A DNA stretch of 50,279 bases, the filler included, from Jimgerdemannia flammicorona (taxonomy: Eukaryota): assembly GCA_003990765.1 (NCBI GenBank). It is 2 parts of 2 records of this genome, joined end to end, with 100 filler letters (N's around TTAATTAATTAA, not from the genome) between each part and the next. Parts side by side here need not be neighbours in the genome. Positions count along the whole stretch, not along the records: positions 25,197 to 50,279 come from RBNJ01000885.1; 1 more part is not named here. One strand, written 5' to 3'. The notes below the pieces were generated by a model, which was not told where the DNA came from, searched no databases, and saw only the letters and a program-made list of their open reading frames with translations. Made by a program: the position numbers and the translations under genes. This document shows positions 1-50,279 of this stretch, piece by piece; the first letter of the stretch is position 1, and each line of letters opens with the position of its first letter.

Positions 1-400
1 TGAGACCAAAGGCCATGACTAGAAACTCATAGAGTCCAAAGGGTGTCATGAAGGCAGTCTTGGGTATGTCTTCTGGCTTGATTCGAATTTGGTGATACCC
101 AGAGGTGAGATCAATCTTGGTGAAGTACTTTGCATTCTTGAGAGCATCAAAGATTTGATCTATGAGTGGTAGCAGATAGTAGTTCTTGACAGTGATCTTG
201 TTGAGTGCTCAGTAGTCTATGCACATTCGCAGAGTATCATCCTTTTTCTTGACAAATAGAACTGGAGAGCCAAAGGGTGACTTGCTTGGCTGAATGGCTC
301 CTCGTTCAATGAGTTCATTGAGTTCCTTCTTAACTGCTTCAATTTCGAGTGGAGATATGCAGTACATTTTCTTCTTAGGTATAGCTGCATCAGGTACCAA
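1..400 (-). CDS. Reverse transcriptase N-terminal part, family A
   Basis: [60 protein letters not shown]. Confidence 0.95.
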
Positions 401-529
401 CTTGATTTCGTGCTCATGGTCTCTTGAAGGTGGTAGACCAGGTAGTTTGTCTGGGAAGACATCCTTGTACTTATTCAGCAGTAACTTGACGCTTTCATCA
501 ATTGATAGCTCCTTGTCTTCTTTCTTTGG

Positions 530-991
530 TCAGATTAGTGCCACAAAGGCACAGGTAGCTTTCTTGAGGGCTTTCTTGAACTGGATTGCTGAAAGGGTAG
601 CAATTGGGGTTCTCGTCTGAGTCTTGTCTGGCTTGATAGTAATGTTGACTCCATCTTGAATCAAGGTAACTTCATTCTTGGTCCAATCAATCTGAGGGTT
701 GTGCCATGTAAGCCAGGGTTTGTCTAGGATCAGGTCATGGTCTCCTAGTGGTGCTACCTTGAAATCTAAATGTTCCCAGTACTTCTGGATCTTGAGGGGA
801 AGTTTAGTGGCAATTGAGTCAATTGGTAAGGTGGTGCCATCTGCAGTGACAACTCCACCATTCTTGCCGGCTGGTTTGGTGAGAATCTTGAGTTTGTCGA
901 TGAGGTTCTTGTTGATGAAGTTCCCAACAGCTCCGCTGTCTATGAGAACATCTAGTTCTTGTCCCTTGACTAGACCTTTGAAAATGAGCAT
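530..991 (-). CDS. Retropepsin aspartic protease, family A
   Basis: VLIDSGAVGNFI and HDLILDKPWL..HNPQIDW. Confidence 0.95.
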   Translation of the reverse strand: MLIFKGLVKGQELDVLIDSGAVGNFINKNLIDKLKILTKPAGKNGGVVTADGTTLPIDSIATKLPLKIQKYWEHLDFKVAPLGDHDLILDKPWLTWHNPQIDWTKNEVTLIQDGVNITIKPDKTQTRTPIATLSAIQFKKALKKATCAFVALI

Positions 992-1023
992 TGAATTGGC
1001 TCGGTTCTCAGCTATGCTTGCAA

Positions 1024-1440
1024 CTTTGTCAGTGCTGCCAAAGCCTTTCTGATCTCACTTAGTAGAAGACAGCTTGGTGACTTCTTTGACAACTGGTAGG
1101 GTGGCTCGCTCCAGGATGAGCTGTGCAATTCTATCTCTTTCATTGACGGTATATGGCTGGTTCTTGTGATTGACTAGCAGAACTTGCATTTCACCTCGGA
1201 AGTCAGGGTTTATGACTCCAGCACCAACATCCAATGAGTGCTTGAAGCTGAGGCCAGATCTTGGTGCAATTCTTGCATAATGTTCCTTGGGGATTTCGAC
1301 TGAAAGGCCAGTTGGAATGAGCCTTCTTTCATGTGCCGGAATAGTGACTTGTTGTACTGCTTGAAGGTCCAAACCAATGGCTCCTTCTGACTGTGCTTAA
1401 GGGATCTGGGCCTTGGGGTTGACTCGCATGAAATTGAGTA
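1024..1440 (-). CDS. dut: dUTPase domain, family A (between NC and protease)
   Basis: Motifs AIGLDL, IAPRSGL, AGVINPDFRGE, DRIAQL, and (R>*)DQKGFGST. Confidence 0.96.
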
Positions 1441-2350
1441 CAACTTCTTGTTCGACTGGTTGACCTTGAGTGTCTTTGGACAGGACCAGGATCCTCTTTG
1501 GTTCCGCGGTTTTCTTGGGACATTTGGTTGCAATGTGACCAGGCTGATGGCCATAGAAGCAGGCTCCAGCCTTCTTGAGGCACTCCTTTTCCTCAGGTGT
1601 AAGTTTGCCTTTCTTGCTCTTGTCAATGGTGTCTAGGTCCATGGGGGCAGGTCCAACAGTTCTGACTTTGGGTTCCTCCCTTCTGTGGTTGTTGTTGTTG
1701 TTGAAAGGCAGTCTCTTCTGTTCAAAGCGGTGGCCATAGGTAATGACATCAAACCTATTAGCAATTTTCATTGCTGTGTCTAGGTCCTTGGGTTCTTCTA
1801 GTTCGACATGAACTCGGGTTTGGCCTTTCAAACCTCGGATGTACTTGTCAACCTTCTTGTCTTCAGTGACATGTGGTAATTCTAGCAGAATTAACAGGAA
1901 TTGTGCATTGTATGCTTGTACAGACTTGAGTTGTTTGATGTTTGCCAGACGGTCTCGTGCAGCCTTGGTGCTGTTGACTGGTTTGAATTGGCCTTGAATA
2001 GCATTAGAGAATTCACCCCAGGTCTTGATTCGGCCAGAGAATCTGGTATTCTGGACATGATTTCGCCACCAGATTGCAGCATTCCCTCGGAGGAGTGTGG
2101 CGGCAAATTGGACTAGTGTTGTTTCTTCCAAATTGGTCAGTTTTCCATATTGCTCCAATTGGAAAAGCCAGGCATTGATAGACAGTCCTCCTCTTTGATC
2201 ATCAAAGGTGTCAGGCTTCTGGGGCTTGATAATGACTACTGTCGGATATATTGATGTCGGTGGAGGTGCGGAGGTATGAGCAGAGGCCTTGCTTTCCTTT
2301 CTTTCTATGTGTTCTTGAAGTTGGGCGATCTGAGCAAATGCAGTTTGCAA
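1397..2350 (-). CDS. gag: Gag (retrotransposon capsid + CCHC zinc knuckle), family A
   Basis: PQKPDTF..WLFQLEQY, A..WW, Q..SV..Y, PAPMDLD, and knuckle GACFYGHQPGHIATKCP. Confidence 0.93.
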   Translation of the reverse strand: MQTAFAQIAQLQEHIERKESKASAHTSAPPPTSIYPTVVIIKPQKPDTFDDQRGGLSINAWLFQLEQYGKLTNLEETTLVQFAATLLRGNAAIWWRNHVQNTRFSGRIKTWGEFSNAIQGQFKPVNSTKAARDRLANIKQLKSVQAYNAQFLLILLELPHVTEDKKVDKYIRGLKGQTRVHVELEEPKDLDTAMKIANRFDVITYGHRFEQKRLPFNNNNNHRREEPKVRTVGPAPMDLDTIDKSKKGKLTPEEKECLKKAGACFYGHQPGHIATKCPKKTAEPKRILVLSKDTQGQPVEQEVVLNFMRVNPKAQIP

Positions 2351-2530
2351 AAGACTCTTGATGGACCTGGTTGACTGGGTGGGGATTGGCTGTTCCTCTT
2401 CTTCTTCTTGCTGATGGTAAGAGGCATTGCCTGGACCATAGGCATTATATGAAGGGTTCTACCCATTGTCCTCCATAGTGTTGTGACTGATATCTTGAGA
2501 GGTGTCTTGATAAGGCTAGGTGTAACTTCA

Positions 2531-2542
2531 CCACTACTACCA
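2531..2542 (-). promoter_or_regulatory. Primer-binding site of A (TGGTAG-type, tRNA-Met-like, decayed)
   Basis: Minus strand TGGTAGTAGTGG, 2 nt from the LTR end. Confidence 0.65.
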
Positions 2543-2544
2543 AG

Positions 2545-2947
2545 TATAACAGTTCTAGTTTCTAAATAAGGAAGCAACTAATTCTGGTGGTCTTAAGTAG
2601 CTCGAAGAGATACTAAGGATTCAAGTGTTCTTAAAGGATTTCTGGGAGAAAATATTCTGAGACTTTATTCATGAGAACAAAGGAGTTATTTATACAAGAT
2701 CTGAAAGAAGGATCCGGAAGGATCTGAGAAATCAAAGGAAAATGCCAAGAGGAAAGTTCTCGGCAAAGATGACAAATGATGACAAATAAAGTTCTACAAG
2801 TTTCCAGGATATTCCGTGACTAACTAAATAAATACTAGTTAATGCTCGGCGCCAAGAAAGGATTTCTAAGCATTCGGAAAGTACCAGAAGGTCGTAGAAT
2901 ATTGGAGAAAGACAAAGAAAAGGAATAAACTACGCTAAAATGTTACA
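2545..2947 (-). repeat. 5' LTR of family A (~403 bp)
   Basis: Inverted ends tataaca(decayed tgtaaca)...tgttaca. It adjoins the PBS, and sequence after 2947 aligns to family B. Confidence 0.8.
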
Positions 2948-5294
2948 AGCTATCTAGATCATTACTAAATGATTTCTAGACACTCCCTAGTGGCCTATTG
3001 ATAGACTATCTAACCTTAGCATTATTATAGCAGATAGAGTCTGAACTCAACCTCTTGGAGAAGTATAAAATATTATTATCTCATATAGACATTCAGTTCT
3101 CTATTCCAAAAGCTATTATTACCAAAACTGTTATCTATGATATAATTCTTGACACCAACTAGATGATGTAAATGAATGCAGTTATTGATATTGGCCAACA
3201 GATGCTCAAATTCTACTATAGAGAAAAGAAGTACAGAATTAAGATGATTAGTTAGAGCAATTAAAGAAGAAGAAGAAGATAACTATCTAGAAAGAATATA
3301 TCAGTAGTAAAGAATCTACTATAGAGAAAGAAGAAGAATCTAAAGATAGAAATGATCTCAGACTCAATCTACAAATTAACCTAGTAGATAATTGGCCAGA
3401 AGATAATATATGAGCTAAAGATACTATCTCTATTACAATAAGAGCTATTGCAGAATAAGCCAGAGAATGCTCCATCTGTCTCAAAAGATACAAGTACTCA
3501 GAACATTTCTACAAGATCATTGGAATGAGGAATTCACCTGATACAGTCTGCCCTGAGTATAGAAAAAGAAAGAAGAAATACAACTACTCTCTAAAGATAC
3601 CTATAACTGAAGCTGCAGAAGTATAAGCAATCTGGGATCAAGAAACATCTGATAAAGAAACCCCTAAACAAGAAGTTTCTGAACAGTAGGAACTCTCTGA
3701 ACTTATTCTCTAAGATAACTCCTGCTGGACACAATGACTTCTGGAATACTGAAGAAGAACTAAGTACAGTTACAATTGCTCCAAGATGAGAAATACATCA
3801 GAAAAAAGCCTTTTAGCTAGAAAGATATCAGCATCAAAAGATCTTTTACTCTCTTTAAGACTACTGCTATCAGTGCTACTTATTGGATCAATAAGAAGAT
3901 AAAGATACTGGAGACCTTTTACTAATAATATTTAGATGATACAAGACTCAGATAATACTTTCTGCAATATTTTTAGTGATAAGGGACTAGCAACATAGAT
4001 AGTAATGAGCATTCTGGTGAGTGTGTTGGCCAGGGGGGCCATAGTGCCTTCAACTGGCAGCATGTCGGAAGAAGGTGAGGAGATGGTTTGGAGATGCCAG
4101 AGCTCTCTATGGTTAGCCATAGTGTTGATAGAGGTAGAATTTGCTATCACACTGTGCTTCCAAGGCATGGCAGTAACTGTGAGAATGATTTTGGGACTAG
4201 TAGCATAAGGGTAAAGGAGGTAGCTTCAGTGAAGTTTCTGAGGGGAAAAGAAGGGGTCAAGGTTGGATTCAAGGAAGAGACAGTGATGTTGGAGGCTGTA
4301 GAGAGAGGGGTAGTAGTGGGTGGAGTAGTGATTTCTATGATCAGGTGCATGTACTGGGACCCTTGAGTGGTACAGTTGACAGTGTTAGATCTTCCTATAG
4401 TATTGAGGGAAAGGGCCAGGGAGCTGATTGTGGAGGTGGTCAAGGAATATGAGAAGATTGTAGACATCAGGTTCCAAGTCTGAGAGGGTACCGAACTCTG
4501 GACTAGAGACATTGATGTCAAGGTAAGGCTAGCTGAGAGGGAGAATACAGGAAAAATGAGGGACTGGTCAGTGACTCTTAAGTGGGGACCAGTTAAATGC
4601 AAGGTCTCATGGGTGAAAGAGATTCCAGAGGAAGAGAAGGACTTGCTGGAGGCTCTTGAGGACTTAGTAGGAGCAGTGGAAAGGAAGGGAGTGGCTTAGA
4701 AGGAGTATGAAGCCAAGACAGTAGTGGAGATTGTAGATGGAAAGAGAATCAGAATAGACCAAGTGGCCTGGAAGAAGGTGCAGGGGAGGCAAATCCAGAA
4801 GGAGCTGTTGGAGAAGTTGGGAGAGAGTGTGGCAAGCAGCAGTACAGGAGAAGGTGGTGCTGGACTGATGGAGAGTGCCTGGGCTAGAGAGTGCAGGATG
4901 GCTCAGGATGTGGCCCAGGGTGGATTGAGTGAGGAGAGACTGGGCAGAGTGGTGAAGAATATAGAAATGGGTGAGGAAGTACACCCTCAGTATGGTGTCC
5001 CAGCCAGGGTAGGTAGTGAGAAGGAACTACTGGGTGTACTGGAGGAGGAGTGGGATGAGTCAGAGAGGAGGAGCACTTTGGTGGACTCTGTGGTGGGGGT
5101 TGAAGGAGTCACCCAGGATGTTACTGAGACAGTGGATAAAGAGATGTAACTGTGGAAGACTCTGGAGGGGGTGGTGGCTGAGGAGCTGGAGGGAGAGAAC
5201 TTCCAGGTTCTAAGTGATAGATATTGGAAGGAAATTCTTCATAGTGAGGAGGTGCCAAGAAAGATTAGGAATGAGATCCTGGCAGTACTCTTGG

Positions 5295-5359
5295 TTTTTT
5301 TATTTTTTTTATTTTTTATAGTCACTTGGACTTCTTCCTTTATTAATACACCTGTCTAT
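5295..5359 (-). mobile_element. 65-bp 5'-truncated LINE 3' tail inserted antisense into LINE copy 1
   Basis: Reverse complement ...aataaaggaagaagtccaagtgactataaaaaataaaa matches the LINE 3' end (50257-50279). Perfect 16-bp TSD ctggcagtactcttgg at 5279-5294 and 5360-5375. Confidence 0.92.
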
Positions 5360-5675
5360 CTGGCAGTACTCTTGGAGTTAGTAGAATATCAAGTTGATGA
5401 TCAGGGAGAGGAGATCCTTTGAGGGGTTGTGAATGACTGAGCAGCATACTTATAGGGGTTAAGAAAGGGATTGGAGAAGTAGAGAGTGGTATACATAAAT
5501 TATCAGGCAGAAATGGAGATTGTGGATAGAATGGAGTGTTAGGAAATCTTGAAAGCACTGGATGCTCAGGCTGTAGTGGAAGATGAGTTGGAAGTGGAGT
5601 GGTACTTAGATCTGGCTGGTGACAGAATGAGTATGAAATACTAGACTGGGCTCTCAATATCAAATATTATTCAAT

Positions 5676-8600
5676 ATGAACAGTACAACTAGAATCTTTT
5701 CTTTGAATATTAATGGATTGAGGGATATAGTACAGTAAAGGAATATCTTTGGCTGGTTGAAGGAGCTGGATGTAGATCTCTTCTTACTGCAGGATATATA
5801 GTATGAGGTGGAAATAGATTTACAGAACTGGACTAGGGAATAGGGTGGGGCTGCAGTGTGAACTGGGTGGGTGGAAATTCTGGTTCAAAAGGGGGTGGGA
5901 GATATTGGAGATATTAGACATTGGGGGAGTAAGTTGGTATGGGGAGTATGGAAGAGGCTGGAGTGGAACCTATTGACTGTCAGGTCATGCTATTGCCCAG
6001 CTAAAAGGGGGAAATATATAGATTGGATCAGAGACTTGCAAGAGGCTAGTGTTATAGGTAAGGCAGAGATCAATTGTCTGGGGGGTAATTTTAATATGGT
6101 ATATGATAGGGGGGTAGACAGGACTGATGGCAGGAGAGAATAGGGGGCAGAAGTGATGGGCTAGAGGATTGGATGGAGATTGAGAGACTAAGCTCCTTGG
6201 TTGACTCAGGGTGACAGTTTTAGATAGAATGCCAAATTTATACTTACTGGGTGGCAGGACTGGGCTCCAGGATAGACTGGGTATTGATGACAGAGTGCTG
6301 GAGAGTGAATGTCTGAGATATGTTAGAGGTGGTCTGGTGCCTATAGTTGGATTACTGGGGTTTGATAGGGAGTGGGAGATTTGGGGGAAGTGGAGATGGG
6401 CCTGGATATTGGTGACTGAATTCTTCTTTGTTGGAGAATAGTTCTTTGTAGATAGATTGGGAGGTGAAAGCTATTGAGAAGATTGGTAGATAGAGGAAGC
6501 AGGAACTGGTGATTGGAGATCACTGGCAGTGGCTGAAATTGAGTGCTCAGAGATACTAGAGGGAGGCAGAGAAAGGAAGGAGTGCTCAGCAGTGACAGCA
6601 AGTACAATGGGCTTTACAACAATTAGTGGTACTTTTAGGGAGGTAGGCAGGGTTATTGGAGGATTGGGGTGTGGCAGATTGGTAGATTCAGCAGATACAA
6701 AAGGAAGTAGATGAGCTAAAGGAAGTGCTACAATTAGAGAAAGAGATTGAGCTAAAGGGGATGGTGGTGAGGTTGCAGTGGCAGGGGTTGGAGGAGGAGG
6801 AGAGATCCACTAGATTTCTCTCATGGTTACTCTAAGCTCAGAGAACAAGACAGCAGTAGGATGGTGTTTTGGATGAGGATGGGGAGATAGTGACAGAGAC
6901 TCTAATAATTTTGGGATTGCTGAGAACTCACTGGGGTAATTTATAGAGTAAGGAAGAGGGGGGTGCAAATGTCCTGAATATTGAGCAGCAGTTGGAGGAT
7001 TGGCATCCAGACCTGGTACTGGGCCTGGGGATACTGGGAGACTCAGTGCTGGGGAAGGATGTGTGCAAGGTCTTGGCTATAACAAGTAAGGAGATGGCTC
7101 CAGGAGAGGATGGGCTACCTTGGGATTTTTGGAAGAAGATGGCTGGGGTGAAGGTGGTACTGAAGGAGATAATAGTAATGTGTAATGAGATCCTTTGATC
7201 TGGAACTTGGATTGGGGGACAGTGCCTAGGGCTGGTCTCCCTGATCTATAAGGATAAGGGGAGAAGAGAAGATTAGAAGAACTGGTAACCAATTATACTC
7301 CTTGACATAGACTGCAAGCTAGTGACAAAGATCTTGGTGACTAGGCTGCAGGAGATCACTCAGCAGGTACTGGGAGTAGAGTAGAGGGGATTTGTCAGTG
7401 GGTGGTTAATCTGAGATAGAACTGCCTGAGTCCATGGAGTGATTGAAGGGGCTTAGGTGGCTGGGGTTGATGGCTGATTAGTATTTCTGGATCAGGAGAA
7501 GGCATATGATAGAGTGAGGAGGATCTGGCTGAAGGGGGTTCTGAAAAATGTGAGAGTTCCCCTGGAGTTCCAGAGGTCATTGATCAGCCTATTGGAGAAC
7601 AGCCAAGCAGTCTTAGTAGTGAATAGATATAGGAGAGAGATTTTTCCACTTAGTCGAGGGGTGCTACAAGGGGATCCTTTATTACCATTCTTTATGCCCT
7701 TTTCTTAGAGCCCCTACTAGACAGGATCCAGCATAAGATTGGAGGTTTAGATATTTTGGGGATTAACTAGAAGATTGGGGCTTTTGCAGATAACATAGTA
7801 ATTAGACTGAGTTCATTAGAGGATATTGAATAATTAAGGAGGACAGTGGAATAGTATGAGAGGGGATCAGGTGCTTGACTCAACTAGCACAAATATAAAA
7901 CTCTGATACTAGGTGGTGAAATAGTGGGCAGCAATATGGTTGGAACAGTGGTTCTGGCAGAAGAACTGGTCTGATACTTGGGGATATACTTTTCAGTATA
8001 TGGGTATCTTCTGCCCCATATCTGGTAGAAATAGTAACTACTGGTATAGAGAAATGTTCTCTTGAGGTGGGGTGGTTAGTATATTTCCTTGGCAGGAAGG
8101 ATGATGGTGCTGAATGTGTATTGGCTGCCAAATCTATAGTATGTGGGGTATCATCTGGACTTCCCAGTATGGATGGTCAGGTGACTTTTGAAGATGGCAA
8201 GATTGTAGATTTGGGCTGAACAGCAAAGTCAGATAGGCTGAGAGATTCTGACTCTACCTGGTGACAGAAGTGGACTGGGTCTTGTTGACTTTACCAAGCA
8301 ACTTTATTGCCTATGAGCATAGTGGCTGAAGAGGGCAAGTGAGTTGAGGGGCCAGAAGTGAGTACCACTCATACAGAGGGTGTGGAAAGTCTGGTATTCC
8401 CCTCGAGGAGCATCTAGTGATCTGCTGGCACTGGTGGCCTTGGAAGGGAGTGGGAGGATATACTATAAAGGCTTTTGGTGGAGAGTGGTGGATAGTGTAA
8501 GGAGGATTGGACTTTGGTGGCAGGAAGATAAGAGAGAGGAGGACTGGAGACTATAGATGTAGAGATAGAACCATCTACTACTTGGAGGTACATTGGTGGA

Positions 8601-9370
8601 GGATTTTCAGCTCAGCAATGAAATTAAATATTTATAGGGGCTTGGTGGGGACTTGTGGCCTGAAGCTGGCAAAGAGTGGGGATTGACAAAGAGTGGGACT
8701 GAAATAGTATCTGGCCTTGGAGCAAGCAGGTGATGCAGTGGCTTTCCTCCAAGTTCTGAGTAGTATGGTGGAGGTTCCTAAGGTGGAATGTGATACTGAA
8801 TTATCAGTCAGAGCACTTGGTGGCAGCTGGTACATTTGATTGTGAGGAATGTATGGATATTGGAGAGTGGTATAAATACCTAAATATTGGCTAGGGGAGT
8901 GTAAAGTTCTGGAGGAGTTTTGGTAAGATATTGCAAGCTGGTTAGGGCTGTAGATACTGGTGAGGGGGAGAAGGGGAGAGATGGGGAGACCTCTACTGAA
9001 GGTTATTGGGTGGGATTGGAGATGAATAGTTGACCTTAGAATGGGCTCTGGCTATTTAGGTAGAGCTAGCCAGACATTAGCTTTATGTCTTCGAGGATGG
9101 CCAGAAGATAGCAGTTGGGGCTAAGATAGTATATTGGGAATGGTTAATACTTGATATTTTAAATGGTTGGTGGAGAGGGTGGGGTCTGGATAGGGGGGGC
9201 CATCAGAGTCTGGTAGATATGTAGCATTTGTAAGAAGAGTGGAGAGAGTGTTTGAGTGGTAGGCAGCTGGATTATACTCTAGTGGGTAGAGATGAAGGGT
9301 GGAGAGAGAGATCTAAGAGGTATTGGTTGAGGGGTTGTGGGTATAATTGTATTATTATTTTATAGATTGA
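5676..9370 (+). pseudogene. LINE ORF2: apurinic-type endonuclease + RT + C-terminal Cys/His knuckle
   Basis: TTRIFSLNINGL, DLFLLQ, GGNFN, FLDQEKAYDRV, GVLQGDPL, AFADN, and a CEEC-initiated Cys cluster (H of HWLSKC retained in copy 3). Many stops and frameshifts. Confidence 0.88.
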
Positions 9371-11405
9371 GTAGTAATAAATAGAAGTCTGAGTGACTAT
9401 AACAAAAAAAATAAAAATAAAATAAAGACACTATAGACCAGGATCTCTAATTATAATTATACAGATAACTATCTTTCAAGAAACCACCATAATATTGAAA
9501 AGATGAGCCAATGGACAAAATCACTTTATCTGAACAGAAGTATAGCTCTTAGCCACTCTTCTACCAACTTATGATAAGAGTGAATATTAATTTTCAAGAT
9601 AGTAAAAAGTCAATAACTGAGAACTATATTTTCAAAAAATGAGATATATAATCATAGAAAACACTCAGATTGCTAAGACTGTCTACATCAGAAGATTTAC
9701 CTAAGCCAAGATATTATTATACATATACTGAAGAAATGAGATAACAGAGCTCAGATTCAAAGAAACTAGGCCAAGAAACCAAAGAAAAAGACTCTTAAGA
9801 TATATAATCTAGGAAATGACATCCTTATTCTCATCAGATATGAAACCTGTCAAGAATGGGTAAAAGGTATCATCAATTTCATAGAAGTCCTAGATCCTAT
9901 GGAAAAAAGAGAAATTAATTACCTCTGAGGCCTCTCTACTAGAGCCAGATAGCTGCATCTTAATCTTAAAGTCTGGATCCTCACATCTACTGAAGCCTCA
10001 GTAAAGGATAACCAAAACTCAGCAAAGATGTTGTCCAGTATATCTTGCTATATTTTAAGGCCAAACTCCTAACAAAATTTCATCAGAAAGATATGAGATA
10101 TAATCTTTATAGCTTTAGAGATGAATATATTAAGTCTGAAAGAATAATGATACTTTATATAGAACTAGTTGCAGCCATCCAAAGGAACTTATATCTAACT
10201 GATCTCAAGGTCTGGACTTACTAGATAAGGAATAACTATAGAAGAAAGAACAATAGACCCTAGATATATAGATGAAATTAAGATTATTCTAAATAATAGC
10301 AGTACAGAATGAAACTAAATCTACTAAAGGCCAAATATTGTACAAATAATCTTCATGAAGATCAAGACTCTTCAACTATAAGAGGTCTCTAAACTAACTC
10401 AAGTTATAAGTCAATCTGAAGGATTTGAAAGCTTAGATAAAAGAGAAGTATATCTCCTCTAGATTAACTATTTTAAGAAGAATACTTCATAATAAGTATA
10501 CTGTCAACCAGTCAAGCTATATAAGAACCTCATCCTAGAACTAGAAGAGTAGACTATCTTCAAAATCTTTATATCACCTGATTCTAGAAACCACTTCTTT
10601 GAACCCAATGAGAATATCAAGAATCTGGATATAAAAGAATATATATTTTCTGATAAGATAAACTCTGTGTACTCTTAAACAATTAACTGAAGCTAAGAAG
10701 CCTCATTCTACTAAAAGAAATCATTATAGGATATCTGATACTCTATCTCAATCAGATATATAGAGAAGTTTATAAACTAAACCTATTAAAAAATAGCAAA
10801 AGGTCTCAGAAGAAAGAAATGACCTTTCTGTAACTTAGGAGAAAAAGGTCTTCTACTAATTTTGAAGAAATATTGATCTTCCAGTAATAGTAATAACTTA
10901 TAGAATTCCTTCATGAAAACTGAAACATCTTTACTAATCATATTACTATAGTATAAATATAGAAAATACAATACCTATCTAGTAGAGATCTTATAGAATA
11001 CCCCATAATCTAAAGATATTTGAGAAGGAATATATTCAGGAACTCTTAGATAATGGAGTTATCTGACCCTCTACCAGCCTCTGGGTTAGCTCTATATATA
11101 TTATACCTAAGAAAGAAGAATAGAGACTCTGTGTAGACTATAGAAAGCTCAACTTAGAGATAGAAAAAGATGTCTACCTCTTATCCAAAATCAATGATCT
11201 TCTATATCAATTATAAGATACCAGATACTTCAGCAGTATGGATCTTTTACAGAATTTGATGAGATCTTCATAGATCCCAAAGATATCAAAAAATAGCTTT
11301 TCTTATTCTAGAAAAACTGTTTGAATATCTCTAAATACTCTTTGGACTCTATAATACACTCCTCACCTTTTAGAAAATGATGAACTCAGTCTATATCTTG
11401 CTGAT

Positions 11406-12260
11406 TATAATAAAACTATATACTGATAGAATTAATATATTTCAGATAATCAATCTGACTATTGGCTCTAAGTTCTGAGTCTTATGAGAAAACACTGAGT
11501 TCTAATTATCTATTATAGTAGAGTCTAGATATCACTTTTAGATTCTTGTACTGATGGAAGTACTATACTTATATCTTAAGTTAATTAGGCTCAGAATTAT
11601 TGAAAAGTCAGATCTGAAGATTCTGTAATAAGAATACTACTTTATTCTTATATTTAGAAAAAGTAGAGCTGAGGTTACAATATACTCAGTATAGAGAGTA
11701 TTTATATATATTTGGGGCTATGACTAAATATAATATATTGAATATATATATATATATACTATTTTGAGTAACTATGACTACTAGTAGAAATTTCTATAGA
11801 AATTTTCATGCAGAATTTCCAGAGGCTTATAAGTATATAATAATTTATTATATTCTTCTCTTCTTTACCAGAGCCTACTCATTAGACTTAGCACTAAACT
11901 CTAGATACTTATTAAACTGAAGGGCAGTATACTGGACTACTTAAAAAACAATATCACTCTATTATTCATTACTCAAACTAATAATGTTCTTGAGAATAAA
12001 TCATAAAGGAGATCAAGAACTTAGGGTTGAGTACAGATAAAACATAGAGTCTTTTGGCAACTATTTAGATATAATTATTAATAAAAAGGTAGACTTGTTA
12101 TTTAGCAGTACTGAGAGTAGCTTATTGACAGATAAGGTATTCTATCTTATAGTACTCCTTTAATTCTTATTAGTAGCAAAAAGCCTGAAAATATTAAATT
12201 TTTTCAAGATATTATTGGGCTTTATTTAGATCTGAGTCTCTAGAGATTCATATATTAACA
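11406..12260 (-). mobile_element. LTR retrotransposon family D, 3' end (LTR 11406-11852, PPT, accessory ORF remnant)
   Basis: LTR ends tataataaa...tttattata, minus-strand TATA and AATAAA, purine tract next to 11852. Matches 23049-23910. Confidence 0.8.
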
Positions 12261-12261
12261 G

Positions 12262-15200
12262 AATATAATTTAGTAGAAGTAGTAAGAGAGAGTATAATGG
12301 GAGCCAGGAGAGAGCTGAAAGGACTGATGAGAGGGCCAAAGCCTGAGCCATAGTCAAAGAAGAAGATAAAGAGTAGTTGAAATATATATAAGAAAGATGA
12401 TAGACAAAGAACAGAGAAGATAATATATCCATTATTTATTACTATGCAAAAGAGCAGTCCTTATATATAAATACAAAGTCCTAAAAAGGAATAATATACT
12501 ATAATATAGAGATAACTGAATTAAGAACCTCATGTTATATAAAGATAAGAGGAGAGCCAATCCCAGAGTGAGTATAAAAATCAGAAACAAATAAATCCAA
12601 ATCAAGATTAAAAAACATCTACAGACTCTAGAGGAGTGAGCAGAAGTGAGGGGTGAGATCAAGCAGAGTAACCTACAGTGAGCCTGAGGTAAAGCCAAGG
12701 GTAGAGAGGAGCAGAGTGAAGACCAAGACCCTAGAGTGAGCATAAGACTCTGAAGAGGACCAGGATGTTTTTTAATCTTCTCTGGTAGAGCCAGAGGTAC
12801 TCAAAGGTAATGAAAATGCAAAATAAGAGTAATGAATAAGTGAAGAAATAGAAGAAAGGCACAAATGAGCAATAAGAGAGTGCTGAGAAAAAGATAACAG
12901 TCTATTGCATGAAAGAGAAGAGTACAGGACAGCGTCAGGACATTATATGGTCCAGTGAGCTTAATCAAATGGTATGATAAGAATTGGAAGAGAGAAAGAA
13001 GAGAGAGTACAGAAAGGATAAGAGGAGTGAGAGGGAAGAGAGGGGGGATAAAATAGAGAGAGAAAAGAAGAGCAAACAACTGACCATTCAACTGAGGCAA
13101 GCAGGTCATAAATGATAGAAATGGAGTAGACATGGTGATAGACTATGAAGTTGCTGAGAATCTGGATAGCTGATACCCAGTCAGAATGATGAGAGTAGTA
13201 TAAAGCAAGATGATAAATCTCACTGCAAATATACTTATGAAGAGTATAATAAGAATAATTGGAATAATAGTCAGAGTACTGTTAGGAAGGAGGGAATTTG
13301 AAATAAACAATAGTTCAGAAGAGAGAAAGAGAAATTGAAAGGTTCAAAAAGGAGATATCAGTCCTACTAAGTACCCATATATGTAATAGAATAATAGAGA
13401 GAGTAGATACTATGAAATATACTAGAAATATTGATGCTAGTAATAGTGAGAAAAATAAAGTTATTAATGTAATGGCAAAAGAAGATATCTCTAGCTCATA
13501 AGGCAATAGCAAGAGGTAAAGAATGATCATACAATATATGAAGTTCATGGGCCAAGCCCAATAAGATTGGCAAGGGTAGGGCATAATTTATTCCCATGGT
13601 AATATCAGTAGTTTGGTAAAAAGAGCCAAGGCTGACTTGAAGTAGTTAGAGCAGCAGAAGAGGAACATGAGCTCAATAATAGAGGCCAACACAACTGAAG
13701 AATCCAAAGGAAAGATAATAGAACTCAAGAAGTAAAAACAATCTTCAATCTTATCAAAATGAATTGTATTGTAGAAGGAGGAGAAATCACCAGAGACCAA
13801 GTGGGGAAAATAGTGAATAGGTGCAATAGTGGAATAGAGAAGTGCAAGCTTCTGAGTATCATAAAGAATAGTATACTCAGGCCTAAGATGATGCTAAAGA
13901 AGAGCATCTAAGAGAGGAAGAAACAAAACAACTATTTCAACATCTTAGTGGTAGGTAAGTAAAAAGCAGCTATAATGGGATGCTAAGCCAAAGTAGGCTT
14001 GTAAACCTTAGAAATGGTATAAAAAACTAGGAGATGAATATCTAGCAATTACAAAGAGTCCTGGAAGAAGTGAAAAACAGGAGGTGCAAACAGAGAATCC
14101 AAAAGTGAGGCAATATAAGCCAGATCAACCCAGAGAAGAGAGAGTATCTCATCTAATCCAAGGGTATGTATATGGCTTATAGGCTGTGGTATAGAGGAGA
14201 GCAGTAAGGTCACCAAGGTAAAGTGAATGGGAAATGAGGGCAAAACCTTAATTCTTATCAGTAACTATAAGCAAATGTAAATATAATTATTTGACTGATT
14301 TAATTATGGTATATACAGTATAGCCTGAAATCAGACAAGAGTAAGTACAATCTAGAAGAGTCAGTGAGTAAGCCATATCATAGAATATACAGTTAAAGAG
14401 ATATTAGAAGGAGGAACCCATTTGCTAGAATAAAAATGATAAGAGGGCAACTTAGTATAACCTTTAAAGAAGTTGGCAAGATCAAGAGTACAATTAAAGT
14501 ACTTGAGATGAGCTGGATCAATAAAGAAGAATTGGGAATAAGTTACCAGAAAGATGAAGTGAGGATCTAAAGAAAGTGCAAAAGTTTGAAGAGGGGTAAG
14601 AGGGCAGTTAGGCTAAGAGAAAGTAGGGGACAAAAGAGCCCTTGAAGAATAGCCCTGAAAATTCTAAATAATAACTGAAAAAGACAAAGGGGGGACAATA
14701 TGAGGAATCACTCAGGATATACCAGAAGTGATAATGAGATCTGAGAAGGGACTGAGATATCAGGGGAGAACCAAGCTAGGGAGAAGTTTAAAAGTAGAAG
14801 AAATTTTCCTTTACATGGACTTTTTTTGAGTAGAGTGAGATAGATGACTATGAGCAGATCCTATCTGAATGCTAGATCTTATAGCCACAGGTCTTCATGC
14901 AATATTTATACTCAGGGATACAGGGGAAATGGGACTTAGAGGAAATAATAGATGAGGAAGAGGGAGAGCAGAGATATAATGATGTCTTAGAAGAGGAGGA
15001 GATATGTAGCAGTAGCAGAAGCAGCAGCCAGTAGAGGAGTACCACCATATAGGCAGGTGGACTTGGCAGAGTGCTAATATGCTTAGTGGAGAAGGTGAGA
15101 GCAGATGGAGCAGGGCCAGAAGCCTACAGAGTGAATATCAAGAGAGTAACCATAGTGGGAGGCAGTCTTAGCAGTAGGAAAAGGAGAGTAAGAAGCCAAA

Positions 15201-16890
15201 GACTCCTTAGCAGAAGAGGTCTTGGTAGACTTAGGGTCCTTGGAAGTAGTGGTGGTAGCCTAGGATTAAACCTCAGTATAGGCAGTGGCCCAAGCCTCAG
15301 TCTAAATAGTCTCAGTGACTGAAACCTCAGAAGAAGCAGAAGAAGGAGTAGTGGCAGCAGTACAGGCAGCAGCAGTAGTATGGCTAGCCTCAGTCTCATG
15401 AAGGTGAGATAAGAAGGAATAGCTAGTGATAAGGAAATAGTGAACAGCATTAATATCTGTAGTAGCAGAAGGAATGTCATTGGCTAAAAAGCTATAGAAG
15501 AGAGCAGTATCAGCAAGATGATAGGCAGTAAGAGTCACAAAGGTAGTGTAGTCTATATGAAATTAGAGGAAGGCTATGACAGTAGCATCATATATTGCAT
15601 TAGCAGTAGCAATCTTAGTTATGACAGAAGTTTCCATGGTATTGACATCATAGTAAAGATGAGTCTTCTTGGCAGAGAGAGTTAGAATGAAATGGAACTG
15701 AGCAATAAGTAGATAGCCTGATGAGCAAAGGTCAAGAGAGAGGGAGAGATTGGCAGAGGATGTATAGGTATTAAAAGACACATTGATAGGAGAGAAGCAG
15801 GTGGAGGGGGAAACAGAAAGAGTATTTTTTATGACTGCATCAGCAGCAGGAGCCCTAGAGGCAGAAGTAGTAGCAGTAGTAATAGAGGGTGCAATGAGAG
15901 TCAGGAGAGAGCCAGAAGGACTGGTGAGAGAGCCAATATCCAAGCAGTATAGGAGGAGATACAATGGGAGCCAAGGGAGGGCTGGAAGGACTAATAAGAG
16001 GGCCAAAGCCTAAGTTATAGTTAAAGGAGAAGGAGACAGAGGGGAGGTGAGATATAAGAAAGATGAGAAATAAGAATGGACAAAGAACAGAGCAGAAATT
16101 GTATCTGTTATTTATTACTACACAAAAGCATAGTCCTTATATACAAATAAAAAGTCTCAAAAAGGAATGATATACTCCAATATAGAGATAACTGGATTAA
16201 GAACCTTATGTTATATAAAGATAAGGGAGAAGCTAATTCCAGAGAGAGAATAAAAATCAGAAATAAACAAATCCAAATTGAGATTAAAAAACATCTACAG
16301 ACTCTGGAGAGGTGAGCAGAAACAAGAAGTAGGTCAAGCAGAGTAAGCCACAGTGAGCTCAAGGTAAGGCTGAGGGGCCAAAGGTAGTTTGGGGAGAAGA
16401 GTGAAGACTGAGACCCCAGAGAGAGTGTGAGATCCTGGAGGGGACCAGGATGTTTTTTAATCTCTCTGGCAGAGCCAGAGGTATCCAAAGGTGACAAAAA
16501 TGCAAAACAAAAGTAAAGAATAAGTGAAGAAATAGAAGGAAGATATGAACAAGCAATAAGAGAGTACTAAGAAAGAGATGACAGTCTATTGAATAAAAGA
16601 GAAGAGCACAGGACAGCATCAGGACATTATATGGTCCAGTGAGCTTGATTAAATAGTATGACAAGAATTGGGGGAGAGAAAGAAGAGAGGGTATAGAGGG
16701 AGTAAGGGGGGAGAGAGTGAAGAGAGAGGGAGTAAGAGAGAGAGAGAAGAGAAGAGCAAACAATAGACCATTCAACTGAGGCAAGCAGACTACGAATAAT
16801 AGAAATGGAGTAGACATAATAATGGACCCAAAAGTCACTAATAACTCAGACAGCTGACACCTAGTCAGAATGATGGGAGCAGAAAGTAAA
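12262..16890 (-). mobile_element. Penelope-like retroelement (probably endonuclease-deficient) with ~0.93-kb terminal direct repeats
   Basis: Minus-strand RT motifs FYTISKVYKP..*HPII, GDFSSFYNTI, ITMGINYALPLANL, and a thumb-like YFK..YYSNYS...SEIYHL. 12262-13200 repeats 15935-16890. Confidence 0.8.
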
Positions 16891-16911
16891 ACAACAAACT
16901 ATGACATATGT

Positions 16912-18902
16912 TTTTCTCTGATAACATTTGGATTACACAAACTTCTGTCAATACTCAAGACTTTATTTTTGGAAAAAAAGTACTAGTAACATGGTGACTA
17001 ATGAATATTCCAAGGTGTGTGCAGGGCAGGGTGGCCCTATTGTATTTAACTGGCAGCATGTGGGGAGGAGTCATAGCTTGGGGGGAAGTATGTGGAGATT
17101 GCTGGCTGGAGGACATAGAAGGAGAGGAGGCAGTACTGGGGGACAGGGGACTAAGAGGATGAGCTTCACAGATAAGGTGAAGAGAGGTCATCTGATGTCT
17201 GGACTGGAGGGCTGACTAAGGAAGGACAAGGAGATAGCAAGGGCTGCTGGGTCTGGGGGAGTGGCTCAGAGCAGCAAGGGTAGCAGAGCTGGAGAAGTAG
17301 TGGCTGGAGGAAGCAGGACTGCTGATGGCAAGAAGACTGCTAATTTGGCAGAAAATCCAGATGTGATGGTTGATGACAGATCTGAACAGGGGGTAGACAT
17401 GAGGTCTGGGGATCTGACAGATGGTGTAATGGGCCTGGTGGCAACACTATTACTCAAGAAATTGAGGCCAGAATTTGCCATCACATTGTATTTCTGGAGC
17501 TTAGCAGTGACTGCTAGAATGATTCTGGAGCTTCTGGCCCAGGAGGTAAAGGGAGCTACCTTGGTGAAGTTTTTGAAAGAGCTGGAAGGAGTGGAGGTTA
17601 GATTTGAGAAGGAAGATATACTGTTGGAGATGATGGAGAAGGGGGTAGTGGTGGGGGGGGGGTGGCAATCCCTATGGCCAGGTGCTTATGTTGAGACCCC
17701 TGAGTAGTGTAATTGATAGTAATAGATATTCCTATGGTATTTGAAGGAGGTAGCCAGGAGACTGATTGTAGAGGTCATCAAGGAGTATGGGAATATCATA
17801 GATGTTGGTTTTTGGGTCTGAGAAGGTATGGAGTTCAGGAAAGAAGATGTAGATATCAGGGTATAGCTGGTAGATAAAGAGAATATGGAGAGAGCATGGG
17901 ACTAGCCAGTGATACTCAAATGGAGATCAGTGGAGTGTGAAATCTCTAGAGTGAAAGGGATGCAGGAAGAGGAAGAGGACTTACTAGAGGCATTGGAAGA
18001 TCTGGCTAGAGCTGTTGAGAGGAGATGACTGGTCTGGAAGAAGTTTGAGGCTAAGATTATAGTGGAGACTATGAATGGTAAGAAGGTGAGGCTAGACTGG
18101 ACAGCCTGGGAGAGGGCACAGGGGAGGTATATTCAGAAGGACCTGTTGGGGAAGTTGGAAGGAGGGGGGGCCAGGGGGACCACTATGGAAGATACTGGAT
18201 CAAGGGCAAGTACCTGGGTTAGAGAGAAAGAAGCAGCTCCAGGGGTGATCCAGGGGGAGAGAGGTGGCTCTGGGTTGAGTGTTATCATGAAGGATATAGA
18301 GATAGTTGAGGGGGAGCACCCTCAATATAGTGTGTCAGGTGGGGCTACTGGTAAGAATGAATTGTAGGATGTGCTGGAGGAGGATTGGGATGAGTTAGTG
18401 GAAAGAAAGACAGAGGGTGGGCAGGCAGAGAGGGGGAAGAGAGTGGCCCAGAGAGTTGAGGAGACAGTGGATGAGGAGAAATGATTATGAAAAATACTTG
18501 AGAACATAGTGGTAGAGGAGCTGGGGGGGGAGGACTTTCAGGTACTAAGTGAGAGACACTGGGCTGAAATTCTACATGGTGAGGAGATACCAAGGAAACT
18601 CTGAGATGAGATAATAGCAGCCTTGCTAGAAGGGAAGATATATCAAGTAGACGATGACAGAGAGGCAGTACTTCTGGCAATTGTGAATGATTGGACTGCT
18701 TATATATTAGATCTAAGGAAAGGGTTGGCAAAGTAGCAGGTAGTGTGTAAGGAATATCAAATGGAGATAGAAGCTGTAGATGGTACAGAATGTTAGGAAA
18801 TCTTGACAGTACTGGATACTCAGTAGAGAGAGACAGATAAGCTTGAAATAGAGAGGAACCTGGATATTGCTGGCAAAAAGATGAGTATGGAATTGTAGGG
18901 TG
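16912..18902 (+). mobile_element. L1/Tx1-like LINE copy 2 (diverged subfamily; 5' UTR + ORF1 only)
   Basis: LLKKLRPEFAITLYF..TARMIL and other ORF1 blocks are homologous to 44857-46440. Shared 5' end ttttctctgataacatt. Confidence 0.88.
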
Positions 18903-19510
18903 GCTTGGAGTTGCCCCTATACTGCTAGCAGAGGGCCACAAATTTTGTGCACTCCCTCCACTAACTTTACTGACCCCTGGCCCAGGTACAGGCTGCTTGG
19001 AGGTACTCCATACAGCTGGTAGAGGGCTGCAAATTTTGTGTACTCCCTCTGCCAACCACTCTGTCCCAAACACTATAGCTTGGGGTTGCCCCTTACTACC
19101 AGTGGAGGGCTACAAATTTTACATACTCTCTCTGCCAACTCCATGCCCACTGACCCAGGTACTGACAGCTTGGGGCTGCCCCTTACTGCTGGTAGAGGGC
19201 TGCAAATTTTGTGTATTCTCTCTGCCTACCTCATCCCCTCCACCTACCCTGCCCCCTCTGTCTATCCCACCCCCTCTACCTACCCCCCCATTCCAGTTAC
19301 TTGTAGCTTAGGACTACTCCTTACTGCTGGCAGAGGGCTGCAAATTTTGTGTACTCTCTCTACTAACCCTGTGCCCACCAGCTCTGCCTACTGACCCAGG
19401 TACTGATAGCTTGGGGCTGCCCCTACTGCTGGCAAAGGGCTGCAAATTTTGTATGCTCCCTCCACCACTGCCAACCCTACTGACCACTGCCCCAACTTGG
19501 GCTGCAAACT
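18903..19510. repeat. Degenerate tandem array: six ~55-bp cores (gcttggggctgccccttactgctggtagagggctgcaaattttgtgtactc) with variable C-rich linkers
   Basis: Cores begin near 18903, 18995, 19078, 19168, 19306 and 19409. Confidence 0.9.
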
Positions 19511-19896
19511 CTGGGCCAAGTTCTAAGTTTTTTTTTATCTCTTTTATTTTTGAAGTATTAAATAGTCTACAAGGCCAATTTAACTCATCTATGAATTCCA
19601 GGACTCACTAAATTTTAGTGGCCCAAGCCCCACCAAGATTTCAGACACATATATATCTGGATTGTCTCAGTATTCAGTACATACCTCTTAGGGGCAATGA
19701 GATTCACCCTACCTAAGAATACCTGCTTGATGGGAGCACTAGAGGCAGGAATTGCCAGATAGTTCTAAGCCATATCACATAGGCTGGAAAAGTCTGTTTG
19801 ATACAGCTATACACCCTGGTAGGTAGGGCAGTGGTTAGAATGGTGGATTAAATTGGTCCAACACAACCAACTACCTGTTTGACAACCTATCTTCTA

Positions 19897-22536
19897 TCAG
19901 TTGAGTACCTCTGCACCCTCCAGCAGGATCATGTGGTTGCTGGTGAGATAAATAGTAAGTTTGTCTATTAACAGCAGCTCTTTCGCTGATGACTCCCTCT
20001 TCCTCTTTCTGCTGAAGTAAATGTGAGACAGGAGGGATCCCTTGGCATATTTGTCTGGACTTTGGCTAGAACCTTGCAGTGACATGTAGTTTTTCTGGTA
20101 TGTTTCAATTATAGTCTACTTGGTTCTCTCAATGAAGTACTGCTCTCAGCTCTGATCTTTATGATATTTTAGCTTTAAGCATAGGTCCAACACTGTTCAG
20201 AGAAAGAGAGTGAGTTTTTGCAAAGTTTCTCTGTTTTTGGAAGGGAAAATAGCCATATGCCAACATATCTATACTGATTGAGTATACAGTGATATCTGTT
20301 TTAAAGTAGTATTTTCTGAGCTTGCTTAGAGCAACCTCTATGGCATCTCTCTGATCTGGGCTTAACCATAAATCACTGTAACCCTCCAGCCTATCCTCAA
20401 GCTTATCCTCTAGCCAGTCAATCAGAAGGTTATATATTGGTATTGTAGAGCTTATTGTTGAGGTCATTTGTTTGACTATATCCTTTGTATAATCATTGAA
20501 ACACTGGCAGTTATGTGTGGTGAGGTATTACATTGTGCTGAGGTAGACAAAATGACTGTGGGGTCAGAGCAATTACCACTTACTTCCAAAACTCTGACAA
20601 CATTTCTAAGTATGTCCCACTTGCTTTCACCTAGAGCCTTACCCTACATTTTCTTATTGGTAGCTACTATGAAATCTATTGGCTTTTTTTGTTTTGTTTT
20701 TTGTTTTTTTTTTTTTAAAAAAAAATCTTTAATCATCTAAAACAAGTTGCTTCAGCTGACCAAAGAATAAAGAATACATACTATAGCAAACTCAAGAGCA
20801 TACTGGATCATTGCAAATGTTGAGTTCCAACATATATAGACATCTAATAGATTGCTCTATACTGTATAGTGAATTTGTCTTATTATTATAGGGACAATCA
20901 GACCAACACAACCAGTTTGTGCAGCTTGGAAACTATACTCAGGGCCCCTCTTCTCTCAGATGTTTTGTCTACATACATAAGATAGTTCTGAACAGTGAGG
21001 TTCAGTATGTGAGCCTGGCATTATATATGGTAGCTTTCTATACTGAAGACCACATTTTTCTATTTGAGGCTGGCTGCTAAAACTTGGAAAAATGTTGAGT
21101 TGTTTGTGGTATTGTCTGTCATAATGGTCAAAATCTGTACTTGAAATATTTGGTCAGCAGATTTATGTAAAAATAAATAACTAATAAAATCTATTTTGTT
21201 TTAGAATCTCCTTCAAAATACTGACCTAATGGTAAGCCTCTCTTTTTTACCTTGGTTGTGATCCCAAGCTCCTGGATACAACTAATAAAAGCATCTGTGA
21301 TATTATCTCCAGAATGAGGGCCAGTAAGTTTGATGAAGTCAAGGGTGAGAGATTTAAGCTGTCAATTAAAGTCAATCCAATGATCAGTAATGCCCAAAAA
21401 TGAAATTACATTGGGGGATATTTATGTGTTAATTATAAATGAAATTTTGTCTGCCAAATTCTACTTATTAAATATGAGATTAAATTGGTGAGCTCTTTAT
21501 AAATATATATATATAATTTAGCTTATAAAGGTCATAGTGCTGTCCTTATTTATTTATTTTACCTAAAGTGTCTGGTGGAGATTATCATGCTCCTTTCTAT
21601 AGGCCTCCAGGACATCTTTGCAAATAGTATTGGTACTTGGCAAATATAAATCATGCTTGAGAAGACCAAAGATTCTATGTAATTGATCACTCTCAATGGT
21701 TGTAAATAGTTGGTCTGTACATACAATCCAGTGAATAAGCTGATTTCGAAATTCTGCCAAAGAGTATAGCTAAATATTTTTGATTAAATGGGGTTGTTGA
21801 TACAGAAATAGTCAGATAATTAGATAAACATATCCACTATAACTTGGATATCAATTTTATTTATCTCTATGTTCTTTTTGATTTTGTCAGAGTACTTATC
21901 TTTTATGTATCAATATATATTCAAAGTTGAACTACTAAGTATTTTGAACTTCTGGCTGTGTAGTTTATAGAGGTAGATAAAACAGTATCATGTATATGTC
22001 AAACCAAAGTATCAGTTATATTATAGATATATCTTCTTTTTTTTAAAAAATTTTTATCTGCAATAGTTACAAATAATATCATCTTTTGTCTTAGCACAAT
22101 GTTACCAGATTTTGGAGTAAGGATTACATGGAAAGTGTGGAACTATTGGGGATGTTTAACTTGAAGTATTATCAGTACTCTGAACTGTTAAAGACTGATC
22201 TGTCAATATATATTTGTATATGCATGCATGTGTGTTTGTATGTATATTTGCATATATATATATTGTATATATGGATGTGTCTGATATATAAGTTATATGG
22301 AGGATTTGGATTGGAGGATTCAGATTGGAGAATTTGGATTGGAGGATTTGATTGAAGGATTCAGATGAGGATTCGGATTGAAGGATTTGAATTAGAGGAT
22401 TTGAATTAGAGGATTTTAATTGGAGGATTTGGATTGAGTGATTTGGATTAAGTAATTTGGATTGAGTGGTTCGGATGGGATGGTTCAGATAAGGTAGTTT
22501 GGATGAGTAATTCAAATTGACTCATTCAGAGTACTA
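19897..22536 (-). mobile_element. hAT-superfamily DNA transposon with decayed, intron-containing transposase; only the 5' TIR found
   Basis: LIHWIVCTDQLFTTIE, SFLGITDHWID, LTGPHSGDNI, TDNTTNN, CQAHILNL, WNSTFAM, KLRKYY. GT..AG introns (e.g. ~21137-21226). The end reads tagtactctgaatgag on minus at 22536. Confidence 0.88.
22279..22505. repeat. Subterminal short tandem repeats (ggaggatttggatt, 10-14 bp) of the hAT element
   Basis: Directly visible array ending about 30 bp inside the TIR. Confidence 0.9.
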
Positions 22537-22559
22537 GATATATGGCTAATTTATGATTT

Positions 22560-24200
22560 TAGTGAGATAATTCTATTACTTATCATAATAGATATAGTTA
22601 TTGATAAAAAGGCAAGATAGCTATTTAGCCTTACTGAGAGTAGTTTGTTAGTAGATAATTTATTCTATTTCATAATATTCTTTCAGTTCTTGTTGATAGT
22701 GGAAAGTTTGAAAGTATTAAATTTTTCCAAGATATTATTAGGCTTCATTTGGATTCAGACTTTCAGAAATTTATATATTGATAGAAGACAATTGAGTAGA
22801 GATTTATTACTATTCAATAGTTATAAGAATAATATAGCAATCTTATTCTCAATTTGTTCTTAGTGTTTTTATTAGTTATTTATATTATTAGTAAGTTATT
22901 TATATAATGTTTAAGAGTATTTTATATTTGTCTTATTAGAAATATAATATTTCTATTATATTATATATTTATATTAGATTACTATTTTTTCTATATTTGA
23001 TAGAAGATTATCTTCTTTTCATTTTACTAGATAATATTTATAAACTAGTATAATAAAACTATATATTGATAGAATTAATATATTACAGATAATTAAAGAT
23101 AACTATCAACCCTAAGTCCTAAGTTTTTAAGAAAGTAAAAAGTTCTAATTACCTATTACAGCAGAGTTCAGGTATCACTTTCAGATTCTTGTACTAGTGG
23201 AAGTATTGTGCTTATATTCTAAGTTGATCAGACTCAGAATTATTAACAAATTAGATCTGAGAATTTTGTAATAAGAATACTACTTGATTCTTATATTTAG
23301 AGAAAGTAGAGCTAATATTACAATATACTTATATAAAGAATATTTATACATATTTGAAGACTATGATTAAATATAGTATACTGGATATATCTATACTACT
23401 TTGAGTAACCATGACTACTAGTTAGAAATTCTGTAGAAATTTCTATAGGAATTTCTATAGGAATTTTCAGAGGCTTATAGATATATGTAATGATTTATTA
23501 TATTTTTCTCTTCTTTGCTTGAGTCTACTCATTAGACTTAGTACTAAACTCTAGATACTTATTAAATTGAAGGACAGTATACTAAACTACTTGAAAACAA
23601 TTTTGCTCTATTATTAATTACTCAAATTGACAATATTCTCAAGAGATACTCTATAGAGATGATTAAGGACTTGGGGTTGAATGCAGAAAAGGACATAGAG
23701 TCTTTTAGCAACTATATAAGTATAGTTATCAATGAAAAGATGAGCTCATTGTTTGGTGATACTGAGGGTAGCTTATTGATAGATGAGAAATCTTATCTCA
23801 TAGTACTTCTTAAGTTTTTATTAGTAGCAAAAAGTCTAGAAGTATTAGATCCTTCTAAGATATAGTTGAGCTTCATTTGGGTCAGAGTCTCTAGTAATTT
23901 ATATATTATGTAATAAATAGTAGTTCAGTAAAATTCTATTAATATTTGATTACTCTAAAGATAGTAGTAGCATTTTGTTCTTAACTTATTCTCAGTATTA
24001 TTGCTAGATACTTATATTGGGGGGAGTAGGTTATCTATATAGAATTTTTTTTTGGATATTTATACTTTTCTTCACTAGAGTTATTTAGAGATATAACTGT
24101 CTTTTGAAAATTCTGTCAGAATTTTATTATACTAGATATCTATATTAGATTACTACTTCTTCTGTATTTGGTAAAAGATTGTCTTTCTTTTTCTAGATAG
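22560..24200 (-). mobile_element. Two more family D fragments: internal piece 22560-23048; LTR 23049-23502 + PPT + accessory ORF to ~24200
   Basis: 23049-23910 aligns to 11406-12260, and 22590-23040 aligns to ~23715-24200. Confidence 0.78.
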
Positions 24201-24229
24201 TATTATACTTGGGATATTTTTCCATTTTA

Positions 24230-24960
24230 TAAGATAGTATTAGGTAGACTTAGTAGCTTGTTCAAATTAGCAATCCTTATAATCCAAGATGTCATATAAT
24301 TTATATTCTAGTTGCTGATCAATAATTACTAAATCTAGAGATAGTATAGTTCTTTCTTTAAAGATATTTAAAGTATATGGCTGAAGTTGAAATATATAAA
24401 ATACTGGGTAAATTCTTCCTTCTGATTCTTTCATTCATCAATTAAGAATTTTTTTTTCTATTTCTTATAACAGAAATAATACATATTTATATATAGATCT
24501 AAGGCTGAAGCTATACTATATAAAGTATTATCTTATAGTAATACTTTAGAAGTTTGGTATATATATTCTTAGTAGCATTAAGTATTATCTATAAAAAAAT
24601 AAAAAATAAAATTAAAATATATATATATTATTTTTCAATTACTTACTAAATTAGTTTCTAAATTTATAAATAAAATTACTTTCAAAATTATATATATACC
24701 TAATTAAAATATTCACCAGTTCAATATGTATCAATAATAGCTACTATTATAGGATACTTTTAAGTTAATATTATAGTTATCACCTTGATAAAAGACTTAA
24801 GAAATTGGCAAATCAATTCAAATCATTACTATGTATTTTCAGATATATAACTTAGTTATTTATCTATAGTACACAATATATCCAAACTCTATTTAGATAT
24901 AATATTAATTTATTTAATACTAAAATACTTCTGAATTATATTTTAAATTATATTTGAAAT
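24230..24960 (-). pseudogene. Possible very decayed hAT transposase C-terminal remnant
   Basis: Weak minus-strand motifs FELICQFLKSF and LLKYY...ALDL. Very AT-rich. Confidence 0.35.
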
Positions 24961-24968
24961 CTATACAA

Positions 24969-25096
24969 TGTGACGGTACAGCCGAATTTGGAAGAAGGAA
25001 ATAGGGAATAGACACTTGATCGCACCCATTCCCAAAGTAGTATAGCCTTATAGTTAGCAGTCCTCGATTTCGACATTGTCTAATTTCTTAGACATT
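24969..25096. repeat. Probable edge of a young LTR, cut by the gap
   Basis: Abrupt switch to CpG-containing sequence starting TGTGACGG. It does not match the Copia LTR beyond the gap. Confidence 0.45.
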
Positions 25097-25196
25097 NNNN
25101 NNNNNNNNNNNNNNNNNNNNNNNNNNNNNNNNNNNNNNNNTTAATTAATTAANNNNNNNNNNNNNNNNNNNNNNNNNNNNNNNNNNNNNNNNNNNN
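25097..25196. other. Assembly gap / artificial linker (44 N + TTAATTAATTAA + 44 N)
   Basis: Symmetrical 100-bp spacer containing stops in all six frames. Confidence 0.95.
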
Positions 25197-25683
25197 GCGG
25201 CTTCCAGTAGTCCGCCAAGCCACATTCGATAAGGAGATTCTTCATATGATAGGCCCAGATTGCGTAATCTTTCCCGTCGAAGACAGGGATGGACCTCTTG
25301 GACGTTTGCACTGTCGTAATAGCTGCTGGGGCTGGAATTGACGTCGTCGTGATGGTCGTAGTAGTTGCCGCTGGGGCTGTTCCGGTACCCGTTCCGGTAC
25401 CCGTTCCGGCACCCACCGAGGGACTCCCTGGCGTATTCGACATCTCTTTTGTGCATAGAGTAGTGTAGTGTATATTAAAGAGGTGTTTTGGTTAGCCACT
25501 AACCGGGGCTCATAACCTATTGTGAAATACTGGAATTTGAGGGATAAAGGAGCAATCTTTATTGATATGCGCGAAGCACGTATTTACGCGTTGATGACGT
25601 TTCCACTGATGACGTCCTCACACGTGAGCTGTGCCACCTTCACGTGAGCTACATACCGAGTTGATTAGCTAGAAATCTCAACA
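25197..25683 (-). mobile_element. Young Ty1/Copia retrotransposon 5' end (LTR 25521-25683, PBS, gag start at 25443)
   Basis: 163-bp TG...CA LTR, PBS GGTTATGAGCCC, gag IPVFDGKDYAIWAYHMKNLL..CGL. CpGs are retained. Confidence 0.9.
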
Positions 25684-26276
25684 ATCTTTATGACCTAGTC
25701 TATAATAGCCTATATAGAATATACTATCTGATATCTTGTTTATTTTATAATATTATTAAATAATATTTGATGTCAGATTTTGCTACTATAGTATATAGCT
25801 ATAGTTTGGACTTTATCTCTATAATGAGAATCAGTCCACTAAGACCTATATAGAATATATATAATTATATGTAGTAGTATAGGATTTGAGAATTATAGAC
25901 TAGTATTTATAATATTATACTACTATTTGGATCTATTTCTTTACCACTATGATATAGAGCTAGTCCATGACAATCTGTATATATCACTTTATATAACCCA
26001 AGACTATAATAGGATAGAGCTTTATAACTATGGCCTAGCTTTGCTTCCATAATAAGGATCAGCCCACTAAGACCTATATAGGACATATATAACTGCAGTA
26101 GTGCAGAATTTATAGACTATGGGCTAGCATTTGTCTCTACTTATATAGAGCTCTCAAGTATAGATATATCTCATATAGGTCCTTTTACTATGAGGTAAGT
26201 ATAATTTCTTTAGACCAGATTCTTCAAACTGACTAATGTAAAGCATTTGAGTCTGAAATATTTCATATATATATAT

Positions 26277-27790
26277 TGTAACGGTGACCCCAGAATGATG
26301 ACATCAGCACAGGAGACAGCCTTTCCTTACAAGCCACCAGATCGGAGTATAAGAAGATCATACAACATACGAGATGAGCAACGATGACCAACTGTGAGTT
26401 ATTGTGACCACAGCACAAGCATCCTGAAGAATATAAAAGAAGGATCAAGGAACTGCAGTAGCAGCAACCAATAAGAACCACTAATCCCAAAATAGCTCAA
26501 AGACTTACCATAAACAAAATACCTGCTGCCCGCCAAACCTCAAGGTCAAGGAATCATCAAGGTATCTCGATCGAGGAAAGGATGTTCCAAGACATCAGAA
26601 GAGCCATGAGGACCCACTCAAGAAGGACTCCTAGTGTCAACCTGGGTACTGCAGACCCTTATCACTTTATCCTCTATCGTCGTGAAATGGAAACAAGAAT
26701 CACCATTGCCACCGAATGCCTCCAAATGTGGCAGGAGTATGAAATAGGAAACCTCCTCTGCTGGGAGTTCCCACAGGGCAGCCCTCAAGAGCTATAAGAT
26801 GCCACCCCCATGGACCTACATGAGACAAGGATAGCAAAGAAGATCCATCAGATCTTCAGGCATGCACTATGGTCAATCCCCAACTTGGAGTATGTTAGAG
26901 TCTCAGACTTCAGAGACCTGTCATCCTGCTGCATCAATGCACTAGAAGCCAGGGTAGCCACAGAAGCCCAGTCCACTATCACCCTCAACAGCAAAGAAGT
27001 AGAAGACTTCTGGCATCCTATCCTTCAGGACAACCCAGACCAATTTCTGCAAGGATTGATCTCAGTATTCCAAGGCCCAAGCATCTGGGTTAGATCCCCC
27101 CAAGACCCCACATTTGTCCCCTATTTTGTGGAAGAGAACCTCATAGACTGGAGAGCTCCAGACCTTGTTCCCGATTTCCCCGCCACAGCCGAATGTGATG
27201 ACGTCATCGATGACGTCATCCCACACGATATACCCGAAGCACATGAACCGCGCGACGAGGCATGCGAAGTATGTGAAATGCGTGACCTACATGACGAATT
27301 CGTGGACCTCATCTCCTTCAGTGATGATGATGATGATGATGATGAAGCTCCCATGATCCTGAACTTTCTGCTCTAAAGTTCTTTGTTACACTGGATAATG
27401 CCAGCACCGGTATTCTCATGTAACACTGGATAATGCCAGCACCGGTATTTTGATGTAGTACTAAATAATGCCAGCCCTGGAACTCAGTAGTTTTAGTTAT
27501 TGGAATTTATATTTAGCTTCATATCTTAGCAACCATTGAATTATATTTTGTATAAATACCTCTCTTATTTCCTCTGAAATAAAGTCAGTCAAGTTCAGTA
27601 CAATACACACACTTCCTTGCAAGAAATCTAAGAGATAACAAGACAGTTAAAGATAAGAAGTTTGAGGACTATAAGACCTTGGGAAGGCACTCCAATAAGA
27701 ACTTGCTTATAACAAACTTGAGTTAGTCTAAGAGATACACCTTGAAGAGAATCTGGCATATTTGAAGGACTCAGTGACCACTATATGACA
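26277..27790 (+). mobile_element. Probable 1.5-kb solo LTR (family E) carrying an ORF in U3
   Basis: TGTAAC...TGACA ends within an (AT)n tract, three ~34-bp repeats at 27384-27480, TATAAA ~27551, AATAAA ~27578. Confidence 0.75.
26384..27376 (+). pseudogene. ~330-aa unknown protein with acidic tail (LTR-retrotransposon accessory ORF family)
   Basis: ORFs 26582-26797 and 26810-27376 and the upstream ATG at 26384 share one frame. Stops at 26405, 26459 and 26795 are all revertible C->T. Confidence 0.75.
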
Positions 27791-30233
27791 ATATATATAT
27801 CTAAAATATATATATAATAATTTATATATAATAATTTACTCATCTAATCTATTATTATCTATAACTTAGTATTCATTGTTTGGTATTTATAGTCTGTATT
27901 TACAGATAGCTATTTGTAGTAGGTGAGTTAGTAAAGGAGTAGAACAGGAATTTAATAGATCATGTCAGATTATGTCACACTCAGATTATATAATACTCAG
28001 ATTATTTAAGATTATTTCACACTCAGATCATATAATTTCAAATTTAAGCTTTAGTTAGTTTTCATATCTTTGGGATAATAAAAGAGGAGATATATATTAT
28101 CAATTGAATATTATATATCAAGAGCTGTCTTGTACAAAAAAAAACTCATAGCTAATAACTAGAATACTTCAAATTAAATAATAATACATTAGTAGTAATA
28201 TAGTATACTTATATTATATATCATTGACAGAATTTATAAAGAAAGATTGATGAGATATCTCTCAGTTATTGATAGCTTCAATAAGAGTTTGATAAAAGAA
28301 GTGTTATCTCTAGAATATATTACCTTCAGTTGATTGAATATTACAAAGAATTGATAATAAGAAAGCTGAGATAAGAAAGCAGAAAGGCTAGAAACAGGAG
28401 AGCAGAAAGGCTGGGGAAAGGAGAGCAGGAGGCTGAGGACAGCTGAGTATTTTGTATAGTTTTACAAGAAAGTTTGACAAGAGAGTTAGAGTTGGAAAAT
28501 TTATTCTCAAGGGTAGATTTGTAAAGAAGAGAGGTGAGAGTTTGAAAGAGAGAAGAGTTCCAAAAAGAGAATTGAGAATAATGAAGAGCTTGGAGAGGAC
28601 AAGGAAGAAGAGGGAGGAAAAGAGTAGTAGCTAATGAGTTTATTTATATAGGTGTTCAGAGAGTATATAACATTTAGTAGCTGCATCCTCCTGATATGAG
28701 ACTACTATTCTTGATATATATTATAATATGCAAAAAAATATAGTATAATCTGATAATTAAATACTATAGTTACTATATTGCTATGAAATTGTATCTATAA
28801 AAAACCAGATAGCCAGAAAAGAAAAAAGATAGCTAATGTCTGCCAGATATTAAATATCTACTATATAGTAAATATCTACTATATAGTAGATGTCTACTGA
28901 ATAGTTAATATCTATCTCTAATTAGCAAATCTATAGTGAGCCATATAGCAACCAGATAGCAACTAATCTATATAAAATACCCCAGAGACAAGAATGAATA
29001 AATCTCAGTCTGAAAAGTCAAAGAAAGTAGAGAGCTTTCTTTTCCCCACTCCATTCTACTTTTCAATACAAAGCCTGAGAAATCTGCCAAGTTCAAGTAA
29101 AGAACTTTGCTGTCATTTGAGTAATCTGCTGCTTAAGGAAAAACCCACTGTTTGAAGAAAAATCCACCTATATTCTCAATACAAAGCCAGTCTATTTGAT
29201 ATAACTTTGCAGTGAAGCCAGTCTCTCTTGATATAATAGTATATAAATGAAGTCAGTCTTTGATATAAATTTGCTCAAGAATCTGCACCACTTAAAAGTT
29301 ATCTGCTATATTTTAGTATGCTTACTAGATAAAGCCAGAAGTCCACCAATTCAGGAAGAATCTATATCAATCAAGTTATCCAAGTCACTTACTATTTTGT
29401 AATGCCAGAAATCAATAGCATAATGTTAGAGATTGTTGTGATATACAGAGATCATCATGCTATACAAAAGATTGTCATTCAGAAATCACATAAGAAAACC
29501 CACTCACACTATGTATAAATTGCTACTATACTCAAGAACCATCCCAATAAGAAAATCAACTGTAGTATCCAGATTTGACTATTATACTACTAGATACCAA
29601 TAAGGAATTTTAGAACATTTTGTTGCTTTTTAACAAAGTAACTGTGGACTCAAGCCAAACTACATCAACTCCCAATCTTGTAATTTATCTCTATTGAGCT
29701 GATATATTACATTTAGAAGCTCAACTGGGAAAATTTCAAAATCTATATGACTTTTTAGCTTATAAGAACTCACAGTCAAACTAGATAGATTTGATACAAC
29801 ACCAATCACTGCTATTACAAGAGAACAAATCATCACTAGTATTTAGACAGAAAGAGAAGTAATTATCTCAAAACTTGCCCATTACTCAGTATCAGAAAGA
29901 TCCCAATCAGAAGCCAATATATATAGTACAAAATCCTTAGCCAGTAGTAACAGACTTATCACCAGATCAATCAGACTAATCAGATCAACCAGACAATATA
30001 GATAGCTCTGCTAGAAACTTCAACAAGCTTGTACAAGAACTTGAAGACCTTATTGCAAAGACTCAGTTTTCTTTAGAAGTTCTATAGTCTCTCCCATTGA
30101 ACCACTATTAGGGTCAGTAATCACAGAATAAAAAGAATCAAGAATAGTCCCTTTAAGGTTACCCAGATCCATTGCACCTTTTCTGAGTTTAGCAATACTA
30201 TCCTCAGAATACTCAAGTATCTTAAGTTCCAGC

Positions 30234-30580
30234 TAGTACTCTCAATGAATTAAATCAAATCAAATTTGATCCAAATTTGATTCAATTCAATTAAATCAAA
30301 GGTCTAATTTGATTTGATTCAAATCAAATCAAAGGTCTAATTCAATTCAAGATTTGATTCAAACTCTATTTTTTGAAATATAAATACCTTGACAAAAATA
30401 TATCCAAATTTAATATTCTTTAGTTTGTTAAGTTTGTATGTATTTTTATCAAGTTATTATATTTCTAAAAATAGGGTTTGAATCAGAACCTCAATTCAAT
30501 TTAAATCTAATTTAATTTGAATTTGATTTAATTCAAAATTGAAAATTCTCCAATTTAATTCAATTCATTTATGAGTACTA
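30234..30580. mobile_element. hAT-type MITE (347 bp, fold-back)
   Basis: TIRs tagtactctcaatgaatt / aattcatttatgagtacta, 8-bp TSD gttccagc/attctagc, internal inverted repeat 30356-30412 vs 30428-30484. Confidence 0.88.
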
Positions 30581-33500
30581 ATTCTAGCAATAGTTTAGAA
30601 AGTAAATTAGAATTAGAATTAGAATCAGAATCAGAACTATGATGAAATAGCCACCTTAATACCAATCTTTACAAGATGAAGACCCAAGGTAATTTCTTGA
30701 TAAAATTGAAGGAATTATAGCTCTGAAGAATCTCTCTGCTGAGAGAAAATTTACTATTTATAAGACCCAACTCAGAGAACCAGCCAGGGGAATTTTCAAC
30801 CAAGTAGTAAGTGATGTACATTTAGACCTTAGAATAGCCAACTATATAGCAGCAATCTGAGAAGCAGAATATAAAGCCATGATCCACTGGCTTATTGAGC
30901 AATATATAGAAAATGACACTTATCACAATATCTAAGAATCTATCATAAATATGAAGATGAATCTTGGAGAATTATCTAGAGTATTCTTTACTAGAATTCA
31001 AAAGAGAATATATGTAGCTAGGTTAAATGCTACTAATCAAGACATTATAGGTCCAAAGATCTTTATGAATGGGATTCTTCCAAATATTACTCAGTATATC
31101 CACACTCTAGATATCAGAAGACCTGAAGAAAAGTTGATATAGTCCAAGGATTTTTTGATATCAGACAGAGAACCATCTGGAGTGATCATAATAAAAAGGA
31201 TAATAAGGAGAACTTCTTGATCAAAACCCTGCAAGAACTTCTCCAAGAATATGAAAAATCAGAATAAGGAAAGCTAGCCAAGAAGTAGAAGAAAGAAAGA
31301 AATAAAATCTAAAATCTCAGTTCCAAGTTGAACTAATTGGTTGGAAAAATTAAAAACCTTACTATATATAAAAATCAGAGCTACCTACAAGATAACAGAG
31401 GATATATTCTATAACAAAATCAAGATTACTCACCTAGAGATTATAGAAGCTATCAGTCATTAGAAGAAAAAAGGTACTCTATCTAGGATAGAGCTCAAGT
31501 CTAATACTTCTACTGTAGATAGTTCTGATACTATACCACAGAATATAACAATAGGAGAAGTGACCAAAGGGACTCTGAACTACTGAATTGAAAGAATAAA
31601 ACCCAGTACAAGAAGACTGAAGACCTCTCTGTTGAAGATCTTGAAGAAAAAAGTAACAGTAAACATTATAGTGACCTAGACCTATATTCAGCTAAGTCAT
31701 CACTAGAAAGACAGTCTATCTAGTAGAGAAGAGGAAGAGATCCATAGGAAGACCATCCAGAAATACTAGTAGAAGAATTATTCAGAAAGAAGATAAAGAG
31801 TATGAAGAAGAATAAGTGTAAGTATCTCTCTAGTCTCTCTTATCTTTTATTCCTGAAACAAATGAACTACTTTCAGAGAATAAAGAAATAGAGTAAGAAG
31901 AACAGAAGTCTGTTGCCCCAAAGTCCAAGAAGAAGTATACCCCAAAGATTATATCCAGAGATATTTACAATAAAGTCTGGCAAAAGATTCAAGAAGCTAA
32001 GATGAAAGTCTCTCTCTTGCAGTTTCTATAACTGATATCTACTGGAGTTCAGAACAAACTAATGAGAACTACCAGATCCAGCACTGGCTGAATCCTAATT
32101 TTACAACAAGAACCAGTTTCAACTATTATTTAAACTATAGAAAGATATATCAGCATATATCTGCATAGAGATATTAGAGAATGAAAAGTGAAAATCCTCA
32201 TTTATATAGAAGCAGCTATCTGTATTATTGCTAAATACTAAATACCCTCTAGTAGACCATTGATAGACCATTCAATCTTAGCATAATAGTAGCAGATAGA
32301 GCCCAAACTCAACCTCTTGAAGAAGTATAGAACATTATTATCTCTTTGAGACACATTCAGTTATCTATTCCAAAAGCTATTATCATTAAAGCTATTATCT
32401 ATGATATGATTCTTAGCACCAACTTAATGAAAGAAATGAATACAGGCATTGACATTGGCCAATAGGTGCTCAAATTCTACTGTAGAATAAAGAAGTATAG
32501 AATTAAGATAATCAGCTATGAGAAGTTAAAGAGAAAGAAGAAGATTACTATCTAGGAAGAATATACTAGTAGTGAGGAATTCACTATAGAAGAAGAAGAA
32601 GAATCTGAAGATAAAAATGACCACAGACTCAACCCATGAATCAATCTAGCAGATGATAGGCCAGAAGATAATATATGGGCCAAAGATACTATTTCTATTA
32701 CAATCAGAGTTATTGTAGAATAAATCAAAAGTATCCCACCTATCTCAAAAGATACAAGTGCTCTGAATATTCCTCTAAGGTCATTAGAATAAGAAATTCA
32801 CCTGGTATAGCCTGTCCTGAGTATAGTAGAAGAAAGAAGAAATGCAAACATATTCCAAAGATACCTGCAACTAAAGCTACAGAAGTATAAGCAATTTGGG
32901 GTCAAGAAATATCTGAAGTAGAAACCCCTGAACAAGATATTCCTGAATAAGAGAAACTCTCTGAACTTATTTTCTAGGATTACTCTCACTAGATACTACT
33001 AGAAGATAATGATCCTTAGAATACTAGAGAAGGATTAAGTATAGTCACTGTCATTTAAAGACAGGGAAAAGAGCTTTTTGGCTAAGAAGACATTAGCATC
33101 AAATGGTCTTCTACTCTTCTCAAGATTACTGCAATAAGTACCACCTATTGGACTAATAAGAAAGATAGAAACTATACAGATCAGAGACTCTAATCACAAT
33201 TGCTCAAATTATCACCTTCTAAGAAACTACCATAATATTAAAAAAGTGAGCTAATAGATAAGATCACTTCACTTGAACAGAAGTACAGCTCTTAGTTCCC
33301 TTTTTCTAACTTATGATAGTGATGAATATTGATTTCCAAGACAATAAGAGATTAATAACCAAAAACTGCATTTTTGAGCAATAGAATATTGCAACTATAG
33401 AAAATACCCAGACTGCTAAGATTGCCAACATTAGATCAAGAAACTAAAAAAGAAGACTCTTAAGATCTATAATCTGAGAGAAGACATCCTAGTCCTCATT

Positions 33501-33699
33501 AGATATATAACCTATCAAGAATAGATAGAAGATACTACTAACTTTATAAAAGCCCTATACTTTATAGGAAAAAGAGAAACCAACTACCTCTGAGATCCCT
33601 CTACTAGAGCTAGATGACCACATCTCAACCTTAGAGTCTAGAGACTCATCTCCACTAAAGCCTCAGTCTAAGGATAACCTGAACTCAGTAAAGGTATTG

Positions 33700-34105
33700 T
33701 CCAGTATATCTTGCTATTTCTCAAGGCCAAACTCCCAATTAAAGCTCATCAGGAAGATGAGGGATATAACCTCTACAGTCTAAAAGATAAATATATCAAG
33801 CCTGAAAGAACAATAGTACTTATTACAAGATTAGATATATAGTTACCAGAAAGAATTTACATCTAACTGGCCTCAAGGTCTGAACTCACTAGATAGAAAA
33901 TAACTATAGAAGGAGAAATAATAGACCCTAGATATATAGGCAAAATCAATATCATTTTGAACAATAGTAGTAGAGAATAGTACTGAATCTATAAAGGATA
34001 AAAGATTGTATAAGCAATCTTCATAGAAGTCAAGACTCTCCAGCTATAAGAGGTCTCCAAGTTGATCCAAGATATAAGACAAACTGAAGAATTTAGAAGC
34101 TTTAA
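33700..34105 (+). pseudogene. dut: dUTPase domain of family B (between PR and RT)
   Basis: AKLPIKAHQEDEGYNLYS, LASRSEL, EGEIIDPRYIG, KIV*AIF, EEFRS (decayed GFGS). Confidence 0.85.
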
Positions 34106-36685
34106 TAAGAAAAAAGTGCATCTTCTCCAGATCAACTACTTTAAGAAAAATACCTCTCAGCAAGTATATTACCAACTAGTCAAGCTATACAAAAACCTCA
34201 TTCTGGAACCAGGAGAGCAGACCATCTTTGAAATCTTTACACTACTTAATTCTAGAAACCTTTTCTCTGAACTCAATAATGTCATAAAAACCTATATATA
34301 GAAGTATAGATATTTTCTGACAAGATGAACTCTGATATTCAATTAAAGTTAGAAAAGTCTCATTCTATCAAAAAGAGCCATCATAGGCTACCTGATACTC
34401 TATCTCAACCAAATATATAGAAAAGTTTATGAACTTAACTTATTGAAAAATAGCAAAAGATCTCAGAAGAAAGAAAAGACCTCTCTGTATCTTAGAAGAA
34501 AGTGAAGTCTTCCACCAATATTGGAGAAGAATTGATACTTCAGCTATAACAACAATTAATAGAACTTCTTTATAAATACCAAGATATCTTTACTATAGAC
34601 TATAGTAACTTATCATACAACTCATTATACTACTATAGTATAATACAGAAAATACAACACCCATCTAGCAGAAGCTTTATAGAATACTCTATCATCTAAA
34701 GATATTTAAGAAGAAATATATTTAGAAATTCTTAAACAATAGAGTTATCTGACCCTCTATGAGCCCCTGGGCCAGCTCTATACTTATTGCATCTAAGAAA
34801 GAAGAATAGAGACTCTGTGTAGACTACAGGAAGCTCAACTCAGTCACTGAAAAAGATACTTACCTCTTGCTCAGAATTGATGATCTCTTAGAACAATTGC
34901 AAGATACCAGATACTTCAGCAGTATGGACCTTTTTACAGAATTTCATAAGATCCCCATTGATCTCTAAGACATTCAGAAAACAGCCTTTCTTACTCTAGG
35001 AAAATTGTTTGAATATCTCTAAATACTTTTTGGACTTTGCAATACATCTTCTACCTTTTAAAGAATGATGAACTCATTCTATGGTCTACTGATCTACTAT
35101 TGCCTAATTATATATATAGGTGATTCCAATATCTATTTAGCAAATTTCAAAGAATACTTACATTATCTAGAGAAATTCTTCAAGCTTATCTACAAGAACT
35201 ACCTGAGACTCAATGCTAAGAAATACTACTTTGAGAAACAGAGACTTGAATTTCTTTGATTTATAGTTTTAAAAAAAAGAACTCATACAGACCTAAAGAA
35301 AACTGAGAAGATTAACAATTGGCCAGTAATCAAGACCTTGAAGGAAATACTATCATTTCTGATATTAGTGTTTTACTATAAGAGATTTATTAAGAACTTT
35401 ACCCAAATTGCTATCCTAATCTGAATTCTTCTCAAGAAAGAAGTACCATACAAATGAATGAAACTATATGAACCAGCCTTTAAAGAACTTAAGTACCATA
35501 TGACCACAGTACTAATTCTTATACAACCCAATCTACAGAAGCCATTCATCTTATATATAGATACTTCTAAAGATATATTTGGAGTAGTTCTAGTTTAAGA
35601 AAGATCTTAGCAGTACTATGTGATAGCTTATGTAAGTCAAGCTATCAACCAGCAGTAAGCCAATTATAGTAATACCAAACTAGAATACCTTATAGTTATA
35701 TGGGCAGTTACTTTATTCTAACACTACTTTTTTAGAAAAAGATTTACTCTGATAACTAATGATACTGCTCTAAATTATTATTTGACTACAAGAAACCTAT
35801 CAGAATCCTTGCTCACTAGATCCTTATTCTGTAAGATTACAAAATCACCATCATTTATAAAGTAGAAAAAGCTCACAACAATGTTGATATACTTTTTCAT
35901 CAACCTTAATAAACTATAAGAAGGGTGTACTGAGGAGCTATACTCTAAAGAAAGCTTCTATAGCTATCAAGGTATAAGAAGATCTCATCTAAAAGAAACA
36001 CCAGAAAGCCCACCAAGAATAGATAAATATAGAAGTAAAGTGGTAAACAACATACCAATATTGGCCCAATCTCAGAACAGGAGTCCAAGATATACTTAAG
36101 AAATATAATATCTATCAGGAGTACTAAGAGAAAAAAAACTACCAAGCACCACTACAACCAATCATACTACTAGATAATATCTATGAAAGATGGAAAATAG
36201 ATATTGTAACATAGCAGATACTTAACCTCAGAAGTATATTAGATTTCTGTATCTTGAAAACTTAATCTTCTTTGACTTTGCAGAGTCCTCAGGATGTGGG
36301 AGTGGGTGAGTTTGAAATATATCTACCTGCAGACTTACTAATTCCTTTACTTTCTCTTTGCTTTGAACTATTTCAATCTGAGGTTTATTCACTCTAAGAT
36401 ACTGGGTTATTTATACAGATTTGTTAGCTATAAGACAGCTAAGTTATGATCAAATTATAAGTCACTTTTCACAGATGTTAATCCTTGATATCTGTGAAAT
36501 GATTGATAATATTTGTGAAAACTTTAACATTTGTGAAATGACTGCTATTTGTAGGGCTATACTATATTGGGAATTAGGTTCAGATACTATAATTAAATGT
36601 CTAATTCCCCTAATTCTTATTCCTAATTCAGATCAACCATTATAACTTCCTCTTAAATAGGTGATTTGTCTCTAAAACATTCTAT

Positions 36686-37147
36686 TCACTCAAACTCCCA
36701 GACTTCTATGATTTGTATCTTCTTGTACTGTGCAATTTGTGTCATTATATTCTCCCAATGGTGCCTCTTAATATATCCAAAATCTTCTGAAACTACTCCT
36801 TAGAAATGGGGTAGGGCAGCCTCATTGTCTTTAAACAGCTTATTGACTTGTTTAGCAATTGTAATCTGAGAGTGAGAGAGCTGGCACTCTCTGATCCAAT
36901 CTTCTTTTCCCATTTCTGGGTGTGAATTCAGTAGCTATCCTAACTTGAAGTATTCTTCAAACTCTGTCTGATTCTGGTAGGCCTTGAAGTGTGAGATTTT
37001 TGACAGATGTATCTGTACTATACTTTGGATACTATCATATGATTTCTCTATCATGGGTGGCTCAATAGTACACCATTGTCTTTCTATGGCTTGTTGTACA
37101 GCACTAGTGATCTTGAGAGCTATGGCCATACTTCATTAATTAGCCAT
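36686..37147 (-). pseudogene. Accessory ORF of family C between integrase and PPT
   Basis: ORF 36935-37129 continues in frame through revertible stops: EEYFKLG*LL...IAKQVNKLFKDNEAALPHF*GVVSEDF. Confidence 0.75.
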
Positions 37148-39839
37148 GATACTTCTTGAGTTGGTTTTGGTGAGTAGTAGTAGGGATGATTGTGCCTGAG
37201 AGTTTTCATAGCCAAAAGGTGGTCCTTTTTTATATCTTGCACTAGGTAAGGTCTCTCTCACTTAGGCTCCAGTTTTTATGACCATGAAGCTTCTACTATA
37301 TTCTGATATACCAGGACTTTGTCTTCTATCTTGATAATATCTAGAGGCTTGTGAACTTTTTCTGCATTATTCTGTTGTAGTGCCTGCACCTTGGTTATAT
37401 AATCTTCAGCCTTTTTCCTGATTTTGTATAGTCTCTGTATCTCTCCATCTATATGTTTCCATACAGTATCTCCATTAGATGATAGGGTGTCTTGAGAACC
37501 TTCTTCTCTAAATAGTATTTCCTGAGAGGTGAAATGAATACTTTGTGATCAAATATCCTGGAGAGCAGATAATGCTATTGGCAGATAGTGATCCCAGTTT
37601 TCATAGTTATCACAGATCTTGGTAATAATATTTTTGAGGGTCTTGTTGGTCCTTTCTGTCTGTCCATTTTCTTGAGGATAGTATGCTGTGGTCTGAATGT
37701 GCTGGATCTTATACTTTTTGTAGAGAACCTCAAAGAACTGGTTCACAAATTCTGTTTCTCTATCTGTGGTTACTTGTATTGGGGTCTTGAACTGGTAGAT
37801 AATTTCTCTGTAAAAGAAATCAGCAATTGACTATACATTGGCTTCCTTGAGGGGCCCTGCCTCTATCTATTTTATAAAAGGGTCTACAATGATGATGATA
37901 TATTGATTGCCAGGCAAAATCAAAGGTAGAGGATCAATTACATCCATTATAATGTGGGTAAATAGTATTGGTTCTATGTGTGCTGATCCTGGGGCTTGGT
38001 TTCATTGATCTTGTTTCTGCTTCTGGTATTTATCACAGGTCTTGACAAATTGTCTGATATCTTTCTCCATTCCTGGCCACCATATTGTTCTTCTTACTTT
38101 ATTATATGTACTTATTCCTCCCAGATAACCAAGTTCATATACTGATTTCATTGCTTGGTCCTTCTTGTATTCTGGTATAACTAGTGGTTTTCCTTTCTTC
38201 AATATTTCTCCATTGGTTTCGAATTGTTTCCATATTCTATTGATAATCATTTGTGTCCATTCTTCCAGATGTTGGAGCATCTTTCACTGTCCCAAATAGG
38301 TGATCATTCTATAGTAAAGCTCCTTATTCATAATTGGTTTATTGGTTGAGAGTCCTTTGGGATATCTGTGAGAGGGTATCTGCATTGGCATTGGTTCTTC
38401 CTGGGCAGTGTATGATGGTTTCATCATATGCTTGCAACTTCATGATCTATCTGGCATAGATTTCTTTGGGTTGTCCAGTAGTTAGTAGTCAGGTGAGAGC
38501 TGAGTGATCTGTCTGAATGGTGAAGTGTCTTCTGGTGAGATAGTAGTAGAACTTTTCTACAGTCCAAATTACTGCTAGATATTCCAACTTATAGGATTCA
38601 TATTCTTTTTGAGCTCCTTGAGTTCCTTGACTTAGGTATGTGATGACATACTCCACTTTATCTTTCTTTTGAGCTAGGACTACTCCTAGTCCTTGGGTGC
38701 TTACATCTGTCTGCAGGATAAATTCTTGAGTCCAATTGGGTCTTCTGAGAATAGGTGTCTGGATCAGTCTGACCTTGAGTTCTTTGAATGCTCTCTGTTA
38801 TCTACTAGTCCATTGGAACTTGATATCCTTCTTATTGAGTTCATAGATTGGGCCTGTGATGTTAGAAAATCCTCTGATGAATCGGCAGTAGTATGAGGTA
38901 AGTCCCATAAAGGCTTGGGCTTCAGTGACTGTGGTGGGCCTTGGGTATGCTGCTACTGCTTGAATCTTGAGGGGGTCTGTATATGTTCCATCTCAATTAA
39001 TAATATAGCCAAGATAGATAATCTCAATTTCTGCAAATTTGTACTTCTTGGGCTTGATGTAAAGACCATGCTGTCTCAACTTTTCCATCATCTGTTAGAT
39101 ATACTGCAGATGTTCTTTAGCTGTCTTGCTGTAGATAATAACATCATCCACATAAACCATCATCTATGTATCTATATCATAGCAGAAGATTTTGTTCATC
39201 ATTCACTGAAAGCTTGCAGGGGCATTGTACATTCTGAATAGCATTTACAGGTAGATATAGGTTCCATCTGGAGTGATGAAGGCTGATTTCTCACTTGCTG
39301 TTTCTGTGAGTCCGATTTGGTAGAATCCTGAGTATAGATCCAAGGTGCTGTAGTACTGTGCTTCATCTCCCAGAGTTATAAGGATGTCATTGATGAGGGG
39401 CAGTAGTTGGCAATCCTTCTTAGTGACTATATTGAGCTTTCTGTAATCAACACAGAGTCTTGGTGTGAATTCTCCAGACTTGCTTCCTTTCTTTGGAGCT
39501 AGTACAACCAGTGAAGACCAGGGGCTACTGGCTTCCTTAATGATACTAGCTTCTTCCATCTGTTTGATTTCTTCTCTAAGCCATTCTCAGTAGACTGGTG
39601 GGACAGGTCTTGCCTTCTGGTAAATTGGTTTGATATCTCCAGTATCTACATCATGATAGTAGTGTGAAGTCTTTCCTTTAATATTCTTGAAGTCTGTGGC
39701 AAGGACATCCTCAAATTTGTAGAATATTTTCTTGAGCTCTATCATGAGTGGAAATTTCTTTCCAATAGTATAGCTGTGCTTGTTTGTAGTTTCCTCCTTC
39801 TTGTGTTTCAGCTTGGTGATCTTTGTATTAGCAAATACT

Positions 39840-40260
39840 CCTCTTTCTGTAGATCTGAATCCTTTCCTTCCTCTTTCTGTTTCCTCCAACTTCTTGACTT
39901 CCATGATTCTTGGCTGAAGGACTGGGAAGATCAATGTTGATACTAGTCAGTCCTTCTTCTTGATCAGAAATGGAATTATAGGATTGTGGTTTCTAGCAAT
40001 AAGTAGTATTTCTCTAGTATAATCGGAATCAATGACTCCTCCTTCAATTGTGATTTCACTTCTAGTCAGGCTGCTTCTTGTCTTAAGGATTCTGATATGG
40101 TCTTTTGAAATGGTCATCTCCAGACCAGTTGTAAGTAGAGTGGTTGTCTGGGGTTCCAGTACAGTTTCTTCCACTGTGGTGATATCCATTTCAGCTGTAT
40201 TTACTGACTTGTATTCTGGTAAGACTACATCAGGATGAATCTTCTGAATCTTGATCTTGA
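39840..40260 (-). pseudogene. dut: dUTPase domain of family C (between PR and RT)
   Basis: KIHPDVVLPEYKS..AEMDI, KTRSSL, GGVIDSDYTRE, TERGRKGFRST. Confidence 0.92.
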
Positions 40261-43200
40261 TTTCTTCTTCATCATCACTGTCTTTGAGGAGAGCTGGTGG
40301 TTTATCATTCTCTTCCTCCTCTTCTTTCATTCTCTTTTCTTCTCTTACCTGTTTCTCAAGAGTCTTCTCTCTTCTTTGGTGGTAGATTTTCTTGATTTTA
40401 CTGGTATACTGGTAACACTCATTGATGTGCTCCATGCAGTACATTCGGATCTCATGGGGGCAGACTCCTTTTGGTGCATTTCCTTCTATAATCTTCTTGC
40501 ACCAGTCCTCTTTGCTCATCTATCTGATTTTCTTCTTCTTTTTCTGGATTGTTACCATGTAGGCTTCCTCTTGTTCACTCTCTTCTTCCTCTATCTCAGG
40601 CAGGACTCCTTTGTTAACATTGATCAGAATTCACATCTTCTGTCTATGGTAGATGATCTGCATCTTCTGGGCATTTAGATTAATTATTGCCTTGGCTTTA
40701 TGAAGCTATTGATTGCTGATAAGGATGTTGTAGTTGGTTGCATTGATCATGATTACATCTATTGGAATGGTTGCTCCTCCAAACTTGATGGAAATATCTT
40801 GAATCTTTCCCAGAGGTGTGGCTCTTGTGCCATCTGCTGTGACAAATATCAATTTGGTTGCTTCTTTAACTTCTCAATCTAGGTGGTCTGCTGCTTTCTT
40901 ACTGAGGAGATACTCTCCTGCTTCTGTATCAATAATAGCCTCAAATACTCTATCCTCAATTTGATAGGTTGTATAGGCAGTTGTCTTTGCTTTCTTCTCC
41001 TGAGTCTTCTTGAACATTGTTGGCCTCAGTTATCTTCCAACCTTACTCCTTAGTTATCTTGGCAAGTCCATATCTCATTTGCTGTCTGAATGTAAGTATT
41101 TCTACCAACTGGCCAAAGGTGGTATTGACCTTTTATTGACTGAGATCCTTGAAGATATCATACTTGAAGGTCTTCATTTTGTGAAGCTTCTTCTCCTTTT
41201 CTCCTTCACTAGCTAGAGTGGTTCCTTGAATGATATCTTGAACAGTCTGTTCTAGTTCCATATCTTGGTCTATTTCTCTACCTTGACTTTCTATTGTCAT
41301 TTCTATCTGCTTTTCCACAGAGTTCTTCTTGGATCACTCTGGTGGTCTCTTATAGGGTGCTTTGCAGACATCCTTCTTGATGGTCTGCACAGAATAGGCC
41401 TCTCATTCCTTTTCATCTGATTCTTCAATCTCTTTGAAGGTGATGATGTTGGTCTGTTCCTTGTTTTGAGTTGCATTGCTTGGCTATGCCTTGTACTTGG
41501 TTTCACTCATGCATTTATATGAGTAGTGGCCTTCTTCTCCATAAGTATAGCAGGTATCTCTCTTCTTGTCTGAGGTGGCAGCAAATTTCTGAACTGATCA
41601 GCAGTCCCTTCTTTTAATTTCCTTTACCATATCTCCTAGGTGAGCTATTATTTCAGTGAACCTCTTGGCAAGTTCTTCCATGGAGTCACTATTTCTCTAT
41701 TACTTGGTAGCTCTTGGTTGAGATGTGTTTTGATTGATTACTGTGGTAGGGATCATACTAGTTGTCTTGGGTCTTTGATTCTGACTCCAGTAACTCTCTC
41801 TATTATAGAGTCTTATAGGTGTCTGGCTATTCATTATCACTGAGCATAGGTGACCTTCTGTATCAGATCCAGGACTATTGGTGATGAGTGAATGACCAGG
41901 GCTATCTCTGAGTGGATTTATTTTATAAAGGTTACTTTGGCTACTTGATCTCTGATGGTGGCAGCATAATCTACAAGAATTATCTAATATCAGATTCTGG
42001 TGTAGAATGTGTTTGGATCCTCACTCATTCCTTAGTATGTTGTATTGAGCTGATCCTTCAGTACCTACTTGATCTCATCTGTGTAGTATGTGGCTTAGAG
42101 CCAGGTCTTCTGTGCTGCTAGTATAGCATTATCATCATTTCCTACATGGATTGCAGCTGTAAATGCTGCTCTCACAGACTGAAGAGTATGAGAGTTACTT
42201 GCTGTCTTGCTATCAGACCCCTTACAGCAGCATATTGCTCAAAATCATCAATAAAGGTGATGATTGATTTATCTGAAGTATAACTGTAGAATACTGGTGG
42301 TCTCATATCTATCTTGTCTAGATGTCTTAGTTGTATAGTTGTTTGGGTGATGGTGGTTGTTCGTTATTTAGCTTGAAAGTGGGGGATTTATCTTGAATCA
42401 CTAGCCAATGGACACTAAGTTATAACATAGTAGATACTTAATCTTGGGAGTATGTCAGATTTCAGTATCTTGAAAACTTAATCTTTTTTGACTCTGCAGA
42501 GTCCTCAGGATATAGGGGTGGGTGAGTTTGAAGTATATCTGTCTGCAGGCTTACTAGTTCCTTTGCTTTTTCTTTACTTTGAACTATTTTGATCTGAGGT
42601 TTATTCACTCTAAGATACTAAGTTATTTATACAGATTTGCTAGCTATAAGGTAGCTAAGTTATGACTAAGTTATGAGTCACTTTTTACAGATGTTAATCC
42701 TTGACATCTGTGAAATGGTTGATATTTGTGAAAACTTTAATATTTATGAAATAACTGCTATTTATAAAACTATACTATATTGGAAATTAGGTTCAGATAC
42801 TATGATCAAATGTCTAATTTCCCTGATTCTTGTTCCTAATTTGGATCAACTGTCACAATGTTATTAGACTCCTATCAGTTATATCAAGAAGAAATAAATA
42901 TATTCTAGTATTTGTAGAACATCTGACCAAATGACCCAAGGCTTTTCTAATGAAAATTATCAATATCTTGACTATTGTTATTTTCTTCCATAGGCTCATA
43001 CTCAGATATGGACCTCCTGAAGAACTTATTTCTGATCAAGACACAGAATTCATCAATAATATAATTATAAGTTATATCTAAATTTATAAGATTCAACTTA
43101 AATAGACTATATCATACTACTCTCAAATCAATAGTATGACTGAATAAATGAACCAGATTATTAAGAAAGAAAATACCCAAGTCAATTCTACTAACTGAGA

Positions 43201-43626
43201 TCTCTGCTTATCTGAGATCCTATGGAAAATTTGAAACATCTCTGCTACCTCTACTAAATAAAAGCTATTTAAGATGATATTTCCCAAAAATACCAGAATT
43301 ACTAATTATGAGAATCTCAGAGACCTCCTCAAAAAGATAGAACAATTATATCATCAGATCTGAGCTCAGATAATTTAGGCCCAAGAAAGACAAAAGAAGG
43401 ACTATAATCAGAAATAAAAAGATCAGAAGATCAAGATTAAAGTTCAAGTACTAGTCTGGAGAAGTATGATTGAAAAAATTTTTGTCATCAAACTGGAGTC
43501 TAAATAAAAAGGACCTTATCTTATACATAATATCAGAGAAACTAGTATCTATTAAGAAGTATGATAGATAAACATTGAGAACATCAGTATATATCAATCA
43601 TCTCAAGATATATATCTCTCTATACT

Positions 43627-44127
43627 ATGAACCAGAAGATTGATCAGTATCTCCAGACCCTCATCCTCAGCTCCTTTTAAGCCCTGCTTATTCCCTTATC
43701 TCAGTTCTGCTCACTTGAAGGAACCCCAATATAATTGATCTAAAAGTACTAAGAAAACCTTGCCATTATCTAGAGATTGCTACAAATCTACTACCTATAG
43801 GTCTTTTACAATATTGGACAACTATTGTGAGAACTATACATAGAAAGACCAGCTACTATAGCTCACCAGAAAGTCCAAACCACAAAAAGACTCTATACTT
43901 TATATAAATAAAATAGAGGAGCCCTGTTATAAGCTCACTTTTACCTAACTGATATTTACCAGATGAATGAGATGACCTTCCAGAGCTCTCTCCAATAAGT
44001 AGATATTCTATTCTATGAAGAACTGGAGAAGGATCCAGAATTAGAATAGAGTAACCCTGACTTTAATAAAGATGACAATACTGATATTGATGCCAAAGAT
44101 ACCTATACCTATTGGAATAATAACTAA
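43627..44127 (+). pseudogene. Accessory ORF of family B between integrase and PPT
   Basis: MNQKIDQY...FYNIGQLL*...TKRLYTLYK*NRGAL...acidic tail. Stops are revertible C->T. Confidence 0.65.
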
Positions 44128-44272
44128 AGGATAGTCTGAGGGCAGACCATCCTTTAGTGAGGGCTGATGTAATGTACAAAATAGTATAGTATACCCAGAT
44201 GACATAAATATCATAGTTACCCTATTGCTACAAAATTATATAAATAACCAGATAGCCAGAAAAGAAAACAGA

Positions 44273-44416
44273 CAGCTAATGTCTACTAGATAGTAAATGT
44301 CCACAGGACAGTAAATGTCCACTGTACAGTAGATGTCCACTGAACAGTAAATGTTCACTATATAGTAAATGTCTAATGCACAGTAGATGTCTACTGAACA
44401 GTCAATGTCTGCTTCC
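44273..44416 (+). repeat. 18-bp tandem repeat (cagtaaatgtccactgta, ~8 units) in B2 3' LTR
   Basis: Directly visible. About 5 units at the equivalent site in the 5' LTR (28830-28919). Confidence 0.9.
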
Positions 44417-44547
44417 AATTAGAAAATCTATAGTTCACCACATAGCAACCAGATAGCTACCAACCTATATAAAATACCCCAGAGACAAGAGTGAATAAAC
44501 CTCAGTCCCAAAAGTCAAAGAAAGCAGAGAGCTTCCTTTTCCATTGC

Positions 44548-47500
44548 TTTCACTGATAACATTCAGATGATACAAGATTCAGACAATACTTTTTGCAATA
44601 TTTTTAGTATAAGAAGACTATTGACACAGCAAGCAACAATCATACTGGTGAGCATGTAAGCCAGAGAGGCAGTAGTGCCTTTGACTGGCAGTATGTAGAG
44701 AGGAGGAGAGATGGTTTGGGGATACCAGGGCCCTCTATGGCTGGCTGCAGCACTAGTGGTAGAGGGAGTGGCAGATTGAGGTAATGAGGAGGGGAGAGAA
44801 TGACCTTTGCTAATAAGGTCAAAATGGGGAGAATGGTATCTGGACTAGATAGTTAATTGGGACTAGGGAAGGCATTGACAGCTTCAGTTGGAGACCAGAG
44901 AGGGGCCCCCATAGGAGGGTCAGACAGTAGAGAGAGGGGGGGAGTAGGGGCTGGAGATGTGATGGCTGATGGAGCTGTGACTGGAGATCTGGAAAAAAAT
45001 CCAGATATGATGGTGGTTGGTAGATCAGGTCAGGGGGAGGGCATGAGGCCCAGGGATCTGGCAGATAGCATGATGGGCATAGTGTCAGCACTATTACTCA
45101 AAAAGTTGAGATTGGAATTCACCATCACATTGTGCTTCCAAGACTTGGCAGTAACTGCAAGGATGATTTTGGGGCTGGTAGTGCAGGAGGTAAAGGGGGT
45201 GGCTTTGGTGAAGTTTTTGAAGAGGAAAGAAGAAGTTGAGGTGGGATTTGAGGAAGAGGCATAATTATTGGAGACTGTGAAGAAGGGGGTAGTGGTGGGC
45301 AGAGTGGTAGTTCCTATGGCCCAGTGTATGTACTGGAAACCTCAAGTGGTACAGTTGATAGTATTGGATCTTCCTATGGTGTCAAGGGAGAGGGCCAGAG
45401 AACTGATTGTAGAGGTGGTCAAGGAGTATGGGGAGATCATAGACATCAGGTTCTAAGTCTAGAAGGGTACTGAACTCAGAATGGGTGATGTTGATATCAG
45501 AGTATAGCTGGCTGGAAGAGAGAATACAGGGAAGACCAGGGACTGGCCTGCTACTCTTAAGTGGGGCCCAGTGGAGTACAAGGTTTTGAGGGTGAAGGGG
45601 ATGCTTGAGGAAGAGGAGGACTTACTGAAGGCTCTGGAGAAACTGGCAGAAGTGGTTGAGAAGAGGAGACTGGCTCAGGAGGAGTATGAGGCCATGACAG
45701 TGGTGGAGATTGTTGATGGAAAAAGGATCAGAATGGACAAGAGGACCTGGAAGAAGATGCAGGGGAGGCGAATCCAGAAGGAGTTACTGGCAAAGATAGG
45801 AGGGGGTGTGGCAGACAGTAGGGCTGGAGAAGGTGGTGCTGGACTGAGGGAGAGCATCTGGGCTGGGGAGCACAGGATGGCTCCAGAGGTGGCCCCAGAT
45901 AGATTGAATGAGGAGGGTCTAGGCAGCATAGTAGAGGATGCCAAAATGAGAGAAGAGGGTCACCCTCTATATGGTGTCCTGAGTGGGGCAGGAGGGGAGG
46001 AGGATTTGCTGGATATACTGGAGGAGGAGTGGGATGAGTCAGGAAGAAGGAGTGCTCTGGTGGACCCTGTGGTGGGAGTCAAGGAAGTTGCCCAGGGTGT
46101 CACTGAGGCAGTGGATGAAGAGAAGTGGCTGTGGAAGACTCTAGAGGGGGTAGCAGCTGAGGAGCTTGGGGGAGAGGACTTCCAGATACTAAGTAATCAG
46201 CACTGGGAGGAAATTCTTCATGGGGAGGAAGTGCTGAGAAAGATTAGAAATGAAATCCTGGCAGTGCTATTGGAGTCAGAGAAATATCAAGTTGATGATC
46301 AGAGAGAGGAGGTCCTTCAGGAGATTGTAAATAACCAGACAGCATTCTTATGGGGCTCAAGAAAGGGGTTGGAGAAGTGGAGAGTGGTGTATACAGATTA
46401 TTGGGCAGAAATGGAGGTTGTGGATAGGGTGGAGTGTTAGGAAATCTTGGAAGTACTGGATGATCAGACTATAGCAGAGAGTGACTTGGAGGCAGAGTGG
46501 TATTTAGATCTGGCTGGAGATAGGATAAGCATGGAATTCTAGACAGAGCTCTCAAATATCAAACATTTTTTCAATATAAACAGTACAACTAGAATCTTTT
46601 CTTTGAATATGAATGGGTTGAGGGGAGCAGTATGATGAAGGAATATCTTTAGCTTGCTGAGAGGACTAGATGCAGATCTCTTCTTACTACAGAATGTATG
46701 GTATGAGGTGGACATAGACTTACTGAACTAGACTTGTGAATGGGGTGGGGCAGCTGTATAGACTAGAAGGGTGGGTATTCTGGTTCAAAAGGGGATGGGG
46801 AACATTGGGGATATTGGATTTTGGGAGAGTAGGTTGGTGTGGGGAGTATAGAAGAGGCCTTAGTGGAACCCTTTGACTATTGGGTCGTGTTATTGCCCAG
46901 CTGAGAGGGGGGAATGCATTGATTGGATTAGAGGCCTGAGGGAGGCTGGTGTCATAGATGAAGCCAGGATTGATTGCCTGGGGGGGGATTTCAATATAGT
47001 ATGAGATAATGGGATGGACAGAACTGATGGTGGGAGAGGAATGAGAGGCAGAAGTGGTGGGTTTGATGATTGGATAGAGATTGAGAGATTGAGCTCATTG
47101 GTTGACTCAGGGTGACAGTTCTGGGTGGATTGCCAAATTTATACCCACTAGGTGGCAGGGCTGGACTCCAGGATTGACTGGGTGTTGATGGTGGAGTACT
47201 GGGAAGTAGATGTCTGGAATGTGCTAGAGGTGGTTTGGTGCCCATGATCAGATCACTGGGGTCTGATTGAGGGTGGGAGATTTGAGAGAAGTGGGGATGG
47301 GCCAGAACATTGGCAGCTAAATTCTTCTTTACTGGAGGATGGTTACTTATGGACAGACTGGGAGGTGGAAGTTATTGAGAAGATTAGTAGATGGCAGGAG
47401 CAGGGATTAGTGATTGGGGATCACTAGTGGTAGCTGAAATCAAGTACTCAGAGGTACTGGAGGGAGGCAGGGAAAGAAAGGAGTGCTCAGAGGCAGTGGT

Positions 47501-50279
47501 GAGTACAATAGGCTTCACAGAGATTGGTGGCACTTCTGGGGAGATGGCAGGGTTGCTGGAGGATTGGGGGGCAGTAGATTGAAGAATTCAGCAGATATAA
47601 AAGAAAGTTGATGAGTTAAAGAAAGTGCTATGAATGGAGGAAGAGGTTCAGTTGAAGGGGATGGTAGTGAGGCTGTGGTGGCAGGGGTTGGAGGAGGGGG
47701 AGAGGCCCACCAGATTTCTTTCATGGTTGCTTCAGGCTTGAAGAACCAGACAGCAGTGGGAGGGGATTCTGGATGAGGATGGGGTAATAGTGGCAGAGAT
47801 TCCTAAGATTCTGGGACTGCTGAAGACTCACTGGGGAAATTTATGGAGTGAGGAAGTAGGGGGGGAGGATGCCCTGAACATTGAATGGCAGTTGGAGGAT
47901 TGGCATCTGGATCCAGCTCTGGGCCTGGGGATACTGGGAGATCCAGTGAGGGGGGAGGAAGTATGTAAGGTCTTGGCTTCAACAAGCAAAGGGACTGCTC
48001 CAGGAGAGAATGGGCTTCCTTGGAATTTTTGGAAGAAGATGGCCAAGGTGGAAGTAGTATTGGAGGAGATGACAGTAATGAATGATAAAGTCCTTCAATC
48101 TGGATTGTAGATTGGGGGCCAGCACCTAGGGCTGGTCTCTTTGCTCTATAAGGATAAGGGGAGAAGAGAAGATTGGAAGAACAGGTGACCAATCATGCTC
48201 CTTGATATAGCCCACAAGCTGGTGACAAAGATCTTAGTGACTAGACTGCAGGGGAGTGCTCAGTAGGTACTAGGAGTGGAACAGAGGGGATTTGTTAGTG
48301 GATGGTTGATCCAAGATGGAACTACCTGAGTCCATGGAGTGATTGAAGGAGCTTGGGCAGCTGGGGTTGATGGCCAGTTAGTGTTTCTGGATCAGGAGAA
48401 GGTATATGACAGAGTGAGAAGGGTCTGGCTAGAGGGGGTGCTGAAACAAGTGGGAGTTCCCCCAGAGATCAGAAGGTCATTAATCAGTCTATTGGAGAAC
48501 AGTCAAGCAGCATTGATGGTGAATGGGCACAGAGGTGTGACTTTCCCACTAGGCCATGGAGTACTACAAGGAGATCCTTTGTTACCCATCTTATATGCTC
48601 TTTCCTTAGAACCCCTATTGGATAGAATCAGGCATCAAATTGGGGGTTTGGACATTCTGGGAATTAATGGGAAAGTGGGGGCCTTTGCAGATGATATGGT
48701 GGTTGGACTGGGTTTATTGGAGGATGTGGAGGAGTTAAGAAGGTCTGTTGAATGGTATGAGAGGGGCTCAGGTGTCAAACTCAACTAGTACAAATGTGAG
48801 ACTCTGGTGCTAGGCAGTGGAATAGTTGGAGGCAATGTGATTGGAACAGTGGTACCAGCAAGAGAACTAGTCTGGTATTTGGGAATCTACTTTTCAGTAT
48901 AAGGGTCTCTCCTGCCCCATACATGGTGGGAACAGCAGCTTCTATTATGGAGAAATATGCTCTTGAGGTGGGGTGGTCAGCATATATCCTTGGCAGGAAG
49001 GGTGATGGTGCTGAATGTGTACTGGCTGTCAAAGCTGTGATATGTAGGGTATTATCTGGACTTTCTGACATAGGTGGTCAGATGACTTCTGAAGATGACA
49101 AGATTATGGATCTGGACTGGGCAGTAAAGTCATTGGATGGGAGGTTCTTACTCTATCTGTTGACAGAGGTGGGCTAGGCTTGGTGGACTTTACCAAATGC
49201 CTTCACTGCCTAAGAGTATGGTAGCTGAAGAGGGCAAGTGAGTTGAGGGGCCAGGAGTGGGTACCACCCATACAGAGAGTGTAGGAAGTCCAGTATTTCC
49301 CTTGCAGAGCAACTGGTGACCTGCTTGCAATGGTGGCCCAGGATGGGAGCAGGAGGATATGGTATAAAGGCTTTTGGTGGGAGGTGGTGGATGGTGCAAG
49401 GAGAATTGAACTTTGGTGGCAGGGTGATGAGGGGGAGGAGGACTGGAGCCCACAAATGTAGAGATAGGACAGGCTATTGCTGGGAGGTACATTGGTGGAG
49501 GATTTCCAGCTTGGCAATGGAATGGATTATATGTAGAGCCTTGGGGAAGACCTATGGTCCATAGCATGGCAGAGGGTGGGGATTGGCAAGGAGTGGGACT
49601 GAAATGGTCTTTGGCCTTGGAGCAAGCAGGTGATGCAGTGGCTTCCCCCCAAGTTCTGGATGATATGGTGGAGGTTTCTGAGGTAGAATATGATGCTGAA
49701 CTATTGGTCTGGGCACTTGGTGGTGGATGGCACATTTGAGTATGAGGAATGTATAGATGTTGGCCAGGAGGGGGGAGTGGTACCAATGTCTGAACATTGG
49801 CTTAGTAAGTGTGAAGTCCTGGGGGAGTTTTGGCACCACATTGCAAACTAGTTAGGACTGTGGATGCTGGTGGGGGGGGAAGGGGGGAGATGGGGGAACC
49901 TCCACTGAAGGCTAGTGGGTGGGGTTGGGGATGAATGATTGACCTTGGGCTGGGTTCTGGCAATTTGAATTGGGCTGGCTGGGCATTGGTTGCATGTATT
50001 CAAGGAGGGCCAGCAGGTTGAGGTTGGGGCTAAGGTGGCACAATGGGAATGGTTAATACTTGAATAGTTGGTGGAGAGGGTGGAGACCAGGTGGGGGGGG
50101 CCAATGGAGTTTGGTGAATTGTATTTGCTGGAAAAGTGGAGGGAGGGTTCAGGTGGCGGGTGGCTGGGTTATCCTCCAGGAGGGTGGAGAAGGGGATCCA
50201 AGGGGTATTGGGTGAGGGGTGGGGGTGGAATTGTATTATTATTTATAGATTGAGGTAATAAAGGAAAGTCCAAGTGACT
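44548..50279 (+). mobile_element. L1/Tx1-like LINE copy 3 (full length up to the poly-A; inserted in B2 3' LTR)
   Basis: ORF1 ~44640-46550. ORF2 from ~46576 with GGDFN, RIDWV, SDH, FLDQEKVYDRV, GVLQGDPL, AFADD. 3' end matches 9345-9400. Confidence 0.95.

Follow-up and report, generated by a model that had tools for sequence, protein, structure and literature searches.

The window analysed here is a stretch of 50,279 nucleotides from the Jimgerdemannia flammicorona assembly GCA_003990765.1, in which four types of LTR retrotransposon (E, C, D and B) contain copies or candidate copies of an accessory open reading frame, termed ORF3 in the C and B elements (Table 1).

Placement of the accessory ORF

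The E-type unit, which adjoins the 5′ end of a minus-strand copia element, is most likely a solo LTR. Its limits were inferred from its own ends and from coverage rather than by comparison with a second LTR. Contigs of four sequencing runs, in which the unit is high-copy, cover 26277 to about 27816 and neither flank; the stretches of the window without contig cover in these runs are 25721-26244 and 27817-28864, gaps that carry no weight of their own. The letters before 26277 end in a purine run, AGGAGGAAGA, that resembles a polypurine tract (PPT) and is found in nine contigs and in all four runs. The start of the E-type LTR could in principle be the truncation point of this copy alone.

The E-type ORF had been predicted to begin at 26384, but two stop codons lie between that position and the real start at 26519, at which the intact relatives begin (MPA...). 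This start lies 245 nt into the LTR in a good start context, and has a conserved leader of its own. It reads ATA in the window, while most contigs of the four runs have G at 26521, which gives an ATG. The ORF is further damaged by a single internal TAA at 26795 and by several R-to-C/W substitutions. On the 3′ side of the ORF, TATAAATA and AATAAA form a block that we read as the putative LTR promoter and poly(A) region, and this block is kept in the metagenome locus L001, where it is about as far from the stop codon as in the window. The E-type ORF is embedded in U3 in the manner of sag, wholly within the LTR and upstream of the TATA box at 27551, a layout seen in E only.

In C and B, the order of domains was established with Pfam, and a sense ORF3 comes after integrase in both elements, each of which also carries dUTPase. 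The ORF3 of C is in the +1 frame relative to pol, and its ATG is located 5 nt upstream of the pol stop, such that the two genes overlap by 8 nt (ATGGCTAA). In B, the frame relation is likewise +1, and the ATG of ORF3 precedes the pol stop TGA (43641-43643) by 14 nt, or the end of pol by 17 nt. Both start codons have an A at position -3, and both ORFs stop about 40-50 nt short of the polypurine tract or 3′ LTR; in C, a PPT-like AAGAGGAAG is found just upstream of the 3′ LTR. Thus, the C and B ORFs are extra to gag and pol and lie between the pol stop and the 3′ LTR, the position of an additional ORF (aORF). The conserved third gene of the original prediction is present in C and B as a separate sense ORF that adjoins the 3′ LTR. 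Its expected place after integrase and next to or inside the 3′ LTR was likewise found in these two elements, but the E-type ORF is inside a solo LTR with no integrase upstream.

Table 1. Coordinates of the accessory ORFs and neighbouring features in the window.
Feature	Position	Strand	Details
E-type LTR, 1514 bp	26277..27790	+	starts TGTAAC, ends GACA, (AT)n on both flanks
E-type accessory ORF, 285 codons, pseudogene	26519..27376	+	start codon reads ATA
Shared helical core of E ORF (approximate coordinates)	26558..26965	+	hhalign part matching C family
TATAAATA (TATA box) and AATAAA	27551..27583	+	27551-27558 and 27578-27583, 3′ of E ORF
C-type ORF3, 153 codons, 4 internal RIP-type stops	36686..37147	-	ATG 37147-37145, stop TGA 36688-36686
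C pol (integrase) stop TAA	37140..37142	-	integrase domains placed by Pfam
C 3′ LTR	36204..36637	-	partner LTR 42420-42850
B-type ORF3, 166 codons, 11 internal stops	43627..44127	+	ATG at 43627
B 3′ LTR	44170..44542	+	partner LTR 28724-29045
D1 shared core, heavily RIP-mutated	23611..23868	-	HMM, hhalign, shuffles
D2 shared core	12044..12223	-	HMM, shuffles
D3, N-terminal half of core only	22624..22737	-	C-HMM match
D pol end	24150..24419	-	YPVFYIFQLQPY, then chromodomain-like YKLYDILDYKD...YYLIKWKN, then two stops

Given that the ORF directly adjoins integrase in C and B, and that the TAA and TGA ending pol are codons that RIP can make, ORF3 could be thought a C-terminal extension of Pol or integrase reached by +1 frameshifting or read-through, with the pol stops as RIP artefacts. 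This is improbable, since ORF3 is in a different frame from pol in both elements and has its own ATG in the context described above. At least six metagenome proteins (P0009, P0011-P0014 and P0017) begin at the ORF3 Met, and the E-type ORFs begin well inside the LTR, after the PPT and with their own leader. The D pol end also speaks against such an extension, as its YPVFYIFQLQPY, which we take to be an integrase-tail-like motif, is followed by a chromodomain-like stretch and by two stops well upstream of the core. Pfam Chromo scored this pol end below the cut-off (E-value 0.05, 14 bits), and a Pfam scan of the plus strand of 19000-25001 gave no families.

Relationship among the E, C, D and B loci

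The loci share a core of about 110-130 aa, in which the motifs follow the order S.DS...V...L.RI.HF, EY..G.LL, about 20 aa, IAKRIH.LF and VS.DF. The motifs first noticed by eye are found in the window in their reported places and frames. When family profiles were compared by hhalign, the E and C families matched over 114 columns (Prob 90.3, E-value 1.5e-6) and share about 20% identity; the region aligned between A2 (E) and A3 (C) corresponds to residues 14-149 of P0002. The C family also matched D1 alone (1.1e-5) and a three-copy D profile (4.3e-6), while the D profile was not significant against the E family (0.4). For B, the match to C was weak (0.034) and that to the D profile had an E-value of 0.12; in the comparison of B with the E family, the aligned core was absent.

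An hmmsearch of all six frames of the whole window, cut into about 500 overlapping segments, ranked the E, C, D and B loci and no others right after the self matches. The E-HMM matched D1 at 0.0055 and C at 0.046, and the C-HMM matched D1 at 0.0011, D2 at 0.0021, D3 at 0.006, E at 0.13 and B at 0.32. In a composition-preserving control, which counts the shuffles, out of 2000, that equal or exceed the real score, the C-HMM gave 0/2000 for each of D1, D2 and E and 1/2000 for B, and the E-HMM gave 0/2000 for D1 and for C. The control was failed by the E-HMM against D2 (414/2000) and by the E family against B (187/2000). A weak C-HMM match at 2410-2294 on the minus strand (0.68) was rejected as a family member, that ORF being gag. 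Also, hhalign of A7 with the intact gag of the window (P0036) found only an 11-column C-terminal ..VLNF.. patch (0.15), and thus no gag similarity beyond it.

Chance resemblance, produced by AT-rich, RIP-biased composition together with alignment by eye, would agree with a tblastn search of the window in which the E query found no matches at the C, D or B loci, and with the lack of significance of B and of some D-E comparisons. It is hardly credible in view of profile E-values of 1e-5 to 1e-6 for E-C and C-D, five cross comparisons in which none of the 2000 shuffles reached the real score, and intact, non-RIPped members with the same motifs; for E, C and D it is largely refuted. As judged by these profiles, the E, C and D loci are one real shared protein family, whereas the membership of B appears marginal, with a weak score to C only plus synteny. 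The single family proposed for all four types therefore stands for E-C and C-D, the two pairs in which the profile-profile check was significant (1.5e-6 and 4.3e-6), and reaches B through a weak tie to C alone. The accompanying remark that the four LTRs look unrelated needs correction for B versus C, as both are dUTPase-carrying Ty3/gypsy elements.

Intact relatives, selection and predicted structure

Every family copy in the window is a RIP-damaged pseudogene. The lost start codon of the E-type ORF and the stops each reflect a C>T or G>A substitution. Between the two LTRs of C, there are 50 transitions versus 1 transversion, with CpA>TpA favoured. The pol stops of C and B could be RIP products as well, because RIP can turn a CAA, CGA or TGG codon into TAA or TGA.

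Intact relatives were recovered from contigs of soil metagenomes. Those of the E-type ORF (P0001-P0008, L001 and L002) are 215-342 aa long, and those of the C ORF (P0009 and P0017) are 153 aa long. The yields were 4/647 candidates in the E search, 6/19 in the C search and 14/3462 in a search with the merged profile, which added further C-type fragments and no new subfamily; an E search of 1.84 billion representatives gave five at E-value <=0.001. The family is spread over more than 20 distinct clusters of metagenome proteins; it is tiny in public data and confined there to metagenome contigs of at most 4.8 kb, with P0009 and P0007 on contigs of 3.0 and 4.8 kb. Its members are stand-alone proteins with consistent starts, MPA.. 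in E and MAN.RST in C, and intact, non-RIPped members share the motifs of the window copies. The loci L001 and L002 have intact ORFs of 323 and 291 aa on contigs of 1.3-1.5 kb. Comparison of the E-type window copy with intact L001, a check of the kind that the original prediction had called for among intact copies, gave a pN (0.295) well below pS (0.668) and a dN/dS of 0.23, and the comparison with L002 gave 0.11 with dS saturated. These values indicate that the intact copies evolve under purifying selection.

Transduced aORFs are known in plant elements, as recounted in passages of PMC7264820, and a host gene fragment could have been transduced and spread by recombination between elements without any role in their life cycle. 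This origin is very improbable, because the ORF occupies the same place in four diverged element lineages, shows purifying selection, is high-copy in the four sequencing runs, and has no cellular homologue among the 1.84 billion representatives. Its recurrence in four element types within the window, as seen for aORFs, also differs from a one-off transduction.

The protein had been described as helical, without signal peptide or transmembrane (TM) segment, without a chromodomain and without a known family name, and each of these features was recovered. AF2 models are all-helical; the E-type model has a pLDDT of 70-91 over about residues 18-155, and the C-type model is poor (mean pLDDT 49.6). 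The usual Kyte-Doolittle cut-off for a TM segment is near 1.6. In nine intact members, the maximal mean over 19 residues was 0.19-1.05, and no TM- or signal-like stretch of the kind expected for an env-like protein was present. The E-type proteins have a pI of 4.5-5.9 and acidic tails. The tails end in DEAP.ILNFLL in E and in EAWEFE in C, and B has an acidic stretch ending in TYTYWNNN.

Pfam Chromo had no match in the E, C, B, D1 and D2 tails at E-value <=10, nor in 21 intact members at <=1, and Pfam assigned no family to the window tails or to these 21 members. A sequence search of the PDB with the 21-member profile returned only spectrin (0.8). Foldseek with the E model, which had been proposed as a way to recognise a described domain, found nothing in PDB or BFVD at E-value <=0.001, and VIA-align against 48,161 chains gave a best Z of 3.8 with none at 5 or above. 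In the ESM Atlas, P0009 and P0004 retrieved unrelated prokaryote or phage clusters only. Helix-turn-helix (HTH)-type chains (VirB, SopB, ParB, TetR, GerE and MarR) scored a low VIA Z of 2.7-3.4, and HTH_Tnp_Mu_2 was matched by 2/21 members at 0.031; both results are within noise for helical models.

Proposed role and comparison with known systems

Taken together, the window probably holds an unnamed, non-enzymatic, all-helical accessory family, whose sense-strand genes sit at the very 3′ terminus of the genomic RNA in several Ty3/gypsy lineages of a RIP-active ascomycete. In the E lineage, the gene lies 3′ of the polypurine tract, inside U3 of the 1.5-kb LTR, and reverse transcription therefore copies it to both ends of the element, with solo LTRs keeping the gene. 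Expression in C and B may proceed by coupled termination-reinitiation after pol, or from a subgenomic or spliced mRNA, and that of E from its own mRNA or a spliced mRNA. As for function, we offer the low-confidence guess that the product might be a nuclear regulator or adaptor, transactivator-like, that acts on the LTR or cDNA of its own element. The helical core could then be the binding part, and the acidic tail, with its aromatic or hydrophobic terminal residues, the effector part.

Rather than activating the LTR, the same accessory gene could act against RNA silencing (quelling or MSUD), the formation of heterochromatin or RIP, in the way that plant viral suppressor proteins and retroviral Vif/Vpu-type proteins do. 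A host genome that mutates its repeats heavily would select for such a factor. The fast divergence between lineages (E versus C) fits an arms race, and the absence of an enzymatic or known fold agrees with this role. However, the family has no likeness to any known suppressor, and all window copies are RIP-mutated regardless, so we consider a counter-defence role unlikely.

Whether regulator or counter-defence factor, a conserved accessory protein that is under selection and common to diverged gypsy lineages would provide a handle on how elements are regulated or cope with defence in RIP-active fungi. As the E lineage indicates, a protein gene can reside in an LTR, and among the solo LTRs masked by annotation pipelines there could then be thousands of coding units. 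TE annotation based on Pfam misses the family, and a family HMM would therefore improve fungal repeat annotation.

Fungal LTR retrotransposons are usually described as gag-pol only. In full-text searches of the literature, no fungal gypsy element was found described with a sense ORF3 or with an ORF borne by its LTR, and the available passages of a survey of 59 fungal genomes mention chromodomains and 'complex' nested elements and no accessory gene (PMC3248453). The family nevertheless belongs to a known class, the additional ORFs of LTR retrotransposons. Such aORFs are located between pol and the 3′ LTR in plant elements, where those in sense are described as env-like in passages of PMC7264820, and additional ORFs are also noted for bdelloid rotifer elements in passages of PMC5408684. 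Like these aORFs, the fungal ORF is in sense after pol and before the 3′ LTR, across copies and lineages. Unlike them, it has a fungal host, lacks a TM- or signal-like stretch and matched nothing by sequence or by fold, and in one lineage (E) the gene is inside the LTR.

The chromodomain of chromoviral integrases (PF00385) has a similar location, immediately behind the integrase core and GPY/F region. It differs in that five family tails have no Chromo match, and D seems to have a chromodomain-like stretch in addition to, and upstream of, the core. A further extra gene in an ascomycete Ty3/gypsy element is brtn, reportedly an additional antisense gene of the Boty-like Ty3/gypsy elements of Botrytis cinerea (Zhao et al. 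in Virology 417:248, 2011). As compared by description rather than by sequence, brtn is antisense by its title, while the window ORFs are on the pol strand; it is cited in passages of PMC8365987 and PMC7264820.

In layout only, the E-type gene resembles retroviral genes of the LTR, being located in U3, near the 3′ terminus of the genomic RNA, and duplicated into both LTRs. Such genes are sag of MMTV, whose ORF falls within U3, and nef, which overlaps U3 in primate lentiviruses. The fungal family has no homology to these proteins; it lacks a hydrophobic segment, whereas Sag is a membrane glycoprotein, and it belongs to a retrotransposon without env. By analogy, some ascomycete Ty3/gypsy elements might be 'complex' retroelements, a doubtful reading in which a 3′ trans-acting accessory gene would have moved across the polypurine tract into U3, with a product that would govern transcription from the LTR or weaken genome defence (RIP, quelling or heterochromatin). 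If so, solo LTRs would be small gene-plus-promoter units, and the family would correspond in fungi to tas, tax, nef or sag.

Repeat content of the window and RIP

The segment at 25097-25196 consists of two N runs around TTAATTAATTAA, a spacer with stops in six frames. This makes the window an artificial join, at this position, of two separate contigs, across which no inference is valid. Both contigs are nests of repeats according to self-comparison of the window and Pfam scans of stop-masked frames, from which the element map was built (table). In element C, Pfam detects protease, dUTPase, RT, RNase H, and integrase zinc and core domains. A dUTPase (PF00692) occurs in both nested elements, in B within 29046-36203 (+; E 5e-18) and in C within 36500-42420 (-; E 3e-15), where it lies between protease and RT.

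Differences between repeat copies in the window are nearly all transitions, with CpA>TpA favoured, and the LTR pair of element C differs by 50 transitions vs 1 transversion. The transition excess and the CpA>TpA preference identify classical RIP, the repeat-targeted C>T mutation, and RIP of this kind makes a filamentous ascomycete the most likely host. The plus strand of the ~5.5-kb element has a GC skew of +0.39 to +0.56, its inter-copy differences are A/G 448 vs C/T 212, and a non-LTR-type RT motif (FLDQEKAYDRV...GVLQGDPL) was spotted by eye in its translation.

Features of the window
Feature	Coordinates	Strand	Content or evidence
Element B, Ty3/gypsy	LTRs 28724-29045 and 44170-44542	+	dUTPase, RT, RNase H domains
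Element C, Ty3/gypsy, nested in B	LTRs 36204-36637 and 42420-42850	-	self-comparison and Pfam
Second B fragment	left contig		interrupted by G-skewed element
D unit, three occurrences	11406-12257, 23049-24204, 22593-23038
C pol stop	37142-37140	-	...LKKYHG-TAA
C ORF3	start 37147-37145, stop 36688-36686	-	ATG to TGA, 153 codons
B pol stop	43641-43643	+	...YYEPED-TGA
B ORF3	start 43627, stop 44125-44127	+	ATG to TAA, 166 codons
Putative solo LTR of E	26277-27790		1514 bp
Tandem units in E LTR	27383-27470	+	two to three units of ~26 nt (CACTGGATAATGCCAGCACCGGTATT)
5' end of Ty1/copia element	25197-25530	-	gag from 25450 (MSNTPGS...IPVFDGKDYAIWAYHM)
Gag ORF of a further gypsy element (P0036)	1397-2458	-	intact, 353 aa
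~5.5-kb element, three copies	3916-9398, 44547-50279, 17296-18898		very strong GC skew
LTR pair	12288-13208 and 15956-16894		920 bp, 80% identical, only ~2.7 kb A-rich sequence between
Tandem repeats	18903-19485		~85-90 bp (self blastn); one frame a repeated Pro/Leu/Cys-rich peptide

Accessory ORFs beyond pol and within a putative LTR

The original prediction proposed one unrecognised accessory protein family common to the LTR-retrotransposon types E, C, D and B, and the motifs that it quoted are found in the frames that it gave. In element C, the accessory ORF beyond pol (ORF3) overlaps pol by 8 nt (ATGGCTAA) in the +1 frame, and is followed by a PPT-like (polypurine tract) AAGAGGAAG and by the LTR from 36637. 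The first base of ORF3 in element B is the second base of a pol codon, which is the same frame relation as in C, and the B LTR begins at ~44170. Internal stops, all TAA, TAG or TGA, number four in C ORF3 and 11 in B ORF3, and three changes near the C ORF3 start are accounted for by C>T relative to intact relatives. The agreement of frame relation, size and LTR distance in two diverged elements, together with at least six metagenome proteins that begin at the ORF3 Met, argues for ORF3 of C and B as a separate gene, with the caveat that both pol stops (TAA in C, TGA in B) could be products of RIP.

Upstream of D1, a D-type copy of the shared helical core, the pol end shows an integrase-tail-like segment, then a chromodomain-like stretch (Pfam Chromo E 0.05 only), then two stops, and the core lies ~250 nt beyond these. 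Two D copies have a common right-hand terminus ~560 nt past the core, with differing flanks. The 920-bp LTR pair adjoins D copy 2, and marks an unclassified LTR element inserted there that is probably non-autonomous or deleted.

The E ORF had been placed after an integrase, with a start at 26384. Neither point is borne out: two stops lie downstream of 26384 and relatives begin at codon 26519-26521, while upstream in the window there is no integrase, but instead the start of a minus-strand Ty1/copia gag (25450-25197, by eye). About 60 nt upstream of this gag start, GGGGCTCATAACC on the plus strand resembles the initiator tRNA-Met anticodon stem-loop, which suggests a putative copia-style internal-tRNA primer site. 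The E start codon is ATA in the window. Because the ORF is also interrupted by a single TAA at 26795 and has Arg replaced by Cys or Trp at several positions, the window copy is a lightly RIP-mutated pseudogene.

Contigs from four public runs were mapped on 25197-29100. Summed depth is high from 26277 to ~27816 in all four runs, with zero cover on both flanks, and position 26521 is G in most contigs, which restores the ATG. Nine contigs of the four runs agree in the letters before 26277, the last of which form the polypurine tract AGGAGGAAGA. In the window, the unit opens with TGTAAC at 26277 and closes with ...GACA at 27790, with (AT)n on either side. On the basis of this coverage, tract, termini and flanks, we read 26277-27790 as a solo LTR with the ORF within its U3. 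Position 26277 may instead be a mere truncation point of this window copy, but then the precise PPT/TG junction would be a coincidence, and so would the agreement of the flanks. Downstream of the ORF in this putative solo LTR are TATAAATA (27551) and AATAAA (27578), both kept at the same distance in L001, one of two metagenome loci with intact E-type ORFs. Both loci are LTR-sized contigs (1345 and 1535 nt), one of which starts with TG. The tandem ~26-nt units follow the ORF stop and precede the TATA box. Variant units occur in contigs of other runs, with loose ends at 27436-27467, and the units may form an enhancer-like repeat array.

Relationships among the E, C, D and B proteins

BLAST within the window gave no link between the four loci, and Pfam gave no named family for any of them at E<=10. 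Public protein collections nevertheless contain intact relatives of both E and C. For E, four of 647 candidates passed, and HMMER, run exhaustively over 1.84 billion representatives, returned five matches at E<=0.001; these relatives span 138 to 342 aa, and full forms begin MPA.... For C, 6 of 19 candidates passed, and a merged profile added further fragments (14/3462). The full C-type protein has 153 aa, with MAN(N/Q)RST at the start and EAWEFE at the end. The source of all E and C relatives is metagenome contigs in JGI/IMG or ENA, none longer than 4.8 kb, and no relative bears an informative name.

Profile comparison aligned the E and C families over 114 columns (Prob 90.3, E 1.5e-6), and the C family with D1 (E 1.1e-5) and with the three-copy D profile (E 4.3e-6). 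The C family matched B at E 0.034 over 44 columns, in the expected register; B against D gave E 0.12, the D profile against the E family gave E 0.4, and B against the E family or the merged profile yielded no aligned core. In an unbiased hmmsearch over six frames of the whole window, D, C, E and B came next after self matches, with no other locus below E 0.5. Composition-preserving shuffles (n=2000) were counted where their score equalled or exceeded that of the real sequence. With the C-HMM this was 0/2000 for each of D1, D2 and E, and 1/2000 for B; with the E-HMM it was 0/2000 for D1 and C, 187/2000 for B and 414/2000 for D2 (a second D-type copy). From these E values and shuffle counts, C is the hub of the comparisons. 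The proposal of a single family stands for E, C and D, which are homologous, and B is a probable member, with synteny adding to its case.

Selection, protein properties and known systems

As far as can be judged from sequence, the accessory ORF is a working gene elsewhere. ORFs are intact in more than 20 clusters, and indels are whole codons. Nonsynonymous change lies far under synonymous: the window E copy against L001 gives pN 0.295, pS 0.668 and dN/dS 0.23, and against L002, the other intact locus, dN/dS 0.11, with pS saturated between L001 and L002.

AlphaFold2 predicts for the E family a helical domain at residues 18-155 (pLDDT 70-91) and a disordered remainder; the C-type model has the same helix order, at low confidence. 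The proteins have no hydrophobic segment, in keeping with the lack of TM and signal segments noted earlier. The pI of E-type proteins is acidic (4.5-5.9), and their acidic tail closes with a conserved P..(I/V)LNF motif; C ends EAWEFE, and the tail of B is acidic and ends TYTYWNNN. Searches of Pfam, PDB sequences, PDB folds, viral predicted folds and the ESM Atlas gave no match to the accessory proteins. Similarity to a window gag does not extend past an 11-column ..VLNF.. patch. In that gag (P0036), VEQEVVLNFMRV near the C-terminus resembles the conserved (I/V)LNF of E-type proteins (hhalign patch, E 0.15), a likeness that may reflect a common motif, either for docking or protease-site-like, or may be due to chance.

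The family alignment has no conserved catalytic-looking residues; one Tyr and one Phe are near-invariant. Beyond the position, frame, family, selection and RIP decay established for the gene, its product would be a non-enzymatic accessory protein from the 3' end of the element RNA. Composition, low-score HTH-like rows and analogy prompt, as the best but still rather doubtful suggestion, a regulator or adaptor that would target the LTR or cDNA of the element itself, with the core for binding and the acidic tail as effector. A counter-defence role is a comparably tentative possibility.

MMTV sag sits in U3. The putative U3 position of the E ORF resembles this layout, but is without homology to sag and without membrane features. 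Additional ORFs of LTR retrotransposons (aORFs) located after pol and before the 3' LTR form a recognised class in plants (PMC7264820) and bdelloid rotifers (PMC5408684), and Boty elements of the ascomycete Botrytis carry brtn (PMC8365987), which is reportedly antisense. The available sections of a fungal LTR-element survey (PMC3248453) and of the Podospora crapaud study (PMC10787394) describe no such gene, and full-text literature searches gave no description, for fungal gypsy elements, of an ORF3 in sense or of an ORF carried by an LTR. The accessory-gene family is real, is without an earlier name and belongs to the known aORF class, with a location that varies by lineage: in C and B it precedes the PPT, and in E it lies within U3.

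Follow-up and report, generated by a model that had tools for sequence, protein, structure and literature searches.

A probable solo LTR of a Ty3/gypsy-type retrotransposon in Jimgerdemannia flammicorona that appears to hold an accessory gene within its U3

To our knowledge, whole genes inside the U3 region of a long terminal repeat (LTR) occur only in a few retroviruses, with sag as the example and nef and bel2 as cases of partial overlap. In MMTV, the complete sag ORF sits within U3, ahead of the LTR promoter; both LTRs carry it, and solo LTRs retain it. By comparison, nef of lentiviruses and bel2 of foamy viruses begin outside the LTR and overlap U3 in part. Among the papers listed in a literature search for ORFs inside an LTR or its U3, which left most subscription journals uncovered, all cases were retroviral and none concerned a non-retroviral LTR element. 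In plant LTR retrotransposons, sense accessory ORFs termed ‘aORF-3S’ are described between pol and the 3′ LTR, and the wordings ‘in the LTR’, ‘inside the LTR’ and ‘within the LTR’ are absent from the main text of that study (PMC7264820). Bdelloid elements similarly carry an ORF3 between pol and the 3′ LTR and also possess a dUTPase (PMC5408684).

Here, we describe a 1514-bp repeat unit in a 50,279-nt stretch of J. flammicorona DNA (assembly GCA_003990765.1; hereafter, the window) that seems to combine features of these systems. Like MMTV with its sag, the unit appears to hold a complete protein-coding ORF, broken in the window copy, within U3 and upstream of the LTR promoter, and like nef and bel2, this accessory gene stands at the 3′ end and reaches into the LTR. 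However, the protein has no sequence relation to Sag (Pfam returned no family at E up to 1, and thus neither the MMTV Sag nor the lentiviral Nef family), its AF2 secondary structure contains no predicted membrane segment and the unit would be the LTR of a Ty3/gypsy-type retrotransposon rather than of a betaretrovirus. Unlike nef and bel2, to which there is no sequence similarity, the whole ORF plus ~240 bp before it would lie inside the LTR, a position that also sets it apart from aORF-3S and the bdelloid ORF3. The features of the unit are as follows.

26277 to 27790, plus strand: very probable solo LTR with TG...CA ends, 1514 bp, delimited by depth limits, loose ends and terminal LTR homology
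26265 to 26276, plus strand: left flank, (AT)6, of low complexity; with the right flank a possible target site duplication (TSD) ATAT or ATATAT
27791 to 27800, plus strand: right flank, (AT)5, read from the sequence
26277 to 26291, plus strand: LTR 5′ end TGTAACGGTGACCCC, att-like, resembling by eye the LTR starts TTGTGACAGTTGATCC and TTATAATGGTTGATCT of element D (see below)
26432 to 26439, plus strand: TATAAAAG box, candidate internal promoter, 80 nt 5′ of the start codon of the gene family
26519 to 27376, plus strand: accessory ORF, a pseudogene in the window copy, with ATA for ATG at 26519-26521, TAA at 26795-26797 and the stop codon at 27374-27376
27197 to 27220, plus strand: two copies of GATGACGTCATC in the acidic tail of the ORF, from a repeat search
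27384 to 27475, plus strand: enhancer-like tandem repeat, 35 bp x2.6, between the ORF stop and the TATA box
27551 to 27558, plus strand: TATAAATA, putative LTR promoter core, assigned through the homology of the core of the relative L001 to that of the D LTR
27578 to 27583, plus strand: AATAAA poly-A signal, 20 nt past the TATA box
27750 to 27790, plus strand: U5 end, in register with the D LTR ends at 27 of 41 nt (5′ LTR) and 24 of 41 nt (3′ LTR)

That the unit is bounded by TG...CA, as the preliminary description of this DNA had claimed, is confirmed: it starts with TGTAACGG at 26277 and ends with TATATGACA at 27790, and thus has the termini of an LTR. Its extent can be traced in public contigs matched to 25300-28700 at 85% likeness, which came from three runs, X1 (a soil metagenome; 1808 matching records), X2 (184) and X16 (45); a fourth run, the raw reads X23, yielded no matching read and is uninformative. 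At this likeness, contig depth is confined to bins 26212-27807 in all three runs, and the adjoining bins 25756-26211 and 27808-28263 have zero depth in every run. Loose contig ends fall exactly at 26277 in X1 and X2; among the 18 of 104 loose ends listed, none lies at 27790, and the 3′ boundary is instead backed by the empty bins past 27807 and by the terminal homology to the LTR of element D. Past the terminal TGACA, two letters are readable in a single X16 contig, and no primer-binding site was seen among the listed ends. The unit is therefore a high-copy dispersed repeat whose copies share exactly these ends, and its boundaries are not due to chance. It sits within an (AT)n run, so that the TSD is ambiguous: both flanks fit ATAT or ATATAT, which is compatible with a duplication and undiagnostic, as such flanks would fit by chance.

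Within the window, blastn finds no other copy of the unit, no purine tract stands to its left and no internal element sequence lies on either side, all of which agrees with its earlier designation as a solo element; 26277-27790 is a real unit and very probably a solo LTR. The window holds this single copy, and no full-length element of the family with paired copies was seen. Scans for further loci of the unit's family returned none from viral contigs (0 by pattern, 0 of 215 stretches) or genome contigs (0 of 199 stretches) and one, L001, from 92 metagenome stretches; the family is represented mainly in soil metagenomes.

The preliminary description had regarded the unit as an LTR, and three lines of evidence uphold this. 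One is the purine tract (PPT) expected in front of TGTAACGG, which is found in other copies: directly 5′ of 26277 these read ...TTATTCAGGAGGAAGA, and the tract AGGAGGAAGA lies flush against TGTAACGG in six contigs, three from X2 and three from X1, six being the count among the 18 loose ends listed out of 104. A purine tract flush with TGTAACGG is what stands before a 3′ LTR. The sequence that precedes the unit reads ACTCAGGAAGATTCTTATTCAGGAGGAAGA in the three X2 contigs and GAAGATCCTTATTCAGGAGGAAGA in the three X1 contigs. Within the window, a purine-tract motif at 31778 was considered and rejected, as this single match had two mismatches against 1.31 matches expected and no LTR follows it.

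The two other lines come from comparison with a bona fide Ty3/gypsy element of the window, here called D, which contains dUTPase, RT, RNase H and integrase domains and is bounded by LTRs of ~442 bp that are 87.6% alike.

36204 to 42856, minus strand: reference Ty3/gypsy element D with dUTPase, defined by its domains and paired LTRs
36204 to 36645, minus strand: 3′ LTR of D, with the purine tract AAGAGGAAG at 36654-36646
42415 to 42856, minus strand: 5′ LTR of D, without an ORF homolog upstream

The last 41 nt of the unit match the D LTR ends in register at 27/41 and 24/41 positions. Only two of the 100,196 41-mers of the window reach 27/41, one of them the unit itself, and the three that reach 24/41 are the unit itself and the two D LTR ends. 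Furthermore, the TATA/AATAAA core of L001 aligns to the D LTRs over ~85 nt around TCTGTATAAATA...AGTGAATAAACCTCAG. The local score of 28 was reached by none of 300 shuffles for either LTR (shuffle maxima 19 and 18), and the semi-global z values are 6.4 and 4.3. The unit itself is not significantly similar to the D LTR in stringent local alignment; in soft local alignment, its score was reached by 3/300 shuffles for the 5′ LTR and 76/300 for the 3′ LTR, with semi-global z values of 1.6-3.6; the window's own copy resembles the D LTR only weakly. Promoter and poly-A signal follow each other in U3-R-U5 order in the unit (TATAAATA at 27551, AATAAA at 27578), in a core related to that of a bona fide LTR.

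Elements with domains of the gag-dUTPase-PR-RT-RH-IN type are represented in the window by D and its relatives only, and no internal region was seen attached to the 1514-bp LTR. For gag, matches in the ESM Atlas were scattered over several eukaryote phyla and gave no taxonomic information. As to the dUTPase, a domain of this kind lies between gag and protease in Ty3/gypsy elements of the window, at 533-2458 and 39950-40519, both on the minus strand. LTR-like segments at 28724-29250 and 44170-44542 possess the same type of core, TATAAAATACCCC...GAATAAATCTCAGTC, suggesting a promoter module common to several related gypsy families.

The inner layout of the unit decides where its ORF lies with respect to U3, R and U5. 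The promoter core follows the ORF stop at a distance of 175 bp, and the LTR start precedes the family's ATG by 242 bp. Because a D-homologous promoter core thus lies downstream of the ORF and the LTR start lies upstream of it, the whole gene would be within U3. The proposal that the ORF is located in U3 is borne out to this extent, given that the core downstream of it has its homolog in the single promoter that the 442-bp D LTR possesses. R is presumably short, as the AATAAA follows the TATA box by only 20 nt. The part of the unit that follows the ORF measures 414 bp and is roughly collinear with a whole D-type LTR of 442-454 bp. Upstream of the ORF, the TATAAAAG at 26432 might drive the accessory gene on its own; GAATATAAAAG is identical in L001, the sole relative for which DNA is available and whose sequence begins there.

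In the window copy, the ORF is dead, as it has lost its start codon and acquired a premature TAA. The frame of 26279 comprises a 305-codon stretch (26462-27376) that is interrupted by a single in-frame TAA at 26795-26797, and relatives have ATG where the window has ATA (26519-26521) and Gln where it has TAA. Most contigs carry G at 26521 and C at 26795, the latter with a depth of 16.4/19.7 in X2, 254.7/285.4 in X1 and 835/835 in X16. An intact ORF of the ~330 codons given in the preliminary description is absent from this copy. Its estimate that two-thirds of the unit are coding is somewhat too high: the 858 of 1514 bp between the family's start position and the stop (26519-27376) amount to 57%, and the 305-codon frame to 60%.

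Elsewhere, the ORF is represented by nine further public proteins and one metagenome contig, L001, whose ORF is intact and encodes 323 aa. A search of 5.8 billion proteins returned six homologs with 59-84% identity, two further cluster members (P0007 and P0008) were added to these, and an exhaustive HMMER search of 1.84 billion representatives gave five matches, the new ones being P0009-P0011. Full-length or nearly full-length members measure 214 (P0009), 247 (P0001), 271 (P0003), 323 (L001) and 342 aa (P0010); the majority of the public entries are predictions shortened at the N-terminus. Forms fused into proteins longer than 342 aa were found neither among 2424 candidates nor among the five HMMER representatives. 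All public contigs encoding a family protein are short (720-2375 bp), as is to be expected where metagenome assemblies contain repeats. A plain tblastn search of the ORF against the window yields the self-match only, homologs within the window being detectable solely with profiles.

Comparison of the window copy with L001 gives a dN/dS of 0.22 over 283 codons and differences of 0.36/0.24/0.51 at the three codon positions. The first 632 aligned coding positions contain two gap columns and are 67-71% identical, the part encoding the acidic tail reaches 50% identity, with 84 gap columns, and outside the coding region identity is 48-57% amid many gaps. With its homologs and this pattern of substitution, the ORF is a real gene family under purifying selection.

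The encoded protein combines a basic N-terminus (in P0003, a charge of +4 in each of the two foremost blocks of 30 aa), a helical core and a tail that turns strongly acidic towards the C-terminus and ends in LNFLL. Six unit-family members matched no Pfam family at E up to 1, and the two window ORF pieces drew a single listing, tRNA_lig_kinase (E 0.16), which falls short of the cutoff for that family. In a comparison made by Pfam only, the protein also corresponds to no ORF3 type among those considered from the study of bdelloid elements (PMC5408684). Sequence comparison with the PDB gave no match for the unit family and one chance-level match (E 0.057) for the ORF family of D. The AF2 models are poor (mean pLDDT 49 and 54), with a helical N-terminal domain and a disordered remainder, and no fold match was obtained from VIA-align wide (best Z 4.5) or from BFVD (nothing at E up to 0.001); the first match in the ESM Atlas (0.83) is a lead only. 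If we were to guess, with low confidence, the protein could be a trans-acting helper of the element's cycle that binds nucleic acid or acts in regulation. As for the DNA encoding the acidic tail, each GATGACGTCATC copy at 27197-27220 contains the palindrome TGACGTCA, which we take to be a CRE/ATF-type site; the region is also an internal inverted match.

The comparison with element D extends from the LTR to the accessory gene. Between its pol stop and its purine tract, D carries an ORF of its own, and decayed relatives of this ORF were located on the minus strand with an HMM of the D family, at 12101-12226 (3.4e-4), 22624-22734 (1.8e-3) and 23632-23868 (2.6e-3).

36689 to 37147, minus strand: accessory ORF of D, from a 153-aa family, with two stops; ~150 codons between the pol stop and the purine tract
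11406 to 12226, minus strand: copy a, comprising an ORF remnant (12226-12101), a purine tract (11866-11853) and an LTR (11852-11406)
22624 to 22734, minus strand: copy b, a truncated ORF remnant whose relation to an LTR is unreadable
23049 to 23868, minus strand: copy c, comprising an ORF remnant (23868-23632), a purine tract (23516-23503) and an LTR (23502-23049)

The ATG of the D ORF overlaps the pol stop (ATGGCTAA at 37140-37147, minus strand), which hints at coupled translation or a compact junction. Its family counts ten public homologs (P0013-P0022); P0013 (153 aa) and P0014 (121 aa) extend to the C-terminal end of the family, and the remaining ones lack one end or both. In a profile-profile comparison with hhalign, the unit ORF family and the D ORF family align with a probability of 84.3 (E 7.2e-6, 115 columns), with nearly the whole 153-aa D protein set against residues 16-152 of the unit family; as controls, the reversed alignment reached a probability of 2.3 and the highest value among 60 column shuffles was 2.1. 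The single sequence of the D ORF against the unit-family profile was not significant (probability 0.75, P 0.075, E about 1). On the profile comparison, the N-terminal ~140 aa of the unit protein, about half of it, are probably homologous to the accessory ORF of D. A 310-aa ORF at 45508-46437, which lacks a Pfam family and belongs to a G-skewed repeat family with an RVT_1 match at 48330-48785, was also considered as a homolog of the accessory ORF and rejected (probability 0.08).

The order of these parts was traced with a regular expression, a purine run followed by T(T)RTRAYRR, which matches the window four times; shuffles gave 0.66 matches on average and 3 at most. Three of the four belong to D, a and c, where each closely follows the ORF remnant and closely precedes a ~450-bp LTR, so that all three readable copies share the order pol, ORF, purine tract, LTR. 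This is exactly the layout of aORF-3S and the bdelloid ORF3, with an ORF that is probably homologous to the N-terminal half of the unit ORF. It thus holds for three decayed elements that a homolog lies outside the LTR, as had been stated for elements B, C and D of the preliminary description, which may not be the same ones. In the unit's family, by contrast, the order is purine tract, LTR start, ORF, instead of the pol-ORF-tract position of the D family. The unit and D thus appear related in their LTR termini, TATA/AATAAA core, purine tract and accessory-gene family, and differ in the length of the LTR (1514 bp in the unit versus 442 bp in D) and in the ORF, which has 214-342 aa and lies inside in the former, and has 153 aa and lies outside in the latter. 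The fourth match of the expression, a purine tract plus TATAATGG at 12284-12300 on the plus strand, stands at the edge of a 920-bp repeat pair (12288-13208 and 15956-16894) that is 80% alike and forms a nested element.

Taken together, we consider it probable that a Ty3/gypsy element akin to the dUTPase elements of the window recombined between its LTRs and left the unit behind as a solo LTR with an accessory gene in its U3. The 5′ edge of U3 is set by the plus-strand priming site. In the unit's family, the accessory gene would begin ~240 bp past the purine tract and LTR start, and in the sister families the same gene is placed between pol and the tract. Where the tract precedes the gene, reverse transcription, an established mechanism that we apply here by extension, would copy the whole gene into both LTRs of each new insertion, and recombination between the LTRs would leave a solo LTR that keeps one copy. 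As the main LTR promoter would lie downstream of the gene, element transcripts would carry the gene in their 3′ U3 part, as is the case for sag and nef. That the LTR boundary shifted to capture the gene, as proposed earlier, fits the two arrangements well, and the direction of the shift is inferred rather than proven. Given the similar LTR start in both arrangements, a moved or duplicated module of tract plus LTR end is as likely as a newly recruited priming site.

Among the alternatives, the one to be taken most seriously, even if we think it unlikely, accepts the same LTR with the reverse history: the gene was ancestrally inside, and D, a and c moved the tract and LTR start downstream and shortened the gene, or else each placement has an origin of its own. 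With TGTAACGGTGACC in the unit and TGTGACAGTTGATCC in D, the two arrangements have similar LTR start motifs, which makes the simple recruitment of a new priming site less than obvious. Yet, two distinct families, D on the one hand and a/c on the other, have the gene outside the LTR, and the collinearity of the post-ORF part of the unit with a whole D-type LTR argues in the same direction, as does the position between pol and the 3′ LTR in which accessory ORFs of LTR retrotransposons are usually described (PMC7264820). A different objection concerns the promoter. If the upstream TATAAAAG at 26432 were the main one, the ORF would come to lie in a very long R/U5 leader. Its box is a perfect TATA-like sequence 80 nt before the family ATG and identical in L001. 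We nevertheless judge this highly improbable, since the downstream TATA/AATAAA core is homologous to the sole such core in the 442-bp D LTR and since R would need to span ~1.1 kb, for which we know of no precedent.

Two further explanations would deny the unit its place at the end of an autonomous element. It could be a short mobile unit in its own right, or a host gene that was retroposed or captured, in either case with LTR-like ends that are merely borrowed, and the uniform shortness of the protein-holding contigs and the lack of any domain-bearing protein above 342 aa would suit such an origin. However, the brevity of the contigs is what metagenome assemblies of repeats produce, the unit ends are homologous to a real LTR and the sequence preceding the unit in other copies is conserved and purine-rich, with 11 of the 14 bases of ACTCAGGAAGATTC matching, by eye, the pol end of D (ACTCAAGAAGTATC); we therefore give this explanation very little credence. 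A chance ORF or host gene fragment between chance TG and CA dinucleotides, for which one could cite the missing Pfam family and the broken ORF of the window copy, is hardly credible, as it is contradicted both by purifying selection on the ORF and by the existence of a high-copy repeat with exactly these ends, and intact, diverged copies exist as well.

If the preferred reading, a solo LTR with an accessory gene in U3, is right, each new insertion would carry the accessory gene twice. Within one 50-kb window, related Ty3/gypsy elements have the gene outside the LTR in three copies and inside in the unit, so that a shift of an LTR boundary across a gene would be directly visible. Such elements may offer a natural system for studying what determines the edge of U3, how accessory genes of retrotransposons are expressed and whether solo LTRs act as protein-coding units. 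A bolder idea, which we regard as doubtful, is that the LTR constitutes a self-contained gene cassette with its own promoter (TATAAAAG at 26432), a conserved gene and the poly-A signal of the LTR. Were this true, hundreds of gene copies for a trans-acting element protein, each expressible by itself, would be spread through the genome by retrotransposition and by the formation of solo LTRs, making the LTR a gene-amplification vehicle whose position could have been selected for the dose of a helper or counter-silencing factor.

Additional features were seen elsewhere in the window. The G-skewed repeat family mentioned above occupies 3916-9398, 17296-18898 and 44547-50279, in copies that are 67-79% alike and show a very strong excess of G over C on the plus strand (GC skew 0.36-0.56 per kb). 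To the left of the unit, two runs of 44 N (25097-25140 and 25153-25196) interrupt a minus-strand ORF at 25141-25443, the product of which presumably resembles the N-terminus of a copia-type gag.
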